Assembly (NCBI GenBank): GCA_963705675.1
Contig: CAVPKR010000155.1
Span: forward strand, 1,089 to 65,088
From: Terriglobia bacterium
GTDB lineage: Bacteria; Acidobacteriota; Terriglobia; Bryobacterales; Bryobacteraceae
Length of the DNA stretch: 64,000 nucleotides
Direction of reading: 5' to 3'
Shown: in pieces, positions 1-64,000 of the stretch
Layout of the letters: the number at the start of each line of letters is the position of its first letter
How positions within the stretch are numbered: position 1 is the stretch's first letter
The notes under the pieces: generated by a model
What the model saw: the letters and a program-made list of their open reading frames with translations, nothing else
The model's database searches: none
Told to the model about the DNA's origin: nothing
Translations under genes and position numbers: made by a program

Positions 1-884
1 GCCACACTCGACAAAGGAGTTTGCTTGGTGGGTGAATCGCTTGACCAGCGAGACGTCGGTGCTAGCGACGAGCCGTTCGAGTCGGTCGAAAGGGAATCTG
101 TTACCGAACTTGATAAATAATACCTTGAGACGGCTTTCGAAGGGTTACAAAATCCCCCAGGTTAAACGTATCGCCGTCGATGAAGTATATGCCCGAGGTC
201 TAAAACAGCTCAAAGAGGGGGAGAATCGAGACGACCTGTTCTTTACGGTTATCGTCGATATTGAGACTCACAAAGTCATCTGGGTCTCCAAGAGTCGCCG
301 AAAGGCCGGCGCTCGACTGAGTTCTTTATTCTACTTGGCCCCGAAGCTTGCGAATCCATCGAGGTTGTCGCCACGGACCAGCATGAGGATTACGGGGCCT
401 CGGTTGAGAACACTGCAAGAAGGCCACGCTTGTTTGGGACAAGTTCCACTTGCTCCAAAACTTTGAAGAAGCGGTCAACAAAACCCGCATGCAGCTTCAT
501 GAAGAACAAGGCGCCGGATCCGATATGAAACGCCTATCGAGGGGTCAGTTTCGCTTCCTCTTTCTCAAACGCGCGCACGATTGTACAGAGAAAGAACGAG
601 AGCATATCGATAGCGTTCTTCAAAAAAACGCCGCTTTGCCAAACTCGAAATCATCAAAGAACGCATGCTCACCTTCTTTCAGGAAAAAAACGAGGACTGC
701 CGCTCGTATCGTCTGGGATCAGTTAGGCGACTGGATTCGGCAGGCAGGCTTCGGACATCTCATGGACTGGGACCGCAACCTCGAAAGCGGCTGGGACACC
801 CTCAAAAATTACTTCCGCTACCCCGTTACCACCGGCCTCTCTGAGGGAATCAACAGGGCTATCAAAAATACCGGATCGCGCCTC
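1..884 (+). mobile_element. Degenerate ISL3-family transposase remnant (several frame breaks; cut by the window start and truncated at its 3' end)
   Basis: ORFs 32-466 and 450-1004 plus a third frame read, in order, VKRIAVDEV...FFTVIVDIETHKVIWVSKSRRKA, WDKFHLLQNFEEAVNKTR and GLSEGINRAIKN, matching the ISL3 DDE transposase block order. Transposase-like reading ends after EGINRAIKN (~870), so the usual C-terminal ~40 aa and a right inverted repeat are absent. Confidence 0.65.
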
Positions 885-885
885 C

Positions 886-1492
886 GGTCCAGGTACGCGA
901 CCGTATCACCCGCGGCATCCGTGGAGAGATTCCCGAAACCCCGAAGCCCGGGGACGCCGTGTTCCGCCGGGTCCGGAACCTGGTCGTCGGCAGCAATCGT
1001 TTAGCGGTCGACGCCGCAGCCGCGCAGGCCCGCGAGCTGGGATATCGCGTCAAGATCCTCTCGACCACCATTCAAGGCGACACCCGCGAAGCCGCCGTAA
1101 TGCACGCAGCCATCGTGAAGAAAATTCAAGCCCGTACCCGGCCAGAATGCCTTCTTTCCGGCGGAGAAACCACCGTGAACGTCAAGGGCCGCGGCCTGGG
1201 CGGTCGCAATCAGGAGTTTGTTCTAGCCGCGGCCGTCGCACTCGAAGGCTCAGGTCCCTTCACCATTTTCAGCGCCGGCACCGATGGTATCGACGGCCCC
1301 ACCGACGCAGCCGGAGCGATCGCGAATCAATCCACGCTCGCTCGCGCACGGTCGCTAGGCCTGGACCCGCAGGCCTTCCTCGACGACAACGATTCGTATC
1401 ATTTTTTCGAACAACTTAACGATCTGGTGAAAACGGGACCAACCGGAACCAACGTGATGGATCTGCGGATCATACTGAAACCCGCAAAGTAA
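886..1492 (+). pseudogene. 5'-truncated glycerate 2-kinase / hydroxypyruvate reductase-like gene (MOFRL C-terminal domain only)
   Basis: The frame of ORF 959-1492 is open from 845 and reads ...ITRGIRGEIPETPKPGDAVFRRVRNLVVGSNR...LLSGGETTVNVKGRGLGGRNQEF...GTDGIDGPTDAAGA. This is the C-terminal half of the TtuD/GckA family. The N-terminal (DUF4147) half is missing and the ISL3 remnant sits in its place. Confidence 0.7.
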
Positions 1493-2929
1493 TTACTGGT
1501 CGATTTTCTTCAAAGGACCCGCGGGCGTAGGAACAGCCTTGGTATCCTCTTTCGGCCCCAGCGGCTTATCGTCCGCCGATGCTTTTCGCACTATCGCCTG
1601 TCCGCGATCCGTGTGAATCGTCACCGTCGGCCCCCCCGCCACCGACCCTTTCAGCGACGCGCCCCGCCCATCGCTTTCCTGCCGTATCGGCGCCCCGAAG
1701 TCATTCGTTGCATCCCCACGCGACGTGGTTGCCGTCAGGTCGAACTTCGCACCCGCCGGAATCGAGAGCTCGACGTCGCCCGACCGCGTCGTCGCCTCGA
1801 TGCGCGACAACGGCACACGCACCGGCCGGATCGTGAGATCTCCACGATCCACCGAAACTTCCAGCGAATTGGTAAAGTCGCTGATCTGTACGTCTTTCGA
1901 TCGCGTCGTCAAGGTGACCGGTCCCACCAAACCCGAAGCCGTCAGATCGCCCAACGCCATTCTGACTTGGCCGGGCAGCTTCTCGATATTCAAGGTCGTC
2001 GTCTGCCCCTGGAATCGCAGTTGCTTCGACAGATTCTTGAATTGAAGGATTCCCGAGTACGAACCGTTAATGGTCACCCCTCCGTCGATATTTTGCAGAT
2101 CGACATCCGAGCCTCGGCCTCTCAGCTCGAACACGCCCTTCACTCCAGTCGCCCGAACCACGTCGCTGCGCTTCAAGTCGACGCGGGCGTCGCCGCCGAT
2201 ATTCTGAAGCCGCACCCCGGCGTTGTCGGAGGTGATGTCGACGTTTCCGGCGACGTCGGTGATATCGAAATCCCCCAGCCTTCCGTGCGCCTCAATCGTG
2301 GAGCCCTTCGGAACCATGATTTCCATGTCCGCATTCAGGCGGACGTTTCCCCCCGAAATGCGATCCTGATTGTTACGAATCGTGATCAGATTCGAGTCTC
2401 CGCCGACTTCAAAAGGCGCGTTCTGGTTGGCCTGGTCCGCTCCGCTTTGTTCCAGGCTGCGAATGGTGCGATGACCGGTGACTTTCACCGATGTCGCATC
2501 CACACCCGTGATCCGGGCGTTCCCGCGAAAATTCTCGATCACCACGTGAGGCGAGGTTCCGCACGGTTTCTCGCCCGAAATCGGATACTCGTAGTTCTCC
2601 CCGAACATATCGAGCCCGCCGACGCTGATCCCGCTATGCGGCCACCAGCTATTGAATCCACGCACCGCATGCAGACTCGCGCCGAAGATGCACAGAAACA
2701 CCACCAGCACCCATTCGCCAGCCGAAACGCCAGCCGGAGGCAGCGGCTTTTCAGTGGCCGCCCAAAACACCACTTCGCCTAACCGAAGCGCGCCCCACAG
2801 GATCAGCAGGAACGGCCAATACTTGGCGAGATAGTCGACCAGCGGCAGTTCCGGCATCAGATTGCGCGCCATAAAAAGGACGCCCACCGCGATCAGGACC
2901 AGCGGCGCAACGACCGAAGACCGTCTCAT
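1493..2929 (-). CDS. DUF4097-type beta-strand repeat protein with an N-terminal LiaF-like membrane domain
   Basis: ORF 1493-2995. N-terminal TM helices (LAKYWPFLLILWGALRLGEVVFW) are followed by repeated G-D/N-V/I-x-L/V units typical of DUF4097. Start chosen at ATG 2929 (MRRSSVVAPLVLIAVG), which overlaps the stop of the upstream small ORF as ATGA. Confidence 0.7.
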   Translation of the reverse strand: MRRSSVVAPLVLIAVGVLFMARNLMPELPLVDYLAKYWPFLLILWGALRLGEVVFWAATEKPLPPAGVSAGEWVLVVFLCIFGASLHAVRGFNSWWPHSGISVGGLDMFGENYEYPISGEKPCGTSPHVVIENFRGNARITGVDATSVKVTGHRTIRSLEQSGADQANQNAPFEVGGDSNLITIRNNQDRISGGNVRLNADMEIMVPKGSTIEAHGRLGDFDITDVAGNVDITSDNAGVRLQNIGGDARVDLKRSDVVRATGVKGVFELRGRGSDVDLQNIDGGVTINGSYSGILQFKNLSKQLRFQGQTTTLNIEKLPGQVRMALGDLTASGLVGPVTLTTRSKDVQISDFTNSLEVSVDRGDLTIRPVRVPLSRIEATTRSGDVELSIPAGAKFDLTATTSRGDATNDFGAPIRQESDGRGASLKGSVAGGPTVTIHTDRGQAIVRKASADDKPLGPKEDTKAVPTPAGPLKKIDQ

Positions 2930-3099
2930 GCGCTTCGAACCCCCGCCCGTTCCGCCAGTTTCAGCAGCCCGAACACGATCAGCAGCGCCGGCCATGTCCG
3001 GCCGAAGCTATATGCCCCGAGCTGATCGATTGCCAGCAGCGTGCCCAGCGTGATCATCAGCACCGGCCCTCGAATCGCGCAAATAAAACTTCCGTTCAC
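2926..3099 (-). CDS. Small (57 aa) two-helix membrane protein, LiaI/LiaF-like (DUF5668-like); absent from the ORF track
   Basis: My own translation of the minus strand gives VNGSFICAIRGPVLMITLGTLLAIDQLGAYSFGRTWPALLIVFGLLKLAERAGVRSA*. The GTG start overlaps the upstream stop (GTGA) and the stop overlaps the downstream ATG (ATGA). The RTWP-LLI motif recurs in neighbouring genes (RYWPVLLIALG, KYWPFLLILWG). Confidence 0.55.
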   Translation of the reverse strand: MNGSFICAIRGPVLMITLGTLLAIDQLGAYSFGRTWPALLIVFGLLKLAERAGVRSA

Positions 3100-3819
3100 G
3101 ACCGTTCTCCTCGAGTCCCGTTAGTGGAATCCGGCGCCATCCGCAGGTACAACATATAAGCGCCCAGTGCGATCAGCAACACCGGCCAATACCGCAAAGC
3201 GCGATGCAGATCCAGAACATCCAGATTGTCCAGCAGGAAAATCACGCCCAACGCGATCAGCACCACGGGAGCAACCGGGAACCTGGACGATCCGGCGCGC
3301 ATCGGAATCAGGCTCGAAAATTCGTCAACCGCCAGACCCTGCTGCCGCCGCTTCGCGGTGTGAAATGCTTCAAACGCCATGTAAGCCCAGAATCCCGCCA
3401 GCAGCAAGCTCAGCAAAGGCTCCAGCCCGTTGGCCGCATTGTTGCGACATGATGCTGATCATCAGCCCGACAATGATCGCGTGGACCAGCCCCTTGGCAT
3501 ACTGCCCGTTGTAAATCGCACCGACGCCCGGGATCAATCCCAGCAGAAACGCCAAGCCCGGTGATACGTCGGGATTCGGCACAGCGCCCAATCTCCCCGT
3601 ATAGGGCGATGCGTAAGGCGAAGCGTCGATTACCGGAGGCGCCGTCGCCGGCTGCCCGATCGGTGGAGGGATAGGTTCCGCAAAGCTCGATACAGCGGGA
3701 TTAGATAAGGCCATATGCTCCTCGCAATAAATGGTTCCGTTCGCCGACCGGACGCTCGCCGCGTCCAGCGGCTTCCCGCACTGGCGGCAATATCCTACTA
3801 CGGTGGGATTTGTGCTCAT
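3096..3819 (-). CDS. Zinc-ribbon / multi-pass membrane protein with a C-terminal LiaF-like segment; split by one frameshift near 3440
   Basis: ORF 3370-3867 (MSTNPTVVGYCRQCGKPL...IYCEEH...GVGAIYNGQYAKGLVHAIIVGLMISIMS) continues, after a 1-nt frame change, as AANGLEPLLSLLLAGFWAYMAFEAFHTAKRRQQG... in ORF 3096-3416. ATG 3819 overlaps the anti-sigma stop as ATGA. Confidence 0.6.
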
Positions 3820-4373
3820 TTGGATTCCGCCGGTTTCGTCTTCGAGTCGTCGGCCTGATCGGTCCATTCCTTCAACTGCGTCTGGATCTCAAACACCACT
3901 CGCAGATTCTCGTAATACTTCACGCTACGCTCCCAAGTTCGATGGATGCGATCTTCCGCCGCCATCCACACTTTTACCGGGTCCAGATCCGCCGGCCTCA
4001 ACTGGCGCACCTCGATCCCCGAAAATCTTCCCAGCATCGCGAACGACAAAATAGTCATTGCCACGCTCATGCTGAAGCGCGGCTGGAGGAATCGCTCACC
4101 CCAGCTTCCGAACAGCCTTCGCGACCACGACGGTTTCACCACCGCATGGCTTGGACCCGCCGTCATCTCAAACAGAATCCGCGTCACCAGTTGCGGAGGA
4201 GCCTCCACCGTCGCCGCCCGGCCCATGAATGCCACCGCGCCCGTGATGTCCCGCAGCAACTCCGTGCATTCCGCGCATGACGCCAGATGACTCTCGACGG
4301 CAGACTTCTGCTCTCCGTGGAGGGTTTCATCCACGTAGTCGGCGAGCAGAACTTCTAAATCCGCGCAAGTCAT
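3816..4373 (-). CDS. Anti-sigma factor (zf-HC2 type)
   Basis: The N-terminus MTCADLEVLLADYVDETLHGEQKSAVESHLASCAECTELL carries the H-x3-C-x2-C zinc motif. The gene lies immediately downstream of an ECF sigma gene. Confidence 0.8.
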   Translation of the reverse strand: MTCADLEVLLADYVDETLHGEQKSAVESHLASCAECTELLRDITGAVAFMGRAATVEAPPQLVTRILFEMTAGPSHAVVKPSWSRRLFGSWGERFLQPRFSMSVAMTILSFAMLGRFSGIEVRQLRPADLDPVKVWMAAEDRIHRTWERSVKYYENLRVVFEIQTQLKEWTDQADDSKTKPAESK

Positions 4374-4419
4374 AACTAATCCGATACGGCGATCAATCGT
4401 ACACCTTTCGTTACACGTT

Positions 4420-5085
4420 TCATACCGCCACCTTGTGGCGCCGCAGAATTCGTGCCAGTTCCGCCCGTCCGCGGTTCAATCTTGACTTCACAGTGCCCTC
4501 CGGCACGTTCAATACATCGGCGATCTCGCGATATTCCAACTCCTCCAAATCGCGCAGGATTACAGTCTCGCGCAATTCCGGAGAGAGCTTTTGTAAAGCT
4601 CCTTGTAGAAGCTCGCTCGCCTCTCGCCCGGCCACCAGCCCGTCGGTCCGGCTGAGCATCGTCGTCTTCTGTTCGAGCATGGGAAGCTGCTCCTCGATCG
4701 AGTCCGTCGCCCGGTCGAGCCGCGTACGCCGGTAATGGTCGATCAACAGATTCCGGCTCAACCGCGCCAGCCATACGGCAAACGATCCCTCACCCGAGCG
4801 GAAGCTTTTCAAGGACCGGAACACCCTCAGGAACACTTCCTGCGTAAGATCCTGAGCTTCCTGGTCGGTTCCCGTAAATCGATAACAGATTGAATACACA
4901 CGCCGGGTATGGACCCTCACCAGGTCCTCCCACGCGGCCTCTTCCCCCGCAAGGCATCGCTCGACTAGGTGAGTGTCGGCGTCCAGAAACTGTCCCCGTT
5001 CGCGCGCCGTCCACCACGGAACCGTCGTTGTTGCGGCACCGTACCGGCTCGTCGTGCTAATCTGTCCAACTGTGACCGCCGCCAT
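4420..5085 (-). CDS. ECF-type RNA polymerase sigma-70 family factor
   Basis: Region 2 reads AWEDLVRVHTRRVYSICYRFTG...EAQDLTQEVFLRVFRSL. Region 4 reads LRETVILRDLEELEYREIADVLNVPEGTVKSRLNRGRAEL. Confidence 0.9.
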   Translation of the reverse strand: MAAVTVGQISTTSRYGAATTTVPWWTARERGQFLDADTHLVERCLAGEEAAWEDLVRVHTRRVYSICYRFTGTDQEAQDLTQEVFLRVFRSLKSFRSGEGSFAVWLARLSRNLLIDHYRRTRLDRATDSIEEQLPMLEQKTTMLSRTDGLVAGREASELLQGALQKLSPELRETVILRDLEELEYREIADVLNVPEGTVKSRLNRGRAELARILRRHKVAV

Positions 5086-5137
5086 GATTCTCTTCGTCCC
5101 CGCCAGTTCCGGACGCTTATTACCTTCCAGTAATGAG

Positions 5138-5162
5138 AACGAAGAACTAACATGATAAGTTC
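5138..5162 (-). promoter_or_regulatory. Candidate ECF-type promoter (GAAC-N17-CGTT) upstream of the sigma gene
   Basis: The minus strand reads cGAACttatcatgttagttcttCGTTc about 53 nt upstream of the 5085 start. This matches the AAC / CGT pattern of autoregulated ECF promoters. Confidence 0.3.
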
Positions 5163-5239
5163 GATTTACATTCTATCCAGCCCGGGCCCTCCGGGACCAG
5201 CGAATTCGACGTTCGGACGAAAAAGGCAGCGCTAAGCCC

Positions 5240-6283
5240 TTGAAGAAAAAACAGCTCGGGATCGCGATCGCCGTCGTGGCCGCCGTAGGGGCCGTCGCCT
5301 TCCTGATTTATCGCTGGCGGACCTCCGGTTTCGATTGGAGCGCCTTCCTCGACACCCTGCGGCACGCCGATATGTCCTGGATGGTGCTGGCGATCGCTCT
5401 GGTGCTGGCCACCTACGTCGGCCGCGTCCTGCGATGGGAAGTGATGCTCAGGCCACTCAGGAAAGACGCCAGCCTGAGGGGGATTTTTACAGCTACCGCC
5501 ATCGGGTTCACCGCCGTCGTCCTTTTCGGCCGGGCGGGGGAGGCTGTCCGGCCGTATTTGATCGCCAAGAACGAAAATGTGACTTTTTCAAGCCAGATCG
5601 CCGCCTGGATTGTCGAGCGCATTCTGGACCTCCTGATGGTCCTCTTAGTCTTCGGCATCGCCTTAACACAGGTTTCCTCAAGCGCCATTCAACCCGGCCC
5701 GAAAACCCGCGTGATTCTCGAAATGGGTGGCTACATTGCGGGGCTCACCGGTGCCATCTGCCTGGCGTTGCTGATTGTTTTGAGGCAGTTGCGTGGAGAC
5801 CTTCTCGGCCGCCTGCTGAACTGGCTCAAGTTCCTGCCGGAAAAGGCCGTGGAACGCATCAAAACCGTGCTCGAATCGTTTGAACAGGGTATGCAATCCA
5901 CCCGAAGCGGCGCCTTTACCCTGCTTCTGATCTTTTACACGATCGTCGAGTGGCTGGTGATCGCCGGGTCGTTCTTCTGTGTCATGCACGCGTTTCCAGC
6001 GACGGCCAAGCTTGGGATCACCGATGTCGTGATTCTGCTCGGCTTCGTTGCCTTTGGCAGCGTCGTCCAAATACCCGGCGTCGGGGGAGGCATGCAAATC
6101 GCAGCGGTCCTGGTACTAACGGAGTTCTTCGGCGTTGGATTTTCCGTTGCGAGCGGAATCGCTTTGGTCCTTTGGATCATCTCATTTGTAGTCATTGTGC
6201 CGATCGGCTTGACCCTGGCCTTCAAGGAAGGGATTAAGTGGCGTAGCCTAAGGCATATAAAGCCCGAGGAAAAATCATCGTGA
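5240..6283 (+). CDS. Flippase-like / lysylphosphatidylglycerol-synthase transmembrane-region family membrane protein (UPF0104)
   Basis: 347-aa polytopic protein. The N-terminus ([40 protein letters not shown]) is typical of the TIGR00374 family. Confidence 0.6.
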
Positions 6284-6753
6284 CGTGTCCTTTTTGCGGC
6301 CACAAAGAGGACCGGGTAATCGATTCGCGGGAAAGCAAAGAGGGCGACGTGATCCGTCGCCGCCGCGAATGTCTGGGCTGTGAACGTCGCTTTACCACCT
6401 ATGAGCGTAGTGACGAGATCCCCTACATGGTCGTCAAACGGGATGGGAGGCGAGAGAAGTTCGATCGCCAGAAAGTCCTCGAAGGGCTTCTAAAGGCTTG
6501 TCAGAAACGGCCTGTAGCGATGGCGAAACTGGCCGAAGTGGTGGACGAAGTGGAATCGTCCGCTGGCTGACAATCCGGATCGGGAGATTCGACCACCGCG
6601 ATCGGGGAGATGCTGATGGAGCGGCTCAGGACGCTGGATAAGATCGCGTATGTGCGGTTTGCCTCGGTTTATCGGGATTTCCAGGATGTTGAAGCGTTTC
6701 TGAATGAGTTGAAGGACCTGTCTGCCAGCGACGAGGCGCAGGGTGAGACCTAG
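6280..6753 (+). CDS. nrdR: Transcriptional repressor NrdR, interrupted by an in-frame TGA at 6568-6570 (apparent pair of compensating indels)
   Basis: [19 protein letters not shown]...[12 protein letters not shown] is the zinc ribbon, followed by an ATP-cone. After the TGA the same frame continues ...[40 protein letters not shown] to TAG 6751-6753. Confidence 0.85.
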
Positions 6754-6994
6754 ATGACATCTGTAACCAAGCGACATCCAGAAACATCTTTTGAAATAGG
6801 GACTTAACATGAACGAAAGAAGACTGTTATACTGATTGCTAGTCCCCGGTCCGACGGAGAGCATGAAGTGCGTCCCTGATGTACTTGTAAGCTTTTGTGC
6901 ACAAAGGACTTAACGGGACTGGTACCCCAAGGCAAACGTTCAAGCCTGAGGCCTGAAGAGAAATTGGCGTTGTCGATTGGGGGAGGTGAACACG

Positions 6995-8527
6995 GTGGAT
7001 CATTTCGAAGATCAATTTTTAGGTGAAGGGTCACGAGCCGCTCGGGATTCCTTTCGATGAAGAAGGGGCTTTTTCCATCCCGAGGAAGCTCATGACGGCG
7101 AAGAATTCGCCGCTGCGCAACGGTCGAAGAGTCGATTTATACGGATGATCCGGTCCGCGTGTACCTTCGCGAAATGGGTGCCGTTCCGCTGCTGACGCGG
7201 GAAGGCGAAGTGAATCTCGCGCGTCGCATGGAACGCGGTAAGCTGCGGATGCAGAAGGCGATCAGCCGTTCAGCGCTGGTTCAACTTCGGGCGGTGGAAA
7301 TCGCCGAGGCGATCAAGAAGGAGACCGAGGAGCTCGACACGTTTCGCGATCTGGGCGACCTGGAAGAGGAGAGCGCGGCCTACACCAAGCGCCGCAACGA
7401 AGTAAAGCAGGACTTGGCGGAGATCGTCAACCTGCACAAGAAGCTGCTGCAAGTGTCGGACAAGCTGGCGGATGTGCCGCTCAGCAACAAAAAGCTGCGG
7501 AAAAAGTGGATCGGCAAACTGGCACGGGCTCGCGTGGCCACGCGCCAAAGCGATCCGCAAAGTCCCGTTCTATCTTTCGCAATGGAAGCAGTTCGCCAAA
7601 GAAATGGAGCGGGTCGTCGAAGAAATTTCGCATCTGGATCAGGATCTTCGCAAGCTGGAAGGCCGTTCCAGCCAAACCGCCCAAGCCAGAGCCCGCGAAT
7701 TGAAGCGCGAAGTCCGCAAGCGGGAGCAGATGGCCGGCGCGGTTCTGCCGGAGCTGAAGCACACTCTCACGGTTATCCGCCACGGCGAAATCGAAGCCGA
7801 GCGAGCCAAGAAAGATCTGGTGGAAGCCAATCTTCGGTTGGTGGTATCGGTAGCGAAGAAGTACGTGAATCGTGGCCTGCATCTTCTTGATTTGATTCAG
7901 GAAGGCAATATCGGCCTCATGCGCGCCGCCGACAAGTTCGAATACCGGCGCGGCTACAAATTTTCGACTTACGCAACGTGGTGGATTCGCCAGGCGATTA
8001 CCCGCGCCATCGCGGACCAGTCGCGCACCATCCGTATTCCCGTTCACATGAACGAGAGCATGAACAAGTTCCTGCGGGCCACGCGCGAGCTCGAAAAAGA
8101 GCTGGGCCGGGTTCCGACCAACGACGAAATCTCGCGCCGGATGGATATTCCGGTGGAGAAGGTCCAGAAGCTGAAGACCATCTCGCGCGACCCGGTGTCG
8201 CTCGAAACTCCGGTCGGCCGCGACGGTGAATCCGCGCTGGGCGATCTGATCGAAGACCGCTGGGTGGGCTCTCCCGTCGATGCGGTGATCGACACCAACG
8301 TTCGCGACGAAACCGCGAACATTCTGAAAACGCTTTCTCCGAAAGAGGAGAAAGTGATCCGGCTCCGCTTCGGCATCGGCTGCGAGCGGGAGCATACGCT
8401 TGAAGAAATCGGGCAGGAGTTCGACGTAACCCGCGAACGCATCCGCCAAATCGAAGCCAAAGCGTTGCGGCAGCTCCGGTCGCCGGAGCGGGCTCGCCAT
8501 CTACGCGCTTTACTTGCAGCTCGTTAA
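6995..8527 (+). CDS. rpoD: Primary RNA polymerase sigma factor RpoD, read across about 4 frame changes (~7031, ~7082, ~7119, ~7540)
   Basis: GGGAGG lies 8 nt upstream of GTG 6995. The acidic N-terminus [12 protein letters not shown] / [17 protein letters not shown] / [13 protein letters not shown] / [19 protein letters not shown] is spread over three frames. ORFs 7159-7890 and 7472-8527 supply the remainder, including [19 protein letters not shown] and [28 protein letters not shown]. Confidence 0.85.
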
Positions 8528-8540
8528 GGAGCTTTTCTTC

Positions 8541-9140
8541 GTGAAAAAGCTGTGGCTCGGACTTGCAGCGGCAGTGGTGCTAGTTCCTCTCGCCGAAGCG
8601 CATTTTCGGTTGCTTGAGCCGAAATCTTGGGTGGTGGAGAACGATGTTGGCAACCCCCAGAAACCTGGCCCGTGCGGGGGAACCGAGGGGGACGCGAGCA
8701 TCACTACGACCGGCGCGGTGACGCCGGTGCAGGGCGGGCACAAGCTCCACATCAAGGTTCAGGAAACGGTCTACCATCCGGGGCATTACCGGATCGCACT
8801 GGCGGTGACCCGCAATGAACTGCCCGAAGATCCCATCGTCACCACTCGCGACACCGACAAAGGTCCGCGCTCCGTTTCGGCGAAGATCGACAATCCCGTA
8901 AAGATCCCCATCCTAGCCGACGGCTTATTTCAACACACCGCCAGGGCAACGGCGCCTTTCGAAACCGACGTGATGCTCCCCAACATCAACTGCGCCGCCT
9001 GCATTTTGCAGATCGTCGAGTTCATGGCCGAACACGCCTATAACAACCCGGGCGGTTACTCTTATCATCACTGCGCGGTCTTGAACATCACCGCCGATCC
9101 GTCTAAGCCCGTCGATCACGGGTGGCCCGCGGCTCACTGA
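8541..9140 (+). CDS. Secreted LPMO-like protein with a predicted N-terminal histidine after signal cleavage (SCE4755-type polysaccharide monooxygenase-like family, from memory)
   Basis: AAGGAG lies 9 nt before GTG 8541. The signal peptide VKKLWLGLAAAVVLVPLAEA is followed by HFRLLEP. Internal VYHPGHYRI and YSYHHCAVLNI motifs are present. Confidence 0.5.
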   Translation: MKKLWLGLAAAVVLVPLAEAHFRLLEPKSWVVENDVGNPQKPGPCGGTEGDASITTTGAVTPVQGGHKLHIKVQETVYHPGHYRIALAVTRNELPEDPIVTTRDTDKGPRSVSAKIDNPVKIPILADGLFQHTARATAPFETDVMLPNINCAACILQIVEFMAEHAYNNPGGYSYHHCAVLNITADPSKPVDHGWPAAH

Positions 9141-9210
9141 CCCCTTTCCCAGATTCCTGCCCTCTCACTTTTCTCCGCGCTGGGGTTCGGTATGATTCCA
9201 TTGGATCGCC

Positions 9211-10443
9211 ATGCGAAGGGTCTGGCTCTTACTTCTTCTCGGCTCTGCGGCCGTATTCGGCCAATCCGGCCTGCCCGATCCGGCATTCGATAAAGTTCCG
9301 TTCGACGACTGGCTGAAAGAAGCCGGCCAGGCACGCATTCGATGGTCGCTGAAGGTCTTTCCCGCTCGTCTGTCGGAACAGCAGCGCATGGAGAGCTACA
9401 TCTGGGCGATGGTGGACAAGAACGAGTTCGTGAAGCGCCCGATCCGGAAGCGGATGGTCCTCTACATCGAACTTCGCGATCGTGACAACGCGGCCTATCG
9501 ATTCCATAGGACTTTATTTCTCAGGCAAGACTCCAGGGGCGTGGCGGAGGACGTCAAGCTCGTTCAGCACATGTGGATCATGCCCGGCGATTACGAGATC
9601 GCTGCCGCGATGTACGATCCCGAGTCGCAGGAACATCATCTCAAGCGCACCAAACTGCACGTTGCGGAGATTCCTCGCGACCCTCTGGCGGATGCTTGGC
9701 GCGATCTGCCGAAGGTTGAGTTTTCCGACCGGCCCTCCCGATTTTCGCTGCCGGTGGAATCAGAGCGGCCTCTTCGGGTCGAGGTAGTGGTCAACGAACC
9801 GCTGAACCGCAACGCGATGAGCGGTTTGCTCCCACGGCTTCAGGTTATTGCGGGGATGGAGATTCGGAACGGGTCGATGGGAGTCACGCTGCTTGATCTG
9901 GACCGTCGGAAGGTCAGCTTCGCCCAGGAAATTGTCACCCGGCTGGATCGACGGGCCCTGGCTGCGGCGCTGCGCGAGAATGATCCGCACAAGATCGACG
10001 CGCACGCGTTAGAAAATTACAAGGAAAACGCCCAGTTTTTTGTTTCCGAAGTCCGCAAGCGGGTAGAACGCGGTGAACCGGCCGACGCCGCTCGCGTGCT
10101 GATCATCCTGAGCGTGCCGAGGATCTTTTTGAAAGGAGAGAATCTGCGGCCGATTCAGGCGACCCCGGCGCCAGGGACTCGCGTGTTTTATATTCGCTGC
10201 AATTCACGGATCGGTTTAGCCATACCCGACGCGAACTTTCCGATGGAACGACCCCGCTTGAGCGACCTAAAGGACCCGCAGAGACCCACTGCTCGTTCGC
10301 TCAATCCTCATGCGAACGACGACTCGCTTGCAGGAATGCTGAAGCCTCTACATCCTCGTCTGTTCGATGTGACGACGCCCGCTGACTTCCGCAATGCTTT
10401 CGCGGCAATCCTCAACGAGATTTCGCAGCCGCTTCAGCCGTAG
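9211..10443 (+). CDS. Secreted hypothetical protein
   Basis: 410-aa ORF with the signal peptide MRRVWLLLLLGSAAVFGQ. I recognise no family. Confidence 0.5.
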   Translation: MRRVWLLLLLGSAAVFGQSGLPDPAFDKVPFDDWLKEAGQARIRWSLKVFPARLSEQQRMESYIWAMVDKNEFVKRPIRKRMVLYIELRDRDNAAYRFHRTLFLRQDSRGVAEDVKLVQHMWIMPGDYEIAAAMYDPESQEHHLKRTKLHVAEIPRDPLADAWRDLPKVEFSDRPSRFSLPVESERPLRVEVVVNEPLNRNAMSGLLPRLQVIAGMEIRNGSMGVTLLDLDRRKVSFAQEIVTRLDRRALAAALRENDPHKIDAHALENYKENAQFFVSEVRKRVERGEPADAARVLIILSVPRIFLKGENLRPIQATPAPGTRVFYIRCNSRIGLAIPDANFPMERPRLSDLKDPQRPTARSLNPHANDDSLAGMLKPLHPRLFDVTTPADFRNAFAAILNEISQPLQP

Positions 10444-10991
10444 ATGGTCTTCGCCATCTCGACGATTGCTTCCGGCACCAGGTGCTCCCAGGGCTCGCCG
10501 TCCGCAATCCGTCGCCGTACCTCGGTCGAAGAAACGTGATCTAAGCCGGCCGCGAGATTCAGCGATTCGATCCGATGGCGTAGTGACTCTGGCGGCTCAA
10601 ACGAGCCTTGCCGCCCCGCGACCAGCAGCCGAAAATCCTGAAGCATCCTCTCGACAGCTCCCGCTTCGCCGTAATCCCAGGTGAGGATGCGTTCCGCCGC
10701 ATCGCGTCCGCAGATGAAATAAAGCTCCGAGCCGGGTCTTTTACGGGAAAGCTCGCGAGCGATGTCGACGAACAGACCGCCTTCGGTGATCTCGACGCCG
10801 TAGCGGCCGCCTGAAGTAGCGCGTAGCATTTCGAGACGATGCTCCAGCGTCGCGCCGTGAAATTCTTTGTGAGGAAAAGCCCGTGGCGTCACGCAGACGA
10901 CTTCATCGACCACTTGGAGCGCGGCGTCGGCCAAAGCCAGATGCGCCCGGGTGACAGGATTGAACGCGCCCGCCAGAACCCCGAGCTTCAC
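10434..10991 (-). CDS. NadD-like nucleotidyltransferase (cytidylyltransferase superfamily)
   Basis: This is the C-terminal 185 aa of ORF 10434-11714: VKLGVLAGAFNPVTRAHLALAD...YFICGRDAAERI...SSTEVRRRI. The GTG start overlaps the upstream stop as GTGA. Confidence 0.65.
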   Translation of the reverse strand: MKLGVLAGAFNPVTRAHLALADAALQVVDEVVCVTPRAFPHKEFHGATLEHRLEMLRATSGGRYGVEITEGGLFVDIARELSRKRPGSELYFICGRDAAERILTWDYGEAGAVERMLQDFRLLVAGRQGSFEPPESLRHRIESLNLAAGLDHVSSTEVRRRIADGEPWEHLVPEAIVEMAKTIYG

Positions 10992-11714
10992 CGCAGATTC
11001 TTCATCGGCTGCACCGCATGAATCACGCGCCCGCCGCCATCCCGTGCGCCGGCGTAGCTTCCTTCGACTAAGAACAACGTGAGGGATTTCTGCGGATACG
11101 ACAGTCGCCGGTAACGAACACCGCTCGCCAGTTTCCAGCAATCCTCGGCGGGAGGGCCCAGCCTGCTCACGATCGAATCGTAGTCGTCCTGCGCGGTGAA
11201 TGGCAATGAAATTTGCGCCCGGGAGATCGCGGAATGCGATCCCAACGGCCCGTCGCGAAACACGATCAGGACCGCGACGCAAGCCAGCAATCCGGTGGCG
11301 ACTGTGCCGAGCACGATCCGCGCCCCGCCGCCCGATTCGACGCGAATGCCCACTACCGGGGCCGGCGGCCCGGCCTGGCGCGCGCGAAGATTCATCCGGC
11401 CGGCGAGGCATTTCGATCACGCGCCGCACCAGCGGGAGCACCGTGCCGGCGTGCAGTTCCAGCTCCTTCGCCAGCCCGACGATCATCACAGGAGCATCGG
11501 TGCTCGAAACCCCGCAGACGAAGCGCCGCGGAATCCATAACTCTATCGACGTCGCCGTGTTGATCACCTGAATGTCGCTCCACGTCGCGCGTTGGAACAG
11601 CCAGCGATTCTCGCCGCCGTTGACGATCGGGGGATCGAAAGAGAAGGGACGTTGCGGTTGGAACGGGAACGATCCGGGCAGGTCGAGCGGCGTGGGGATC
11701 GGTGGTACGGACAC
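10988..11714 (-). CDS. Hypothetical single-pass membrane protein, split by a frameshift near 11400
   Basis: The plausible N-terminus of ORF 10434-11714 (MSVPPIPTPLDLPG...LVRRVIEMP) joins ORF 10988-11395 (LRARQAGPPAPVVGIRVESGGGARIVLGTVATGLLACVAVLIVF...) after a 1-nt shift. The rest of the 426-aa ORF is Arg-rich out-of-frame sequence. Confidence 0.5.
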
Positions 11715-11758
11715 GCAATTCCATTGTATTCTGACCGGGGGCCAGTCGCTACAATGGA

Positions 11759-12490
11759 ATGGTGAGGTTCGCCGCTGCCGCGCTGATGCTCTGCTTCTGT
11801 GCCTTCGCGCAATCCCCCATCAAAGTGGAGTACGCCTGCCCGGCCGAGGATATCGAATCGTTCGGCATGTCGTGTTCGGGCGAGGAGCCGTGCGAAGTCT
11901 TCCTGGAACTTTCTTCGGTGGAAGCGATCGGCCCGCACTGGTTCGCCGCTGGCAATCTACATACTGGATCGACGACGCTGTATTCAGTACTGATGCAAAG
12001 CGACGACGACGGTAAGACTTGGACTGAACCGGTCAAGCGGATTCACGCCTCCGCGCTCGAACAGATCCAGTTTCTCGATTTCGCCAATGGCTGGATCGGC
12101 GGCCAGGTGATTGAGCCTCTGCCCAAAGATCCATTTTTCCTGATGACCACCGACGGCGGAAAAACGTGGACCCAGAAGCCCATGTTCGAAGAATCGCAAT
12201 TTGGGGCTGTCTCGCAGTTCTGGTTCGATTCGCGGACCACCGGCGAAGTGGTGATCGACCATCGGAATGGCCGCGCCATCGGACACGAGGTGTATTCGAC
12301 CAGCACCGGCGGTGAAAGCTGGGAGATGAAGGAGGCCACTGCTAAGCCGGTTACTTTAAAGGGAGCGAGGAAAGAAGACGCGAAGTTTCGCCTGAGAGCC
12401 GACGGAAAGCTATTCCACATCGAACGGCGCGGAGGCACGCGCTGGGACCCGGTGGCGAACTTCGCCATTCACGTCGCGGATTGCAAATAG
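11759..12490 (+). CDS. Secreted BNR/Ycf48-like repeat protein
   Basis: Signal peptide plus repeated SxDxGxTW-type motifs (QSDDDGKTWTE, TTDGGKTWTQ, STGGESWEM). Confidence 0.6.
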   Translation: MVRFAAAALMLCFCAFAQSPIKVEYACPAEDIESFGMSCSGEEPCEVFLELSSVEAIGPHWFAAGNLHTGSTTLYSVLMQSDDDGKTWTEPVKRIHASALEQIQFLDFANGWIGGQVIEPLPKDPFFLMTTDGGKTWTQKPMFEESQFGAVSQFWFDSRTTGEVVIDHRNGRAIGHEVYSTSTGGESWEMKEATAKPVTLKGARKEDAKFRLRADGKLFHIERRGGTRWDPVANFAIHVADCK

Positions 12491-12491
12491 G

Positions 12492-13862
12492 TCAGCGCAG
12501 CGACTGGCGGATCTTTTGCCCGTATTCCGCCGCCTTCGCCAGGACCGTGGCACGGTCGAGCGTCAACATCTTCCGATCGCGCACAATCGGCCGCCCGTTC
12601 ACCATAACGTCCGCCACATCCGAGGCTTTCAGAGCATACGCGAGCTGTGAATAGACGTTATACATCGGGGCGGCGTGCGGAGCGTCAAGCGAGATCGTGA
12701 TCATGTCGGCTCGCTTGCCTTTTTCGAGCGACCCGATCAGCCGGTCCATCCTCAATGCCCGCGCCCCCAGGATGGTCGCCATCGCGAAGGCCTGCTCCGC
12801 CGGCAGCGCGCGCGGGTCGCCGGTGGAGACTTTTTGCAGCTTCGCGGCCAGGTCCATTTCTTCCATCAAGTCATGATCGTTATTCGAACCGGCTACGCCG
12901 TCGGTGCCGAGGCCCATGGCGATTCCGAGGTCTAAAATCTTCACTACCGGCGCGACTCCGCTGGCGAGCTTCATGTTGCTCGAAGGACAATGCGCCAGTC
13001 CTACGCCGCGCGCCTTGACGATTTTCAAATCCGCGTCATCGAGCCAGACGCCGTGCGCCGCGATGGTCCAGCCGGTAAGCACCCCCATCGCATCCAGGGC
13101 GGCTGTGGGTGTCTTATGATACTTCGCCAATGCGTCGTCATTTTCCTTTTTCGTCTCGGCGAGATGAATCACCAGCGGCTTTCTATAACGGTCAGCGAGG
13201 GCGCGCGCGGCCTTCAGATCCTCATCTGAATTGGTATAAATCGCATGAGGAGCCACGGCCGGGATGATCAACGGGTCGTTGGCGAATTCCTTAAAAAACC
13301 GCTCGGTCGCCGCCAGCGTTTCCTTGGGAGTCTTGTAATCCGGGGCGGGGAAGCCGATCATGGTCTGTCCCAGCACGCCGCGCATCCCCGCTTCTTTGGT
13401 GGTCTGCGCGATCGCGTCTTCGAAATAATACATGTCGACGTAAGTCGTGATTCCGCCGAGCGCCATTTCGAGACACGCCAGCCTCGTTCCCCAGCGCACG
13501 AACTCCGCGTCGACATTCTTAGCTTCGGCCGGGAAGATAAACTTTTCCAGCCAGTCCTGGAGCTTCAAATCGTCGGCGATCCCGCGGAACAGGGACATCG
13601 GCGCATGCGTGTGGGTATTGATCAACCCGGGGGTTAGGAGGGCGTCGCCCCGGTCTACCCGAGCCTTCGCCTGCCACGCCTTGTCGATCGCGGCGCGCGG
13701 CCCCACGTCGACGATGTGATCCCCGACAATCGCCACGGCGCCATTCTCAATCACGCGCCGCTGAGCGTCCATGGTGACCACCCAGTGCGCGCTCCAGATC
13801 CAATCGGCGGGCGCGGCGTGCGCCAGAGCGGCGAAAATCAGAAGACTAAAGAAACGACGCAT
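12492..13862 (-). CDS. Amidohydrolase family protein (MtaD / aminohydrolase-like) with a signal peptide
   Basis: GLINTHTHAPMSLFRGIADDLKLQDWL contains the HxH metal motif. Other matches are HLAETKKE, GTDGVAGSNNDHDLMEEM. Confidence 0.8.
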   Translation of the reverse strand: MRRFFSLLIFAALAHAAPADWIWSAHWVVTMDAQRRVIENGAVAIVGDHIVDVGPRAAIDKAWQAKARVDRGDALLTPGLINTHTHAPMSLFRGIADDLKLQDWLEKFIFPAEAKNVDAEFVRWGTRLACLEMALGGITTYVDMYYFEDAIAQTTKEAGMRGVLGQTMIGFPAPDYKTPKETLAATERFFKEFANDPLIIPAVAPHAIYTNSDEDLKAARALADRYRKPLVIHLAETKKENDDALAKYHKTPTAALDAMGVLTGWTIAAHGVWLDDADLKIVKARGVGLAHCPSSNMKLASGVAPVVKILDLGIAMGLGTDGVAGSNNDHDLMEEMDLAAKLQKVSTGDPRALPAEQAFAMATILGARALRMDRLIGSLEKGKRADMITISLDAPHAAPMYNVYSQLAYALKASDVADVMVNGRPIVRDRKMLTLDRATVLAKAAEYGQKIRQSLR

Positions 13863-14233
13863 CGAATGGCCTCGGGAACAGATCTTTCAACTGGAGCGTC
13901 TCGCGAGCCCCGTGAAGATTCGTCAAGATAACTTCGATATCTCCGCAAAATTCCCACAGGATCTGCCGGGCAAGCCCCGCACGGCGGCGTCAGCGAATCC
14001 GTGTCGGCGGCGATCGCGATGCGGACAAACTCGCGTGCTCCCTCTGAGATCGCCTTGAAAACCGCGAGTCGTTCGGCACATAGAGTCAGCCCATAAGTGG
14101 CGTTTTCGACATTGCATCCGGTGTGAATCCGCCCGGTTGAATCGAGCAGCGCCGCGCCCACCTGGAAATTCGAAAACGGAGCGTGAGCGCGCTCCCGGAC
14201 CGCCAGCGCCGCGTCGATAAGAGAATCATACAT
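13846..14233 (-). CDS. cdd: Cytidine deaminase, frameshifted near 13968 (CCC/GGG run)
   Basis: FQVGAALLDSTGRIHTGCNVENATYGLTLCAERLAVFKA and PPCGAC are in frame. After a 1-nt shift the text becomes (R)QILWEFCGDIEVILTNLHGARETLQLKDLFPRPF..., the expected family C-terminus. Confidence 0.8.
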
Positions 14234-14291
14234 GTAGATGACTTACAGTTTATCGTCCGCGTCGTCCAATCTGTGTTAGCCTGACCATCTT

Positions 14292-15617
14292 ATGCCGGAT
14301 TCCAGCCGCATCTCTAACGCCGTCAAATGGACCGTCTGTGCAGTCGCCGCACTTGGCTTCCTGGTCGACATCTACGCGATCCTGGTAGCCCCGTTGATCC
14401 TCCAGCCGGCCCTTTTAGAACTGGGCAAACTGCGACCCGGCACACCCGAGTATCGCGACTGGGCCGCTTACCTTTTCTGGATTCCACCACTTGCCGGGGG
14501 CGTCTTCGGTCTGATCGGCGGCTATCTGACGGATCGAGTCGGCCGCAAGCGAATCCTGGTCTGGACCATTCTGATTTACGTCATATCGGCCGTCGCCGCG
14601 GGTTACTCGACGTCGCTCGGATGGCTGCTGGTGTGGCGCACACTGAGCTTCATCGACGCCTGCGTGGAATTTGTCGCCTCGGTTGCCTGGCTCGCGGAGC
14701 TGTTCCCGGAACCGAAAATGCGCGAGACGGTTCTCGGCTGGACCCAGGCATTCTCGTCATTAGGCGGAGTCGCGGTTTCGCAGGCGAACTATCTGGCGAA
14801 TCATTTTCACTTGTCGCTGCCTGAAATCTATGGCGGCCATTCGGCTTGGCGCTACACACTAATCTCCGCCGTATTGCCCGCGATTCCGTTAGCGATCATA
14901 CGCCCGTTCCTGCCCGAATCCCCCTTGTGGAAACAGAAGCGCGACGCCGGTACTTTGAAACGCCCCCATTTCTCCGAGTTGTTCCAGCCCGCATACCGGA
15001 GAACCACGATCGTTACGTCGCTCCTGTTCGCCTGCGCCTATGGAGCCGCTTTCGGAGCCATCCAGCAAGCTCCGCAAATCACGCCCGGCCTTCAGGAAGT
15101 GGTTCATTTGACGCCGCAAGCCCGCGGTGAAACCGTAGCCAAGGTGCAGCAGATGCAGGAATGGGGAGGCTTGGTGGGACGCATCGCGCTGGCGCTGCTG
15201 GCCGTTGTAATCGTCAGCCGGCGTGCGCTTCTCCGGATCTTCCTGATACCCGGAATTTTCATCGTCCCCTGGGTGTTCTACTATCCCGCCACGCACAGCC
15301 TGGAACTGCTGCGCTACGGAATGTTTTTCGCCGGAATCTGCACGGTGGCGCAATTGAGCTTCTGGGGAAATTACCTGCCGCGAGTCTACCCGCTTCACCT
15401 GCGAGGAACCGGCGAGGGCTTCGCGGCCAATGTCGGCGGAAGAATGCTCGGTACCTCGGCGGCCTATGTGACGACCCATCTCGCCGGCTCGATGTCGGGC
15501 ACGACTCCTTCGGTCCGGCTGGCCTACGCGGCGGCGTCGGTGGCGCTGTTCGTATATGCTTTGGCGCTGGTCCTGAGCTTCTTCCTGCCCGAACCTCCGG
15601 AGCACATCGGCGATTGA
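14292..15617 (+). CDS. MFS transporter
   Basis: 441-aa protein with about 12 TM segments. It carries the GGYLTDRVGRKR loop motif between TM2 and TM3. Confidence 0.8.
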   Translation: MPDSSRISNAVKWTVCAVAALGFLVDIYAILVAPLILQPALLELGKLRPGTPEYRDWAAYLFWIPPLAGGVFGLIGGYLTDRVGRKRILVWTILIYVISAVAAGYSTSLGWLLVWRTLSFIDACVEFVASVAWLAELFPEPKMRETVLGWTQAFSSLGGVAVSQANYLANHFHLSLPEIYGGHSAWRYTLISAVLPAIPLAIIRPFLPESPLWKQKRDAGTLKRPHFSELFQPAYRRTTIVTSLLFACAYGAAFGAIQQAPQITPGLQEVVHLTPQARGETVAKVQQMQEWGGLVGRIALALLAVVIVSRRALLRIFLIPGIFIVPWVFYYPATHSLELLRYGMFFAGICTVAQLSFWGNYLPRVYPLHLRGTGEGFAANVGGRMLGTSAAYVTTHLAGSMSGTTPSVRLAYAAASVALFVYALALVLSFFLPEPPEHIGD

Positions 15618-16066
15618 AGCGCAGCGCGGGTCTGCTTTTGTATAGAAAGGTAAACGCGATCGTCGAAGTGTTCCTGGTGCATCCCGGAGGACCCTTCTGG
15701 TCGAAGAAAGACGACGGAGCGTGGTCCATTCCCAAGGGCGAATACTTGGACGGCGAAGATCCCCTAGCAGCGGCAAGGCGCGAAGTAGAGGAAGAGACGA
15801 GTTTTTCCATCGACGGCGACTTCATGCCGCTCGGGGAAGCGAGACAGCCCAGCGGAAAAATCGTCACCGCCTGGACGATTGAAAAGAACCTCGATCCACA
15901 ATTGGTGAAGAGCAATACCTTTTCGTTGGAATGGCCGCCGAAATCCGGCAAGATGAAGATTTTTCCCGAGGTGGACAAAGGTGCGTGGTTCTCGATGGCC
16001 GACGCTAAGAGGAAGATTTTGAAGGGGCAGGCGGTGTTTTTGGATCGATTAGCAAATTTGCTATAG
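15614..16066 (+). CDS. NUDIX hydrolase
   Basis: The Nudix box GEYLDGEDPLAAARREVEEETSF is present. The TTG start overlaps the MFS stop. Only the 3' part of ORF 15161-16066 is real. Confidence 0.8.
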   Translation: MKRSAGLLLYRKVNAIVEVFLVHPGGPFWSKKDDGAWSIPKGEYLDGEDPLAAARREVEEETSFSIDGDFMPLGEARQPSGKIVTAWTIEKNLDPQLVKSNTFSLEWPPKSGKMKIFPEVDKGAWFSMADAKRKILKGQAVFLDRLANLL

Positions 16067-16235
16067 TGGCATTTCCGGATGGGACTTCGCACGGTAAGGT
16101 CGGGATCGTCTCTGCGCAAGGAACACGGTGTATGGGTGTACCGCAGTAGCAAGAAACTTACCGCGGACAAGACCAATCAAGTTCTTCAGGATATGCGGGA
16201 CCAGCGCGACCGAGCGGCCCTAGCTTCTTTAACGA

Positions 16236-18658
16236 CTACTCATACCGCAGCGCCGTCAGCGGATCTGCCCGCGTAACCCGCAACGCCGGAACATAGCAAG
16301 CGATCGCAGCGACGGATAGCAACACCGCGGATACGCAGAAAATCGTCAACGGATCCGCGAAGCTTACTCCGAACAGCATCCCGCTGAGCAGTTTGCCGAG
16401 GGTCAAGGCGGCTGCGATCCCCGCAGCCAAGCCGATCGCGACCGGAGTCAGACCTTGCCGTACCACTTGGGAGCGGAGGTTCGAGGAGGTCGCGCCCAGG
16501 GCCATCCGGATGCCCATCTCGCCGCGCCGCTGCTGCACTGAGTACGAAACCACGCCGTAAATTCCCAGGCTCGCCAGCACCAACCCAATTCCGGAGAACA
16601 TCATCACCAGAATCAGCTGGAATCGCCGCTGCTCTACCGACGCCGAAACGATCTCGCGCATGGTCCGGAGCCGAGGAACGGGAAGCTCCGAGTCCAGCTT
16701 GCGAATCTCGCCGCGCACGGCCTGCGAGAGAGATGCCGGATCGACCGCCGTCCGCACCACCAGGGACATATCGCGCTGATCGCGCTGCCAATACGGAAGG
16801 TAGACCGTTAGTTGCACTGATTTCTGCAGGGTGTGAGAACGTACGTCAGCGGCGATTCCCACCACTTCCAGCAGCGGTGAGGTCTCATCGCCCATATGAA
16901 AAGACTTCCCCAGTGCATTCTCGCCCGGCCACACACGCGCTGCCGCGGACGCGGAGATAACCGCCACCCGCTTCTGATCGTTGGCCTGAAACGCGCGGCC
17001 AGCCACCAAAGGAATGCCCATGACGTGGAAATAATCCTCGCTGATACTTCGCCGGTCGGCCACGGGACGCTGGGTGACCGGAATACTTCCGTCCACCGTG
17101 ATGCTATTGTTATTTCCCTCTGAGGTGAGTGGAAGAATGTTCGAGACCGCAACGTCGCTTACGCCTGGGGTGGAGCGAACATTATCGATCAGGTTCTTCA
17201 GAAACCTGGCGCGCGTGGACGGATCCGGATAGCGGCGGCTGGGAAACTTATATCGGCCGTGGTAATTCGCTCGACCTCGAAACCTCGATCCACCTGCATC
17301 AGGCGAACGAAGCTGTTCAGCAAGAGTCCTGCCGCGATCAGGCACACCGTGCTCAAACCCACTTCGAAGGCTACCAGGGAGGAGCGAAGGCGCCCGCTCT
17401 GCCGGCTCTCAGTGGAGCCTCTGGCGCTGCTCTTCAGGGCTTCCTGGGGATCGCCCCGCGAACCGCGCCACGCCGGCATGAACCCGAACAGCAGGGCGGA
17501 GCCGAGCGTCAACAGGATCGCGAAACCCAGCACGCGGGCATCGATCTGGATTTCGGCCACGCGCGGCAGATCCGCGGGCGCGTTGGCCACGATCATCGCC
17601 AGGCTTTGGTACGCGAGCCCGATTCCCAGCGCTCCGCCGATCGCCGCGAACAGCAGGCTTTCGGCCATCATCTGGCGCATCAGCCGACTGGAGCTCGCGC
17701 CGATCGCCGCGCGAATCGCCAGTTCCCGGCGGCGGGTTGTGGCGCGAGCCAGCAGAAGATTCGCAACGTTGACGCAAACGATCAGCAATATCGCTCCGAC
17801 GGCGCCCAACAGCAACAGCAATCCCTCGCGCGATCGTCCCGTGATCTGCGCTTGCAGCGGAACCAGCTCCGCTCTCAGGACCACATTCTGCTTTACAAGT
17901 CGCTGGATAATCCCTTCCTGAATCGCGTTCAGTTCGGCTAGGGCTTGCGACGGGGAAACTCCGGGTTTCAGGCGGACCAGTCCGGCGAAGTTCAGGTCGC
18001 CCATGGGAGAAAGCTCTTCGTCGCGAATCGCCAGCGGCTTCCACAGGTCTGGATTCACATCGCCGTATTTCATGCTTTGAAGCTGGCTGAGCTTGGGAAC
18101 TACTAGTCCTGACGGCAGTACGCCGATCACTTCGTACGGCACACCGTCGAGCAGAAGCTTTCTTCCCAGGACGCCAGGATCGGAGTGGAACCGCCGCCGC
18201 CACAGACTATCGGCCACCATGACCACCTTATCGCGTCCCGGGTGGTCTTCCTCGCTAAGGAAATTTCGCCCCAACTGCGCCTGGACGCCGAGTAGCGGAA
18301 ACAGTCCAGCGGAAGCACGCCCCAGGGTCAGTTTTTCCGGCTCGCCATCCGATGTAAGATTCACGGAGTACACGGAAAAAATCGCGATCTGCTGGGCGGC
18401 GCGCCAGTCCCTCTGCCATTCGAGAAAGTGATGCGCGCTGACGGGGAGCGGGGCGCTGGCGGCAAACTGGGGCACCAATTCCTGGACCGCGTATAGACGC
18501 TCCGGATTCTCGAAGGGCAGGGGACGGAGCAACACCCCGTTCACGATGCTGAACATCGCCGTGTTGGCGCCGATGCCGACGGCCAGAATCAGAATGACGA
18601 TGGCGGAAAATCCCGGATTGCGGCCAAGCGTTCGAATGGCATAGCGAAGATCGGGCAT
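16236..18658 (-). CDS. ADOP-family (TIGR03434) MacB-like ABC transporter permease, split by a frameshift near 17245
   Basis: The N-terminus is MPDLRYAIRTLGRNPGFSAIVILILAVGIGANTAMFSIVNGVLLRPLPF. ORFs 17198-18706 and 16236-17345 join as ...ERITTADI(S)FPSRRYPDPSTRARFLKNL. The C-terminus is RADPLTALRYE. Confidence 0.85.
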
Positions 18659-18698
18659 GAAGATAGCTACGTTATTCGACGCCCGAAGTTCGCAGAAA

Positions 18699-19157
18699 TT
18701 AGGCAAATTTCTGGTCGGCGCCTACGCGGCCTGTCTCAATCGCAGCCGCATAATAATTCTCGCCTCGAGTAGGCGACCCAGACATTCGCCGCATCATCGC
18801 GAGTTGGCCGATGTGCGTCAGCGAATCGGCCAACGGGCCCTGAAACAGCCTTTCGAGCGGAGCGTGAACAGTCTCCCCCGAAGCCAGGTGCGCATCCAGG
18901 GCCGCCAAGGTGGAGAAGAACCGATCGACTTCCTGGTCCCAGGCGAGCGGCGTCGAAGGCTTCCAGCTCTTGTCGCCCTGGGACATTCGCAGCGACCATT
19001 CGAACAGATCGCCGAGGTGCGCCAGGATCTCCACGGGAGGCTTACCGGCGCCGTTGAAGGCGGCGAATCCAGCCGGCGCATCGCGGATCGTTTTCCCGCC
19101 TCGATAGGCGATGGTTGCCAAAGTGTGTCGAATCAGGTCGCGTTTAGGCTCGGGCAT
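18699..19157 (-). CDS. DinB-family (four-helix bundle) protein
   Basis: 152 aa with HTLATIAYRG..., ILAHLGDLFEW and LTHIGQLAMMRR, the His-containing helices typical of DinB-like proteins. Confidence 0.55.
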   Translation of the reverse strand: MPEPKRDLIRHTLATIAYRGGKTIRDAPAGFAAFNGAGKPPVEILAHLGDLFEWSLRMSQGDKSWKPSTPLAWDQEVDRFFSTLAALDAHLASGETVHAPLERLFQGPLADSLTHIGQLAMMRRMSGSPTRGENYYAAAIETGRVGADQKFA

Positions 19158-19223
19158 AAACGTATTTCAGATCCTGACGGTCGCGGCGTGCGAGGATAAG
19201 TCTATGCGGGGCGCACTATTCCA

Positions 19224-19484
19224 ATGGTGACGAATCAACAGCTCTATCTCGCGGTTGGGATTCCGATGTTGTTCAACGTCGGGCTTATTGGCTTGGTGGT
19301 CGCATACATCAACGCCAAGCTTGATGGAGTTAATCAGCGGTTCGACGGGCGCTTCGACGTGATAAACCAGCGGTTCGACGCGATCGACCGGCGATTTGAC
19401 GACATGCGAGATTTGTGGCGATCCGAGTTGCACCGGGTCGAAGACGTGATTGACGCGCGCCTGAAGCACCTGGAAGAACGGTAG
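19224..19484 (+). CDS. Small single-pass membrane protein with a NQRFD-repeat coiled coil (paralog 1)
   Basis: MVTNQQLYLAVGIPMLFNVGLIGLVVAYINAKLDGVNQRFDGRFDVINQRFDAIDRRFDDMRDLWRSELHRVEDVIDARLKHLEER. Confidence 0.6.
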   Translation: MVTNQQLYLAVGIPMLFNVGLIGLVVAYINAKLDGVNQRFDGRFDVINQRFDAIDRRFDDMRDLWRSELHRVEDVIDARLKHLEER

Positions 19485-19527
19485 AATCCGCGTGCGAGAA
19501 TAAGTTTATGCGGGGCGCACTATTCCT

Positions 19528-19752
19528 ATGGGGACCAATCAACAGCTTGATCTCGCCATCGGAATTCCCATTTTGTTCAATGCCGCGCTTATCGGTCTGA
19601 TGATCACGTATATGAATGCGCGGTTCGATGCGGTTAACCAGCGCTTCGACGGAGTCGACAGGCGATTTGACGACATGCGAGATCTTTGGCGATCGGAATT
19701 GCACCGGGTCGAAGACGTGATTGACGCGCGCCTCAAGCATCTCGAACACTAG
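19528..19752 (+). CDS. Small single-pass membrane protein with a NQRFD-repeat coiled coil (paralog 2)
   Basis: MGTNQQLDLAIGIPILFNAALIGLMITYMNARFDAVNQRFDGVDRRFDDMRDLWRSELHRVEDVIDARLKHLEH. Confidence 0.6.
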   Translation: MGTNQQLDLAIGIPILFNAALIGLMITYMNARFDAVNQRFDGVDRRFDDMRDLWRSELHRVEDVIDARLKHLEH

Positions 19753-19773
19753 GTTGTGGCACACTAAAGTAGA

Positions 19774-20745
19774 TTGACCCTCGCCGCTACATTTGTGGGT
19801 GGATTTGTTTTAGCGCTGCTGATCGCCGCGCTTTGGATTCGCTCGCGGCCGGAGCCGCCTCCATTTGCCGATGCGCTGGCCCGGATCGAATCCCAGATGC
19901 GCGAGTTCGAGTCCCAACGCCAGCATATGCTCGGCGGCCTGGAGCATCAGTTATCGTCGCTTAGCCGCGAAACCGTGTCGCTTTCGCAGGCGCTTCGAGC
20001 CCCCAACTCGCGCGGCCGATGGGGCGAGCTGACTTTGCGCCGCGTCGCAGAGCTGGCCGGAATGGTCCCGTATTGCGATTTTTACGAGCAGGAATCCAGT
20101 GACCGTACGCGTCCCGACATGCTGGTTCGTCTGCCGGGTGGGCGGACTCTTGCGGTCGACGCCAAAGTGCCGTTGTCGGCCTATCTGGATGCGGAAGCCG
20201 CGCCCGATGAGGCGTCCCGTCGCGCCGCGCTCGAACGCCACTCGCAGCAGGTGATGCGGCACGTCACACAGTTGAGCGGCCGTGAATACTGGATGCAGTT
20301 CCAGCCGACTCCCGAGATGGTGGTGTTGTTTCTGGCGGGGGATCATTTCCTGAGCGCGGCGCTCGAACGCGACCCCGAAATCCTGGAGCGCGCTCTGGCT
20401 AAAAAGGTCCTGCTGGCGACTCCGGTTACCCTGGTCAGCGTGCTAAAAGGCGTGTCCTACGGCTGGCGGCAGGAGAAACTGGCCCAGAATGCGACTGAGC
20501 TGCGCCGGATTTCGGGCGAGTTCTACGATCGAATCCGCGCTTTCGCCGACTCCTACACAGATGCCGGAAGGCATCTCGCGAAGGCGGTAGATGCCTACAA
20601 TCGCTCGGCCGGATCGTGGGAAGCGCGGCTGCTGCCTTCGTTGAAGCGAATGCGCGAGTTGGGTGCATCGGCGGCCGAGGAAGCTCCGGTACCTCCGCGC
20701 GTCGACGTTCCGGTTCGCGATCCCCAGTCTCTGGGTCCCGTATGA
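19774..20745 (+). CDS. rmuC: DNA recombination protein RmuC (short form)
   Basis: N-terminal TM helix and coiled coil, then RGRWGELTLRRVAELAGMVPYCDFYEQES...LPGGRTLAVDAKVPLSAY...EYWMQF...PEMVVLFLAGD. Confidence 0.8.
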   Translation: MTLAATFVGGFVLALLIAALWIRSRPEPPPFADALARIESQMREFESQRQHMLGGLEHQLSSLSRETVSLSQALRAPNSRGRWGELTLRRVAELAGMVPYCDFYEQESSDRTRPDMLVRLPGGRTLAVDAKVPLSAYLDAEAAPDEASRRAALERHSQQVMRHVTQLSGREYWMQFQPTPEMVVLFLAGDHFLSAALERDPEILERALAKKVLLATPVTLVSVLKGVSYGWRQEKLAQNATELRRISGEFYDRIRAFADSYTDAGRHLAKAVDAYNRSAGSWEARLLPSLKRMRELGASAAEEAPVPPRVDVPVRDPQSLGPV

Positions 20746-21650
20746 TGCGCCATTTTTTCCTCTACCTTGCAGGCCAGAAACGCTTGCGGAGGTTCATGGA
20801 AACCTCGCCCGCATCTCAGAAATTCACTCGCCGGTTTGTCGCGGGTGAGACTCTCGAGATGGCGCTGGCGGTGCTGGAAGATCTGCAAAAGCAGCGAATC
20901 TGGGCCACCCTCGATCATCTAGGGGAAAACGTAAGTTCGCTTGAGGAGGCGTCAGCTTCTCGCGATTCTTATCTTGAAGCATTGGATAATATTGCGAGTC
21001 GTAAACTACCGGCAACAGTGTCACTTAAGTTGACGCAGTTTGGGCTGGACTTTTCTCAAGAGGCGTGCCTTGAAAACGTCCGAAAGTTGGCTGCCGCCGC
21101 TAAAGCGAACGGGAGCAGGGTAGAGATCGACATGGAATCGACCGCTTATACGGATCGCACGCTCGATGTCGCCACCCGGATTCACCAGGAGTTCAATTGC
21201 ACGCGGGCGGTGATTCAGTCATATCTTCGGCGTAGCGCCGGTGACATTGACCGCCTGAATAAGCTGGGCCTTCCCGTTCGCCTGTGCAAAGGAGCCTACG
21301 ACGAGCCCGTCACCGTCGCATTTCAACAGAAACGCGAGGTGGACCGGAACTACGTGGTGCTGATGAAGACGCTGCTCGACAAGGGCGCGTATCCAGCCAT
21401 TGCGACGCACGACGAAACCATGGTGGGTGAGGCGTTTCGATACGTTCGCGAGCGGAAGTACCCGCCAGAGCGGTTCGAGTTTCAGATGCTGTACGGCATT
21501 CGCCGGGACCTGCAAAAGCGCATCGTCGACCTGGGCTACAATCTTCGCCTATACGTGCCTTACGGGACCGCCTGGTACCCGTATTTCATGCGCCGTCTGG
21601 CCGAGCGGCCCGCCAATGTCATGTTCCTGGCCCGCAACCTGTTCCGCTAA
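20742..21650 (+). CDS. Proline dehydrogenase
   Basis: MMRHFFLYLAGQKRLRRFM...FVAGETLEMAL...ATLDHLGENV...VRLCKGAYDEP...AIATHDE...FQMLYGIR. ATG 20742 overlaps the rmuC stop. The 5' extension in ORF 20616-21650 is not coding. Confidence 0.8.
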   Translation: MMRHFFLYLAGQKRLRRFMETSPASQKFTRRFVAGETLEMALAVLEDLQKQRIWATLDHLGENVSSLEEASASRDSYLEALDNIASRKLPATVSLKLTQFGLDFSQEACLENVRKLAAAAKANGSRVEIDMESTAYTDRTLDVATRIHQEFNCTRAVIQSYLRRSAGDIDRLNKLGLPVRLCKGAYDEPVTVAFQQKREVDRNYVVLMKTLLDKGAYPAIATHDETMVGEAFRYVRERKYPPERFEFQMLYGIRRDLQKRIVDLGYNLRLYVPYGTAWYPYFMRRLAERPANVMFLARNLFR

Positions 21651-21690
21651 TTTCCATAGTTTAAATCCCTAAGGGTATTGATGTTGCGCC

Positions 21691-22740
21691 ATGAGTCAAC
21701 CGCGCCACGGGGCTGCGGGCGTTACGGTAGTGGTCGCAATGACAACCCATCCCGATGTTCACGCTCCCTGGCGGCAATGGTCCGAGGATGCGACACTGCA
21801 TGTCGCTTGTGCCTATTCGAATCCGCTACGCTGGCGAACACGCCGCGTGCTGATGAACGATTTTCGCCAGCACATGCAGGCGAGCCCAAACGTCGTGCTT
21901 CATGCCGGGGAACTGGCCTATGGAGATCGTCCGTTTGAGGTAACCGGCGGCGATCCGCTCGACGTGCAACTGCGGACATCGCACGAGTTATGGCACAAGG
22001 AAAACCTCCTGAACCTGCTGATCCGGCGATTCCCGCCGGACTGGGAATACGGAGCCGTGATCGATGTCGATTTCCACATGACCAGGCGGGATTGGGCACT
22101 TGAAGCGATTCATCAACTTCAGCATTTCGACTTCGTGCAATTATTCAGCAGTTACGCGGATCTATCGGCAGAACATAGGCCTTATCGAATTACTCCGAGT
22201 TTCGCATTCCAGCACGTGAACCAGCGCAATGGCATTTCAAAATGCCCTCCGTCAGGCAGCTATGGATCGACTGGACCGGGCGCTACCGGCGGAGCCTGGG
22301 CGTTCCGCCGAAGCGCTTTCGATACGGTCGGAGGGTTGTTGGATGTATGCATCCTGGGGTCGGCTGACTGGCATATGGCCTTCGGTCTAGTGGGAAAGGC
22401 GAATACTGCGCCTGAGATTAAGCGATGCAGCGCTCCGTACATGGAAGCCGTTCGGCACTGGCAGGATCGGGCGTCCTTATTGAAGGAAAACATCGGATTC
22501 GTTGAGAACCACGCGATCCATCATTTCCACGGCTCGAAGGTGTTCCGGGCATATGGCGACCGCTGGAAGATCCTTCGGGATCACAGTTACAACCCGGCCA
22601 CCGACATCGTGCCGGATTGGCAAGGCGTGTGGCAGCTCGCGGGGAATAAGCCTCGCCTCAGGGATGACATTCGAAAATACTTTCGAGCCAGGAATGAAGA
22701 TGATCCGGCGCTGCGAGGGGGCGAGCGGCTCTTGGGTTAG
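21691..22740 (+). CDS. GT-A-fold glycosyltransferase-like protein (family not recognised)
   Basis: DxD-like VIDVDF, GGAWAFRRSAFDTVGG, and HHFHGSKVFRAYGDRWKIL resemble nucleotide-sugar transferases. Confidence 0.4.
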   Translation: MSQPRHGAAGVTVVVAMTTHPDVHAPWRQWSEDATLHVACAYSNPLRWRTRRVLMNDFRQHMQASPNVVLHAGELAYGDRPFEVTGGDPLDVQLRTSHELWHKENLLNLLIRRFPPDWEYGAVIDVDFHMTRRDWALEAIHQLQHFDFVQLFSSYADLSAEHRPYRITPSFAFQHVNQRNGISKCPPSGSYGSTGPGATGGAWAFRRSAFDTVGGLLDVCILGSADWHMAFGLVGKANTAPEIKRCSAPYMEAVRHWQDRASLLKENIGFVENHAIHHFHGSKVFRAYGDRWKILRDHSYNPATDIVPDWQGVWQLAGNKPRLRDDIRKYFRARNEDDPALRGGERLLG

Positions 22741-22852
22741 TAACTACCGATAACAGGTATTATGTAATTATTCAAAAGTGCGGCCAAAAAATCGCCCGGC
22801 AGACCGTAGTCTACCGGGCACGAGGGAAGAAAGAATTTATGAGGCCTATCCT

Positions 22853-24615
22853 TTAACGCCGACCGCCGCCGCGCGAACTGCCGCCTCCACTGGGTCGCGG
22901 ACTTCCGCCGCCTCTTGAGCCGCCGCTCGGGCCGAGGACTCGCGCCGTTCGAGGATGGACGGCTTTGGACGATCGGCGGGCTGATCCGCACTTGAGGCTG
23001 GGAGCTGGAGTAGCTGCTGCTGCGGGCGGCGGCGGGTTGCGAGGATCCAGTGGGCCGCTGCCAGCCGCCGCTTTGGGATGGAGCTCGATTCGCGTTCGAC
23101 GATCCGTTCATTCTTTGCCATCCGCCGTTCGATGACGCAGCGCCATTTTGAGTGGAGCGGGCCGAGAAGAAACGGGTGTTTTCGCTGGTTCTCGGCATGC
23201 CTTGCGTACTCGCCGAATGAGCCGTGAATTGGCGGCTCTCGGCGGATGGGGTCATCGGCAGGCGGCCGTTCACCCCGCCTGCATGTGCCAATTCAGCGCC
23301 TGATGCGCGAGCCATATTCGACGCGGAGACGCTGCCTCGGCCGAATTCGGCGGCATTCATGCCGCTTACGCCGTTGGCCACGCGGGCGTTGCGATACAAG
23401 CCAGTCACGTTTACGTTGGCTACTACTGCTCCACCACGCAAGCCTGCGGCTCCATACCAGGGCCGATAGCGTTCAAACGGAGCCAGCGGCACCCAGCCTA
23501 CATGGCCGAAGCCGAATCCAAAGCCGATTCCGACGCCGAAACCCGGCGCGCCCCAGCCGAAGAATCCGACCAAGGCCGGACGCCAGAAATAGGATGAATA
23601 GACCGGCCCGGGCCACCACGCCCAGCCTAAGGGGCCGAAGTACCAGCGTCCATAATGATACGGCGCCCAACCCCACGGTTCACAGCCAACCCAGGTCCAG
23701 CCGTAGTAATCCACCCAGGTCCAGCGTCCGCAGCTATATGGAGCCCAGCCTGGCAGGTTCTTGCGGGACCCATACTTGTCCGTAAGAGCCGTCATTGGCC
23801 CAGCGGCCGTACTGGTCCATGTCTTCGGTCCCGTAAACGTCGCGGCTAACATGCTGGGGCGCAGCCGAGTGCTCCATGAACTGGTCGCGAGAGGAGCTCC
23901 AATGGTCGAACTCGTCTTCGGGTAAAGGGGCGATGGTCTGATATTCGGGATCGTTCGCGGACCCGCGGACCAGCATCGTGCTGTTGTTATGAATCTGCTC
24001 TGAGCCGCGTGGGCCGAAAACCTCGCCGTCCGCTCCGGCCCGGAGGGTGATCTCAGTAACGCCGTCGGGCTTCACATTGACCCGGTAAATTCCCTTCCTT
24101 AATGGACGGACCGACATGCTGGGAGTGCTGATCTCGACCTGAGCATCGGAGTCGCGAAGAACCCGGAATGTCGTCGTTCCCGCGGCGATCTGAATCTGAT
24201 ACTGGCCGCGCTGGAGCTCACTGAAGCGGACTTCAGTCGAGGGCCCCAGGCGAATCAGGTTGGCGAAATCCAACTGGACTTCGGCGCGTCCACCTTCGGC
24301 GGTGACTAAGCGGTCGCCGATGGTGAGGGGAGCGTTTACGATGGCTGCCACCAGGTCTGCCGAGTCGCCTCGGCGGACGGAGACGTTGCCGCTCATGAAG
24401 CTGAGTCGCGCGACTCCGCGGTCCGGCGCGTTGCCGTCGTCATCCGGGCCATTTTGAGGACCCTGAGGCGGAGGAGCCGGGCGTTGCGGATATGGGGGCT
24501 GCTCTGACCATGGCCCCTGCGGCTGCTGCGCGAAGGCAGCCACAGCCAGGATCGCGATCGCGGACAATCGAAGTGCGCCGTTTCTCAATGCCATCACCTG
24601 CGGACTGTATGGCAA
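22853..24615 (-). CDS. FecR-domain + YXWGXW-repeat (DUF6600-like) secreted protein, read across 2 frameshifts (~23751, ~22930)
   Basis: ORF 23734-24615 has a signal peptide, a Pro-rich linker and a FecR-like beta domain. It joins ORF 22737-23852 as ...[48 protein letters not shown]. A third frame gives a Gly/Ser/Arg-rich tail ...SGGSRGGGSPRPSGGGSSRGGGRR* ending at 22853. Confidence 0.6.
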
Positions 24616-24770
24616 TCGCTAAGCCAAAGGACAAGTGGTTTGTTTCTAAAGCCTTGGCTGTTAACTGCCGATCCTTCTACGTGGCTGAAAACCACCACTC
24701 TGATTGGAAAGGAGCACTTCAACCTCGTAATCGGCGGAACCAAACGCTATCCGAGTGTGGCAAACTGAGT

Positions 24771-25232
24771 ATGCGTAGCAACCGATTAGTGCGCGTCGGT
24801 GTCCAACACTTTATGAAGTACTGGGGTTACCTGGCCGCAAAGCTGGCGATGGTACTGGCGAGTTTATACGCCATGCAGCGTGGGATTGCCGCCGAGATCC
24901 CGCCGGTAGGCCCGAATCCTGTCACCCGGTATTTCAATTCAACCTTTATCATGCTGGCCTTTGGGCTTTTCGCAACCGGGATGGTGTGGCTGGTTTTACG
25001 CGACCATCGGTATCGCTGCCGGACGTGTTTACGGCGGTTGCGGATGCCGATCTTGAAGGGGTCGTGGAACCATGTGCTGCTGGGCGCGCCCAGTACGGAA
25101 TACATTTGTCCTTACGGTCATGGGACGCTAAAGGTGGCGGAGCTGCAAATTACGGGTCATCAGACGCCGGACTGGCAGCCGCACGAGGACATGTGGAAAG
25201 AGTTATTTGCGCTCGAAGAGACCAAGCGATGA
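24771..25232 (+). CDS. Hypothetical membrane protein with a C-terminal Cys-rich (zinc-ribbon-like) segment
   Basis: MRSNRLVRV...two TM helices...RYRCRTCLRRLRMP...YICPYGHGTL. The start is uncertain (alternative ATG at 24816). The upstream part of ORF 24492-25232 is not convincing. Confidence 0.45.
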   Translation: MRSNRLVRVGVQHFMKYWGYLAAKLAMVLASLYAMQRGIAAEIPPVGPNPVTRYFNSTFIMLAFGLFATGMVWLVLRDHRYRCRTCLRRLRMPILKGSWNHVLLGAPSTEYICPYGHGTLKVAELQITGHQTPDWQPHEDMWKELFALEETKR

Positions 25233-25247
25233 CCGGACGGCCGACGC

Positions 25248-27780
25248 GTGAGTATTAAGCTGCAGGTGCCTCGAAAGGCACTGCTGGTTCGATTCCTGCT
25301 GAGTGGTTGGGGGCGCGCGTTCTTCATCGGATTCGTCGTCACCGTAACCCTCGGACTGGCGGTTTTCACTTATTATTACGAAAAATACGCGCGGATCACG
25401 GAAGAAAAACTGCGCGCGGGACCGTTCGCCAACACTTCCCTGCTCTATGCGGCTCCGCGACCGGTGGCCGTAGGCGAGGACGCGAAGGTGGAGGAAATCG
25501 CCGACTATCTTCATCGCTGCGGCTACAGCGAATCGAGCAGCAACCCGGTGGGCTGGTATCACGTCCGGCCGGATGCGATCGAGGTGACGCCGGGCGCCAA
25601 CGCTTACGACACCGAAGGCGCGGTGATCAAGATTCAACGCGGCAAGATCTCGCAGATTATTTCTCTGCGCGACCAGACGGAGAGGACCGAGTTCCATCTC
25701 GAACCAGAGCTGATCACGAATCTGTTCGACCGGAAGCGCGAGAAGCGGCGGATTGTTCATTACAACGATATTCCCCAGGTCATGATCAACGCCACGCTGG
25801 CGGCTGAGGACAAGCACTTCTTTTCACACTCGGGGTTCGATCCTTTTGGAATTGTGCGGGCAGCCTGGCGAGATGTGGCGGAGCATCGCCTGGAAGGGGC
25901 GTCGACCATCACGGAGCAGTTGGCCCGGACGCTGTGGCTGGGGACCGACCGCGGGTGGCGTCGTAAAGCTCCTGAGACGATGATCACTCTGCATCTGGAA
26001 CAGAAGCTGAGCAAGCAACAGATTTTCGAGTATTACGCGAACTCGATTGACCTGGGCCATCAAGGAAGTTTCGGGATTCAGGGATTCGGGCAAGGGGCGG
26101 ATGTTTATCTAGGCAAGGATCTCAGCCAGGTGACGCTTCCCGATGCGGCGCTGCTGGCGGGGCTGATTCAGGCTCCTTCGGGGCGCAATCCGTTCCGTCA
26201 TCCGGATCGGGCAAAGGCTCGAAGGAATATCGTGCTGCATGCGATGCGGGAGGACGGGTTCATCACAGACCGGCAATATGAAGACGCGATCGCGAGTCCG
26301 CTGAAGGTGACTCGTGAAGAGGCGGAATCGAGCGACGCGCCTTATTTCGTCGACCTGGTAAGCGATTCGTTGCAGAGCCAGTTTGAGGGTCACGATTTTC
26401 TGAATACTTCCTATCGGGTGTATACGACGCTCGATATGAATCTCCAGCGCGATGCCGTGAACGCGGTCCGGGTGGGCCTGGAAGAGACCGACGCACAGTG
26501 GAAACGCCGGTCTAAGAAATATGGGACCGATGAAATGCCGCTGGCTCAAGTGGCGCTGGTGTGTCTGGACGCGGTTACGGGCGAGGTGAAAGCGCTGGTC
26601 GGGGGACGGAGCTATGGGGTCAGCCAACTGGATCATGCGCTGGCGAAGCGGCAGCCAGGGTCGTCCTTCAAGCCGTTCGTGTATGCCGCGGCGTTCAATA
26701 CCGGCCTATCGCAATCCTCGGGAGCCGATGTGATTACTCCGGCGACCATCATCGACGACGAGCCGACGACATTCTGGTTCGACGAGAAGCCCTATGAACC
26801 TGCCAATCACGGAAACGTATATTACGGCGAGATCCCCATCTGGTTCGCCCTGGCGCATTCGTTGAACGTGCCCGCAGTCAAGGTCGCGGAGATGACCGGG
26901 TATGACAAGGTGGCGCAAACCGCGCGAGCGGCGGGATTGAATGTCGATATCAAGCCGACGCCGTCCATCGCCCTGGGGGCTTACGAGGTGACGCCGCTCG
27001 AGATCGCGGACGCTTATACGGTGTTCGTCAATCAGGGGCAACTGGTGAAATCGTCATTCATCAAGGCGGTTCGCGATCAGCACGACAAATCGATTTATAC
27101 TTCGCAGCCGGACCGGAAGCAGGCGCTGGACCCTCGGGTGGCGTATCTGGTCGAGAATACGCTGGAGGAAGTTTTGCGGTCGGGCACGGGGCGCGGGGGT
27201 TCATTCGCACGGATTCAATCTTCCGGCGGCGGGAAAGACGGGCACGTCGCGGGATGGCTGGTTTGCGGGATTCACTTCGAAGCTGATCTGCGTGGTGTGG
27301 GTTGGATTCGACGACAATCGGGATTTCAAGCTGGAAGGCGCTCGCAGTGCGCTGCCGATCTGGGCTGAGTTCATGAAACGGGCCCACCAGCATCGCGAAT
27401 ATCACAACGTGCATGGATTCGACGCGCCGGATGGAATCGTGACGGCGGAGATCGACGAGACGACGGGTCAACTGGCGACGCCATCATGTCCGAAGATCAG
27501 AAATCAGGTCTTCATCGCGGGAACGCAGCCGGTGGAGGTGTGCAGAATCCACGGCGGCGGCCGCACACAGATATCGGGATGGGAGCCGACCGAGAAATTC
27601 ACGCCCACCACGATTCCCGATAATCGGCCGGAGAACAGACCGCAGGGAGTGGCGGCGGCTCCGCAGGCCACTCGGAGTCCCAGGTCGATTCCGGTATCGC
27701 CGGATGGCGTTCCCGCGGCTCCGCAGCCGGAAAAGAAAAAGGGATTGTTCGGCCGGCTGAAAGATATCTTCTCGAAATAG
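25248..27780 (+). CDS. mrcA: Class A penicillin-binding protein (PBP1A; transglycosylase/transpeptidase), frameshifted in a G5 run near 27197
   Basis: GT51 motifs are AAEDKHFFSHSGFDPFGIVRA and RKAPETMITLHLEQKLSKQQIFEYYAN. Transpeptidase motifs are SSFKPFVYAAA and HSLNVPAV. After a 1-nt shift the text reads GFNLPAAGKTGTSRDGWFAGFTSKLICVVWVGFDDNRDF, continuing into ORF 27292-27780. Confidence 0.9.
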
Positions 27781-27813
27781 AAGGACACCACACGGACCTA
27801 TAGTCTGGTCGTT

Positions 27814-28350
27814 ATGCGGAACGTCGTGCTTGGCCTGGGGATCAGTCTCGACGGATATATCGCGCGACCCGACGGCGCCCTCGATTTTCTGTTTATTCCC
27901 GAAGATTACTCGATGGCTCCTTTCTTTGCGACCATCGACACCGCCATCATGGGACGCAAGACGCTGGATCAGGGTCTGAAGCTGGGTGGCACTTTCAACT
28001 CGACTTCATCCATGAGGTATTACGTCTTCTCAAAGAGCCGTCCGGCGGGCGAGCGCGACGGAGTCGTGTTCACCAGGCGATCTCCGGCCACCCTGGTCGC
28101 CGAGATTCGCAAAAACCCGGGCAAGAATATCTGGTTGATGGGCGGCGGTGAGCTGGCTCGCGAATTTCTCAAGGCCGATCTGGTGGATGAACTGCATCTC
28201 GGTATAGTTCCGGTGCTGCTGGGTGACGGGATTCCGCTGTTCCCCAGGGGGTTTCCGCAGCGGGATTTCGGCCTGGTCGAAAACAAGACATACGGCAAAG
28301 GCCTGATCAGTCTTAAGTACAAACGCTTGCGGGACACGGCCAAAACATAA
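27814..28350 (+). CDS. Dihydrofolate reductase family protein (RibD C-terminal domain-like)
   Basis: MRNVVLGLGISLDGYIARPDGALDFL...IMGRKT...IWLMGGGELAREFL...DELHLGIVPVLLGDGIPLF. Confidence 0.75.
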   Translation: MRNVVLGLGISLDGYIARPDGALDFLFIPEDYSMAPFFATIDTAIMGRKTLDQGLKLGGTFNSTSSMRYYVFSKSRPAGERDGVVFTRRSPATLVAEIRKNPGKNIWLMGGGELAREFLKADLVDELHLGIVPVLLGDGIPLFPRGFPQRDFGLVENKTYGKGLISLKYKRLRDTAKT

Positions 28351-28415
28351 ACCGGGTCCCACCCATTTGGCACAGACTGGTGATACATTAAATGACAAGG
28401 TAGGAGGCCTCCTCT

Positions 28416-29180
28416 ATGGTTTCCGTTTTACTTGTAACGGTACTCGCTTTTCAGAATCACCCGGCGCAAACCGCCAACGGGTTTCGTCCCACCGATAAAT
28501 CTGTACCCGCCGATCCGGCTAAGAGCCTGAGTCCGGAGATGCGCGGCGACATCATGATGGCTCGCAAGATGTATCGCGAAGCGATCGAGACGTATCGCGA
28601 AGGTCCCAAGGATTCGGCCGTTCTGGCGAACAAGATCGGGATCGCGTATCATCAACTGCTCGACTTGCCGGATGCGAAGAAACAGTATGAGCGCGCGGCC
28701 AAGCTGAATCCGTCCTATGCCGAGGCGGTCAATAATCTGGGGACGATTTATTACGCGCAAAAATCGTACCGGCGCGCGATCGTGCAGTATAAGAAAGCCT
28801 TGCGGCTAATGCCCGATTCGGCTTCGATGCTGAGCAACCTGGGCACCGCGTATTTCGCGCGCAAACAGTACGCGGATGCGAGCCTGACGTATGAAGAAGC
28901 GCTGAAGATCGACAAGGATGTGTTCGAACATCACTCGGCGACCGGCATCCTGCTGCTCGAGCGGAGCGTCAACCCCGAGGAACGCGCCCGGTTCCACTAC
29001 TATATGGCCAAGACGTATGCGAAGGACGGACAGTCGGAGCGCGCCATACAATACATTCGCAAGGCCCTCGAAGAAGGCTTCAAGGAGCGCGATAAATTCG
29101 TAAAAGAGCCCGAATTCGCGGCGCTCAAGGAAAACCCGGACTTCAAGCTGCTGATGGCGACCGAACAGAAGGTCCTGTAA
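28416..29180 (+). CDS. TPR-repeat protein
   Basis: Repeated 34-aa units are present (AIETYRE..., YERAAKLNPSYAEAVNNLGTIYYAQKSYRRAIVQYKKALRLMPD..., ALKIDKD...). Confidence 0.75.
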   Translation: MVSVLLVTVLAFQNHPAQTANGFRPTDKSVPADPAKSLSPEMRGDIMMARKMYREAIETYREGPKDSAVLANKIGIAYHQLLDLPDAKKQYERAAKLNPSYAEAVNNLGTIYYAQKSYRRAIVQYKKALRLMPDSASMLSNLGTAYFARKQYADASLTYEEALKIDKDVFEHHSATGILLLERSVNPEERARFHYYMAKTYAKDGQSERAIQYIRKALEEGFKERDKFVKEPEFAALKENPDFKLLMATEQKVL

Positions 29181-29183
29181 TCG

Positions 29184-30661
29184 GTGCATGTAACTCGCGG
29201 CGCGGTCCTGGCGGTTTGTGTGGGACTGGCCGCGTGCTCACGCGGTGGACATCCCGTGGAGCGCCTGGCGATTCTCCCGTTCGAAAATCTAACCGGCGAT
29301 GCGTCCCTTAATTGGGTGGCCACCGCCGCGCCGTTGGTCGTAGCGGCTGATTTATCGGGGGCTCCTAAGGTTTTCGCGCAACCGATGCTCTCGCGCAGCG
29401 ACGCTTATCTCGCGAATTCGACGCGATTTGTTCAAGGCTACTTCACAGGGCACGCCGGGTCGCTGCGATTCCAGGTTGAAGTGGAAGACGCGTCGCGTCA
29501 CAAAATGGTCGCCGATGAAGCGGCTTCCGGCGATCTGCTGGCGTCGATGAATACGCTGGCGAAGGGCCTGGATTCATCCGCGCACTCGTTTTCGACATCG
29601 AATACGGAAGCGATGGCCGCTTGGGGACATCGGGATTACGAGAAAGCGGTTACGCTCGATCCGGATTTCGGCGCGGCGTGGTTCGCGTGGGCGGAGACGC
29701 TGGTTACGCGTGGCGAATCCGCGCAAGCCGCCGATGTCGCGGGCCGTGCGCTCAAGAGGCCGGGGCTTCAGTCGAATGTGGATCGGGCTCGATTGGAGCT
29801 GCTTTCGGCGACGCTGCGGCACGATGCTGACGCCAGGGCGAAGGCGTTGACATCGCTGGCGCGGCTGCTGAGGACGGACACTCCGCTGCTGGAGGCTCTA
29901 GCTTCCGCGGAGATGAATGCGCGTCGCTTTTCGACGGCGGTGGAACTTTTCTCGAATATCGTCAACGTGGACCCGGAGAATGCCGGCGACAGGAATCTGC
30001 TCGGGTATGCGCAGGTTTATGCGGGAGATTTCAACGCGGCGGCGAAAACGTTCGAAGAATATGGAAAGATGCCGGATCAGAAAACGAACTCGCTCGATTC
30101 GCTGGGCGAGGCGTGTTTTTTGACCGGGCGGTTCAAGGACGCGGAGAAATACTTTCTTCAGGCGTACGATTCGAATCATGCATTTCTCGCGGGGACGGAC
30201 TTGTTTAAGGCGGCTTACGCGCACTGGCTGGGGGGCGATTTAAAGGGTGCGGACGAACTGATGAAGCGGTATCTGGATACGCGGCGGAACGATCCTTTGC
30301 GGGCGTGGCGTGAGGCGTCGTGGGATTATGCGACGGGGCGGCGCGATCAGGCGGTAGCGACCCTGCGGAAGTCCCCGGACGCGCAGATCGTCGATCGGCA
30401 AATGGCGGTGCGGGGTCGAATCCCCCGCAGGATGTGGACGCGCTGAAACAACTTTACGAGCACACGCCGCCCGCGTCCGACGGGCAGGCGCGGTCCTTCT
30501 ACGCGGCGTCGCTGGTGGCGGCGGGGCAGCGGGATGAGGCTCGGAAATTGCTGGCGTTATGGCCGCTGCCCACGGAATCCGGCGGGGACCTGATGCGCGA
30601 GTCGATGGTGTTTCCGAAGTTTATCGAGGCTCGCCGCGCGGTGGGATTGCCGGTTCCTTGA
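29184..30661 (+). CDS. TPR-like lipoprotein, frameshifted near 30400-30420
   Basis: Lipobox-like VGLAACS. ORF 29184-30446 continues in ORF 30320-30661 as ...SNPPQDVDALKQLYEHTPPASDGQARSFYAASLVAAGQRDEARKLL. Confidence 0.6.
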
Positions 30662-32380
30662 TCAAGCCTGCTTCAGCCCGGACCCGTATGGGAGCCGCAT
30701 CTGGAATTCTGCGCCGGGGCCGTTGCCGGTCACCCATAGATCACCGCCGTGATCGAGCAGCGTTTGCCGCGACAGCGCCAGGCCCAGTCCCAGGCCGTTT
30801 TTCTTGCCGAAGGTGACGAAGGGCTGGAATAAGCGGTCCCGAACTTCGGGGCGGATCCCCGGGCCGGTGTCTTTGACTACGATCACCAGAGCCGATTCTT
30901 CCTGCGTGGCATGGATGCGCACGGTGCCGCCGGTGTTCATCACCTCCACCGCGTTTTCGAAAAGATTGCGGAAGACGCGCTCCATGCGGGCTCGCTCCAT
31001 AGGACACTCGACGCCGGATGGCACCTCATCCACGAGTTTCACTTTTTTGGCTTCGGCATCAGGCTCGACGGCGGCCCATGCGGCGGAAACTACGTCGCCG
31101 ACGTAACACATTTCCGGCACGCCGGTTCGGCCTCGGGATACATTCAGGAGCTGCTGCAGCATCTCCTGAATGCCGCGCGAGGCTCGATAGATGTTGATCG
31201 CCAGGCGCTTGATTTGCGGCATGGGCAGGTTGCTGTCGAACAGCATTTCGGCGCCGGCGTAGATCGCGGCCAGCGGATTACGAAGATCGTGGACGATGCT
31301 GGTCGAGAGGCGGCCGATGGTGGAAATCCGCTCCTGCCGCGTCAATTCCTGGCGGGCCTGCTGGATCGATTCGCACATGGCGTTGAAGGTGGTGCCCAGG
31401 CGGCCCAGTTCGTCGCCGCTGTGCACGTCCACCCGATAGTCGTAGTTCTGACGGCCGATTTCGGAGGCGGCGCGATCCAGCTCGGCTACCGGACGCATGA
31501 TCCTGCGCGCGACAAAGAACGTTACCAGGAGTGCCGCGGCCATCGCCGATAGCCAGAGCGCGACGATTTCGGTGCGCAGCGCCGCGATACTGTGGCGGGC
31601 GGCTTCGAAGGATCGAAGAATCAGGAGCTGTCCGATGGGTTCGCCGCGAATATCCAGAAGCGGAGTGGCCAGGGCAAGATAATCCTCGTTGCGGGCAGTC
31701 TGTTTATCCAGAAGACGCGCGGTTAAGCCGGCCGGCAAGGTCGTGGTCACCACCTGCTTGCCGGTGACGAAGACGAAGTCGCTGCCGCCGGTTTCTTCCT
31801 TCAGCCGGCGCGCCACAGAGATGTCGACGCCATAACCGGCTACCAGAACGTCCAGCAATCCCGCGCCGCTGCCGGCTTGCACGTAGACGGGTGTTACCAC
31901 CACCTGAAAGAGGTCGCCGCCGCGCTGGACGAAGCCCGGGACTTGGTCGGGAAAATGCGACTCGGCGGCTTGCACTTCGGGAAAATCGGCGTTTGCGCGA
32001 ATCGGGCCAGACCTGCCGAGTGAGGCGATCACCTTCCCCTGCGGATCGGCCACCAGGAAGAAGGCGTCTTCGGTGGAGACTTTCGACCATAGCTCGCCCG
32101 CCGTGTCGCGAATGGTGGCTTCATCCCGGGTGCCGAAGGCGGCGCGGACTGAGGGCATAGTGCTGAGAATGCGGCTAACGCTGGCGAGACGGTCGGCGCG
32201 CGCGTTCCAAAGCGACTCGTAGGCTTGGAAGCTCGCGCGAGCCTCATGCTCGACGCTCTCCGTCGTGGTCTTGACGACGCTGCTCTGCACAATCCACCCG
32301 GCGGCCGCGAACACCAAGGTCAAAACGCCGGAGGTGGGCAGCAGAATCTTCCATAGCAGCGACAGACGAGAGAAACTCAC
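30662..32380 (-). CDS. Sensor histidine kinase (periplasmic sensor domain + HAMP + HisKA + HATPase_c)
   Basis: The H-box is STSIVHDLRNPLAAI. N, G1 and G2 boxes are FENAVEVM, VKDTGPGI, GLGLGLALS. The GTG start overlaps the upstream stop as GTGA. Confidence 0.9.
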   Translation of the reverse strand: MSFSRLSLLWKILLPTSGVLTLVFAAAGWIVQSSVVKTTTESVEHEARASFQAYESLWNARADRLASVSRILSTMPSVRAAFGTRDEATIRDTAGELWSKVSTEDAFFLVADPQGKVIASLGRSGPIRANADFPEVQAAESHFPDQVPGFVQRGGDLFQVVVTPVYVQAGSGAGLLDVLVAGYGVDISVARRLKEETGGSDFVFVTGKQVVTTTLPAGLTARLLDKQTARNEDYLALATPLLDIRGEPIGQLLILRSFEAARHSIAALRTEIVALWLSAMAAALLVTFFVARRIMRPVAELDRAASEIGRQNYDYRVDVHSGDELGRLGTTFNAMCESIQQARQELTRQERISTIGRLSTSIVHDLRNPLAAIYAGAEMLFDSNLPMPQIKRLAINIYRASRGIQEMLQQLLNVSRGRTGVPEMCYVGDVVSAAWAAVEPDAEAKKVKLVDEVPSGVECPMERARMERVFRNLFENAVEVMNTGGTVRIHATQEESALVIVVKDTGPGIRPEVRDRLFQPFVTFGKKNGLGLGLALSRQTLLDHGGDLWVTGNGPGAEFQMRLPYGSGLKQA

Positions 32381-33097
32381 GGCTTGACTCCAGAATAAGG
32401 TCCCGAGTCGGACGCCGGATAGTCCTTTCCGTACTTGTTCTTGTGGGGCAGCAACAGGTAGCCGCTCTCGGACACGTCGATTTTTGGGAGATCGGTGATG
32501 CCCTGCCCCACGTCAACGGTTCCGATGAGACTATCCAGGGTCTGCTGGGTGGAGCGTTCGTGAAAAACGCGAAGACGGTAGGCGCCGGGGGGGACGTTGT
32601 GGATCGAAAATTCGCCGGCCTTTCGTGGAAACGGCAAAATACGGAGACTTCAGCACGACGATCACGGCGCTCATCGCCGGATGGATGTTGCAAAATACGC
32701 GGACGATTCCTTCCCGCTTAAATTCAATCGAGCGGGAGGTGCCGGGAGGGTACAAGCCTACGTCGAAAATCTCGCCGTCGTAATTCGAGAACGCATTGTG
32801 AAAAATGGGATCGTAATTGGGAAAATTGATCACGGTCCCGACGTCAATCGCCAGCAGGTGAGGCAGAAATCGCTTCCCCTTCTGAATCATCTCGGCTTTA
32901 CCAGTGCGGCTGGCGAGGGGCGGGCCGCCTGGCATCGAATCGAGCCAGACCACGACTCCCGAGTAATCGGCATTCTTGCGCACGGCCTGCTCTTTCGACG
33001 AGACGATCTCGATGTGTCCCGTGACAGTTCCCCCTGATGCAATCGCAGCGCAACAGAGCCAGATCGCGGGCAAGCGAGTACGCCAATCCCGCCGCAC
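32377..33097 (-). CDS. Secreted cupredoxin-like / methylamine-utilisation-protein-like protein, frameshifted near 32625
   Basis: Signal peptide VRRDWRTRLPAIWLCCAAIASG. VFCNIHPAM is a Cys-x2-His-x2-Met copper-site-like motif. ORF 32531-33517 joins ORF 32377-32637 as ...SPYFAVSTK-AGEFSIHNVPPGAYRLRVFHE. The start is inferred at GTG 33097, because a signal peptide must be N-terminal. Confidence 0.6.
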
Positions 33098-33540
33098 TCC
33101 GTTTTGCGCGACTAAGTCAGAGGGAGCGCAAAGGATGCGGCGCGCACGACTGATCCAGCGAACACAACATTCGCGCCGCACTCCGTTTTGCGCGACTAGA
33201 TCAGAGGGAGCGCAAAGGATGCGGCGCGCACGACTGATCCAGCGAACACAACATTCGCGCCGCACTCCGTTTTGCGCGACTAGATCAGAGGGAGCGCAAA
33301 GGATGCGGCGCGCACGACTGATCCAGCGAACACAAGATTCGCGCCGCACTCCGTTTTGCGCGACTAGATCAGAGGGAGCGCAAAGGATGCGGCGCGCACG
33401 ACTGATCCAGCGAACACAACATTCGCGCCGCACTCCGTTTTGCGCGACTAGATCAGAGGGAGCGCAAAGGATGCGGCGCGCACGACTGATCCAGCGAACA
33501 CAACATTCGCGCCGCACTCCGTTTTGCGCGACTAGATCAG
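33091..33540. repeat. Tandem array: 5 complete 84-bp units plus a 30-bp partial unit
   Basis: Units start at 33091, 33175, 33259, 33343, 33427 and 33511. The consensus is GCCGCACTCCGTTTTGCGCGACTAGATCAGAGGGAGCGCAAAGGATGCGGCGCGCACGACTGATCCAGCGAACACAACATTCGC. Only 3 positions differ across all copies. Confidence 0.95.
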
Positions 33541-34882
33541 AAAAGATACGCCACCGCCAGATCGATGTGGTTATTCAACCGGTTGCCGATTCCAAGATAC
33601 GTCGTCCGGACCTGGCTGGCCTCCAGGCTCAGCATCACATTGGGCGCGATGCGGTACATCGCGTTCGCGGCGAAAGCTTCATTCAAGCCGATGTAGCCGG
33701 CGCGCAGGTTCGAATTCTGATCGTCCTGGCGGCCGCCGTAAATGTCGAACGCCAGGCGCTCGGTTACGGGAAAGCGCAGCTGCGCCCAGCCGCCGGTGCT
33801 GTGAACCGGCGTGGACCCGTCATAATGCGGAATAAAACCCTGAGGCAGAGCCCCAAGATTCGCGACATTTTGGCCGTTATAGAAGAAGCCCGTGAACTCG
33901 ACAAACTTTACCGGCCGGATCAGCCAGTCGAGCGAAAACAGATGGGAGGATACATTTGACGAGCCGACGGTGCTCGCGTTTTCGTGAAACCCGGGCGCGA
34001 TTTCGATGCGTGTATGCTCGCCCCACTGGCGCCAAAGCTCGAAGCGGCCTTCGACGCCCGGCTGCGCGTGTTCGACGGGAAGTCCGGTAAGAGGAGCCGG
34101 AACATAGGCGTTGTAACCCGTCGATTCGGCGCCGGGCTCGCGCGTCTGCACCACGCCCACCTGCGCGCGAAGGCCGGAATCCTTCGCGAAATGGATCCGC
34201 TGTTCGACGCGAATTTGCGGCTGCCAGAGCCACAGATTCCCCGCCCCAGTGAGCGGCGAGACGCCGACCTGCGCGAAGGAATTCGGATCGCGCGGGGAAA
34301 TAATCGGCTTATCCTGTCCGAATAGAACGCTGGTTTGATTCCAATCCAGCGAAATAGTCGCGGTCCTCAAGCGAATCAGATGATTCAGCGATCCGGCGGA
34401 CCCGCCGAATAGATCGAGAGACAGCGCACCGTCACTTTGCCCCCGAAGATCGACTGCGGGCTGTCGTAGACCAAGCCGAGGATGCTTTGGCGTAGCGATC
34501 CTCCGCCGGTCGCATCCGCGGGCGTGAGTGGCGCGATGGTCGTGTTCTCCGTGCCGCCGTTGTAGCGGCCGTTCGCATAAGCATTGAACAACGCCATTCC
34601 AGTCACCGTGATGGGCAGCTTCTGCGACGACGCGACTTTGGTTTGCTCCAGCTCCTCCACTCGCGCCTTCTGGACTTGAGCTTGCTCCTCTGCCGGCTCA
34701 GCCGCTGGTGCCGCCCCGGATCGCGCCACCGCCAGCTCCTGCCGCAGCGACTTAACTTCCTGATTCAGAGACCGGTTCGCGTCTTCCAGCTTCTGCAAAC
34801 GATCCAGAATTTCGCGGATCTCGGGAGTGGATTGCGCCTGCAGCGCGACTCCTCCGATGACGACCAGCAGTAGGCGTTTCAT
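33537..34882 (-). CDS. Outer-membrane beta-barrel porin with an N-terminal coiled coil, frameshifted near 34430
   Basis: Signal peptide plus coiled coil (ILDRLQKLEDANRSLNQEVKSLRQEL) in ORF 34385-34882. After a 1-nt shift the text reads GALSLDLFGGSAGSLNHLIRLRTATISLDW..., continuing into ORF 33537-34370. That ORF ends in an aromatic residue (VAYLF*), typical of OM barrels. Confidence 0.65.
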
Positions 34883-35259
34883 TTTTTCAGCAACTGCTCC
34901 AGTTTCTCCCGCACTTTCACGGGCGAATATGGCTTCATGAAAAAAGCGTTGGCGCCGAGCCGTTCGACACGCTGCGGCGCATCCGGATCGGCCGAGCCGG
35001 TGATCACCATGATGGGCACGTCGCGATGCACGCTGTGGCCGCGGACACGCTCAATCAGCTCGAACCCATCCATGCCCCGCATTTCGAGGTCGGTCACGAT
35101 CGCCGAAAGATCGCTTGCCGCGTTGTTCTCGATCAGCCCCCAAGCCGCTTCGCCGCTCGGAACGGTGAGGACACTCAGGTCCTCCAACCCGCTGAATACG
35201 ATCTCAAGCATGGAGGCGCACGTATCGGCATCCTCGACGATCAGCACGGTGCGTTGCAT
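34879..35259 (-). CDS. Single-domain response regulator (CheY-like receiver)
   Basis: MQRTVLIVEDADTCASMLE...AIVTDLEMRGMDGFELIERVR...PIMVITGS...FMKPY. The stop overlaps the porin ATG as ATGA. Confidence 0.85.
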   Translation of the reverse strand: MQRTVLIVEDADTCASMLEIVFSGLEDLSVLTVPSGEAAWGLIENNAASDLSAIVTDLEMRGMDGFELIERVRGHSVHRDVPIMVITGSADPDAPQRVERLGANAFFMKPYSPVKVREKLEQLLKK

Positions 35260-35324
35260 TTCCTTATTATGGTGGCCCCGACTGAAACAATCTTGCGCGA
35301 ACTTGTAAAAGAATTGTAAACCGT

Positions 35325-36011
35325 TTACGGCAGGAATCGATAGCCGACGCCGTGAACGGTCAGGAAGTGGCGGGGCGTGTTGGGGTCGGATTCCAGCTTC
35401 TGGCGGAGCTTGACCACGTGCGCGTCGACGGTCCGAGTGTTCGGAAACGACTCGTAGCCCCACACGGAATTGAGAATCATGTCGCGCGTCAGCGGCCGGT
35501 CGGGATTCGAAAGGAAATAAGTCAGCAGATTATATTCCGCGGGAGTCATTTTAAGAGGCTCGCCGTGGCGGCTCACCACGCGTCGCTCGAACTCGATCAG
35601 CACGTCTCCGAACTGCGCCACTTTGCGCGCATCGGGCGAGGTGCGGCGGAGCACGGCCCGGATTCTCGCCAATAGCTCGCGCGCCCCAAATGGTTTGACT
35701 ACATAATCGTCGGCGCCGATTTCAAGCAGCAGTACCTTGTCGACCTCTTCGCCAACCGCGCTCAACACGATGATCGGCGTGTTCACGTTACCGGCGCGAA
35801 GCTGCTTCGAGATCTCGATTCCACTCATGCCGGGCAGGCGCAAATCCACCAGGATCAGGTCGGGCTTGGCGCTGAGGGCGCGCTCATATCCGGTTTTGCC
35901 GTCAGAAGCGAGCAGGGGCCGATAGCCTTCCTGTTCCAGCATCAGGCCGATGGTATCGCGCAGACTTTCGTCATCGTCGATCACCAGGATGGTCGTCATC
36001 GTATGCCCCAT
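35325..36011 (-). CDS. OmpR/PhoB-family response regulator
   Basis: The receiver is ILVIDDDESLRD...LILVDLRLPGMSGIEI. The winged helix is TPAEYNLLTYFLSNPDRPLTRDMILNSVWGYE...RTVDAHVVKLRQKLE...LTVHGVGYRF. Confidence 0.9.
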   Translation of the reverse strand: MGHTMTTILVIDDDESLRDTIGLMLEQEGYRPLLASDGKTGYERALSAKPDLILVDLRLPGMSGIEISKQLRAGNVNTPIIVLSAVGEEVDKVLLLEIGADDYVVKPFGARELLARIRAVLRRTSPDARKVAQFGDVLIEFERRVVSRHGEPLKMTPAEYNLLTYFLSNPDRPLTRDMILNSVWGYESFPNTRTVDAHVVKLRQKLESDPNTPRHFLTVHGVGYRFLP

Positions 36012-36159
36012 TCTACCGGACGCGGCGCGTTTACAAGACTCGTAGACGTGTGCCGCTGTAATCTGGATGCAATCCGGAGCAGCGTGCAGCGTGGCTCCTC
36101 GGGGTGATTGGCAGAGAGGGGTCCTGCCAGTCGGCTTCTCGGAGCCGCGCAGCTTGTGA

Positions 36160-37703
36160 TTAGCGGCTCGCCTGGACCGGATCCATCCGGCGCCAGAGCC
36201 GGTACCCGGACACAGTTACATCGGGATTCTGAACCGGCTGATAATTCTTCTCAAGCCAGGCTTCCAGTGTTTCGTACCGGAAATCGAGATTCGAACCATT
36301 CGGAAAAATGCGCAGGAATTCTTCCCGCGATAGCTTCAGATACAACAGCCATTCCGGCGGATCGGCCTCCAGACCTTCCAATGCGACACCTGCGTCGCGA
36401 GCCGTCGACATACCTGGATTGAGATACGCATATCGCGTCGGATTTTTCGCCTGCGTCAGGAAATAATCGATCGGCATGTAGGGATACACGAACAATCCCT
36501 CGCCCGGACGCACTTTCGCCAGCAGATTCTGCGTCGCGGCAAGCTGCCCTTTGTCGACGCGCAGTGTCCCGACCGGCGAAGCCACCCGCCTAGTACCGCT
36601 AAACGTTATGAAGAAATTCGACGCGAAGATGCCCGCCATGATCATCGTGGCGATCGTAAAGCGCGGGCCTCAACCGGTCCGGAATCATCTGCGCAAGCGC
36701 CGCCCCCGCGAGCACGTAAGAAAGCGCCGCGATGAAAGCCAGGTGCATCACGTCGGCGCGCGGAAACAGAGTCGCCACAAATGCGATCAGCGTCAGCAGG
36801 AGCAACTGAACGGTAGGGCGGATTTGCTCCGGGATCGTCCGCCGCCACATCGCGGCCGCCCATGCCAACAGCGCCACCGGCGGCAGGATCGCAGGCAAGG
36901 CCACGCAGGCGACCAGGATCGCCCGGATCGTCCATTCATACCCGCCGCTGGACCCTTCGAACAAGGCTCGATAGCCGCCGACGATGGTTCCGTAGGGCAT
37001 CGTATTGACGCCCGCATAATTCTGTCTCAACCACAGCAGTTGTTCGAGGAAAGCACGCAAGCAACCTTTCTCGATCAGCCATCCAAGGGCTAGCGCCGAT
37101 ACAGAGACGACGCCAGCGGCCCATGGAAGCAAAGCCTTGCGGCGTTCGCGGGAAACCGCTAGCCACAAGGCTTCCGCGGCTCCCACCATCGCCACTGTAG
37201 GCGTGCACCAAGTTGCTGCGGCAAGCAGAGCTCCGCTCGCTGCCCACTTTATTTTGGACGATGCTGACACCCCGATCGCGATTCCGGCTAAGGCGAGCGT
37301 AGCGCTGTCCCATCGATGCTGCGCCGTCAGAAACGCCGGGTCGGCGATCTGGAATCCGGCGAAGACGAACAGACACTACCGCCGCTGCACGAATTGATGC
37401 CAACCGCGCGGTCAGCCAAAAAACCAGCGCGCATTGGATTGAAAAATCCAGGATCACGATCAGGCGGCCAGTGATCAGCGAAATTCCGAAAACTCGGAAC
37501 ACCGCGGCTTGAAGCCAATAACTCCCTGGGCTCATGTAGGCCCAGAAATCGACATAGGGGCGGGCTCCTGCCGCGACCCGCTGCGCCGGCTCCAGCAGGA
37601 TTCCTTCATCGTTCGTCGCCACCACGCGATTTCCGTGGAACGCCAGCAGCAGAATCGCGACGCCCAGAAACACCGCGCCCGCGATGCGCGCCGTGCGGTT
37701 CAT
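36160..37703 (-). CDS. GT-C-fold membrane glycosyltransferase (ArnT/PMT-like, GT39/83-like), read across 2 frameshifts (~37383, ~36660)
   Basis: ORFs 36936-37703, 36599-37270 and 36160-36645 join into one polytopic protein of about 515 aa. An acidic first-loop motif follows TM1 (NDEGILLEPAQRVAAGARPYVDFW). ATG 37703 overlaps the GT2 stop as ATGA. Confidence 0.6.
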
Positions 37704-38671
37704 CGAAGGACGCTCGCCGTATTGCGGACCGGCGTCTTACCCAAAATGAAGTACGGTGCGTCCCTTTGCAGCAGGAATGCTGGCGAATTCCGGCGGTTCG
37801 CGATCAGGAATGAAAATAGAATCGCGAACGTCAGGGATTGGAAAATCAGGCCGATCAGGCATCCGGTGACGAAGCTGGTCCAGCCGGGGATGGGGATAAA
37901 CGCGCGAATCGCAATCGCGGCCAAGCCCAGGACCGAGAAGATGGCCGACGCGGTCAAGAGGCGGGCGCTTACCTGATCGCTATAAACCGAGATCGCCGAC
38001 AGCGCGTGCATCAGCAAGCTGACGAAATTCATCTTCGACTTGCCAGTCAGGCGTTTGCCTCTCGGAATCGGAACCAGTTGCCGTGGCAGGCGGGCGCGAA
38101 ACACGGCGGCGGAATAGTTATTCCACAAATCCGGCGATGCCATCATCCTCGACAAGGCTCCTCGCGACATCACGCTGAAATTACCTACCCGTACTTCCAC
38201 TCCGGTCAAAATTCGATGCACCACCTGATAAGCCCTATAGAAAAACTGGAACATGAAACTTTCCATGCGGCGTGTTCGAGCGGCGAAAACGATGTCGCGC
38301 CGGCCGCTGCCTTCGTGTTCGTCGAGCAGCACCGGGAGATCCATCGCGCGATCTTCTCCATCGCCATCCATTACCAGGACCGTCTCTGCGTCGCTGAACT
38401 CGTGAACATGGTAAAGACCCAGCGCGATGGCTCGCTGATGTCCCAGATTGCATCGCAGGTGCAAAACGTCCACGGCATCCAGCGAATGAAAATTCTCCCC
38501 CGGCCAATTCTCCGGGAGCGGCTCAGTCGAGGCATCGTCCACCACCAGCACGGAGGCTCGACGATGTGCGCCGGCCAGCGCCTGGTCCACCAGCGGCAAC
38601 AGCAGCCGGACGGCGTCCCAGTCATTGAAGCTGGGGATCAGGATGACCAGAGATGGACGAGTGGCGGCCAT
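37700..38671 (-). CDS. GT2 polyprenyl-phosphate glycosyltransferase (ArnC / Dpm1-like) with C-terminal TM helices
   Basis: LVILIPSFNDWDAV...VLVVDDASTE...LGHQRAIALGL...VLVMDGDGED, followed by two C-terminal TM segments. Start at ATG 38671 (MAATRPS). The upstream part of ORF 37700-39046 is Arg-rich non-coding-looking sequence. Confidence 0.75.
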   Translation of the reverse strand: MAATRPSLVILIPSFNDWDAVRLLLPLVDQALAGAHRRASVLVVDDASTEPLPENWPGENFHSLDAVDVLHLRCNLGHQRAIALGLYHVHEFSDAETVLVMDGDGEDRAMDLPVLLDEHEGSGRRDIVFAARTRRMESFMFQFFYRAYQVVHRILTGVEVRVGNFSVMSRGALSRMMASPDLWNNYSAAVFRARLPRQLVPIPRGKRLTGKSKMNFVSLLMHALSAISVYSDQVSARLLTASAIFSVLGLAAIAIRAFIPIPGWTSFVTGCLIGLIFQSLTFAILFSFLIANRRNSPAFLLQRDAPYFILGKTPVRNTASVLR

Positions 38672-38733
38672 GGGCGCTAACGTCTTGTCATCGGCATTCC
38701 GTCGGCGCTTCTGTAGAGTATCCTCATAGTGAT

Positions 38734-40011
38734 ATGGCTTTCTCCCCGTTGCTAAACGTTCGCCAGCATTTTCCCGACCGAGGCATCTCCGACATTCCCG
38801 GCGCGATTTCAAAGGAACTGGGTGCCTCCGGCTTCGCGTCTGCGTTGAAACCAGGGGCTCGCGTCGCAATCGGCGTCGGAAGCCGGGGCATCGCGAATAT
38901 CGCGACCATCGTCCGCTCTGTAGTCGATTTCTGGAAATCGCGCGGCTTTCACCCGTTTCTTTTTCCCGCCATGGGGAGCCATGGAGCAGCCACCGCCGAA
39001 GGACAAGCAAATGTTCTGGCGCATTACGGAATCCACGAAGCCGCAATGGGGTGTCCAGTTCTGAGCGCTCTGGACGTAGTTTCGCTAGGCAAGACCGACG
39101 ACGGAATCGAAGCGTTCATGGACCGGAATGCCTACTCGGCGGACGGCGTTTTCCTCATCGGGCGTGTGAAATGGCACACCGATTTCGCAGGGAAAATCGA
39201 AAGCGGGCTGTTTAAGATGATGGCGATCGGCCTCGGCAAGTTCGCGGGGGCGCAGCGGTATCACACTTACGCGTACCGGCTCGGATTGGAATATGTGATC
39301 CGCACCGTCGGCCGTCAGGTGCTGAAGAGCGGCAAGATTCTGGGAGGCTTGGCGATTCTTGAGGATGCGAATCACCATACCGCGCAGCTGACCGCTGTCC
39401 CGGTCGGCGAAATGGAGCGTCAGGAAGAGGAACTGCTGACGCTGGTCAAGTCCTGGATGGGCCGCATTCCGGTGCCGCTCGACATTTTGATCGTCGACGA
39501 AATCGGCAAGACGTATTCCGGCGCCGGGATGGATACGAAAGTAGTGAATCGCGGAGTGAATGGCGAGTATAATCCTTGGGACACCGCGCCGGTCATCCAT
39601 CGAATTTTCATCCGCGGTTTGAGCCCGCATAGCTACGGAAATGCGGTCGGGCTCGGCATGGCGGACGTGGTGCATGACCGCCTGCTTCAGGCCATCGACT
39701 GGAATCCGACGCAGATCAACTCCTTTACAGCTTCGACTCCTGCGGCTATTCGTACGCCGGTTCATTTTTCTACCGATCGCGAATGTCTCGAAAAATTCTG
39801 GCCTACGGTGGGTAAGCACGATCAGCGCGAGGTGACTCTCGGATGGATCGCGAATTCGATGGAACTCGGCGCCATGCGCCTAAGCGAAAATCTTCGCGCC
39901 GACATTGAAGCGAATCCAAATCTTGAAATCGCCGGTGAACCGGAGCCGTTCGAATTCGACGCCAAAGGCGATCTCGAGCCGATCACGGACGCAGTCGTCT
40001 TAACCCATTAA
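38734..40011 (+). CDS. Lactate-racemase-N-terminal-like (DUF2088) domain protein
   Basis: MAFSPLLNVRQHFP...VAIGVGSRGIANIATIV...PAMGSHGAATAEGQANVLAHYGI.... Family assignment is from memory. Confidence 0.45.
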   Translation: MAFSPLLNVRQHFPDRGISDIPGAISKELGASGFASALKPGARVAIGVGSRGIANIATIVRSVVDFWKSRGFHPFLFPAMGSHGAATAEGQANVLAHYGIHEAAMGCPVLSALDVVSLGKTDDGIEAFMDRNAYSADGVFLIGRVKWHTDFAGKIESGLFKMMAIGLGKFAGAQRYHTYAYRLGLEYVIRTVGRQVLKSGKILGGLAILEDANHHTAQLTAVPVGEMERQEEELLTLVKSWMGRIPVPLDILIVDEIGKTYSGAGMDTKVVNRGVNGEYNPWDTAPVIHRIFIRGLSPHSYGNAVGLGMADVVHDRLLQAIDWNPTQINSFTASTPAAIRTPVHFSTDRECLEKFWPTVGKHDQREVTLGWIANSMELGAMRLSENLRADIEANPNLEIAGEPEPFEFDAKGDLEPITDAVVLTH

Positions 40012-40013
40012 CG

Positions 40014-41566
40014 ATGCACATCCCGCGACTCGCGACGGCCCTTGGGGTCTTAATCCTTAGTGTGCCTTCGTTCGTGTTCGTCTGGCATAACCGGGACGTC
40101 CCGCACTTCGGAGTCTTGCAGGATGATGGACTATACTTCATCGGCGGAAAGGCTCTCGCGACGGGAACCGGTTATAGGATTCTGAGTCTTCCCGGCGAGC
40201 CGTATCAAACCAAGTATCCGCCTCTGTATCCCCTGTATTTGTCGCTCGCGTGGCGGATGAATCCCGCATATCCAGCGAATTTGCCGATCGCGCTGATTCT
40301 TTCTTGGCTCGCCCTTTTGCCGGTTCTGGTGATGTTTCATGTCTGGCTGCGGAGGAACGCCTTCCCCGCCCGCAGCGCCTGGATCGTCACGGCGTTGTTC
40401 GCGCTGAATCCCTATGTTTTGTTCTTTATCTCGAATCTGGGTTCCGAGCTTTTCTTCTTGCTGTTCCTGTTCGGCGCGATGTACTTTGCGGAAAAATATG
40501 GCCGCGATTCCGCCCTAATTGCCGGGTTGCTCGCGGGAGCCGGATATCTGGCTCGAACTGCTGGCATCGCGATGCTGCCGGCCGCCATCCTGTATTTCTT
40601 GTGGATCAAGCAACCGCGGCGCATTGGGTGGTTCGTCCTCGGAATGACGCCGGCAATTGCCGGTTGGACCGTCTGGTCTCACCAGCACGCCGCCCCCGGC
40701 CACGACATCGTGACCCTCTGCTATACCAACTACATCGGTTATCAGTTTTACAACGTCGGCTGGGACAACTTCGCCTCGGTCTTGTGGCAGAATACGAGCG
40801 CCTTGCTGGTTTCGATGGGTTCCCTGGTATTCCCCGAAATGATTCAGGGCCTGCCCGAGAAAATGCTGCTGCCGTCGCTGGCCATCGCGACCATCCTCGG
40901 TGGAGTGCGGCTGGTCCGCAGCGGATTCGCGCGCCTGTACGGGCTATTTGCGGCGATTTCCTTGATGATGCTAGTGATCTGGCATTTCCCGCCCAATCAG
41001 CGATTCATTCTGCCGGTAGCTCCCCTGCTGCTGGCCTGTTTTTGGACCGAGGCGGTTCACTTTGCAGGGATGGTTCGAGGCGCATTTCGCCACCCCGACC
41101 GGAGCCAGCGGGTAGTCGCTTACGCTTTCGCAGGATTTCTGGTCGCGATTCTAGCCACTGGAGCCGGGCTCCAGGTTTATATGTGGGCCAGTGTCCTGCC
41201 TGACCTGGCTCGCGAGGATCGCAGGAATGCCCGATCATTTCACGAATCCTATGAATGGATCGCTTCACATATCGACGTCACATCAAACATTCTATGGGAG
41301 AACGACACCGCACTATACCTATCGACGGCCGCCACTCGACGTCGTTTCTCATCCCGACGCGCCAATACTATGCAAAGGGAACAGATGAGGATCTGGCGCT
41401 CTATCAGAGGATCGATCGATACGCCCGCGAGCATGGTTTGGACTACGTGATGCTTCCCAAGATCGGTCCGCATCGGCAGGATAAGGTGTTGGAATTGGCG
41501 GCGGGGAATCCGGGCCTACAAAAGATTGACGAACAGGCGGGGACGGTTCTCTACAAGGTCCAATAA
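40014..41566 (+). CDS. GT-C-fold membrane glycosyltransferase paralog, frameshifted near 41327
   Basis: First-loop motif HFGVLQDDGLYFIGGKALATGTGYRILSLPGEPYQTKYPPLYP. ORF 40014-41450 joins ORF 41255-41566 as ...ALYLST-GRHSTSFLIPTRQYYAKG.... It is colinear with the 42034-43602 paralog. Confidence 0.65.
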
Positions 41567-41632
41567 AAATGCAGAAGGGAGCGAGCGCAGCTTTCGCCTT
41601 GCCCACTCCCAAATCCTGCGGTTAGGTAGTGT

Positions 41633-41824
41633 TTAGCTACCGGTGGTCGAAGCCGCCGTCATCACAGACGCGACCTTCGAGAAGATCGTGCTGATGCTCG
41701 TGGCAACACCCGGCATAATCGCGCCAGCCGCGACTGCAACAAAACCCGCCATCAGAGCGTACTCGATGAGGTCCTGTCCGCGCGTATCTTTCCAAACCTG
41801 CAACTTCAAGATAAGATTCTTCAT
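41633..41824 (-). CDS. flp: Flp/Fap-family type IVb pilin
   Basis: MKNLILKLQVWKDTRGQDLIEYALMAGFVAVAAGAIM... contains the G/xxxxEY prepilin processing motif and a hydrophobic stretch. The tail is Ser/Thr-rich (VMTAASTTGS). Confidence 0.85.
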   Translation of the reverse strand: MKNLILKLQVWKDTRGQDLIEYALMAGFVAVAAGAIMPGVATSISTIFSKVASVMTAASTTGS

Positions 41825-41875
41825 TTTTCCTCTAATCTCCTCTCCCTACGGTGCGCGACAGGTCCCTGCCGCTGT

Positions 41876-41904
41876 ATAAAATCTAACATCGCTCCGGCTT
41901 GCAA
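41876..41904 (-). promoter_or_regulatory. Candidate sigma-70-type promoter for flp (TTGCAA-N17-TTTTAT)
   Basis: The minus strand reads TTGCAAgccggagcgatgttagaTTTTATacagc, followed by the GGAGAGGAG ribosome-binding region and the ATG. Confidence 0.3.
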
Positions 41905-42033
41905 AGAATCAGGCTAATTGCCTAATGCGCCCGCTGAAAACTCTCAGGTCTTCCAGCTTTTGGGCCGCTGGCCGTACCTTTCGGACCACTCCAAGCACCC
42001 CGCCGGTTGAGGTGTATGGTAACGTTTATCCGT

Positions 42034-43602
42034 ATGACTTCGAGGCTCCAGAGTGCCTTTGGCTTAGTCATTCTGATAACTTTATCGGCCTGGATCGCCT
42101 TGAACAATAGCGACTTGCCCGAATTTGGTGCGAATCACGACGATGGCATATACTTCGCCTCAGCAAAGTCCTTAGCTGAGGGCCAAGGGTATCGGATTCC
42201 CAGCCTGGTTGAGGACCCCTATCAGACAAAATACGGTCCTCTGTTCCCTCTTTACATGTCGCTGGCCTGGAGGATCCAACCGTCTTTCCCCGCCAATCTT
42301 CGAGTTGCAGCCTGGCTTGGATGGCTAACCATCCCTGTTTTCTTGGCTTTGAGCCTGTTGTTATATCAAAGTTGGGGGATCAAGGGTGTGCGTTTGTGGA
42401 TTCTGTTGGTGCTGCTGGCGGTAAATCCATACGTGATCCACTTTGGAATCAGCATCTTCTCGGAAATGTTCTTCACCTGTCTGATTCTGGGTGCCCTGCT
42501 TTGCTTGACTCGATCGGGTGTAAAATGGGCGATTTGGGCGGGCGTGCTGGGCGGATTGGCTTATCTAACTCGTTCAGCCGGGTTAGCTTTGCTCATTTCC
42601 GCGCCGATTGTCTTGCTATGGCGAGGAGAGCGTCGCCGTGCGATGTGGCTGGCAGGCTCGATGTTGCCTTTCGTCATCGGCTGGACCGTCTGGACCCGCG
42701 GACATCAATTCAAAGGCGCTGACGAGATCCTGCTATATTATACAAACTACTTTGGTTATGCTCGCCAAGCGATTTCTCTATCCGATCTTCCCGTAGTCCT
42801 GTGGAAGAACGCCGACGGCTTGCTTTACGCAATGGGAGCGATGGCGCTGCCGGAGATTACGTCGGCGCTGCTGGTGAAAATTCTGACCCAAGTGTTGGGG
42901 ATCGCGATGATCGCGGGGATCGTCAGGATGGCGCACCGGGGTGTCGGATGGCACTACGCGGCCTTTGGCGTGATTTCGTCGGGCATGCTGCTGGTTTGGT
43001 ATTTCCCGCCGAATGAGCGATTTATCCTCCCATTGATCCCGTTTCTTCTAGCCGGATTGCTGACCGAGATGGACCACTTGCAGGGCATGCTTCGCGGAGC
43101 TTTGACGCATAAAGACTGGTCCCAGCGGATCGTCGCGGCGGGATTTGGGGTGGTCCTTGCGATTGTGCTGCTGGGCGCGGTGGCGCTTCAATTCTATACG
43201 GTACTCTCGCTGATGCCGGACGCGGCCCATCAGCGACGGCAGCTCGCAGCGGAAAATCGTGTGGCTTATCAATGGATTGCGGAAAACATCCCGCGCGATG
43301 CCGCATTCATTGCTTACGAAGACCCCCGGTTCTATCTCGAAACCGGACATCCGGCGATGACTTTGAATCTTCCGCCGAAATTCTGGTATCGCGGCGACCG
43401 CGCGGGGATGGTGGCGTTCTACTCGCAAATTGCTGAATTTGCTAGGGCGCACGGCATCGGATACGTCTATTTCACCTCCGAAGACCTGGGCCGCGAAATG
43501 GCTGGGGAGGACAAGGACGCGGTTTTGAAGGCCATCGCAACGAATCCCGAGCTGACGGCGATAGAGCACACCAAAATCGGCACCATCTATAAGATTCGCT
43601 GA
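42034..43602 (+). CDS. GT-C-fold membrane glycosyltransferase paralog (intact)
   Basis: MTSRLQSAFGLVILITLSAW...EFGANHDDGIYFASAKSLAEGQGYRIPSLVEDPYQTKYGPLFP. It has about 11-12 TM segments and a soluble C-terminal domain. It resembles 40014-41566 along its whole length. Confidence 0.7.
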   Translation: MTSRLQSAFGLVILITLSAWIALNNSDLPEFGANHDDGIYFASAKSLAEGQGYRIPSLVEDPYQTKYGPLFPLYMSLAWRIQPSFPANLRVAAWLGWLTIPVFLALSLLLYQSWGIKGVRLWILLVLLAVNPYVIHFGISIFSEMFFTCLILGALLCLTRSGVKWAIWAGVLGGLAYLTRSAGLALLISAPIVLLWRGERRRAMWLAGSMLPFVIGWTVWTRGHQFKGADEILLYYTNYFGYARQAISLSDLPVVLWKNADGLLYAMGAMALPEITSALLVKILTQVLGIAMIAGIVRMAHRGVGWHYAAFGVISSGMLLVWYFPPNERFILPLIPFLLAGLLTEMDHLQGMLRGALTHKDWSQRIVAAGFGVVLAIVLLGAVALQFYTVLSLMPDAAHQRRQLAAENRVAYQWIAENIPRDAAFIAYEDPRFYLETGHPAMTLNLPPKFWYRGDRAGMVAFYSQIAEFARAHGIGYVYFTSEDLGREMAGEDKDAVLKAIATNPELTAIEHTKIGTIYKIR

Positions 43603-43632
43603 AGTTTCCGCCGATTTCTTAAGGGAGATCGA

Positions 43633-45138
43633 ATGTCCTCCCTGGCGTCATCCATCCCGCAAACGATTCCTCAGCCGCGTACGGAATTGTGGTGCCGCAG
43701 GCTGCTATGGATGTTTGCGGCGGTCGCTTTCGTGTGCATCTTGTTCCACTTGGCGATGCTCTTCTGGGCTCAGAATGCCTTTTCGGGGCCGGAATCGGTG
43801 GTGAGCGCGCAGTCTCAGATGCTGGCCCACGATGGGACGCTTTACTACGATCTGAACCGGTATCCTTACACGGTTAGCGCTTATACGCCGATTTTCTATC
43901 TGACCGAAGCCGCGCTTCGAAAGGCCGGGCTGCCGGCATTGGCCGCCGGGCGGCTGATCAGCTTTGGCTCGCTGATCGGAATCGTCATTCTGATCTGGGG
44001 GCTGACCATGCTCTACACGGGGGACCGGTACTGCGCCTGGACGGCCGCCCTTCTCGCGGCGTCCACGTCGCTGCTACTGAATTGGGGAACCATCGGGCAG
44101 GTCGACACGCTGGCCGCCTGCTTCGCGATGGCCGCATTCTGGCAGTTTTCCAAATACCTTCTTCGAGGAGATAAAGCGCTTGTGACCGCCGGAATCTTCG
44201 CGACCCTTGCCTTCTTTACCAAGCAGACGATGGTCGCGTGCCCGCTTGCGATTTTCGTCGTCCTGTTGATAGAGCGTCCCAGAGCTGCTTTGCGATTCGG
44301 GATTGGTTTGGCCGCTGTCGTAGCCGGGGTCGCGCTGGGAATCAATGGGATCACGCAGGGACATTTCTTTGCCAACACAGCTCGCGCGAATCTGAACCCG
44401 TTTGCTCTGTCGAAACTAAAGCCGCATTTTATGGTCCTGATCGGCGTGACGCCGATGATGGTGGTGGTACTGGCTGGAGCGAAACCTGCGTGGCGGGCCG
44501 GGCGGGCGTTATTCCTCTATCTGGGATTCGCAGGCGCGATTTTCCTATTGACCGCGGCGAAAATCGGGTCGGACACGAACTATCAGATCGAATTTACCAT
44601 CCTGCTGATTCTGTGCGCCTGCCTGGCGCTGCACTCGCTCGATTTCTTTCCGCTCACCTTCGGCGGCAGCAAGCACTGGATCACCCTCCTGCAAATCCCA
44701 CTGGCCGTGCATCTGGTATTGAATTTCAGAATCACGACCAACATCCTGCTGACCCGGGTCGCGATCGAGCAGCAATTTCGAGCCGAAATATCCGCGCTGA
44801 AACCCTACGTCAATGGACGGCTGTTATCGACAGACTACAATGCGAGTGAACGGCTGCGCGGATCGATCGAAGTCGAAACACTGATTTACGGCCTTCTGGT
44901 TCGCGCGGGCGTGGTCGATCCCACACCGGTGCGCCGGGATATCGCGGCAGAGTCTTTCGGAACGATCATTCTTTTCGAAGATGCGCATCATCCGGCTGCC
45001 GGCCGCGACCTCGAAATATCCGCGCTTCCGGAGGCGCAGATGGAAGAGATCCGCTTACACTATAAGCTGGCCGCGCATATTCCGGGGCCCTACAGCGACG
45101 GCGTGTACGTGTACCAACCGATCCCATCACCACGATGA
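43633..45138 (+). CDS. GT-C-like polytopic membrane protein (more divergent fourth paralog)
   Basis: 501 aa, about 11 TM segments. The first loop reads SQMLAHDGTLYYDLNRYPYTVSAYTPIFY. It also has a FFTKQT motif. Confidence 0.55.
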   Translation: MSSLASSIPQTIPQPRTELWCRRLLWMFAAVAFVCILFHLAMLFWAQNAFSGPESVVSAQSQMLAHDGTLYYDLNRYPYTVSAYTPIFYLTEAALRKAGLPALAAGRLISFGSLIGIVILIWGLTMLYTGDRYCAWTAALLAASTSLLLNWGTIGQVDTLAACFAMAAFWQFSKYLLRGDKALVTAGIFATLAFFTKQTMVACPLAIFVVLLIERPRAALRFGIGLAAVVAGVALGINGITQGHFFANTARANLNPFALSKLKPHFMVLIGVTPMMVVVLAGAKPAWRAGRALFLYLGFAGAIFLLTAAKIGSDTNYQIEFTILLILCACLALHSLDFFPLTFGGSKHWITLLQIPLAVHLVLNFRITTNILLTRVAIEQQFRAEISALKPYVNGRLLSTDYNASERLRGSIEVETLIYGLLVRAGVVDPTPVRRDIAAESFGTIILFEDAHHPAAGRDLEISALPEAQMEEIRLHYKLAAHIPGPYSDGVYVYQPIPSPR

Positions 45139-45782
45139 CCACCGCCATCAAAAATTATCACGAGGTCCGCTTCCAGTACGATCCGCGCCGCGCGGTTGTG
45201 TGGGTCGCGATTTGCCGGTATCTTCAGCGATGGGTTTCCGAAGACGAAGGGCTGATCGAGCTGGGCGCCGGGTACGGCGAATTTTCGAAGAATATTCGGG
45301 CAGGCGCGAAATGGGCGCTGGACATGAATCCGGAACTGGCTGCGCATTGGGGCCGGGATATCCGTCCGCTGATTCAGTCCGCAACCGATCGGCTACCGGT
45401 TGCGAGTGAGAGCGTCGCCACAGTGTTCGCTTCAAACTTCTTTGAGCACTTTACGATTGAGCAGGGCGAAGTGATTCTGAGCGAAGCCTATCGCGTGCTT
45501 CGGCCCGGCGGACGGCTGATAGTAGTCCAACCGAATTTCCGGCTGGAGCCGCGACGCTATTACGACGACTACACGCATCGGACCGCCTACACCGACAACG
45601 GATTCACAGATTTTCTACGCTCGTTGGGATGGAACATCGTGCACTCGGAACCTCGCTTCACGCCGTTCAGCATGAAGTCGCGCTTTCCGGTGGCGGGCTG
45701 GCTGATACGGCTCTATCTGGCACTGCCGTTCCGCCCCTTCGCGGGACAATTCATGCTGGTCGCCGAAAAGCCCGCGCGGTAG
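45135..45782 (+). CDS. Class I SAM-dependent methyltransferase
   Basis: Motif I is LIELGAGYGEF. The post-I/II region is ATVFASNFFEHF...VLRPGGRLIVVQPN. The ATG overlaps the upstream stop as ATGA. Confidence 0.8.
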   Translation: MTTAIKNYHEVRFQYDPRRAVVWVAICRYLQRWVSEDEGLIELGAGYGEFSKNIRAGAKWALDMNPELAAHWGRDIRPLIQSATDRLPVASESVATVFASNFFEHFTIEQGEVILSEAYRVLRPGGRLIVVQPNFRLEPRRYYDDYTHRTAYTDNGFTDFLRSLGWNIVHSEPRFTPFSMKSRFPVAGWLIRLYLALPFRPFAGQFMLVAEKPAR

Positions 45783-45798
45783 GATAGATTTACATCTC

Positions 45799-47322
45799 AT
45801 GATAAAGGCCGGCCAGAAGGCTCCCGATGTAGCGCGCGCGATTCCAACAGGCGAGCCTTGTCTGCTGGTGTTTCTTGAAACCGACTGCCCCACCTGCCGG
45901 CTTGCGATGCCGTATCTCAACAAGTTGGCGAGGCAATCGGCGCAGGTTTTAGGGATTTCGCAGGATTCCGCGGAGTTGACGCGTATGTTCGTCGAACAGA
46001 CTTCAGCTGCGTTTCCGGTGGACGTGGATCAGGGATTGCGAATCTCGCGGGCTTTCGATCCGGTATCGGTGCCCACGTTTTTTCTGATCGGCGCGGACGG
46101 ACGCGTGATCCGTACTGTGATCGGTTTCGATAAGAGCGATCTGAACGCCGTGGCCGCAGCGATGGGACGCGGAGCGATTGCCGATGCATATGACGGGAAT
46201 CCGCCGAGCAAGCCTGGATGCTCTTCCCGTCACTTGGAAACGGCTGACGATAGTCCGGCAGCGGAGGCTTTGAACCTTCACGCCGCGCGTGGAACGCGGG
46301 CGTCTCGAATTGAGATTTCTGAAGACCCCTACGATTACTCGATGCGGGCTTTCGGGGATCCATTGCCGGTGATCCCGCCTACAGTGGAGCGCGTGGACCG
46401 GATGATCGGCGAGCTGGATCCTGCGGAAATCGTGGGGCGGATTCCGCCGTGCTACGGCGAGGCGACCATCGAAAAGATCGCGGCCAACGCGGTGATGGCC
46501 GGGTGCGTTCCTCAAATGATGCGGGTGCTAATCCCGTTAGTGCGCGCGGTTTGCGATGAGCGATTCAACGCCCATGGCGTGCAGGCGACCACCCATTTCG
46601 CGGCGCCTCTGATTATCATGAACGGTCCGGTTCGCGACGAGCTGGGGTTCTGGTACCGCAAGAATGTATTCAGCAATGTCGCGCGCGCCAACAGCACTTT
46701 GGGCCGCGCTCTCCAGTTGATGCTGTTGAATCTGGGAGGCGCGCGGCCAGATGGGATCGACATGTCGGCGCTGGGAAATCCCGGTAAGTTTTCATATTGC
46801 ATCGCTGAAAACGAAGAGGAGAGCCCGTGGGAGCCGCTGCAAGTCGAGCAGGGATTTTCGCGCTCCGACAGCACATTGACACTGTTCGCGGGGGAAGCGC
46901 CGAATGGAGTGAGCGAACACATGTCGCGGACCGCAACGGGAGTGCTGACGGCGATCTCGCGGGCGCTCGCCACGGTGTGGAGCTATCGGACATGCATGAG
47001 TATCGAGGCTATGGTCGTCCTGTGCCCGGAGCACGTGAAGACGATTCATCGCGACGGATTCAGCAAGTCCGACGCGCGCGATTTTCTGTTCCGCAACACG
47101 GGCATTCCCGTGCGGGCATACGATATAGAAGGCGAGGGCGCGCAGCACGTGAAACTGTATCGCGAAATCGAGATCGGGGGCGAGCGCTGCTATCAGAAAT
47201 TCCGCGCGCCGGAATCGATCAAGATTGTGGTAGCCGGTGGAACCGCCGGTAAATTTTCAGCCGTGATCGGCAGTTGGAGCGCGGGGCCGCGCGGCAGCCA
47301 GATGGTGACTTATCCATGCTAA
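45799..47322 (+). CDS. Thioredoxin-fold (TlpA/redoxin-like, CPTC) domain fused to a ~370-aa domain of unknown function
   Basis: The N-terminus is MIKAGQKAPD...LLVFLETDCPTCRLAMPYLNKL...VPTFFLIGADGRV. I cannot assign the C-terminal domain (...IEKIAANAVMAGCVPQMM...HGVQATTHFAAPLIIMNGP...). Confidence 0.7.
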   Translation: MIKAGQKAPDVARAIPTGEPCLLVFLETDCPTCRLAMPYLNKLARQSAQVLGISQDSAELTRMFVEQTSAAFPVDVDQGLRISRAFDPVSVPTFFLIGADGRVIRTVIGFDKSDLNAVAAAMGRGAIADAYDGNPPSKPGCSSRHLETADDSPAAEALNLHAARGTRASRIEISEDPYDYSMRAFGDPLPVIPPTVERVDRMIGELDPAEIVGRIPPCYGEATIEKIAANAVMAGCVPQMMRVLIPLVRAVCDERFNAHGVQATTHFAAPLIIMNGPVRDELGFWYRKNVFSNVARANSTLGRALQLMLLNLGGARPDGIDMSALGNPGKFSYCIAENEEESPWEPLQVEQGFSRSDSTLTLFAGEAPNGVSEHMSRTATGVLTAISRALATVWSYRTCMSIEAMVVLCPEHVKTIHRDGFSKSDARDFLFRNTGIPVRAYDIEGEGAQHVKLYREIEIGGERCYQKFRAPESIKIVVAGGTAGKFSAVIGSWSAGPRGSQMVTYPC

Positions 47323-47836
47323 CGACTTTAGTTAATCCTTGTGACGAGCGGACGGTTTCATCGACGGCGGCTCCGCGGCTGGACACGCTGGCGGGGAAAA
47401 CGGTGGCGCTGCTCGATATCAGCAAACCCGGCGGCAGTGTTTTCCTCGACCGGCTCGAAAGAATTCTGATGGAGCGCCACGCGGCGGGCCGAGTGATCCG
47501 GCTCATGAAGCCGACGTTCGCCAGGGCACCCGGCAGGTGCTGGATCAGCTGCGCAGCGTGGACGCGGCGATTGAAGCGCTGGCGGATTGAGGGTCCTGTA
47601 CCACGTGCAGTTTGCACGACACGATCCAGTTAGAGAATTGGGGAATTCCCGCGGTGCCGGTGGCCACGCACGAGTTTATGCTGGCGGCGAGAGCGCAGGC
47701 CGCGGCTTTGGGGAGGCCGGACTTCGACGCGGTTTACGTCGCGCATCCTATTCAGGATCAGACCGGCGCGGAGATTGAGGCTCGGGCGGATGCGGTTGCG
47801 GGCGAGATCGTGGCGCGGCTCATCGGGCATAGTTGA
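47316..47836 (+). CDS. Candidate UGSC-family selenoprotein: in-frame TGA (47588-47590) read as Sec; also one frame change near 47535
   Basis: ATG 47316 overlaps the upstream stop. Frame 0 reads MLTTLVNPCDE...RVIRLMKPTFARAPG. It then continues in the frame of ORF 47612-47836 as VLDQLRSVDAAIEALAD-TGA-GSCTTCSLHDTIQLENWGIPAVPVATHEF...VAHPIQD.... About 82 sense codons follow the TGA. Confidence 0.55.
47591..47627 (+). promoter_or_regulatory. SECIS-like hairpin immediately 3' of the in-frame TGA
   Basis: GGGUCCUGU (47591-99) pairs with ACACGAUCC (47619-27), giving 8 pairs including one G-U wobble, plus one C-C mismatch. A 4-nt bulge ACCA follows. CGUGCA (47604-09) pairs with UGCACG (47613-18). The loop is GUU, and the loop G lies 19 nt after the UGA. 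Confidence 0.5.
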
Positions 47837-47885
47837 CCAGAATGATTGAAACCTGGCGTTGCTCATTTGCGTAGAGTTCTTTCAT

Positions 47886-50253
47886 ATGGACCTCAAGTTC
47901 GCCCTGCGATCGCTTCGAAAGAGTCCGGGGTTCACTGCGCTGGCCGTGCTGGTGATGGCGCTCGGGATGGGGGCGAACACCGCAGTTTTCAGCGTAGTTA
48001 ACGCGGTGCTGCTGCGGCCGCTGGGGTATCGCGATCCCGATCGGATCGTGGTGCTCACGTCGTCGTGGAAAAAAGGGGTGCTGGCTGGGGCGCTATCTAA
48101 ACAGGTTTCCGCACTGGACGCTCAGGATTGGCACGATCAAAGCAGCGCGTTCCAGTGGATGGCCTATTATGCGACCACGCAGGCTTCGGTGCTCGCCGGT
48201 GAGGCTGCTGCTTACGGGCGTGTGACCCAAGTTACGCCGGAGTTTTTTCGGGTTTTTGGAATCGAACCCGCCGCGGGGCGTATTTTCCCAAGCAGCGGGA
48301 CCGTGGTGATCAGCCACGCGTATTGGCGCAGCCAGTTTGAAGCCAATCCCAGCGCGATCGGACGCAGCGTGCGGATGTTCGAAAGGACCTTCACCGTGGC
48401 GGGCATTATGCCCGAGGGGTTTAACGATCCGGTGCATAGCGATCTCTGGCTGCCGATCGAAATGAAGGCTCAGAAGCCCGAATATCGCGCGGGGCTCAAT
48501 TACGAATGCATCGCGAGGCTCAAGCCGGGCGTGAGCGTGGAACAGGCACAGGCGCAGCTGACGTCCATCGCCACCCGGCTGACGCAGCGATATCCCAATA
48601 CGAACGAAGGCCGCGGCGTTTCTGTCACGCGATTGAGAGACGAGACGGTCAGCGAGGTTCGAACCACGCTGTATACTTTTGCTGGGAGCGGTGGGAGTGG
48701 TGCTGCTGATCGCGTGTGCGAACGTCGCGACGCTGCTGCTGGCCAAGGCGACGGGACGGGCGCGGGAAATGGCGATTCGCGCCGCGGTGGGGGCCACTCG
48801 CGGGCGGATTCTCCGGCAGTTGATCACAGAGAGCCTGGTGTTATCGGTCATGGCGGGCGGCGTGGGACTGGTAGTGGCGATATGGGGATCGAAGGCGCTG
48901 GTCGCCCTCGCGCCGGCCGGGGTGCCGAGGTTGGCCAGCACGTCCACCGACGGGTGGGTTCTGATGTTCAATTTCGCGATGGCGGTCGTCGCGAGCCTGC
49001 TGTTCGGCTTGGTTCCCGCAATTCACGCGTCTCGGACGGATTTGAATCAGATGCTGCGCCGTGGGGCGGGAAGTTTGAACTCGATGCGGTCCGCGCTGGT
49101 GATCGCGGAGATTGCGATGTCGGTGATCCTGCTGGCCGGTGCGGGATTGTTGATGAAGAGCTTCATCGCTCTGCGCGGTGTAACGCTCGGATTCCAGCCG
49201 GAAAACGTGCTAGTGATGAAGACGACAGTTCCGGCATCGAGCGATTCGGGCACTCGTCGCGCCAACCAGTTTTTCAAAGGACTGCTGGCTGACATGGCGA
49301 CATTGCCGGGCGTGGAGGCTGCGGGCGCGACCACCTCGCCTCCAGGGCATATCGAAACGTCGACGCTGTACTGGATCGATCGGATCCCTAAACAATTGGA
49401 CATGAGCGGGACGCCGGCGTTGGTATCGGTGGTCGCGCCGGGCACGTTCCATGCTCTGGGAATTCCCCTGAAGCAGGGACGCGATTTCAACGATTCCGAC
49501 GGTCCCGGGACGCCATTCACCGTCATCGTGAATGACGCGCTGGTGCGAAAATCGTTTGCTGGGCAGGATCCGATCGGCCGCACTATCTTTTGTCCTTCCG
49601 ATTCGCTCGACGGGATGAAGATTGCCGGCGTAGTGGGCGACGTTCGACAGGAGGGGCAGGCGTACGCGCCGCAGCCGGAATGCTACATGCCCTACCAGCA
49701 GCATCGCTACAACGGGACCACCCTTAGCGTAGTCGTCAAGACCGCGGGCGATCCGCGGGGGCTGATGGACTCCCTGCGCAAGATGGTGGCGAATCGCTCG
49801 CCCGAAGTGTCGGTGGATTTCACTACGATGGGAGCGCTGCTCGCCGGGAACGTCGCGCCGGATTGGTTCAGAACGCTGCTGCTGGGAATCTTCGCGGGCT
49901 TGGCCGTCTGCCTGGCGATGGCTGGGGTCTACGGGGTAATGGCGTATCTGGCGGCGCAGCGGACCAGCGAGATCGGTCTGCGGATGGCGCTGGGCGCGTC
50001 CCCAGGTAACGTGCTGCGGCTTATCTTGGGCCAGGGGATGACGCTCGCAATGATCGGTGTCGCGCTGGGTCTCGCGGGAGCTTTCTCGGTCTCGCGGCTG
50101 CTCACCAGCATGCTGTTCGAGGTGAAACCTGGAGATCCGGCGATCTATGCGTCGGTCGCGGCAATGGTGGCGGCAGTATCGTTCGTGGCCAGTTATCTGC
50201 CTGCGCGCGCGGCTGCAAGTGTAGACCCGCTGGTCGCGCTGCGCAATGAGTAG
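47886..50253 (+). CDS. ADOP-family MacB-like ABC transporter permease, frameshifted in a T run near 48678
   Basis: MDLKFALRSLRKSPGFTALAVLVMALGMGANTAVFSVVNAVLLRPLGY. ORFs 47859-49292 and 48679-50253 join as ...VRTTLYT-LLGAVGVVLLIACANVATLLLA. The C-terminus is VDPLVALRNE. Confidence 0.85.
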
Positions 50254-50276
50254 CCTGAATGCGCTAAAATCCTGCT

Positions 50277-51371
50277 TTGCGATCCGTGAATTCCCGCAGA
50301 GCTCTCGTTCCCCTCCTCGGCCTGCTGATCGCCGGAAATTTTCTTCCGGGACAAAGCAAGAAAGAAAAGAAAGAGCCTGTCACTCAGACCCTGCCGCTAC
50401 TTAAAGACCCGCCTACGGCTCTCGCCGCCGAGACCGCTCGATTGGAATTTCACGTTTCGCCGCTCTCCGCGAAAGGCCTGCTTTCCCCGCAAATTCGCGA
50501 GGCGCTGAAGGCGCTGTTCAATGAGAATCACGGCGCGACTATCGTCAAGCTGCGCGCATTCGTGGCCGGATCAGGCGATTTGCGGCGCGTGCAGACGCTG
50601 GTCAGCGAAATATTCAGCGATCGCAAAGTGAATCTTCCGGCGCTCAGTACGATTCAAGTGGGCGCGCTTCCGCTGGATGGCGCGCAGGTGATTTTCGAAA
50701 GTATCGCGACCGATAAGAAAGCCGTGAATCCGAATGGACTTGCGTTTTTCGCGGGTCAGCAATCGAAAGACGTGCGCCAGTCGATCCAGCAGCTCCAGAC
50801 CGCGGCTAAGGCGGCAGGGGTGGCTTCGAGCGAGATGCTGCGGGTCACTTGTTTCCTCAGCTCGATCGAGGATGTTTCCACGGCGCGCGGGGCGCTGACA
50901 GCGGCTTTCCCGAATGCGGCGGCGGATTATGTGCAACTTCAGCGGCTCGGTTTAGAACCGCTGGACGAATGCGAAGGAGTGGGACGCCTGGAAACCGCTC
51001 CCGCATCGGCGGTCGAGCTGGTCAATCCTCCGGGTTTGACGCAGAATCCGAACTACTCGCAGATCGCGCTGGTGAATGCGCCGAAAGTGATCCTCAGCGG
51101 GAGCCAGATGGTGTTCGGCGAACAAGAGTCGGATGTAGTCCTCGGATTCGAACGATTGGAGAAAGCGCTGGAGCCATTGGGAGTCACTTATAAAAACGTG
51201 TTCTGGTCAAGCACGTATCCGCTGGCGAAACCGGTGGCCGATAAAGTCCGCGCCTTGCGATTCAAGTATCTGGATCAGTCGCGGCCGCCCGCGAGCACCT
51301 TTTTGTTATTCGAAGGACTCCCGTCGCTGGACGCGAGCGTGGCGTTCGAGGTAATCGCCGCCCAAATGTGA
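50277..51371 (+). CDS. Secreted protein with three RidA/YjgF-like repeats in one chain
   Basis: Signal peptide, then three segments each ending in a RidA-like C-terminal pattern: ...LPALSTIQVGALPLDGAQVIFESIA; ...MLRVTCFLSSIEDV...; ...PPASTFLLFEGLPSLDASVAFEVIA. Confidence 0.45.
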   Translation: MRSVNSRRALVPLLGLLIAGNFLPGQSKKEKKEPVTQTLPLLKDPPTALAAETARLEFHVSPLSAKGLLSPQIREALKALFNENHGATIVKLRAFVAGSGDLRRVQTLVSEIFSDRKVNLPALSTIQVGALPLDGAQVIFESIATDKKAVNPNGLAFFAGQQSKDVRQSIQQLQTAAKAAGVASSEMLRVTCFLSSIEDVSTARGALTAAFPNAAADYVQLQRLGLEPLDECEGVGRLETAPASAVELVNPPGLTQNPNYSQIALVNAPKVILSGSQMVFGEQESDVVLGFERLEKALEPLGVTYKNVFWSSTYPLAKPVADKVRALRFKYLDQSRPPASTFLLFEGLPSLDASVAFEVIAAQM

Positions 51372-51383
51372 TCTAGCCGGATT

Positions 51384-51719
51384 CTAGCCGTGCTGGGCGG
51401 AAGTGCGGATCACAGGGTGCGAGGCGACAATCTGGCGGATCATGGTTCCGTGCAGTTGTGAAGCAATGGACAGAAAGGCCTCGCGAGCTTCTTCATGCGT
51501 AGTCGCCGCGCTGGCGATGCGAGATGTGCGGTCCTCGTCAGACAGGCCCGCGGGAAGGCTTATGAGCACTGCGTTGAAAGCCGCCGAGGACGCCTTCATT
51601 TTCGCGGAGGCCGTCTGAAACGCAGCCAACAGGGTGGCGTAGTCGCTTGCGGCAACTTTGTCTTTGCCTGCAGCTAATTCGTCATTCTGGACCGGGGATT
51701 CTTGAAGGCCAAGCATCAT
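51384..51719 (-). CDS. Hypothetical protein
   Basis: 111-aa Ala-rich ORF with plausible codon usage. I recognise no family. Confidence 0.35.
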   Translation of the reverse strand: MMLGLQESPVQNDELAAGKDKVAASDYATLLAAFQTASAKMKASSAAFNAVLISLPAGLSDEDRTSRIASAATTHEEAREAFLSIASQLHGTMIRQIVASHPVIRTSAQHG

Positions 51720-51864
51720 CGCGATGACTCCGGTGGGACCGGACGCGTAGTCAAGACTCGAAGTCCGCGCCCAGGTTCAGATTACCCGCAAGATGCTCTT
51801 GTGAATAGCTGGACAAGTGTCCAGGTTACGGGGTCAAAGTAGGGACTAGGCCCTCGCCTGATGC

Positions 51865-52494
51865 TTACTGGACCAGTCCTTCGTCCAGGGCGTACTTGGT
51901 GAGCTGCGCCGTGCTCGATAAACCGAGCTTGTGTTTTAGATTATTTTTATGGAAAGCGACGGTTTTTTCGGAGATGGCGGCAGCGTACGCGATCTCCTTA
52001 CGGCTCTTTCCTTCCGCGATCAACTGGAGGATCTCGCGCTCACGGGCGCTCAGACGAAGTTTGTCGGCCGCGTGGCTGGAATCCGCGATCCCGCTGGCCC
52101 TGTCGCCGCCAACGCCTGGAGTGATATACAAATTTCCGGCGAGGACCGCCTCGACCGCCGCCAGAATCTCCGTGCGGCCAGACGACTTCACCGCGAACCC
52201 GTTCGCGCCTGCCTCAAGCGCCGCTTGCAGATAGGTTGGCCGCGTATGCATGGTGACGAACAACAGCTTCATGTCGGGCAGATGTTTGCGAATCTCGCGC
52301 GCGGCATCGATTCCGTTTAGTAACGGCATCGTGATGTCCAGGATGATCAGATCCGGTTTCAGACGAATGGCCGCTTCCACCAGCGCTTTCCCGTCTTCCA
52401 TGGAACCCACCACGTTATAGGGCTGGAGCAGATTGCGGATCCCGTCCAGCATCAAAGCATGGTCATCCGCTAGCAGAATGAGCGCGCGCTTCAT
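51865..52494 (-). CDS. NarL/LuxR-family response regulator
   Basis: The receiver is ALILLADDHALMLDG...DLIILDITMPLLNGIDA. The HTH is LSAREREILQLIAEGKSRKEIAYAAAISEKTVAFHKNNLKHKLG. Confidence 0.9.
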   Translation of the reverse strand: MKRALILLADDHALMLDGIRNLLQPYNVVGSMEDGKALVEAAIRLKPDLIILDITMPLLNGIDAAREIRKHLPDMKLLFVTMHTRPTYLQAALEAGANGFAVKSSGRTEILAAVEAVLAGNLYITPGVGGDRASGIADSSHAADKLRLSAREREILQLIAEGKSRKEIAYAAAISEKTVAFHKNNLKHKLGLSSTAQLTKYALDEGLVQ

Positions 52495-55400
52495 GGCTCC
52501 GCCGGCAACGGTACTTCGACTAGCACCGTCGTCCCATGTCCCGGTTTGGATTCAATCGACAGCTTGCCGCCCATCATCTTCGCCCGCTCCGTCATGCTGA
52601 CCATGCCCAGCCCGCCTCTACCTTTCACGGCCGCGGGATCGAAGCCCACGCCGTTGTCTTCGACAGACATCCTTAAACGGTGATCCGGAATGGCCAGATT
52701 CACGGTGACTTGCCCCGCCCTGGCGTATTTGGCCACATTTTGCAGGCTCTCCTGCGCGATCCGGTAAACGCCGGACGCGATGCTCAAAGGAACCGAATCC
52801 GGCAGCTTGCCGGCGGTGAACTTTACCGGAATATCCTCCGCCGCTGAAAAATCGCCACACAATGCTTTAAGGGAGATGGTCAGCCCCAGGTCGTCCACCA
52901 CGGACGGATGCAGTTCGTAGGCGATGTGCCGCGCCTTTTCCGAGGTTTCGATCACGCGCCCTTCGAGAGCCTTCAGACGCGTTCGCGTGGATGCGACCGT
53001 ATCGGGTTCGCTTGCCAACGCTTCTACATCCAGAGCCAACGAAGCCAGTTGCTGGCACAAGCTGTCATGCAATTCTCGCGAAACCCGGCGCCGTTCTTCT
53101 TCCTGCGCCGTCAGCAACTGTGCCGCCAGCGCGCCAATCTCGGTCCGGTAGATGTCCGATTGCTTCTCCAGACGACGCCGTTCGGTGACGTCCACAAAAA
53201 CGCGACTGCCAGCCGCCGCTCAGTACGCTCGATGGTACTGAAGGTAGCTTCAACCGGAAAAACGGCACCGTCACGACGGCGTGCTTCGAGGCCGATTCCT
53301 ATACCCGCCCGCTCTTACGAGCGCCTAAAAATCCTTGCAGAATTTCGGAGGTATGCTGCCGGGGGCTCTCCGGAAGCAAAAAGCGGAGAGGCTGGCCGAC
53401 GATCTGATCCCGGCGGTAACCGAACATCTTTTCCGCTCCGCTATTCACCAGCACGATCTTTTCGTCAACGCCGGCCGCGACAATGGCCTGTCCCGACGAC
53501 TCCAGCAGCGCGCTCGCATAATCGCGCGACTGGCGAGCTTCCTCGAGCAACGGACGTTTGATCAGGTCAATGTCCAGCAGGACCACGATCACGCCGTCGA
53601 TCTTATTATCGCCGGTACGGTACGGACGCAGACGCAGCAGGTACCAGTAACCGTTACGGTCTTTGACCTCGCGTTCGATCGGGCGAACCTGGTCAGTAAC
53701 CTCGCCGACCCATTTTTCCCAATCGGGCATCTGGAAAGTGGACGCGATGTCGCTGAAGGGCCGTCCCACGTCGGATTCGAGCAGATTCAGCAGTTTTCCC
53801 GCGACCGGAGTGAAGCGGCGGATGTGCAGGCTCCCGTCGAGAACCAGCACCGAAATCTGGACCCCCACCAGCAGGTTGTTCAGGTCGTTGGTCAGGACGC
53901 TCAGCTCGGAGTTGCGGTGGCGCAGCTCTTCATTGAGCGTGATCAGCTCCTCGTTCGAGCTCTGGAGCTCTTCCTTCGCGGTTTCCAGCTCCTCGTTCGT
54001 GCTCTGCAGTTCTTCGTTGCTCGACAGAGCCTCCTCGCTGGCCGCTTTCATCTCCTCCTGCGCGGCTTCATGCTCGGCGATCAAAGTGCGCATGTATTCG
54101 CGCGCGGAAACCAATTCCTTCTCCAGGCGGGAGGCCGGTAGTTCCTTTTGCGTACGCTTGCGCTCAGCCGGAGCGTGGGCATGCTCCGTTTCCTTGAAAA
54201 CGATCAGGAAATCCGGTTTCTGCGCGGCATTTTTGTGGAGCAGCGACACATCGATGCGAACGTTTCCAGGATGCCCCTTGTGCGGATACGGGATCACATC
54301 GGTCGACACCATGGTTCCTTGACGCTTCGCCTGCGAGATGGCGCTGCGAATTTCGACCACAAACTCCGGACGGATTATTTTAAACAGGTGATAGGCGGGC
54401 GGGCCCGTGGAAAGAGCCAGATAGGGACTGGTGTCGCCTTGAAAATGAACCACCCGCAGATCGGAATCCACCACCAGAGCAGGCGGCACGTAGCGGTGCA
54501 GCAGAATTCGTTCGGCTTCCTTCTGATGATCCATCAGTGGAGCGGCCAGAGCGATCTTGGGCTGCCCGGTCCGGTGCTCTTTCTGTTCGCCACTCAGCCA
54601 GTCGAAGCGGGATGCCAGCGGAGCACCCTCCTTGCGGGAGAAGATCTTGTGGGTATGGTCCTCAGGACGTAAAGATGTTCGCAAACGCGCTGATCGCCTC
54701 GGATTTTCCGAGCATAAGGGCACCGCCGGGCTTCAGCGCGTAATGGAAAATTCCTAAGACCCGCTTCTGTAGAGCCGTCCCCATGTAAATCAGGACATTC
54801 CGGCAACTGATCAGGTCAAGTTTCGAAAACGGAGGATCGTTGGCCAGGTCATGCCGCGCGAACACACACAGGTCGCGCACGGATTTGTTGATCTGGTAGC
54901 CATGGTCGGCTTTGACGAAAAAGCGCTTAAGGCGCGCGGCCGATACACCATGCACTGCGGCTTCCGAGTAGATTCCGACGCGCGCATGCTCGATCGCGCG
55001 CTCACTGATGTCGGTGCCGAACATCTGAATCCTCAGCCGGCTGGCGTGCGCGCCCAGATCCTCGAGCAGCAGCATCGCAATAGTGTAAACTTCCTCGCCC
55101 GTCGAACAGCCGGGGACCCAGATGCGGATCGCGTCCTCAGGCGGCCGTTTACCACGAAGCTTCGGAAAGACCTGTTTTCGGAGCGCCTGAAAGCACTCGG
55201 CGTCGCGGAAGAATCCGGTGACGTGGATGAAGATATCGGCCGCCGCAGCCTCCGCCTCACTACGGTCCTGCTTCAGGAACTGCGCATATTTGTTGAGCGA
55301 GTCGATTCTCTGCAAAGCCATCCGGCGCGCCAGACGGCGGCGGACCGTATGCTGCTTGTACCAATGGAAGTCCAAGCCAGTGGCGGAGCGGAGCAGTTGA

Positions 55401-56185
55401 TAAATCTTCTCGAGCCCGTCGCCCTCGGGAGCTTCCCGGTTCTGCTCCAGTACGTACGGATGGTGTGCGATGCGCACCAGCTCGGCGGCGATTCGGGTGG
55501 GCGTCAGCACAAAGTCCACCGCGCCAGCCGCGATGGCGCTCATCGGCATGGCCGACCATTCTGCGGTTTTAGGATCCTGCGCGAAAGTCACGCCTCCTTC
55601 GGCCTTGATCTCCTTGAGACCTTGCGTCCCGTCCGTTCCGCTGCCCGATAGGATCACGCCGATGGCCGCGCTGGTCTGCTCCTGGGCTAAGGCCGCGTAG
55701 AATTCGTCGATGGGATGATGCGGGCTGGGGGTCCCTTCGCGCGGCATCAGCTTGAGCGCGCCGCCGCTCACAATCATGCTCTTGTTCGGTGGAATCACGT
55801 AGACGTGATCCGGCTGGACCACAATTCCGTCGGTCACTTCCCGCACAGGCATGGAGGTGGCCTTCGAGAGGAGCTGGGTCAGCGCGCTGGGGTGCTGCGG
55901 GTCAAGATGCTGGATCAGCACAAAGCCCAGTCCTGAATGGGCGGGCAGCGCCTTCAGTAGCGCGGTTAAAGCTCCCAATCCACCCGCAGAGGCGCCTACG
56001 CCGACAATCGGTACGGGACCTGTTACAACGGAATGGCTTTCAGGGCGTGGATCCTTCGACCGCCCCCGTTTGGATTTTGACGCGATGGTTTTTTTCTGAA
56101 TCGCCACGCTTCGCCGCTGACCGGCATTCTGCCCGCAAGGGCTTTCTGAAAGATACCACTCCTGACGTGCGCTAGCGGGACACAC
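52491..56185 (-). CDS. CheB-methylesterase / CheR-methyltransferase / PAS / HisKA_3 histidine kinase fusion, read across about 3 frameshifts (~54670, ~53310, ~53200)
   Basis: ORF 54662-56185 has CheB-like VGVGASAGGLGAL...GSGTDGTQGLKEIKAEGGVTFAQDP and CheR-like FFRDAECFQAL, IRIWVPGCSTGEEVYTIAMLL. ORF 53299-54723 has a coiled coil (NEELQSTNEELETAKEELQSSNEEL) and PAS domains. A bridging frame reads GLEARRRDGAVFPVEATFSTIERTERRLAVAF. ORF 52491-53195 is the kinase core (RRRVSRELHDSLCQQLASL; GGLGMVSMTERA). The exact start is uncertain. Confidence 0.75.
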
Positions 56186-56752
56186 CCCTCGGCGGAATCG
56201 CGAGTACGTCGCGCACGCTTCCTAACAGCGCGCGCGCACCCACCGGTTTTTCGAGGAAGGTCAAGTTACCCCGCCCCCCGGCTTCCAGAAATTCGTGGTC
56301 CAACGAGTCGGTTAGAGCGATAATCTTCACGTCGGGAAACGTCGCTTTCACCGCCCGCATAGCCGTAAGCTCCGATTCATTTGCGCAATTCAGATTCGCA
56401 ATCACCAAATCGACATGATCCGCCGCCGCCTCATGCTGGTTGGAGGCTTCGTGAATCCGGTAGCCTTCCCGTTCAAGCAGCCGGCGGAAAGCCGGCGCAA
56501 GGTCTGGTCGTCATCGAGGAGAAGAATCGAGCTCGGGATACGGACCGGTCCCTCGACCGCCAATTCCGCAATCGGAGCCGGCGGCGATTCGTGATCCTCC
56601 CGAAATGACCATCGATAAAACCGCGCTCGACACTTGCGGCAGCGAAACGGAGCGACAAATGCGATCCGCAGGACGCCATCGATCATGCCTTTCCGGTTGG
56701 CTGTGCGCACACTGCTCCACCCGCAATTCGGACATGTCCTGGCCTTAAGCAT
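56172..56752 (-). CDS. Zinc-ribbon + receiver-domain response regulator, frameshifted near 56490
   Basis: MLKARTCPNCGWSS...FRCRKCRARFY, then SSILLLDDDQTL. After a 1-nt shift the text reads FRRLLEREGYRIHEASNQHEAAADHVDLVIANLNCANESELTAMRAVKATFPDVKIIALT...FLEKP. Confidence 0.65.
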
Positions 56753-56845
56753 CTGCTATGCTCATTCAGATGCTGAAACTCACTAGCTCGTTTCCCCTCT
56801 TTAGATGGAGGTAAAACTGCTAGCCTATCGGCCAAGGAGCTTACC

Positions 56846-57001
56846 GTGTCCGACACCACAAAATGCGCACATCCCGCCTGTCAATGTCTTGTAACCAGCG
56901 AGACCTATTGCAGTCAATATTGTAAAGACGCCGGCGACGACGAAGTGGAGATCGCTTGCGATTGCGGCCATCCCGCTTGCGACGACCTGGCAACCCAGTA
57001 A
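56846..57001 (+). CDS. Small (51 aa) Cys-rich metallothionein-like protein; absent from the ORF track
   Basis: AAGGAG lies 6 nt before GTG 56846. My own translation is VSDTTKCAHPACQCLVTSETYCSQYCKDAGDDEVEIACDCGHPACDDLATQ*. It has 9 Cys and 2 His, in a pattern reminiscent of SmtA/BmtA-type bacterial metallothioneins (KCA..C.C.V...YCS..C...C.C.H..C). Confidence 0.5.
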   Translation: MSDTTKCAHPACQCLVTSETYCSQYCKDAGDDEVEIACDCGHPACDDLATQ

Positions 57002-57018
57002 TTTCTACACGCAACGCA

Positions 57019-58146
57019 TCAAAGGGGGATCTTAAACTGAAAATTAGATCCCTTTCCTAACTCAGATTCCACCCAGATGTTCCCGCCGTAACGCTCCACA
57101 ATCCGCCGGCAGATCGCGAGTCCGACGCCGGTTCCCGGGTACTTGGTGTTGGTATGAAGACGTTTGAAGATCTCGAAAATCTGCCCGTGATACTCCGAGG
57201 GAATACCGATCCCATTGTCCTGGATGGAGTAAAAGCACCAGCCTTTCTCGGTCTTGGTGGTGATTCGAATCTCCGGCGCCTGCTCGCTTCGATACTTAAT
57301 CGCATTACCGATCAGGTTCTGAAACAACTGCTGAAGGTGAACTTCCTTGATCCGCAGCCGGCAAAGCTTATCGTAGTTGACCGAGGCCCCGCTGCTCCGA
57401 ATCACCAGTTGCAAGCTCGCTAGCGCGAGTTCGAGCGGCGGCCCGGGGTCGACGGCGTCGTGTACGGCATCCTCGATGGCGGAGGCTTCTGTGTACGTCA
57501 GCAGATCGTTCACCAGGGTTTCCATCCGCATCGCACCGGTTCTGACATACTCCAGGAACAGCCGCGCCTGATCGTCCAGCGCGTGCCGGTAGCGATTCGC
57601 AATCAGCTCCGTATAAACCGCGATGTTCCGGATGGGCTCCCGCAAATCGTGGCTGGCCGAATGCGCGAATTGTTCCAGGTCCGCATTCACCTGAGCCAGC
57701 GCTTCCTGGCGATGCCGGGTCTCATATTGCCGCATGCGGGCTCGAAGGGCGGCGCGTAGAGCGCCTTTTACCGTATCCGGGCGAACGGGGCGCTCCAGCA
57801 GCGTCATATTCCCCAACGATTCCAGCTCGCGAGCCTTCTGGCTGTTGGTCGGACTTGGACGGCCGCCCGACGTCAACACCACGAACGGAAAATCCGACCA
57901 CGACGGTTGCGACTTCAGCCAATCCGACAACCTCTCCAGGGCTGGAGCGGATAATGCCTCTTCGGCAACGATCGCGGCCGCGGCCCCTTCACTGAGGTTT
58001 GACAGGAGCGTCTCCGAATTCAGGCAGGTCGAGGGGACCAAGCCTCCGCCCGACAAGGTTTCTGAGATGAGCCGCGCATCCCGCCCGGTCGGCGCCAGAA
58101 CCAGAATGCGAGCCTCGGCTTCGGTTCTGAGGTACATAACCATCAC
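57019..58146 (-). CDS. Histidine kinase with an N-terminal receiver-like domain
   Basis: ARILVLAPTGRDARLISETL... is the receiver-like region. The H-box is FAHSASHDLREPIRNI. HATPase motifs are NLIGNAIKY, IQDNGIGI and GTGVGLAICRRIV. The start overlaps the KaiC-like stop by 4 nt. Confidence 0.85.
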   Translation of the reverse strand: MMVMYLRTEAEARILVLAPTGRDARLISETLSGGGLVPSTCLNSETLLSNLSEGAAAAIVAEEALSAPALERLSDWLKSQPSWSDFPFVVLTSGGRPSPTNSQKARELESLGNMTLLERPVRPDTVKGALRAALRARMRQYETRHRQEALAQVNADLEQFAHSASHDLREPIRNIAVYTELIANRYRHALDDQARLFLEYVRTGAMRMETLVNDLLTYTEASAIEDAVHDAVDPGPPLELALASLQLVIRSSGASVNYDKLCRLRIKEVHLQQLFQNLIGNAIKYRSEQAPEIRITTKTEKGWCFYSIQDNGIGIPSEYHGQIFEIFKRLHTNTKYPGTGVGLAICRRIVERYGGNIWVESELGKGSNFQFKIPL

Positions 58147-59657
58147 CCTGCTTGATCCTTCTTCAGCAACGGCGACTCGCTTCCCCGGTATCGCGGAACG
58201 CCGGTCAACACGCCTTCGAACTCTCGCAACGGCTCGCCGATTCCGACGCCATTCGAGCCCAGCCGCATTTCCCGAATCGTGCGCTCATGCGCGCTGCGTC
58301 TTTTTTTCACCACCGAAATCGCCTGCCTCACTTCGCCCATGGCCTCGAAAAAGCGCAGCAAAATCACGGTGTCCGCGAGAAAACTCACGTCGATGGGAGT
58401 CTGCATCGCCGGACCCAGCATGCCGTGCTGCGCCATCACCATCAGCGAAAGGACGTCTTTCCTGCCTAGATAGCTGAGCAGCTCATGCATTTGAATCAGC
58501 AGCGACCGTTCGCTGGGCATGGCGTTGAGGTAGCCGTTCAGACTGTCGATCACAATCATTTTCGCGCCGCGATCTTCGACGCACTCACAAACGCGATGGG
58601 CAAACTCACCGGGAGACAACGTGGCCGGATCCACCGGGTGCAACTGGAGCAGTCCCGAATCCAGATACGGCTTGAAGTCCATCCCCATTCCGGCCGCCCG
58701 TTCGAGAAAAGTCCTTTGGCTCTCTTCAAACATGAAGGAAGCCGCGACTTCGCCGCGAAGCAAAGCCGCCATAACGTACTGCGAGGTGAGCGTGGTCTTT
58801 CCGCAGCCGGCTGGCCCCAGGATCAACGTACTGGTGCCTCGATCCAGCCCGCCTCCTAACAGCGCGTCGAGTTCCTGAACGCCGCTGTCAATGGTCTCAT
58901 TCGGTTGAAGGTCATGTTGCAACACTCGCGACAGCCTGGGGTAAACTTCCAGGCCCCCGGTGCGAATCTGAAAATCGTGCGATCCGTCGTGAAACCGCAC
59001 CCCTCGCATCTTCACGATGTGGATCTGACGCCGCGTGTCGCCGTATTCACGGGTTTCCCGTTGCATCCGGATCACCCCATGGGCGATACTCTGCAACTGC
59101 TGCTGATTCTCTTTATTGGTGCGGTCGTCCAGCACCAGCACGGTACATCCGCGGCCCGCGAAGAACTGCTTCAGGCCCAGAATCTCCCGCCGGTAGCGAG
59201 CATTGGTTTCAGACAGAATCTTAAGCTCTGATACCGAATCGAGCACCACCCGCTTCGGGCTCAGATTTTCCACGGTGCCTTGGATCTTCTTGATGGTTTC
59301 GCCCAATTCAACGTCCGCAGGATGGTAGACCGTGTAATCCAGCTCGTGTTGCAGACGCTCGCCCAGCGACCCAAGCTCCAGCAAATTCAACCCGTCGAGC
59401 GACCAGCCGTGAGACCGGGCGACCTCGGTCAGCTCGTCCGTCGTCTCCGACAGCGTCACATAGAGGGAGGGCTCATTCTCGCGGACACCTTCCAGCAGGA
59501 ATTGCATGGCGAGAGTCGTCTTCCCGGACCCTGGATCTCCCTCTATTACATATAGATGGTTGCGAGGCAGACCACCCCGAAGAATAGAATCCAGCCCGTC
59601 CACTCCGGTCTTGGCGCGCAGCGGACCCGCCTGCCGGACATGCTTCGCTTCGCTCAC
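58143..59657 (-). CDS. kaiC: KaiC-like double-domain RecA-superfamily ATPase
   Basis: There are two Walker A motifs (VIEGDPGSGKTTLAMQF and LILGPAGCGKTTLTSQY). The N-terminus is GVDGLDSILRGGLPRNHLY. The length is about 500 aa. Confidence 0.85.
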   Translation of the reverse strand: MSEAKHVRQAGPLRAKTGVDGLDSILRGGLPRNHLYVIEGDPGSGKTTLAMQFLLEGVRENEPSLYVTLSETTDELTEVARSHGWSLDGLNLLELGSLGERLQHELDYTVYHPADVELGETIKKIQGTVENLSPKRVVLDSVSELKILSETNARYRREILGLKQFFAGRGCTVLVLDDRTNKENQQQLQSIAHGVIRMQRETREYGDTRRQIHIVKMRGVRFHDGSHDFQIRTGGLEVYPRLSRVLQHDLQPNETIDSGVQELDALLGGGLDRGTSTLILGPAGCGKTTLTSQYVMAALLRGEVAASFMFEESQRTFLERAAGMGMDFKPYLDSGLLQLHPVDPATLSPGEFAHRVCECVEDRGAKMIVIDSLNGYLNAMPSERSLLIQMHELLSYLGRKDVLSLMVMAQHGMLGPAMQTPIDVSFLADTVILLRFFEAMGEVRQAISVVKKRRSAHERTIREMRLGSNGVGIGEPLREFEGVLTGVPRYRGSESPLLKKDQAG

Positions 59658-59789
59658 TGGTAGTCGTCTCCTTGGGTTTGATTCTAAAGAGCCCCGAACG
59701 TTACATGTCGCGTCTAAAGCCGGCGGTAGAGTGAACTCGTCCCATCGCCCAAGGGGGCTATGGCGTTCGGTCTTCGGCGCGAAAAAGCC

Positions 59790-60581
59790 CTAGTTCGCGG
59801 TGGCCTTCTCCGCCGAATCGATCACAATCACGTCGACCGGTCCTTTGCCCTTGGTCAGCTTTAGACCCGCCTGTTCTTGTAGCGCGGTAAAAAGCGAAGG
59901 CGATGCAGCGTCATCCGGCAGGGCGACTCCGGGAGTCAGGTTGGGATCGGGAGCGAACGCAATGGTGATGTTATACAGGCCGGTCAGCCCGCTTTTATCC
60001 ACCACCGTGCATCCCAGCAATGTTGAAAGACGATCCGCCAACTGGCTGATGCGCGCCCTCTGCCCGTGAATCCACGCCGCCCGAGGATTCAGATTCACAA
60101 CCCCGCATGGAGTACCGTTGGACAGAGCAGCCTGCGGCGAGGCGGTGCTCGCGCAATCCCCTTCCGGCGCTTTTACCAGCCCGGAACCTCCAGGCACACC
60201 GCCTTTGGCCGGCATCAGCGTGTAAGTCTGCAATTCCCGCGGCTCCTTGTGAACTTTCAACTTGAACCGGTCTTCGATCAGGCTCTGCAACATCAACCTG
60301 AGCTCCGGCAAAGCGACCGGGTGGCCTGCCCTCGCATCGATGTCGTATCGTTCGGAGTCGAGCCAGTTGATATTTCCGAAAATCTGAAAATCCGTAACGC
60401 TGTAGGCCACAGCGATGAAGCGTCTCAACGGAACATTCGTGCCTTCAATCTTGCCGCCGGGCATGGCAGCCATTCCGATTCCTTTGCCGCCAGGATTCGG
60501 TTTCAGCGACGCGACCTCAAATTCGGGGCGCTGCGCACAGGCCGACGCTGCGAACAAAATCGACAGTACGAATGTCTTCAT
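59790..60581 (-). CDS. TIGR03435-family secreted protein (Acidobacteria-associated)
   Basis: The signal peptide is followed by RPEFEVASLKPNPGG.... The C-terminus is ...GPVDVIVIDSAEKATAN. The ATG overlaps the upstream kinase stop as ATGA. Confidence 0.75.
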   Translation of the reverse strand: MKTFVLSILFAASACAQRPEFEVASLKPNPGGKGIGMAAMPGGKIEGTNVPLRRFIAVAYSVTDFQIFGNINWLDSERYDIDARAGHPVALPELRLMLQSLIEDRFKLKVHKEPRELQTYTLMPAKGGVPGGSGLVKAPEGDCASTASPQAALSNGTPCGVVNLNPRAAWIHGQRARISQLADRLSTLLGCTVVDKSGLTGLYNITIAFAPDPNLTPGVALPDDAASPSLFTALQEQAGLKLTKGKGPVDVIVIDSAEKATAN

Positions 60582-63130
60582 GGACCATCCTTCCTCGTGA
60601 GAGCCATCTTAACCTGCTCCGCCAGTTGCGAGGCGGCATAGGGTTTTTGAACGAAACCCGCCAGGCCTTGATCTGCCAGTCGGCGCGTTGCCTCCACTTC
60701 GCTGTATCCGCTCGAAAGGATCACCGGCAGGTCCGGCCGGATCGCCTTCAAATGCTTCAGTGTCTCCTCGCCGGACATGACCGGCATGGTCATATCCAAC
60801 AGAACCAGAGAAACTGACCCGTTCAGCTTCCCGACCAGGTCGATTCCCTCTTTGCCGTTTTCCGCGACCGTCACCGTATAGCCATAATGCTCCAGCACGG
60901 ATCTGGCGGTGCGTCGAACCAGTTCTTCGTCGTCGATCACGAGAATGGTTCCGCTGCCGTTCAGATCCTGCTCATTCAGATCGCGCGGCCTTTCGACCAC
61001 CTCGCCCTTGCCCGCGGGAAACAGAACCCGGAAATCGCTTCCCTTGCCAAGTTCGCTGTAAACCTTCAGCGCCCCCTTGTGGCCGCGGACAATCCCCATT
61101 GCCGCCGCCAGACCCAGGCCGCGTCCCGCAAACTTGGTCGTGAAGAAAGGATCGAAAATCCTGGTGACCGTCGTCTCGCTCATACCCGATCCGGTGTCGC
61201 TGACATCCAGCATCACGTAGTTTCCGGGTGAGATCTGGTCGCCGGTGAAGGTCTGCTGGATGTAAATTTCATCTACCTTCTGAATGCCGGTCGTGACCAC
61301 CACGGTGCCGGTCTTCCCTTCCCCGATCGCTTCGGCGGCATTGATCACCAGGTTCATCACCAGTTGCTGGATCTGCGACGCGTCGCCTTCCACCATGGGC
61401 AAATTGGGCGCCAATTGCAGCCGCAAATCGACCGTCCTCGGAATGGAGCTCTCGATCAATTTGCTGATTTCCCGCACGAGCCGGGAAAGATCCAGCGGTT
61501 CGATCACAAAACGGCCCTTTCCTGCGTAAGCGAGGAGTTGCTGGGTCAGAGCACCGGCGCGCCCGGCGGCGTTCATCACATCCTGCAAGCTGGCGCGCAT
61601 GGGACTTTCCTCGGGAACATCTTCCAGTAGAATACTGGCGTTGCCGATGATGCCGGTGAGTAAGTTATTAAAATCATGAGCGATTCCTCCGGCCAGCAAC
61701 CCGAGACTTTCCAGCTTCTGAGTCTGCTGAAGACGCTCCTGGAAGCGTTTCCGCTCCGTCACATCACGCCCGAAAACCGCCAGGCCGTCGCGCGTCGGAT
61801 AGGCGCGGACCTCAAACCAGGTTTCGAGCGGCGCATAATAATGCTCCAACTGCACCGGTGTGATGGCCGCGCGATGCAACTCGGCTCGAATCGTCTTGCT
61901 GAGCCCGCGCGGAACCAGCTCCCACAGCTTTTTCCCGACCAGTTGTTCCCGCGGGGTTCGGGTCAAGGCGACGGCTTTCTCATTGACATAAATACAGATC
62001 AGATCGCGATTGAACGCGAAGAAGCCTTCACTGATGCTCTCAAGGATGTTGCTGATCTGTTCGGTCGACTTCAGCAATTCCGTGCGCGACTCTTTTAGGG
62101 ATTTGGCCATCGCCTCGAACGCGCGCGCGAACGTCTGTACTTCAGCCGGCCCGCGAATGGGCACGGCGGTATCGTAATCTCCGGCTTGCAGCAAACGAGC
62201 CCGATTGCTCAACTGATTCATCGGGCGCGTGACCAGTTGCGCGAACAGCAAAGAGCACGTGATCGCCAGCACGGCCAGCCACGCGGACACGCCCGCGACC
62301 CGAGCTCTCAGCGCGGCGGTGGGAGCGAAGGCCTCCGCCTGGTCGATTTGCGCAATGACGCACGCGCCTGCCACCTCCGGCAGAGGTCGAAATCCATGAA
62401 TGGCGGCAACACCGCGATAATCTTTATCCAATACCTCGCCGCCAGATCCCGAAGAACACTGCTCCAGGGCACGTTCGCCCGGCAAATGCCCCATCGAATC
62501 CCCGCCATACTTCGGCGGCGTGAGGAATTGCCCCGCCGCGTCCGTCAGGAACGTTTCACCCGATTGGCCGAGTCCATATCGATTCCGGAAAATCTGATTC
62601 ACGGGCCGCATATCGCCGCGCAGAATCAGCACGGCTTGGCCGTCCTCCGATTCCGCGCGCGCGACCATGACGTAATAGGGCTGCCGCTTGGCATCCAAAT
62701 CGAACCGCGCAATTTGATTTGCGACTGGAAGTCTGACTTGCGATAAAGCCGCGCCGCCTGGTCCCACCACAATCGGAGCTCGTCCTTTATAAACAAACCG
62801 AACCGCGGTCGCGCCCCCGGTTGCCACGAAATCCCTGAGCACTTTCTTCAAGCACCAGGTCTCGTCGGGCGCGCACCCGAGACTGGCCGTGGTAAGAAGC
62901 GCATTTGCGCGAGCTTTCTGCTCCGTAAGCACGATCAACAGGGCTTGTCTGCGTGCATTAGCGGCAATGCCCACCTCGCGCACTGCCCCGCCCTGAATGA
63001 TGGCGCGGAGGCTGGTGTAGGCGATCGATCCCAGGCTGGCTGTAGCTACTAGTACCAGCGCACAGAGCAGCAGGATCAGCTCAGTCCGTAAGGAAAGAGT
63101 TCCGCGAAGAGAATGGCTTTTCGGCGTCAC
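60578..63130 (-). CDS. Hybrid sensor histidine kinase (extracytoplasmic Cache-like domain, HAMP, PAS, HisKA, HATPase_c, receiver)
   Basis: The H-box is LAGGIAHDFNNLLTGI. HATPase motifs are NLVINAAEAI, VSDTGSGM, GRGLGLAAAMGIV. The C-terminal receiver is ILVIDDEELVRR...VLLDMTMPVMSGEE...SGY. Confidence 0.9.
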   Translation of the reverse strand: MTPKSHSLRGTLSLRTELILLLCALVLVATASLGSIAYTSLRAIIQGGAVREVGIAANARRQALLIVLTEQKARANALLTTASLGCAPDETWCLKKVLRDFVATGGATAVRFVYKGRAPIVVGPGGAALSQVRLPVANQIARFDLDAKRQPYYVMVARAESEDGQAVLILRGDMRPVNQIFRNRYGLGQSGETFLTDAAGQFLTPPKYGGDSMGHLPGERALEQCSSGSGGEVLDKDYRGVAAIHGFRPLPEVAGACVIAQIDQAEAFAPTAALRARVAGVSAWLAVLAITCSLLFAQLVTRPMNQLSNRARLLQAGDYDTAVPIRGPAEVQTFARAFEAMAKSLKESRTELLKSTEQISNILESISEGFFAFNRDLICIYVNEKAVALTRTPREQLVGKKLWELVPRGLSKTIRAELHRAAITPVQLEHYYAPLETWFEVRAYPTRDGLAVFGRDVTERKRFQERLQQTQKLESLGLLAGGIAHDFNNLLTGIIGNASILLEDVPEESPMRASLQDVMNAAGRAGALTQQLLAYAGKGRFVIEPLDLSRLVREISKLIESSIPRTVDLRLQLAPNLPMVEGDASQIQQLVMNLVINAAEAIGEGKTGTVVVTTGIQKVDEIYIQQTFTGDQISPGNYVMLDVSDTGSGMSETTVTRIFDPFFTTKFAGRGLGLAAAMGIVRGHKGALKVYSELGKGSDFRVLFPAGKGEVVERPRDLNEQDLNGSGTILVIDDEELVRRTARSVLEHYGYTVTVAENGKEGIDLVGKLNGSVSLVLLDMTMPVMSGEETLKHLKAIRPDLPVILSSGYSEVEATRRLADQGLAGFVQKPYAASQLAEQVKMALTRKDGP

Positions 63131-63587
63131 GGATTTTTCCTACCTACGAACGCAAGTATACTACGCTATTTTTATCTAAACACGGGACTTGTGTTAGTCT
63201 CTGCGTCTCACGACTTGCATCCAAGGACCATCGGATTCGTTTAGTGGAGCTCCCCCGCTCGCTAACCCAGAACGGTAAGGGGCCGCATTGCCAAGCGGCC
63301 AAGATCGCCAACGTATCCCCCAGCGATAAGGGGACCAATGTTTGGTCAAGCACCGGTACTCGCCTATCGTCTCGCCCGAAGGCTTTTTAACGTTGCCGCG
63401 GAGTTGCCTAGGACTTCCGCTGCGCGGTGGACTGGAGGTCGATAAGTACGCCAGCCTCTCTGATTGCAAGTTACGGGATCAATTTACGGATGGGGGCGGG
63501 CGAAAGCTCTATGTGATTGATCACCTGGAGGATGGCGGACTCGGTACCCTGTCATGATGTCCGCGCCTTGACAGAGTTCGAGGCGGC

Positions 63588-64000
63588 TTAATCCTGCCGG
63601 AGCGCCACCACCGGATCGACCTTCATTGCACGCCTCGCAGGAATCCAGCAACCCAGCACTGCCGCAATCGCGAGGATAATCCCGGCCACCGCGAAACTGG
63701 CCGGATCGGTGGACGAAACGTTCGCCGCCAGGATGGTGCGGAGGATCCATGATGCCGAACGCCGCGACGGCCCCAACTGCCGAACCCGATTCCGAACTGT
63801 GCCATTCCTTACCCAATACCAGGCGGAGAATTTCTGTGGCACTGGCTCCCAGAGCCATGCGGACGCCGATCTCCTGAGTTCGTTGATTGACCGAGTGCTG
63901 TATACGCGTAGAGACCGATCGGAGCGACAACAAAGCGATCGCCGCGAAAATCGCGAACAGGCCGCCAAACACTCGATATTGCCAGTAATTTTGCGCTAGC
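63588..64000 (-). CDS. 3' end of a third ADOP-family MacB-like permease (partial at the window edge; about 3 frame changes between 63650 and 63800)
   Basis: FGGLFAIFAAIALL...SVNQRTQEIGVRMALGASATEILRLVLGK, then pieces in three frames, ending ...STDPASFAVAGIILAIAAVLGCWIPARRAMKVDPVVALRQD*. Confidence 0.75.

Follow-up and report, generated by a model that had tools for sequence, protein, structure and literature searches.

The window, i.e., the whole 64-kb stretch of DNA that was analyzed, contains a two-component operon on the minus strand. It encodes an OmpR-type response regulator (35325–36011) with matches to the Response_reg and Trans_reg_C domains, a CheY-like single-domain response regulator (34879–35256; 125 aa in relatives, with the listed ORF reaching 35463), a porin-like outer-membrane protein (33537–34882; 452 aa in relatives), a secreted cupredoxin-like and CarboxypepD_reg-like protein (32377–33097) assigned from homology and domain matches, and, downstream, a sensor histidine kinase (30662–32380) with matches to dCache_3, HAMP, HisKA, and HATPase_c. 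The porin-like label is putative; no Pfam family matched this protein, and an N-terminal coiled coil was the sole detection. The cupredoxin-like protein is 80% identical to proteins P0001 and P0003 and is matched by the blue-copper domain 5fc9 (E = 5e-5), and its CarboxypepD_reg matches are weak. Both of these genes appear to be frameshifted in the window. The porin-like gene is split into ORFs 34385–34882 and 33537–34370, with an apparent frameshift near 34425, and the cupredoxin-like gene, with an apparent 1-nt frameshift near 32620–32637, is read as ORFs 32531–33097 and 32377–32637. Several genes of the window appear to be affected in this way. For the two genes flanking the array, decay of the operon or errors in the assembly could be responsible.

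The two frameshifted genes are separated by a tandem array at 33090–33541, which Tandem Repeats Finder reported with a period of 84, 5.4 copies, 98% matches, no indels, and a score of 883, by a wide margin the strongest repeat in the window. It consists of five full 84-nt units and one truncated unit, all pointing in the same direction as the operon (minus strand), as confirmed with an nhmmer profile of the repeat family described below. The anatomy given in the initial annotation, including the extent, the unit starts (33091, 33175, 33259, 33343, 33427, and 33511), and exactly three variant positions, of which unit 1 has two and unit 3 the other, proved correct upon comparison of the units. 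All five occurrences of a 55-nt core of the unit in the 64 kb lie in the array, and shuffled sequences are expected to contain none.

Each full unit carries two complementary arms that pair over 19 bp. The left arm of the first unit, CGCGCAAAACGGAGTGCGGCGCG, was found by pattern search without mismatches at 33508–33530 and begins 9 nt past the T of the stop codon of the porin-like gene. The other left arms lie at 33424–33446, 33340–33362, 33256–33278, and 33172–33194, and that of the terminal truncated unit, with one mismatch, at 33088–33110, giving five exact and one single-mismatch matches on the minus strand. The right arm of the last full unit, GCGCGCCGCATCCTTTGCGC, was located at 33126–33145 by pattern search; with those at 33210–33229, 33294–33313, 33378–33397, and 33462–33481 there are five, each one mismatch away from the right arm of the family. 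The 84-nt unit corresponds to the 69-nt core of the family plus a 15-nt linker, and resemblance to the family stops at about 33078–33083. All units in the window have TGA in the linker at position −9. In the first unit this triplet is the stop codon of the porin-like gene (33537–33539), whose product ends in ...AVAYLF. At the other end, the left arm of the truncated unit includes a GTG (33095–33097) from which a plausible signal peptide, MRRDWRTRLPAIWLCCAAIASGG, could be translated, and this is the proposed start of the cupredoxin-like gene. Both placements, with the stop codon falling in the partial unit at the porin side and the GTG in the last truncated one, had been suggested before and are borne out by the sequence. 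A single minus-strand frame stays open across the array and generates a 328-aa ORF (32531–33517), which was rightly regarded as artefactual.

The inverted repeat noticed within the unit is real. Calculated folding energies are −33 to −35 kcal/mol for a unit on its own (z of about −2 to −3) and −232 kcal/mol (z = −3.9) for the RNA of the entire spacer. An exact-seed inverted-repeat finder returned no result on the array because the stems are broken by bulges, and folding and pair counting were used instead. The right arm in the window has a T that keeps a G:U pair on the mRNA strand only, and many copies of the family have a C.A mismatch where the opposite strand alone would pair. A scan of the array for promoters and terminators found no canonical site of either kind.

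The same element is dispersed among related genomes. The left-arm pattern CGCGCAAAANGGAGNNCGGCGCG was found at 119 or more places, a lower bound for the family, in about 35 MAGs of Bryobacterales; nearly all listed matches were in Bryobacterales/Bryobacteraceae MAGs, a single one of which had as many as 24 loci. A profile constructed solely from family copies at unrelated loci, the window copy being excluded, recovered five minus-strand matches in the array with 57–58 bits (E ~3–5e-17), versus scores of only 7–10 bits on the plus strand. Dozens of dispersed copies, which the initial annotation had named as evidence against its own interpretation, exist in relatives, while in this organism, sampled over 64 kb, the family is present at one locus. 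Most copies are solo elements of about 81 nt, and arrays of two to six units are frequent. In each unit the linker, TTCTRAGGAACT, is followed by the 23-nt left arm, CGCGCAAAACGGAGYGCGGCGCG, then by a variable loop of some 27 nt and the 19-nt right arm, CGCGCCGCACCCTTTGCGC, which complements the left arm and forms a 19-bp hairpin with it. A right arm was recognizable in 130 copies, and 86 of these measure 69 nt from the start of the left arm to the end of the right arm; tandem periods across the family range from 77 to 83 nt, mostly 80–81. The linker motif is YTRA: the triplet 9 nt before the left arm is TGA in 46, TAA in 33, and TAG in 2 of 127 copies, TAA being almost as frequent as TGA. Copy number also varies at another locus of the family, where L012 and L021 have common flanks and contain two and three units, respectively.

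Pair counts in 114 copies showed that 96.7% of the cells of the left arm–right arm helix are paired, versus 73%, with some two-sided changes, for a helix between linker and loop. RNAalifold recovered in its consensus only part of the arm helix, with almost no covariation. Because the search pattern itself dictated the arm sequences, and because the copies are of recent origin, covariation cannot prove an RNA function. For 36% of the elements, an ORF of at least 100 codons on the same strand ends no more than 40 nt upstream, compared to 10% for random positions, and 22 of 124 elements provide the stop codon of this upstream ORF with their linker triplet. They were found in all types of intergenic context and in both orientations. 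In co-directional gene contexts, 25 were sense and 12 antisense according to a crude ORF heuristic; this bias is only moderate, and therefore any RNA-level function of the family is not general.

The family appears to be undescribed, as the initial annotation had supposed. Rfam gave nothing in the window at the gathering score and chance-level matches only at E up to 10. The unit is not among the REP sequences of Solibacter tabulated in PMC6006769; text searches there for GCGCAAA/TTTGCGC returned only unrelated rows, and the Table S1 entries CCGAGCCGCGACTGTCAAGGAGCGGTTG and AGCCGCGACCGTCAGGGAGCGGTCG are unrelated to the window unit.

No mobility enzyme could be linked to the family. The HUH/Y1 motif was absent from all 119 captured loci, each up to 8 kb, no RAYT gene was seen in them, and none of their recurrent neighbors was transposase-like, the sole recurrent cluster being an abundant CadC/OmpR-like regulator paralogue. 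In the same loci, no left arm was paired with a distant right arm around a transposase, the arrangement that a parent insertion sequence would show. This search turned up only copies of the family that were internally deleted or truncated. Target-site duplications were absent from the solo copies inspected by eye (L011, L015, L022, L063, and L064), in which the flanking T-R-A triplets and heptamers differ. Judging by its distribution, the family is probably mobile.

The porin-cupredoxin junction was compared with about 70 informative orthologous loci. In most of them only 43–79 nt separate the porin stop codon from the mature N-terminus of the next protein, i.e., there is no spacer, and at about 55 more distant loci the two genes adjoin with zero spacer. 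The family occupies the junction only in the closest relatives (L001–L004 and L125, with a remnant in L005), and in all relatives carrying it there the stop codon is located 9 nt before the left arm. The proposal that a native intergenic region had been amplified is thus contradicted, given the dispersal of the family and the essentially spacerless junctions free of the element. Variation in copy number, suspected earlier, is supported by near-identical strains of a sister lineage, with two units in L001 versus one in L002–L004 and 100% identity between these loci along 5.9 kb of upstream sequence. In this lineage, the single-unit and two-unit versions are 92 nt apart in length, which is not a multiple of three, yet the downstream protein is identical. 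A hairpin repeat has been inserted at no fewer than 13 of the about 70 junctions. These repeats are of at least six kinds unrelated to one another, including one that matches the Solibacter class-3 REP-like sequence, in L142, L159, and L197. The ancestral ATG of the cupredoxin-like gene is missing in the window, where CAC ATC GAT replaces CAC TAT GAT.

The array is very probably a locally amplified copy of this dispersed, palindrome-bearing intergenic repeat family of Bryobacterales. The best reading is that a REP/MITE-like element was inserted at the porin stop codon and then expanded locally. One copy would have entered the porin-cupredoxin junction in an ancestor of the clade, with the porin stop codon now sitting at the conserved T-R-A position of the element; where a lineage lacks the element, its two genes adjoin or overlap. 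The copy was then probably multiplied in place through replication slippage or unequal recombination between units, since the units are 98–100% identical and close relatives differ in copy number. The last truncated unit now apparently provides the downstream gene with its start codon. The insert would place about 450 nt of stably folding hairpin RNA between cistrons that were once closely coupled. By analogy with REP/BIME and MIRU elements inside operons, the insert would be expected to protect the upstream porin message and to lower or decouple expression of the cupredoxin-like protein and the kinase in proportion to copy number. Uncoupling of porin from the downstream genes by RNA structure, one of the roles proposed initially, would be a reasonable consequence of the insertion.

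It is possible, although unlikely, that selection has retained the array, and structured inserts at this junction in general, as a tunable intercistronic attenuator, so that the locus is an exapted regulatory or contingency locus in which copy number would determine the amounts of cupredoxin-like protein and kinase relative to porin. Repeated occupation of the junction by unrelated hairpin repeats, the differences in copy number between near-identical strains, the strong folding of the spacer RNA, and the G:U pair retained on the mRNA strand alone are consistent with such a role. However, the 13 of about 70 occupied junctions refer to this junction alone, and such a hot spot may be nothing special in repeat-rich genomes; moreover, the family occupies every intergenic context in either orientation, and many of its copies have the C.A mismatch that allows pairing only on the opposite strand. 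We consider rather unlikely a more elaborate version, with the family as a Bryobacterales analogue of MIRU and REP elements whose arms are recognized by a putative single-strand DNA enzyme, and with the arrays and the other junction hairpins selected as intercistronic attenuators tunable by copy number, which would set the outer-membrane protein/sensor kinase ratio. Expansion of the array by the assembler from a true locus with one unit or some other number is improbable. Units 1 and 3 have private variants, as do real diverged copies, which collapse or expansion is not expected to give; in addition, arrays of three to six units of the family are present in the independent MFD MAGs L013, L021, L040, and L062, and two-unit arrays in k127-named and SPRUCE assemblies. 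Nevertheless, the contig with its frameshifted genes looks like an error-prone long-read assembly, and it is a 65,299-bp metagenome contig. Logan contigs of run ERR10755948 cover neighboring stretches of the window and leave the array uncovered.

A phased array of binding sites for the OmpR-type regulator of the operon, which had been suggested by the location in a two-component operon and by a period close to eight helical turns (84 bp), is very unlikely because many genomes have the same sequence, at more than 100 loci unrelated to this one. Besides, most orthologous operons have neither the repeat nor a spacer, and the array lies between cistrons rather than at a promoter, with no promoter-like site found. 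It is equally hard to believe that the repeat is translated, be it as small peptides or as part of a cupredoxin-like protein extended at its N-terminus; the repeat peptide would read VRRECCVRWISRARRILCAPSDLVAQNG. The unit length of 84 nt corresponds to 28 codons with one frame open, and this is the frame in which orthologues start inside the 3′ end of the porin-like gene (e.g., P0021, MISPWHISF...). However, the ATG of that ancestral start is lost in the window, the signal peptide would be buried behind 150 additional residues, and the 92-nt difference in the sister lineage breaks the frame and leaves the downstream protein unchanged; two of the three frames are open even in the 81-nt consensus of the family, which was attributed to base composition. 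A type III toxin-antitoxin system with a ToxI-like array was rejected since the downstream gene encodes a secreted cupredoxin/CarboxypepD_reg-like protein, not an endoribonuclease toxin, and most orthologues have no repeat. Integron attC sites were rejected by inspection, the linker being unlike the RYYYAAC core site and no gene cassettes being present between the units. A CRISPR array was also considered and rejected.

For genome annotation, the array matters because it generates the false 328-aa ORF and masks the true downstream start, and related inserts have misled gene callers elsewhere, as in the long N-termini of P0001, P0002, and P0045. A high-copy repeat family with a usable consensus and profile is now defined for an abundant but little-studied soil order. 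Its VNTR-like differences in copy number could serve as strain markers, similarly to MIRU-VNTR in mycobacteria. A single junction repeatedly hit by unrelated hairpin repeats is also a handy natural system in which to ask whether such elements alter operon expression.

The array is an ordinary kind of bacterial repeat and does not reveal a new kind of system. Like MITEs such as Correia, ERIC, and RUP, the family is short and non-coding, has terminal inverted repeats (the left and right arms), is dispersed, often at gene ends, and could provide stop or start signals and change operon expression. Unlike MITEs, it showed neither target-site duplications in the inspected solo copies nor a parent insertion sequence in the captured loci, and its common head-to-tail arrays are atypical of MITEs. 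With REP/BIME elements it shares the nature of high-copy extragenic imperfect palindromes that are often found right after stop codons or in operons and are clustered in arrays. The REPs of the malE-malF spacer stabilize mRNA 3′ ends. However, REPs are 20–40 nt long with a 5′ GT[AG]G foot, whereas the unit of the family is about 81 nt and its consensus has no GTAG foot; BIME arrays alternate in orientation, whereas the arrays of this family are strictly direct. In REPtrons of the RAYT/TnpA-REP type, the RAYT gene is flanked by the repeats; no RAYT gene was seen in the captured loci.

Within the same order, Solibacter usitatus has about 600 copies of class-3 REP-like hairpins associated with TnpA(Y1) (PMC6006769). 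These are also dispersed hairpin repeats, they occupy the same porin-cupredoxin junction in other lineages, and their CnGA foot resembles the CTGA of the linker of our family. On the other hand, their sequence, CCGAGCCGCGACNGTCARGGAGCGGT, is different and at 25–28 nt far shorter than the unit described here, and the YTRA motif is not strictly CnGA.

MIRUs, the mycobacterial interspersed repetitive units, were first found in the senX3-regX3 two-component operon and were proposed to stabilize upstream mRNA and to modulate downstream translation (PMC7884335, PMC4473831). According to the original definition, as quoted in PMC4473831, they have no dyad symmetry and contain small ORFs that are co-oriented with the neighboring genes and overlap the flanking ORFs at their ends. 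The Bryobacterales family, found in another phylum and with no sequence resemblance seen, is instead centered on a 19-bp hairpin, i.e., it has dyad symmetry, and occurs in both orientations (25:12 sense to antisense) with no sign of a conserved ORF. In the array, the upstream stop codon and the candidate downstream start fall in the terminal units. The likeness to MIRUs lies in the architecture: repeats of tens of base pairs are dispersed between genes, often in operons, and form head-to-tail arrays with strain-variable copy number; the terminal units contact the stop codon of one flanking gene and the start codon of the other; and in both cases the repeat is located in an intercistronic region of a two-component-system operon.

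The array lies within a minus-strand operon comprising, in order, an OmpR-type regulator (35325-36011), a CheY-like receiver (about 34879-35256), a porin-like gene (33537-34882), a gene for a secreted cupredoxin-like and CarboxypepD_reg-like protein (32377-33097), and a dCache/HAMP histidine kinase (30662-32380). Searches against Pfam and NCBIfam assigned the porin-like protein to no family, and "porin" is a putative label. Gene order is conserved in close relatives. The closest relatives of the cupredoxin-like protein have 77-80% identity, and among the matches listed, the named search matches and the repeat-carrying MAGs belong to Bryobacteraceae or Bryobacterales (Acidobacteriota).

Tandem Repeats Finder revealed one strong array between the porin-like and cupredoxin-like genes (33090-33541; period 84, 5.4 copies, 98% matches, no indels, score 883), on the minus strand, which also encodes the operon genes around it. 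The 55-nt core of the unit occurs five times in the array and nowhere else in the window, the chance expectation being 0. The copies differ at only three bases, of which unit 1 has two and unit 3 has one. The porin-like ORF terminates (...AVAYLF-TGA, 33537-33539, minus strand) inside the first partial unit, and a GTG at 33095-33097 (minus strand), a candidate start of the plausible signal peptide MRRDWRTRLPAIWLCCAAIASGG, is found inside the last truncated unit. One minus-strand frame is open across the array and gives rise to a 328-aa ORF. The initial annotation had reported the unit starts, the three differing positions, both bounding codons, and the open frame; all these points were confirmed, and its description of the array is accurate. 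The predicted folding energy was about -33 to -35 kcal/mol for a single unit and -232 kcal/mol (z = -3.9) for the whole spacer. A canonical terminator or promoter was not found in the array. Elsewhere in the window, an imperfect 21/42-bp tandem repeat (53922-54019; 2.3-3.6 copies, 70-77% matches) sits within the long minus-strand ORF 53299-54723.

The unit belongs to a dispersed repeat family. Scanning of one genome per species with the pattern CGCGCAAAANGGAGNNCGGCGCG yielded at least 119 stretches. Nearly all of the matches listed were in Bryobacterales/Bryobacteraceae MAGs, with about 35 assemblies and up to 24 loci per MAG (13, 11, and 9 in others) among them; two or three listed matches lie in unrelated taxa and are apparently fortuitous. 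The copies share the linker TTCTRAGGAACT, a left arm following it, a variable loop of about 27 nt usually beginning with AAGCAGTTCCTGG, and the right arm CGCGCCGCACCCTTTGCGC. Of the 130 listed copies in which a right arm can be recognised, 86 span 69 nt from the start of the left arm to the end of the right arm, as does the window unit, whose 84-nt period is due to a 15-nt linker. Most copies are solo; arrays of 2, 3, 4, and 6 units occur (e.g., at loci L013, L021, L040, and L062) with periods of 77-83 nt, mostly 80-81 nt. A profile HMM trained only on family copies from unrelated loci recognized each unit of the array on the minus strand (57-58 bits, E of about 3-5e-17) and no family copy beyond the array across the 64-kb window. 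In 114 copies, 96.7% of cells were paired over the 19 bp of the two arms, and 73% in a second helix between linker AGGAACU and loop AGUUCCU, which showed some two-sided changes, but covariation carries little weight here, since the search fixed the left arm and the copies differ little from one another. In three copies (L048, L060, and L071), the arms are joined with almost no loop; therefore, the family decays by deletion between its arms. Many copies share the 3' flank CTTCCTGCCGGTCGCGGTTCGG, including L033, L039, L076, and L098 in one MAG and L035, L091, and L108 in another, which suggests that the element belongs to a larger composite repeat in some genomes.

Family copies are frequent at gene ends: 36% of the elements, versus 10% of random positions, lie no more than 40 nt downstream of a same-strand ORF of at least 100 codons, and in 22 of 124 elements the linker TGA/TAA is the stop codon of that ORF. 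By a crude ORF heuristic, sense orientation relative to co-directional neighbours is favoured (25:12), convergent and divergent contexts being also present. A paralogue of a winged-helix (CadC/OmpR-like) and beta-propeller regulator adjoins the repeat unusually often (16 of about 115 loci, e.g., L101:782-3133), probably because that paralogue family is abundant. In the solo copies inspected, flanking triplets were not identical and no target-site duplication was found. Searches around family copies revealed neither arms enclosing a transposase nor a recurrent transposase-like neighbour, and an HUH/Y1 motif scan of about 0.9 Mb of captured loci gave no match. In its short conserved motif at each end, its subterminal hairpins, and its lack of duplications, the family resembles elements processed by single-strand HUH enzymes. 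By this analogy, with a lead from PMC6006769, such an enzyme might handle the family.

The ancestral state of the junction was evident from 80 further orthologous loci (L125-L204; 54-78% protein identity). In most of the approximately 70 informative loci, the porin-like stop is separated by 43-79 nt from the mature N-terminus of the downstream protein; therefore, the two genes abut or overlap. In several orthologues, the downstream ATG is within the last codons of the porin-like gene (e.g., P0021, MISPWHISF...). The family is present at only 1 of the 80 junctions (L125, 78% identity). Since most orthologous junctions have no spacer, the element is an insertion into a formerly tight junction, subsequently amplified locally, and not an amplified native spacer as initially proposed. 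The motif TCGCGCAAAA(C/G)GGAGNNCGGCGCG follows the porin-like stop directly in the window, L001, L005, and L125, the stop codon being exactly 9 nt before it in all four. In close relatives, the spacer measures 112 nt in L002, L003, and L004, where it contains a single unit (about 92 nt), and 204 nt in L001, where it contains two; the downstream proteins of these loci are identical, and identity is 100% across 5.9 kb upstream of the repeat. Thus, copy number differs between near-identical strains, and the proposed copy-number variability holds in this sister lineage. L005 retains the left arm alone as a decayed remnant. Loci L012 (5029-5201) and L021 (2825-3100), from different MAGs of a one-genome-per-species collection, have common flanks around family arrays of two and three units, respectively, a second orthologous site at which copy number differs.

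Five further, unrelated kinds of repeat are inserted at 13 or more other junctions (e.g., L132, L136, L137, L143; L158, L179; L142, L159, L197; L161, L176, L192; L147, L151). One of them, CCGAGCCGTGACCGCGAGGAAGCGGTC (L142, L159, and L197), matches the REP-like hairpin that adjoins class-3 TnpA(Y1) genes of Solibacter usitatus and has about 600 copies (PMC6006769). Across acidobacterial lineages, at least six unrelated insert kinds occupy this gene junction, most lineages having no spacer. This could reflect either an insertion hot spot or convergent capture. The long odd N-termini of the cupredoxin-like orthologues P0001, P0002, P0020, and P0045 (the latter with MNTNKHEYPKIAADARRC...) are translated inserted repeats, and inserts at the junction create a systematic gene-caller artefact in these proteins.

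Both array-flanking genes are apparently frameshifted, at about 34425 (porin-like) and 32620-32637 (cupredoxin-like), as is 36160-37703, where relatives encode one 514-aa protein. Single-base frameshifts in several genes are suggested by neighbouring same-strand ORFs that lie in different frames; further ones are suspected at 47859-50253 and 19774-21650. Either the 65,299-bp metagenomic contig is an error-prone long-read assembly, which is probable, or there are multiple genuine pseudogenes. Expansion of the array during assembly is conceivable but made less likely by the variants private to units 1 and 3 and by comparable arrays in other, independently assembled genomes. Translation of the repeat is unlikely: the ancestral overlapping ATG is lost, the signal peptide would end up buried, and the 92-nt difference between one and two units in the sister lineage leaves the protein unchanged; two of three frames of the family consensus are open anyway. 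The suggested phased array of operator sites for the local regulator is very unlikely, since the unit is dispersed over many loci and most orthologous operons have no spacer.

A dispersed element is thus located at the porin-like stop, its copy number varies among relatives, and here it forms 5.4 near-identical units. Amplification probably occurred through slippage or unequal recombination. The operon transcript would contain five or more stable hairpins, which would protect the porin message against 3' exonucleases and impede both read-through and coupled translation into the cupredoxin-like and kinase genes, and the last truncated unit would supply a new GTG start. REPs in malE-malF act likewise. 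Comparable roles have been suggested for the MIRUs of the senX3-regX3 operon (PMC7884335). That unrelated hairpin repeats have been captured several times at this junction hints at a possible selected, copy-number-tunable attenuator.

The element behaves like MIRU-VNTR loci and REP/BIME or MITE elements. Unlike MIRUs, it has dyad symmetry; it lacks the GTAG foot of REP/BIME, and its arrays are direct, whereas those of REP/BIME alternate; unlike MITEs, it shows no target duplication, and no parent element is known for it. The initial annotation did not recognize a described repeat family, consistent with the absence of a match in an Rfam search and with a sequence different from that of the Solibacter REP-like hairpins. 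The finding is real, yet ordinary in kind: the element represents a new family of a well-known kind of repeat, dispersed, intergenic, and palindromic, with variable tandem arrays.

Follow-up and report, generated by a model that had tools for sequence, protein, structure and literature searches.

A conserved GT-C glycosyltransferase cluster around an flp pilin gene in Terriglobia, and its possible role in pilin glycosylation

In Pseudomonas aeruginosa 1244 the acceptor for PilO/TfpO is the C-terminal serine of the pilin; TfpO, an oligosaccharyltransferase of the Wzy_C/O-antigen-ligase type, uses Und-PP-linked O-units. Tad pili are considered relatives of the archaeal type IV filaments, the subunits of which are glycosylated by the GT-C enzyme AglB, a homolog of STT3. 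The pgf operon of Streptococcus mutans encodes a GT2 enzyme, an epimerase and two membrane proteins. The tfpW gene adjoins a pilin gene, lying downstream of it in the same operon, and TfpW O-glycosylates serine or threonine residues of the pilin. It is the pilin arabinosyltransferase of group IV pili in P. aeruginosa, a polytopic glycosyltransferase/oligosaccharyltransferase reported to have a proline-rich motif in common with the Emb (GT-C) arabinosyltransferases of mycobacteria. The first loop and the large C-terminal domain of TfpW face the periplasm, and its donor is a polyprenyl-phosphate-linked sugar made in the cytoplasm (bioRxiv 10.1101/2020.04.19.049825). Together with the streptococcal systems GtrB/PgtC2 and Pgf, in which a GtrB-type GT2 and membrane glycosyltransferases modify extracytoplasmic, unstructured Ser/Thr-rich tails (PMC12041528), TfpW provides a precedent for pilins and Ser/Thr-rich tails that are O-glycosylated with the help of GT-C enzymes or GtrB. 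Glycosylation of pilin alters the surface of the pilus, and pilus-specific phages are thereby warded off (bioRxiv 10.1101/150227).

We have analyzed a stretch of 64,000 nucleotides (the window) from a soil bacterium of the Terriglobia, in which a cluster of membrane glycosyltransferase genes surrounds an flp pilin gene. Its features are as follows.

34879..35256, minus strand: CheY-like single-domain response regulator (start approximate; context only)
35325..36011, minus strand: OmpR-family response regulator (Pfam Response_reg and Trans_reg_C; context only)
36160..37703, minus strand: GTC1, ArnT/GT39-like GT-C membrane glycosyltransferase, broken by two 1-bp insertions
37700..38671, minus strand: GT2 glycosyltransferase with two C-terminal TM helices (GtrB/ArnC/PgfS-like; PF00535)
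38731..40011, plus strand: LarA-like protein, predicted nickel-pincer-nucleotide (NPN)-dependent isomerase group 22 (NF052515)
40014..41566, plus strand: GTC2, GT-C paralog of GTC3, broken by a 1-bp deletion
41633..41824, minus strand: flp, Flp/Tad-type prepilin of 63 aa (Flp_Fap E 4e-5; names of homologs)
41825..42015, no strand: divergent intergenic region of 191 bp, common to flp and GTC3
42016..43602, plus strand: GTC3, intact GT-C glycosyltransferase of an unnamed family (AF2 and Foldseek)
43633..45138, plus strand: GTC4, PMT_2-type GT-C glycosyltransferase (PF13231), accessory module with the methyltransferase
45135..45782, plus strand: class I SAM-dependent methyltransferase (Methyltransf_11), ATGA-coupled to GTC4

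Each of the four large membrane proteins is a GT-C glycosyltransferase. The evidence is from AlphaFold for GTC3 and an ortholog of GTC1, from similarity to GTC3 for GTC2, and from Pfam for GTC4. The AF2 model of GTC3 (528 aa from a start at 42016, or 522 aa from the 42034 start of the initial annotation) has pLDDT 90.7 and pTM 0.90, and Foldseek matches it to STT3 (top), ArnT, DPY19, PglB, ALG9/12, PimE and AftD (E 5e-8 to about 1e-3, probability 1.0). The model of the GTC1 ortholog (78% identical, pLDDT 83.7) matches AftA, STT3, DPY19, PglB, ALG9 and ArnT. The GT-C fold on which the earlier proposal depended is thus seen in both models. The Pfam PMT_2 scan that it had suggested (PF13231, cut-off 26.1 bits) is passed by GTC4 at 42 bits, with GTC2 (22.8 bits) and GTC1 (17.6 bits) below the cut-off; GTC3 has no Pfam match. 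Homologs of GTC1 carry PF13231 and are named GT39 or ArnT-like. The motifs NDEGILL, QDDGLYF, HDDGIYF and AHDGTLYY all occur after the first TM helix of the respective proteins. In the TNDEG motif of the GTC1 family D32 is invariant and E33 nearly so, and in the GTC3 family D42 and D43, after TM1, are invariant. The HDG of AHDGTLYY is present in GTC4, but lies outside the conserved residues of its family, which are D73, E54, D131 and D158. To call the four proteins paralogs was too strong. BLASTP pairs only GTC2 with GTC3 (39% identity over 520 aa with the frames joined, E 1e-124), while GTC4 is related to the GTC3 family at the profile level only (hhalign 92%, E 7e-7) and GTC1 at the level of the fold only. 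The GTC3 family comprises 1,128 clusters (50% identity) at E<=1e-30.

The genes lie where the initial annotation had placed them, but GTC1 and GTC2 are not single open reading frames. GTC1 is divided into three overlapping ORFs in three frames by 1-bp insertions near 37372 and 36660, and in GTC2 a 1-bp deletion near 41326 interrupts the frame. These three single-base changes, called relative to four relatives, could be real frameshifts in a cluster that is decaying in this genome, leaving only GTC3, GTC4 and the GT2 functional, and GTC2 is also split in one related locus (L001). Yet at least five other genes of the window are split in the same manner, those for a class A PBP and two ADOP-type permeases among them, and the versions in relatives are intact, as are the orthologs of GTC1 and GTC2 (514 and 517 aa). 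The frameshifts are therefore probably errors of long-read assembly. Two of the three indels fall at short homopolymer runs, and the assemblies of the closest relatives are long-read (MFD) MAGs. We regard decay of the cluster as improbable.

The GT2 enzyme has two hydrophobic C-terminal helices (residues 234-263 and 266-292), and its gene is coupled to GTC1 by an ATGA overlap, both as had been anticipated. It matches PF00535 at 34 bits in Pfam, and there are weak NCBIfam matches to PgfS (the best, 47 bits vs a cut-off of 500) and ArnC. From this family resemblance it is predicted to be a polyprenyl-phosphate sugar synthase. The pairing of a GT2 having C-terminal TM helices with a GT-C enzyme is that of the three-component systems (GtrA/GtrB/Gtr-GT-C, CsbB/YfhO and pentofuranose), where the GT2 likewise makes a polyprenyl-P-monosaccharide (PMC11127046, PMC8035078). 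Unlike those systems, the cluster lacks a gene for a GtrA-type flippase, has four GT-C genes where they have one, has a pilin gene as its neighbor in place of an O-antigen or teichoic-acid locus, and includes a homolog of a nickel-pincer isomerase in its conserved core. The GT2-GTC1 pair is kept in the related loci L001-L007 and L105; in L041 a GT2 gene adjoins the LarA-like gene.

The LarA-like protein, described initially as DUF2088/LarA-N-like, scores 442 bits with the NCBIfam model NF052515 (NPN-dependent isomerase group 22), which has a cut-off of 400. Pfam Lar_N is sub-threshold (20.1 vs 23.3) and comparison with PDB chains gave no sequence match, so that the assignment as a predicted isomerase hangs on a single NCBIfam model. 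The gene diverges from that of the GT2, and 2 bp lie between it and GTC2.

The flp gene has a strong ribosome-binding site (GGAGAGGAG...AGAGGAAAA) and encodes the G/QDLIEY processing motif, as noted initially. Cleavage is predicted after G16, giving a mature pilin of 47 aa with the C-terminal tail VMTAASTTGS. The Pfam Flp score of 23.7 bits is under the 32.2 cut-off (E-value 4e-5), and homologs carry the name 'Flp family type IVb pilin'. The gene was described as a lone flp, and the window has no second Flp-like ORF. A Pfam search of 40 other ORFs of the window (all but about ten smaller ones) for the ATPase, platform, secretin and prepilin peptidase gave no match, in agreement with the initial annotation, and none of the related loci has a tad or prepilin peptidase gene in the 7-10 kb around flp. 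Assembly of this Flp into a pilus is for that reason putative, and the tad pilus-assembly genes would have to sit elsewhere in the genome. Tad machinery does occur in the lineage, with four CpaE and four CpaF genes in Ca. Solibacter usitatus (PMC3174227). Among 120 homologs the 37 aa core of Flp is nearly invariant, and the tail of 10 aa is hypervariable, with 72 variants in which S, T, A, Q, N and G abound. Of the 120 homologs, 116 have Ser as the final residue, which resembles the C-terminal acceptor serine of PilO/TfpO, although TfpO is unrelated to the proteins here and the cluster yielded no TfpO-type gene. In structure GTC3 is matched best by STT3 subunits, which recalls AglB. But unlike AglB N-glycosylation there is no conserved N-x-S/T sequon in the Flp tail, and neither an STT3 match at the sequence level nor a WWDYG-type motif was detected. 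O-linkage is more plausible than N-linkage for the putative modification of Flp.

We compared the cluster with about 100 related loci, which come from related soil Acidobacteriota and hence are not fully independent. Close relatives (72-78% identity) keep the order of two response regulators, GTC1, GT2, LarA, GTC2, flp and GTC3. Relatives' copies of the OmpR-family regulator are 93-97% identical, with conserved synteny, and a 125-aa ortholog of the CheY-like regulator holds the same position upstream of the cluster in L001, L003, L006, L007 and L065. The position of flp, on which the initial proposal had also been made to depend, is conserved both in these relatives and in the wider set of 80 metagenome loci, where the GT-C proteins are 43-50% identical. 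Of 30 assessable loci with GTC3-type genes, 29 have a divergent flp at a distance of 104-466 bp, and in the window the intergenic region between the two has one weak promoter-like match, on the plus strand. GTC2-type genes, like GTC2 itself, have a convergent flp, 57-183 bp downstream in 13 of 13 (12 members of the subfamily plus L008). Within 700 bp of these GT-C genes flp has a density of 27.2 per 100 kb, vs 0.5 per 100 kb at 3-10 kb. In a search anchored on Flp, a GTC3-family gene was divergent from flp in 16/16 loci, which represent just two Flp sequence types and two or three lineages. The LarA-like gene was on the other side of flp in 12 of these loci, the remaining four being too short there, and it adjoins flp in most loci overall. 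It is among the three most constant neighbors of flp, with the GTC2- and GTC3-type genes, where the initial annotation had held it to be incidental.

Such an arrangement might be an inherited gene order with no functional connection, kept from the ancestor of one clade of soil Acidobacteriota. Every locus is from related Terriglobia/Bryobacteraceae-like genomes or soil metagenomes, and the housekeeping flanks RmuC, ADOP permease, TPR proteins and PBP1A are common to the window and some loci. Yet the flanks differ widely while the core of LarA, flp and GT-C persists. GT87, GT2, TA modules and an acetyltransferase have been gained around it without flp being parted from the GT-C gene. In other loci the gap beside flp holds further glycosyltransferases (GT87, GT2, a PMT_2-like protein), much as in a glycosylation island. 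With GT-C proteins that have diverged to 43-50% identity, simple inheritance is very unlikely to account for the arrangement, and the synteny supports a functional tie of the GT-C system to flp.

A more substantial alternative is that the GT2 and GT-C enzymes decorate some other envelope glycoconjugate, such as LPS/O-antigen, exopolysaccharide or other Ser/Thr-rich proteins, in the usual GtrB/GT-C three-component pattern. The flp gene would then be only a neighbor co-regulated in adhesion or biofilm formation, for example by the adjacent two-component regulators. This is a general architecture, by which many different glycans are modified in the periplasm (PMC11127046, PMC8035078), a GTC1 homolog also occurs alone in an unrelated context (L106), and the best NCBIfam match of the CheY-like regulator, at 56 bits and far under the cut-off, is the exopolysaccharide response regulator EpsW. 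In the one solved Tad pilus, that of Caulobacter, no glycan density is visible on the pilin (PMC10710030). In about half of the sampled GTC3-family loci (clusters 2 and 3) flp is missing from the vicinity, and the neighbors are GTC4 and methyltransferase genes, so the GTC3 family is not obligatorily tied to flp. The methyltransferase (Methyltransf_11, 45 bits) overlaps GTC4 by ATGA as described initially, and the pair is kept in more than 15 loci. Four of the five closest relatives lack both genes, GTC4 being missing from L001, L003, L004 and L007 and present in L006; they are a separable accessory module, unlinked to flp. Against this alternative, the tight and orientation-specific spacing of flp to two GT-C subfamilies is hard to explain by co-regulation alone, and it survives divergence of the GT-C proteins to about 45% identity and insertions of unrelated genes. 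Locus L008 retains only LarA, one GT-C and three copies of flp amid unrelated neighbors. Modification of another glycoconjugate is a real possibility, though one that we doubt.

We tentatively favor, with a probability of about 45%, a conserved acidobacterial (Terriglobia/Bryobacteraceae-like) island for periplasmic, lipid-carrier-dependent glycosylation around flp, plausibly acting on the Flp tail. The GT2/GT-C part of this scheme, which was proposed initially, is well supported by the fold, the helices and the coupling; we infer the Flp tail as acceptor from gene order and sequence pattern. From its family resemblance the GT2 would load sugar from a nucleotide sugar onto polyprenyl phosphate at the cytoplasmic face, and the lipid-linked sugar would then be flipped to the periplasmic face. 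There GTC1, GTC2, GTC3 and the accessory GTC4 would transfer it, an activity suggested by their fold. The likeliest acceptor for GTC2 and GTC3 would be the Flp pilin, on grounds of synteny and sequence pattern, with probable sites at Ser/Thr residues of the C-terminal tail on the pilus surface, possibly the near-universal C-terminal Ser. More speculatively, the LarA-like isomerase might make or epimerize an unusual sugar or substituent bearing a hydroxy acid, and GTC4 and the methyltransferase might add or methylate a further sugar.

In its description and gene context such a system would resemble TfpW, as a polytopic membrane glycosyltransferase beside a pilin gene with a polyprenyl-phosphate sugar donor. 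It differs in that TfpW acts on a type IVa pilin with a globular domain rather than a putative substrate of 47 residues of the Flp/Tad type, and works with DprE1/DprE2 and a GtrA-like flippase instead of a GT2 and a LarA-like isomerase. Moreover there are several GT-C genes of different subfamilies here, divergent from or convergent with the pilin gene rather than downstream in its operon. The weak match of the GT2 to PgfS suggests a likeness to Pgf, but GtrB/PgtC2 and Pgf are Gram-positive systems with broad protein targets, and the Pgf epimerase is a nucleotide-sugar 4-epimerase where the present cluster has a LarA homolog. The recurrence of the flp-glycosyltransferase arrangement in many related genomes suggests that the Flp tail may be coated with sugar. 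If so, the exposed tail of these pilins would be modified by enzymes not previously linked to Flp pili.

The region from 34.9 to 47.3 kb contains four large membrane proteins (GTC1 to GTC4) and a lone Flp/Tad-type pilin gene (flp), arranged as follows.

Genes of the 34.9-47.3 kb region, from ORFs and domain scans (window coordinates)
Start of the region, minus strand: two response regulators
36160-37703, minus strand: GTC1
37700-38671, minus strand: GT2, a predicted polyprenyl-phosphate sugar synthase
38731-40011, plus strand: LarA-like protein
40014-41566, plus strand: GTC2
41633-41824, minus strand: flp
42016 or 42034 to 43602, plus strand: GTC3
43633-45138, plus strand: GTC4
45135-45782, plus strand: SAM methyltransferase
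Last gene, after the methyltransferase: AhpC/redoxin-fusion protein

The ATGA overlaps of GT2 with GTC1 and of GTC4 with the methyltransferase are both real. GTC1 and GTC2, which the initial annotation had taken as single ORFs, are broken, with GTC1 spanning three reading frames and GTC2 two. Alignment against four relatives reveals that GTC1 carries two inserted single bases, near 37372 and 36660, and that GTC2 lacks one base near 41326. The orthologues in relatives are unbroken, at 514 and 517 aa. Frameshifts also interrupt at least five further genes of the window. Two of them encode ADOP-type MacB/FtsX permeases, and the rest a class A PBP, a CheB/CheR-PAS-histidine kinase and a 452-aa outer-membrane-like protein. 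These lie at 16236-18706, 25248-27780, 33537-34882, 47859-50253 and 52491-56185 and are single ORFs in relatives, where the kinase is one gene of 1,219-1,237 aa. Given this shared splitting, the intact relatives and the fact that the nearest of them are long-read 'MFD' MAGs of Terriglobia, the disruptions of GTC1 and GTC2 are very probably assembly errors. True pseudogenes are less likely, since many unrelated, essential-type genes of the window are split as well. The splits point to the kind of indel error that long-read assemblies often contain, which makes pseudogene calls anywhere in the window unsafe.

All four large membrane proteins belong to the GT-C-fold glycosyltransferase superfamily, as had been proposed from sequence motifs, all of which are present. 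GTC3 matches no Pfam family. An AlphaFold model built on 32 homologues has pLDDT 90.7 and pTM 0.90, and the top 38 Foldseek matches in the PDB are all GT-C enzymes or PIGU-type relatives (E = 5e-8 to 2e-2, TM-scores 0.29-0.58). They include STT3 of the eukaryotic OST, ArnT, DPY19, PglB, ALG9/12, PimE, AftD and PMT, with a Foldseek probability of 1.0. The model of a 78%-identical GTC1 orthologue (pLDDT 83.7) matches AftA, STT3, DPY19, PglB, ALG9 and ArnT. The GT-C architecture of an N-terminal multi-helix membrane module and a C-terminal periplasmic domain is present. PDB sequence searches with the GTC3-family profile, with GTC4 and with the GTC1-family profile gave nothing meaningful, and the comparison of folds alone was informative. 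For the other two proteins the fold is supported by the full-length 39% identity of GTC2 to GTC3 and by the match of GTC4 to PMT_2 (PF13231, ArnT/PMT-like, CAZy GT83/GT39). GTC4 scores 42.0 bits against a cut-off of 26.1, but GTC2 (22.8) and GTC1 (17.6) fall short and GTC3 gives no match. Many GTC1 homologues carry PF13231 and are named GT39 or ArnT-like.

The description of the four as paralogs is true of GTC2 and GTC3, but GTC4 is related to them only at the profile level (hhalign 92% against the GTC3 family) and GTC1 only at the level of fold; hhalign of the GTC1 family against the GTC3 and GTC4 families was insignificant, with probabilities of 4-6%. At 50% identity and E ≤ 1e-30 the GTC3 family falls into 1,128 clusters, and almost every listed member is unnamed or hypothetical. 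Just after TM1, all 32 GTC3-family sequences compared have D42 and D43. The GTC1 family, again from 32 sequences, has an invariant D32 just after TM1 and an E33 that at least 90% of them share. GTC4 has E54 and D73 as its conserved acids. These residues are candidate functional acids of the first extracytoplasmic loop. The assignment of AHDGTLYY as the catalytic motif of GTC4 is not borne out, as HDG is not among the residues conserved in the family.

GT2 matches PF00535 at 34.3 bits, and the C-terminal TM helices ascribed to it correspond to two hydrophobic segments within 234-292 of the protein. Its NCBIfam matches, PgfS at E = 2e-12 and ArnC at E = 4e-5, are weak and fall well short of the equivalog cut-offs. 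GT2 is named as a GtrB/ArnC/PgfS-like enzyme whose predicted role is polyprenyl-phosphate-sugar synthesis. The adjacency and translational coupling of its gene to that of GTC1, together with its TM helices, suggest that a polyprenyl-phosphate sugar may be the donor for the GT-C enzymes. No ORF for a small flippase of the GtrA family occurs between 34879 and 47322, nor any such Pfam match in the scans of the cluster or window.

The LarA-like protein was first described as DUF2088/LarA-N-like. It passes NCBIfam model NF052515 (nickel pincer cofactor-dependent isomerase, group 22) with 442 bits against a cut-off of 400, but its score with Pfam Lar_N (20.1) lies below the cut-off of 23.3. Weak matches to the LarAH6 and LarAH10 models were also found. 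NF052515 is the one model on which we base the probable assignment to the LarA superfamily, and its 'group 22' is not described in the superfamily literature that we searched. PDB sequence searches with the protein and its profile returned no meaningful match and no alignment to a solved LarA. Judged by eye, GSHG, KWH, GLFK and RYH could correspond to LarA catalytic or NPN-binding residues. No Pfam matches of the larB, larC or larE type occur among the scanned ORFs of the window. To our knowledge nickel-pincer cofactor chemistry has never before been linked to glycoconjugate biosynthesis. Speculatively, the enzyme would make or epimerise a sugar or substituent bearing a hydroxy acid.

Tad/Flp pili are among the most widespread bacterial adhesion organelles. 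The pilin encoded by flp reads MKNLILKLQVWKDTRG followed by QDLIEYALMAGFVAVAAGAIM..., that is a short leader ending in Gly, then xxxxEY and a hydrophobic helix, which is the layout of Flp/Fap pilins (mature length ~45-50 aa). The G/QDLIEY processing motif is present, and the gene has a strong ribosome-binding site. The score against PF04964 (Flp/Fap pilin, the type IVc/Tad major pilin) is 23.7 bits (E = 4e-5), below the gathering cut-off of 32.2; precomputed Pfam annotation assigns PF04964 to Flp and most homologues, and the sources name them Flp family type IVb pilin. A scan around flp for promoters and terminators gave one weak promoter-like match and no terminator, and Rfam finds no RNA families in the window.

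The Flp of the window shares 86-100% identity with its best 120 homologues, a conservation far above that of the neighboring genes, and 102 of these homologues mature to 47 aa. Variation is concentrated at the C-terminus. The first 37 residues occur in only 26 variants, two of which account for 76 sequences. For the final 10 residues the number is 72, with a composition rich in S, T, A, Q, N and G. The C-terminal residue is Ser in 116 of the 120, and 83 end in ...QGS. The pilin of P. aeruginosa 1244 is reportedly glycosylated at its C-terminal Ser. We favor O-linkage to the Flp tail over N-linkage as the main idea. STT3-like N-glycosylation was set aside because the tail has no conserved N-x-S/T sequon, NAS occurring in a few variants only.

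An HMM made from Flp sequences confirms a single flp in the window. The reported absence of tad/cpa genes also holds: Pfam scans of 40 further ORFs found no Tad/Cpa ATPase, platform protein, secretin, prepilin peptidase or pseudopilin, about ten smaller ORFs lying outside the scan. No tad genes flank flp in any related locus examined. Tad machinery does exist in the lineage, as Ca. Solibacter usitatus has four CpaE and four CpaF genes (PMC3174227).

The association of flp with GT-C genes is conserved. A scan of genome contigs with a single protein gave only three loci. With a family alignment, a scan of metagenomes yielded 80, and the GT-C proteins encoded there share 43-50% identity with GTC3. 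The position of flp in the cluster is kept both in close relatives and across relatives at this greater distance. Close relatives (72-78% identity) retain the order RR-RR-GTC1-GT2-LarA-GTC2-flp-GTC3-AhpC fusion, where RR is a response regulator. GTC4 and the methyltransferase are absent from four of five, and the fifth (L006) has both. L008, a Bryobacteraceae MAG, keeps only LarA, one GT-C gene and three tandem flp copies within unrelated surroundings. Two or three tandem flp copies stand beside a GT-C gene in some relatives (L008, 11707-12807; L105, a genome with a 59%-identical GTC1, 6033-6622), differing mostly in the leader and a few tail residues. In L105 a GT2, a PMT_2-like protein and a GTC3-family gene stand to one side of the flp pair, with LarA and then GT2-GTC1 to the other. 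One GTC1 homologue stands alone elsewhere. In every close relative the glycosyltransferase cluster is directly followed by a pair of genes (45799-47633 in the window). The first encodes a 507-aa protein whose N-terminal AhpC/redoxin domain is fused to ~380 residues of unknown function, the second a small UGSC-family protein.

When the GT-C proteins are clustered, synteny is specific to each subfamily. GTC2 and GTC3 both adjoin the pilin gene, at 66 and 191 bp from flp in the window, and this adjacency is conserved. With GTC2-type genes flp is convergent and 57-183 bp downstream in all 12 loci and in L008 too; with GTC3-type genes (clusters 5, 7 and 9) it is divergent and 104-466 bp upstream in 29 of the 30 loci with enough upstream sequence. 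In cluster 6 flp either adjoins the GT-C gene or lies at a distance of 1.4-3.6 kb, separated by genes for glycosyltransferases and membrane proteins (GT87, GT2, GTC1-like and GTC3-family GT-C paralogs, and unknown proteins of 580-620 aa). Within 700 bp of these genes flp occurs at a density of 27.2 per 100 kb, against 0.5 per 100 kb at a distance of 3-10 kb. The loci are phylogenetically akin and hence not independent of one another. Searches that started from two Flp sequence types led to 16 loci, each of which has a GTC3-family gene in divergent orientation to flp. A LarA-like gene lies on the other side of flp in 12 of these, the remaining four being too short there.

In other lineages (L089-L104, e.g. 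L097, 7327-8876) the space between flp and the LarA-like gene sometimes holds insertions, namely a glyoxalase, a GNAT acetyltransferase and a RelB/ParE toxin-antitoxin pair, and a truncated GT87 gene separates flp from the GTC3-type gene. From these insertions the flp neighborhood behaves as an insertion hot spot.

Clusters 2 and 3 have no flp, and most of their members have the GTC4-methyltransferase pair adjoining, usually divergent from the GTC3-type gene. About half of the sampled GTC3-family loci lack a link to flp, which weakens the proposal of Flp as acceptor, as do the absence of a flippase gene from the cluster and of tad genes near flp. The main competing reading makes another envelope glycoconjugate the acceptor and flp a co-regulated neighbor, with roughly one chance in three; the subfamily-specific placing of flp beside GTC2- and GTC3-type genes tells against it.

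Elsewhere in the window, between a porin-like gene and a CarboxypepD_reg-like gene, a tandem array at 33090-33541 has 5.4 copies of an 84-bp unit with 98% matches and looks perfect. The unit folds into a strong hairpin (-31.6 kcal/mol), and the array has long spurious ORFs on both strands, one giving a false 'Galaxin-like repeat' Pfam match. It was found in none of the related loci fetched. A KaiC-like double-domain ATPase (58143-59657) overlaps a histidine kinase (57019-58146) by 4 bp; nearby are an 850-aa ORF (60578-63130) and a DUF3738 protein, and 57019-63130 may be a KaiC-based signaling module. The minus strand at 1493-5085 carries a putative envelope-stress module, made up of genes for an ECF sigma factor, a zf-HC2 anti-sigma factor and a LiaF-like/DUF4097 'toastrack' membrane protein.

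What the data show is four GT-C-fold proteins, a coupled GT2, a conserved LarA/flp/GT-C core and a variable complement of glycosyltransferases around flp. In the mechanism we propose, GT2 would make a polyprenyl-phosphate sugar, the GT-C enzymes would use it in the periplasm, and those flanking flp would act on the Flp tail. There are precedents for parts of this. In P. aeruginosa the pilin is acted on by TfpW, an enzyme of the GT-C type (bioRxiv 10.1101/2020.04.19.049825). The tfpW gene, like those of GTC2 and GTC3, adjoins a pilin gene. Three-component GtrB/GtrA/GT-C systems function in the periplasm (PMC11127046); the pairing of GT2 with GT-C is common to both, whereas the GtrA-type flippase is absent here. 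In streptococci, GtrB/PgtC2- and Pgf-dependent systems O-glycosylate Ser/Thr-rich tails (PMC12041528), and pilin glycosylation has been described as a phage defence (bioRxiv 10.1101/150227). In the one Tad pilus structure consulted, that of Caulobacter, the pilin has no glycan density (PMC10710030). The literature that we searched reports neither a glycosyltransferase for Flp pilins nor this locus in Acidobacteria. The locus may be a form of pilin-linked GT-C glycosylation or a Gtr-like three-component system.

In the most far-reaching reading, to which we would give roughly one chance in four, this would be the first dedicated machinery for Flp/Tad pilin glycosylation. An unannotated GT-C family (more than 1,100 clusters at 50% identity) would O-glycosylate the exposed, hypervariable Ser/Thr tail of an otherwise invariant Flp abundant in soil Acidobacteriota, with a sugar or substituent made with a LarA-family isomerase, and the variable set of GT-C, GT2 and GT87 enzymes would generate diversity at the pilus surface, for example against Tad-pilus-specific phages.

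A fold and likely role can be assigned to a large family of GT-C enzymes for which Pfam has no dedicated model, and a LarA-type nickel-pincer enzyme is placed in a glycosylation context. If the acceptor is another envelope glycan, the locus would be a more ordinary multi-enzyme, Gtr-like decoration system. If Flp is the acceptor, pilus-surface diversity would arise from a variable glycosyltransferase island rather than from the pilin core. The locus is a concrete candidate for Flp pilin glycosylation in the abundant, little-studied Acidobacteriota of soil.

What the first reader, a model, noticed from the sequence alone, without database searches (positions are those of the whole stretch)
47316..47836. 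Candidate UGSC-family selenoprotein: in-frame TGA in a U-G-S-C motif followed at once by a SECIS-like hairpin, beside a thioredoxin-fold fusion gene
The TGA and its coding context:
- In the frame of ORF 47612-47836 the upstream sequence reads ...VLDQLRSVDAAIEALAD-TGA-GSCTTCSLHDTIQLENWGIPAVPVATHEF....
- The TGA at 47588-47590 therefore sits where a redox Cys/Sec would be, in an xGSC motif.
- Clearly protein-like sequence runs on both sides of it, with about 82 sense codons downstream.

The hairpin:
- Directly after the TGA, 47591-47627 can form an extended hairpin.
- The lower stem is GGGUCCUGU/ACACGAUCC with one mismatch. A 4-nt bulge follows, then the upper stem CGUGCA/UGCACG and a GUU loop.
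- The loop G is 19 nt past the UGA. This is within the 16-37 nt spacing described for bacterial SECIS elements.

Family and neighbourhood:
- From memory, a protein family named UGSC family (seleno)protein exists in NCBI family models, with Sec or Cys at this motif.
- The gene start (ATG 47316) overlaps the stop of a CPTC thioredoxin-fold protein fused to a large uncharacterised domain (45799-47322). This suggests a redox pair.

Consequence and caveat: standard ORF callers split this gene at the TGA. One additional frame change near 47535 (probably a 1-nt deletion) must also be assumed.
Basis: partly seen in the sequence, partly recalled or inferred. Interest (0 to 1): 0.75.

Follow-up and report, generated by a model that had tools for sequence, protein, structure and literature searches.

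The report
UGSC selenoprotein gene, broken by assembly indel
This is a real gene for a known but functionally uncharacterised selenium-containing protein (the UGSC family), with its selenocysteine signal intact; the frame break in it is most likely a sequencing or assembly error, so the finding is correct but not new.

Summary
TGA 47588-47590 is the Sec codon of a UGSC-family (seleno)protein. The repaired translation scores 140.5 bits on NCBIfam NF041046 (cutoff 125) and 151 bits on Pfam PF24696.

All 80 relatives fetched from several phyla carry TGA at this codon, in one continuous frame. A 6-bp stem with a GU-N loop (47604-47618) is invariant even at synonymous sites. Its loop G and U sit at nt 23/24 from the UGA, as in the E. 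coli fdhF SECIS.

The window lacks 4 nt (47524-47535) relative to every homolog. NrdR, an RpoD-like sigma factor, two permeases and a kinase are also frame-broken in this window. A 99.95%-identical independent contig ends exactly at the site. dN/dS is 0.05-0.08 on both sides. The break is therefore probably an assembly indel, not decay.

The upstream gene (TlpA-like thioredoxin plus a ~330-aa domain with no Pfam match) is adjacent in about 66 of 77 loci. It is fused to Cys-type UGSC proteins elsewhere. One relative places selD, selA, selB and tRNA-Sec right beside the pair.

AlphaFold2 indicates a flavodoxin-like fold, not a thioredoxin fold. There is a weak, in-register resemblance to PrdB. 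The family has been known since 2007; its function is unknown.

The parts
45799..47322 (+). Partner gene (507 aa). It has an N-terminal TlpA/ResA-like thioredoxin domain with CPTC (about residues 1-135, 45799-46203), then a linker, then a ~330-aa domain with no Pfam match ('Unknown_1', 46309-47319). No signal peptide is visible.
   Evidence: - Pfam AhpC-TSA/Redoxin and NCBIfam ResA-like hits cover residues ~14-113 only; there is nothing for the C-terminal domain even at E<=10.
- A PDB profile search finds only ResA/DsbE for residues 10-123 and nothing for the C-terminal domain.
- The gene lies directly upstream on the same strand in about 66 of 77 UGSC loci.
- The same domain is fused C-terminally to Cys-type UGSC proteins.
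- 4479 cluster representatives match at E<=1e-3.
47316..47534 (+). UGSC gene, N-terminal part in the ATG frame (MLTTLVNPCDER...KPTFARAPG). The start overlaps the partner gene's stop codon.
   Evidence: Translation. It aligns to the ~95-aa N-terminal fragments that gene callers produce for Sec-type homologs. dN/dS against L082 is 0.08.
47523..47536 (+). Frame-break site. The window is 4 nt shorter than every homolog: a Pro codon of the K/R-P-A-P motif and 1 nt at GGC^AG are missing.
   Evidence: - DNA alignments with 41 loci and with the closest relative L082.
- The independent contig L081 (99.95% identical) ends at 47523.
47534..47587 (+). UGSC gene, middle part in the TGA frame (QVLDQLRSVDAAIEALAD).
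   Evidence: Translation. Matches the family consensus ...VLxxLRxxDAVIEALAD.
47588..47590 (+). UGA selenocysteine codon (the U of U-G-S-C).
   Evidence: TGA at the homologous codon in 80 of 80 genome loci. Cys in the CGSC-type homologs.
47604..47618 (+). Conserved SECIS core: stem CGUGCA / UGCACG with loop G23-U24-U25 (loop at 47610-47612).
   Evidence: - 100% paired in 77 distinct sequences.
- The codons are fixed at synonymous sites: ACG 77/77, TGC 77/77 and AGT 77/77. The preceding Cys codon, by contrast, is TGT 35 / TGC 42.
- The same G23/U24 and U26-C30 positions occur in E. coli fdhF (with direct counting).
47591..47627 (+). The lower stem is specific to this lineage.
   Evidence: Folds at -15.4 kcal/mol. 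The lower helix is only 67% paired across the family, with no covariation. It is retained in the close relative L082.
47591..47836 (+). UGSC gene, C-terminal part after Sec (GSCTTCSLHDTIQLENWGIP...ARLIGHS), ending at stop 47834-47836.
   Evidence: Translation. dN/dS against L082 is 0.05. Matches family positions up to 170/172.

Best explanation
Region 47316-47836 is one gene for a UGSC-family selenoprotein of about 175 aa, in an uncultured acidobacterium (Terriglobia/Bryobacterales-like).

**How it most likely works**
1. It is transcribed with, and probably translationally coupled to, the upstream gene. Its ATG overlaps that gene's stop codon.
2. When the ribosome reaches UGA 47588, SelB carrying Sec-tRNA(Sec) binds the small hairpin at 47604-47618. 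The loop G and U of this hairpin sit 23 and 24 nt from the U of UGA. Selenocysteine is inserted instead of terminating.
3. The product is a flavodoxin-like alpha/beta domain. Sec sits at the N-terminus of the third helix in a U-G-S-C motif, which can cycle between selenol/thiol and selenenylsulfide.
4. It most likely acts as the redox-active subunit of a cytoplasmic three-module system. The other two modules are the neighbour's ~330-aa uncharacterised domain (the presumed substrate-handling part, with a nearly invariant Cys in NAVMAGC) and its TlpA-like CPTC thioredoxin domain (the presumed re-reductant).

**The frame break.** The break at 47524-47535 is most likely an indel error of the assembly, not a feature of the organism.

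**Shown versus inferred**
- Shown: family membership, the conserved TGA, synonymous-site constraint on the hairpin, synteny and fusion with the partner domain, and purifying selection on both halves.
- Inferred: SelB binding, redox chemistry, direction of electron flow, and the artefactual nature of the frameshift.
For: **Family**
- NF041046 140.5 bits against a cutoff of 125; PF24696 151 bits.

**Sec codon**
- 80 of 80 loci from Acidobacteriota, Gammaproteobacteria, Dehalococcoidia, Binatia, Actinomycetota, Poribacteria and others have TGA here, in one continuous frame.
- Roughly 85 of the 120 listed database homologs are 94-96-aa products truncated at ...EALAD.
- Cys-type full-length homologs align CGSC at the motif.

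**SECIS**
- The upper stem and GU loop are invariant, including the synonymous positions.
- The geometry matches fdhF.
- Only 2 of 1731 TGAs in the window fit it.

**Sec machinery in relatives**
- L076 carries selD, selA, selB and tRNA-SeC directly upstream of the same gene pair.
- L075 has selD about 4 kb away.

**Partner gene**
- Adjacent on the same strand in about 66 of 77 loci.
- Fused to Cys-type UGSC.
- A UGSC/'Unknown_1' fusion was reported earlier (PMC2398784).

**Fold**
- AlphaFold2 mean pLDDT 95.3, with five beta-alpha units.
- Best PDB matches are lumazine synthase, azoreductase and the NagZ C-terminal domain (TM about 0.5).

**Frameshift as artefact**
- NrdR, an RpoD-like sigma factor, two ADOP permeases and a CheB/CheR kinase are also frame-broken, giving at least 8 breaks in 64 kb.
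- Contig L081 from run ERR10755948 is 99.95% identical. It has its own GGG->GG and TT->T deletions and ends at 47523.
- dN/dS is 0.08 before the break and 0.05 after it, against 0.09 for the neighbour gene.
Against: - As assembled, the gene cannot make a full-length product.
- The deficit is 4 nt, not a simple 1-nt homopolymer slip, and it removes a Pro of the nearly conserved KPAP motif.
- No selA, selB, selD or tRNA-Sec lies in the window, so Sec competence of this particular organism is not shown.
- The hairpin shows conservation but no compensatory changes (0 double-sided changes in the upper stem). On its own its folding energy is only marginally unusual.
- No Rfam family matches.
- The function of the UGSC protein and its partner is unknown. 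The proposed relay rests on motifs, synteny and fusion only.
- The AlphaFold2 model was made for homolog P0001 (59% identical), not for the window protein.
Confidence: 0.8

Rival explanations
1. The frame break is real, and the gene is a very recently inactivated UGSC pseudogene in this lineage.
For: - The assembled sequence lacks 4 nt relative to all 81 homologs, including loss of a conserved-motif Pro codon.
- A 3+1-nt deficit is less typical of a single homopolymer miscall.
- No Sec machinery is visible in the window.
Against: - Both halves show strong purifying selection (dN/dS 0.05-0.08), and the SECIS core is intact. Any inactivation would therefore be extremely recent.
- Housekeeping genes in the same window (NrdR, RpoD-like sigma) are also frame-broken, which points to assembly errors.
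- A near-identical independent contig carries different homopolymer deletions and terminates at the site.
Confidence: 0.15
2. The TGA is an ordinary stop codon, and there are two separate small genes: an N-terminal ~90-aa protein and a C-terminal ~75-aa protein.
For: Standard ORF callers produce exactly this split: 95-aa products in most database entries and ORF 47612-47836 here.
Against: - The stop is always TGA, never TAA or TAG, in 80 of 80 loci.
- Cys-type homologs are single polypeptides aligned across the site.
- The downstream part has no conserved start codon and begins immediately after the TGA.
- The hairpin is fixed at synonymous sites.
- The curated family model spans both halves.
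Confidence: 0.02
3. The frame change is a programmed ribosomal frameshift that is part of the gene's expression.
For: Only that a frame change exists inside an otherwise conserved gene.
Against: - None of the 80 relatives, nor the closest one (L082), has a frame change there.
- No slippery heptamer or conserved stimulatory structure is evident at 47520-47540 on direct reading.
- Many other genes in the window are broken as well.
Confidence: 0.01

Closest known systems
UGSC-containing / UGSC family (seleno)protein (NCBIfam NF041046, Pfam PF24696; Zhang & Gladyshev 2007, 2008)
   Same: - Scores above the curated cutoff, with the same length.
- Same ...EALAD-U-GSC-TTCS-HD motif, with TGA for U and the same downstream hairpin.
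- The literature describes the family as a selenoprotein of unknown function. It is abundant in aquatic metagenomes, with 255 Sec forms against 21 Cys forms in the GOS data (PMC1976440, PMC2398784).
   Different: - This copy is frame-broken as assembled and is one residue short in the beta2-alpha2 loop.
- The literature calls the family 'likely Trx-like fold'. The AlphaFold2 model here is a five-unit beta-alpha (flavodoxin-like) domain, with no thioredoxin-fold protein among the best 50 PDB matches.
E. coli fdhF SECIS element
   Same: - A hairpin directly 3' of the UGA and inside the coding sequence.
- Loop G and U at nt 23 and 24 from the U of UGA.
- An identical 3' stem half U26-G27-C28-A29-C30.
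The fdhF sequence was verified in 5419 E. coli genomes.
   Different: - The UGSC hairpin has a 3-nt loop (GUN) and a continuous 6-bp stem.
- fdhF has a 4-nt loop (GGUC) and a bulged U17.
- The lower stem is not conserved in the UGSC family.
- SelB binding was not tested.
D-proline reductase PrdB / glycine reductase GrdB (Pfam PF07355 GRDB)
   Same: - A Sec in U-G-[ST]-C directly after a beta-strand and before a helix that ends in ...E-x-x-G-I-P followed by a strand.
- Profile-profile alignment of 86 columns with Sec in register (hhalign probability 86%, P = 5e-6).
- The Pfam UGSC model hits PrdB at E = 0.0036.
   Different: - The UGSC protein does not hit the GRDB model.
- With the U/CxxC columns masked, the similarity drops to 10% probability (P = 0.003).
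- The partner domain shows no similarity to the pyruvoyl subunit PrdA.
- UGSC is about 65 residues shorter than PrdB and lacks its N-terminal region.
This is a resemblance, not membership.
TlpA/ResA/DsbE-type thiol-disulfide oxidoreductases (for the neighbour's N-terminal domain)
   Same: A thioredoxin-fold domain with a CxxC motif (CPTC). Best PDB sequence matches are ResA and DsbE (E 7e-12 to 1e-9).
   Different: - Scores are far below the curated cutoffs for ResA, DsbE and StoA (43.8 against 170 bits and similar).
- There is no signal peptide or membrane anchor on direct reading, so the protein is probably cytoplasmic.
- It is fused to a ~330-aa domain that has no Pfam, NCBIfam or PDB sequence match.

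Membership tests
UGSC family (seleno)protein (NF041046 / PF24696) | Whole-protein HMM score at or above the curated cutoff | tested here: met
   The repaired translation (C in place of U, 1 nt restored) scores 140.5 bits against a cutoff of 125 (NCBIfam, equivalog). It scores 151.1 bits against 25 (Pfam), covering profile positions 2-170 of 172.
UGSC family (seleno)protein (NF041046 / PF24696) | U (TGA) or C at the first position of the x-G-S-C motif, aligned with homologs | tested here: met
   TGA 47588-47590 aligns with TGA in 80 of 80 loci. It aligns with Cys in the CGSC homologs.
UGSC family (seleno)protein (NF041046 / PF24696) | A single uninterrupted reading frame apart from the Sec codon | tested here: not met
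   The window needs a frame change at 47524-47535, whereas all relatives are in a single frame. This is judged most likely an assembly indel, but that was not proven.
Bacterial SECIS element | A stem-loop immediately downstream of the UGA, with an apical-loop G (and U) at the required distance | tested here: met
   A 6-bp stem at 47604-47618 with loop G23/U24. It is invariant in 77 distinct sequences, including synonymous sites, and has the same spacing as fdhF.
Bacterial SECIS element | Base-pairing supported by compensatory changes | tested here: inconclusive
   The upper stem never varies, except G-C to G-U at one pair (15 of 77), so there is no double-sided change. The lower stem is 67% paired and no better than shuffles.
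Bacterial SECIS element | Binding by SelB and Sec insertion; presence of selA, selB, selC and selD in the genome | not testable with these tools
   None of these genes is in the 64-kb window. Relative L076 has selD, selA, selB and tRNA-SeC next to the gene pair.
Thioredoxin-fold selenoproteins (as proposed for UGSC in the literature) | Thioredoxin fold around the UxxC motif | tested here: not met
   The AlphaFold2 model (pLDDT 95.3) has five consecutive beta-alpha units. The best PDB matches are flavodoxin-like or Rossmann-like domains, with no thioredoxin-fold protein in the top 50. The model is of homolog P0001.
GRDB family (PrdB/GrdB, PF07355) | A match to the family HMM | tested here: not met
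   The UGSC protein gives no PF07355 hit even at E<=10. Only a remote profile-profile similarity around the Sec was found.

The most novel reading that the evidence does not exclude
UGSC is not a thioredoxin-fold protein. It is a flavodoxin-like domain distantly related to the Sec-bearing module of the PrdB/GrdB reductases. Together with its almost always adjacent (or fused) ~330-aa domain, which has no Pfam match, and a cytoplasmic TlpA-like thioredoxin, it forms a widespread, still uncharacterised selenoenzyme that reduces an unknown substrate.
Probability: 0.3. Interest if true: 0.6.

Novelty: new member of a known kind. Interest (0 to 1): 0.3.

Why it matters
**For annotation.** The gene would be missed or split twice, once by the UGA and once by the indel. 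This is a useful example of how selenoprotein genes vanish from long-read metagenome assemblies.

**For biology.** The UGSC family is one of the most abundant prokaryotic selenoprotein families, and it has no known function.
- a near-universal operon partner, which is fused to it in Cys-type forms;
- a flavodoxin-like rather than thioredoxin-like predicted fold;
- a weak PrdB-like signature around the Sec;
- a relative in which the whole sel gene set sits next to the pair.

None of this changes the fact that the family and its Sec usage were already described.

Tried and rejected
- **Rfam.** No family matched at gathering threshold over the window, or at E<=10 over 47540-47700. Bacterial SECIS elements appear not to be modelled usefully there.
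- **Exact look-up of the 507-aa neighbour.** Not on record.
- **AlphaFold2 of the neighbour.** With 17 close homologs, only the thioredoxin domain folded with confidence. The C-terminal domain had pLDDT below 50 and was not used for fold search.
- **PDB sequence and profile searches.** Nothing was found for UGSC (best E = 0.58) or for the C-terminal domain. No PrdB structure was found by sequence.
- **Structure prediction with locus-derived full-length sequences.** A mixed fragment alignment (A6) was visibly misaligned and was discarded.
- **'Unknown_1' domain as a PrdA/GrdE-like pyruvoyl subunit.** hhalign gave probability 0.9%, so this was rejected.
- **UGSC against the neighbour's thioredoxin domain, and against Unknown_1.** No relationship was found (probabilities 2.7% and 0.1%).
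- **Scan of the window for other in-frame TGA genes.** Nothing convincing was found. The second hairpin-bearing TGA, at 6947, is non-coding.
- **sel genes in the window.** None was found by Pfam on the 20 largest genes or by tblastn with L076 SelA/SelB/SelD.
Full report
**1. The observation**

- In the frame of ORF 47612-47836 the upstream sequence reads ...VLDQLRSVDAAIEALAD-TGA-GSCTTCSLHDTIQLENWGIP... and ends at stop 47834-47836.
- From ATG 47316, which overlaps the stop of gene 45799-47322 by 7 nt, a different frame reads MLTTLVNPCDER...KPTFARAPG.
- RNA 47591-47627 folds into the drawn hairpin at -15.4 kcal/mol. On energy alone this is only marginally unusual (z = -1.97; 8 of 200 shuffles fold as well).

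**2. Family membership**

I joined the two frames and put Cys in place of the TGA.
- The 174-aa product scores 140.5 bits on NCBIfam NF041046 'UGSC family (seleno)protein' (curated cutoff 125).
- It scores 151 bits on Pfam PF24696, over profile positions 2-170 of 172.

In the 5.8-billion-protein collection, most homologs are 94-96-aa products ending ...EALAD. These are gene calls truncated at the Sec codon. A minority are full-length Cys forms carrying CGSC.

**3. The TGA across relatives**

A scan of one genome per species returned 80 loci. They come from Acidobacteriota, Gammaproteobacteria, Dehalococcoidia, Binatia, Actinomycetota, Poribacteria, Verrucomicrobiia and others.
- In all 80 the codon before GSC is TGA. 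It is never TAA, TAG or a sense codon.
- In all 80 the gene is one continuous frame of about 170-185 codons.
- This excludes the reading 'two genes that end and start here'.

**4. The SECIS element**

I aligned 60 nt around the TGA from the 80 loci plus the window, which gave 77 distinct sequences.

The codons that form the upper stem are frozen at synonymous positions:
- Thr is ACG in 77 of 77.
- Cys is TGC in 77 of 77.
- Ser is AGT in 77 of 77.
- Leu/Val/Met is NTG in 77 of 77.
- His is CAC 62 / CAT 15, and both variants keep the pair (G-C or G-U).

The codons just upstream vary freely. Gly uses all four codons, the first Cys is TGT 35 / TGC 42, and the first Thr uses all four codons.

The consensus structure is a 6-bp stem CGUGCA/UGCAYG with loop G-U-N, 100% paired. 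It is a lineage feature, present here and in the close relative L082, and not part of the conserved element.

Counting from the U of UGA, the loop G and U are nucleotides 23 and 24, and the 3' stem half is U26-G27-C28-A29-C30. The E. coli fdhF element has the same bases at the same positions. I confirmed its sequence in 5419 E. coli genomes. That G23 and U24 matter for SelB binding is from my own knowledge of the fdhF literature and was not tested here.

In the window, only 2 of 1731 TGA triplets have this geometry. The other, at 6947, lies in non-coding DNA upstream of a sigma-factor gene. Rfam has no matching family.

**5. The frame break**

Against 41 acidobacterial loci and the nearest relative L082 (77% nucleotide identity), the window is 4 nt short between 47523 and 47536.
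- The Pro codon of the K/R-P-A-P motif is missing.
- One nucleotide is missing at GGC^AG.
- Restoring the single nucleotide gives ...FARAPGQVLDQL..., which fits the family consensus with a loop one residue shorter.

Three lines of evidence point to an assembly artefact rather than decay.

(a) Other conserved genes in the window are also frame-broken, giving at least 8 breaks in 64 kb:
- NrdR: the zinc ribbon and ATP-cone positions 2-44 are in one ORF, and ATP-cone positions 62-87 are in another.
- An RpoD-like sigma factor: region 1.2 is in ORF 7159-7890, and regions 2-4 are in ORF 7472-8527.
- Two ADOP/MacB-type permeases (16236-18706 on the minus strand, and 47859-50253).
- A CheB/CheR-PAS-histidine kinase, with breaks at 54664 and near 53320.

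(b) An independently assembled contig (L081, run ERR10755948) is 99.95% identical to 41727-47523.
- It carries its own two homopolymer deletions (GGG->GG and TT->T, at 46034-46037), and these break the neighbour gene there.
- It terminates at 47523, exactly at the UGSC break.

(c) dN/dS against L082 is 0.08 before the break and 0.05 after it, compared with 0.09 for the neighbour gene. Both halves have therefore been kept under selection in their own frames.

A very recent real frameshift cannot be excluded. I give it about 15%.

**6. Sec machinery**

The window has no tRNA gene. It has no SelA, SelB or SelD, either by Pfam on its 20 largest genes or by tblastn. This says little about a whole genome.

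Among the relatives, L076 has selD, selA, selB and tRNA-SeC (anticodon tca) immediately upstream of the same two-gene unit. L075 has selD about 4 kb away.

**7. The neighbour gene**

Gene 45799-47322 encodes a 507-aa protein with three parts:
- a TlpA/ResA-like thioredoxin domain (CPTC, residues about 1-135) with no N-terminal hydrophobic segment;
- a linker;
- a ~330-aa domain with no Pfam, NCBIfam or PDB sequence match.

This domain is encoded directly upstream of UGSC, on the same strand, in about 66 of 77 loci with enough flank.

In Cys-type homologs the UGSC domain is fused N-terminally to the same domain. Examples are P0246, P0253 and P0257, whose sequences continue ...GWSDGLPLVPPT...TVRKIAANAVMAGC.... 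This is presumably the 'UGSC/Unknown_1' fusion that Zhang and Gladyshev noted in 2008 (PMC2398784). Their figure is an image, so I could not compare it directly.

The domain family is large: 4479 cluster representatives match at E<=1e-3. They occur as stand-alone proteins (~350 aa), as forms fused to thioredoxin or UGSC (~510-560 aa), and as ~710-aa proteins.

Invariant or nearly invariant positions include DGLP..PPT, NAVMAGC, NGP, RAN.TIGRA, E.EE.SPW and PEH.

**8. Fold and distant relatives**

I ran AlphaFold2 on the full-length homolog P0001 (59% identical) with 42 session homologs.
- The model is confident (mean pLDDT 95.3, pTM 0.89).
- It has five consecutive beta-alpha units.
- The Sec position sits at the end of strand 3 and the start of helix 3.

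Foldseek against the PDB finds only fold-level matches (TM about 0.4-0.5). These are lumazine synthase, FMN azoreductase and the NagZ C-terminal domain. No thioredoxin-fold protein is in the top 50. This does not support the 'Trx-like fold' suggested in the literature.

The motif and its surroundings resemble PrdB (VDAVLLTAG-U-GTC-HRSAVIVQRAIEESGIPTIIIAA), so I tested that link.
- I fetched 79 real PrdB genes, all with TGA.
- Profile-profile alignment with UGSC gives 86% probability (P = 5e-6) over 86 columns, with Sec in register.
- The Pfam UGSC model hits PrdB at E = 0.0036.
- Controls: the reversed profile gives P = 0.045, and the thioredoxin CxxC domain gives P = 0.017.
- With the U/CxxC columns masked, the same alignment remains but falls to 10% probability (P = 0.003).

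I treat this as a suggestive resemblance, not as membership. The partner domain shows no similarity to PrdA.

**9. Mechanism**

Shown:
- a conserved UGA with a constrained hairpin at fdhF-like spacing;
- a U-x-x-C motif at a helix N-terminus in the model;
- obligate genomic linkage, and in some lineages fusion, with a Cys-bearing domain and a CxxC thioredoxin domain.

Inferred:
- SelB-dependent Sec insertion;
- a selenol/selenenylsulfide cycle;
- the partner C-terminal domain as the substrate-handling module;
- the thioredoxin domain as reductant.

The substrate is unknown.

**10. Novelty**

The family has been in the literature since 2007 (PMC1976440) and ranks among the most abundant selenoprotein families in ocean metagenomes (PMC2398784). 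It has curated NCBIfam and Pfam models, and recent reviews still list its function as unknown (PMC9312934, PMC13188914).

This locus is a new member in an acidobacterial genome. It is mis-callable because of the UGA and an indel. Interest is modest. The side results (operon partner, flavodoxin-like fold, PrdB-like signature, sel-gene adjacency in L076) are leads rather than findings.

Noticed in passing
window 6280-6753 (+): The NrdR repressor gene is split. The zinc ribbon and ATP-cone positions 2-44 are in ORF 6280-6570, and ATP-cone positions 62-87 are in ORF 6610-6753. There seem to be two frame changes within about 40 nt (6565-6605).
   Followed up: partly
window 7020-8527 (+): An RpoD-like sigma-70 gene is frame-broken. 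Region 1.2 is in ORF 7159-7890 and regions 2-4 are in ORF 7472-8527. Breakage of a housekeeping gene argues for assembly indels across the whole window.
   Followed up: partly
window 47859-50253 (+) and 16236-18706 (-): Two ADOP/MacB-type duplicated permease genes are each split by a frameshift (near 48670, and within 17200-17345). The first lies between the UGSC gene and the L-PSP-like gene 50277-51371. It is absent at that place in the closest relative, L082.
   Followed up: partly
window 52491-56185 (-): A CheB-CheR-PAS-HisKA_3 hybrid kinase is a single 1175-aa gene in relative L082. Here it is broken at 54664 and again near 53320. The C-terminus of the L082 copy also looks out of frame.
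   Followed up: partly
window 46309-47319 (+); also P0306-P0455: The ~330-aa C-terminal domain of the neighbour has no Pfam, NCBIfam or PDB sequence match, yet 4479 cluster representatives match it at E<=1e-3. Several architectures occur: stand-alone, fused to thioredoxin, fused to UGSC, and ~710 aa. It is a large uncharacterised family that would merit a family model and a deep-alignment structure prediction.
   Followed up: partly
L076 354-6507: In this actinobacterial-type MAG contig, selD, selA, selB and tRNA-SeC sit directly upstream of the Unknown_1-domain gene and the UGSC gene. The pair may be a principal client of the Sec machinery in that organism.
   Followed up: partly
window 6947-6977 (+): This is a second TGA followed by a 6-bp stem with a GU loop at +23/+24. 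It lies in apparently non-coding DNA upstream of the sigma-factor gene and was judged a chance match.
   Followed up: yes
L081 4309-4330 (= window 46034-46037): The independent Logan contig of the same organism has GGG->GG and TT->T deletions that truncate its copy of the neighbour gene to 428 aa. The contig stops at window position 47523, right at the UGSC frame break.
   Followed up: yes
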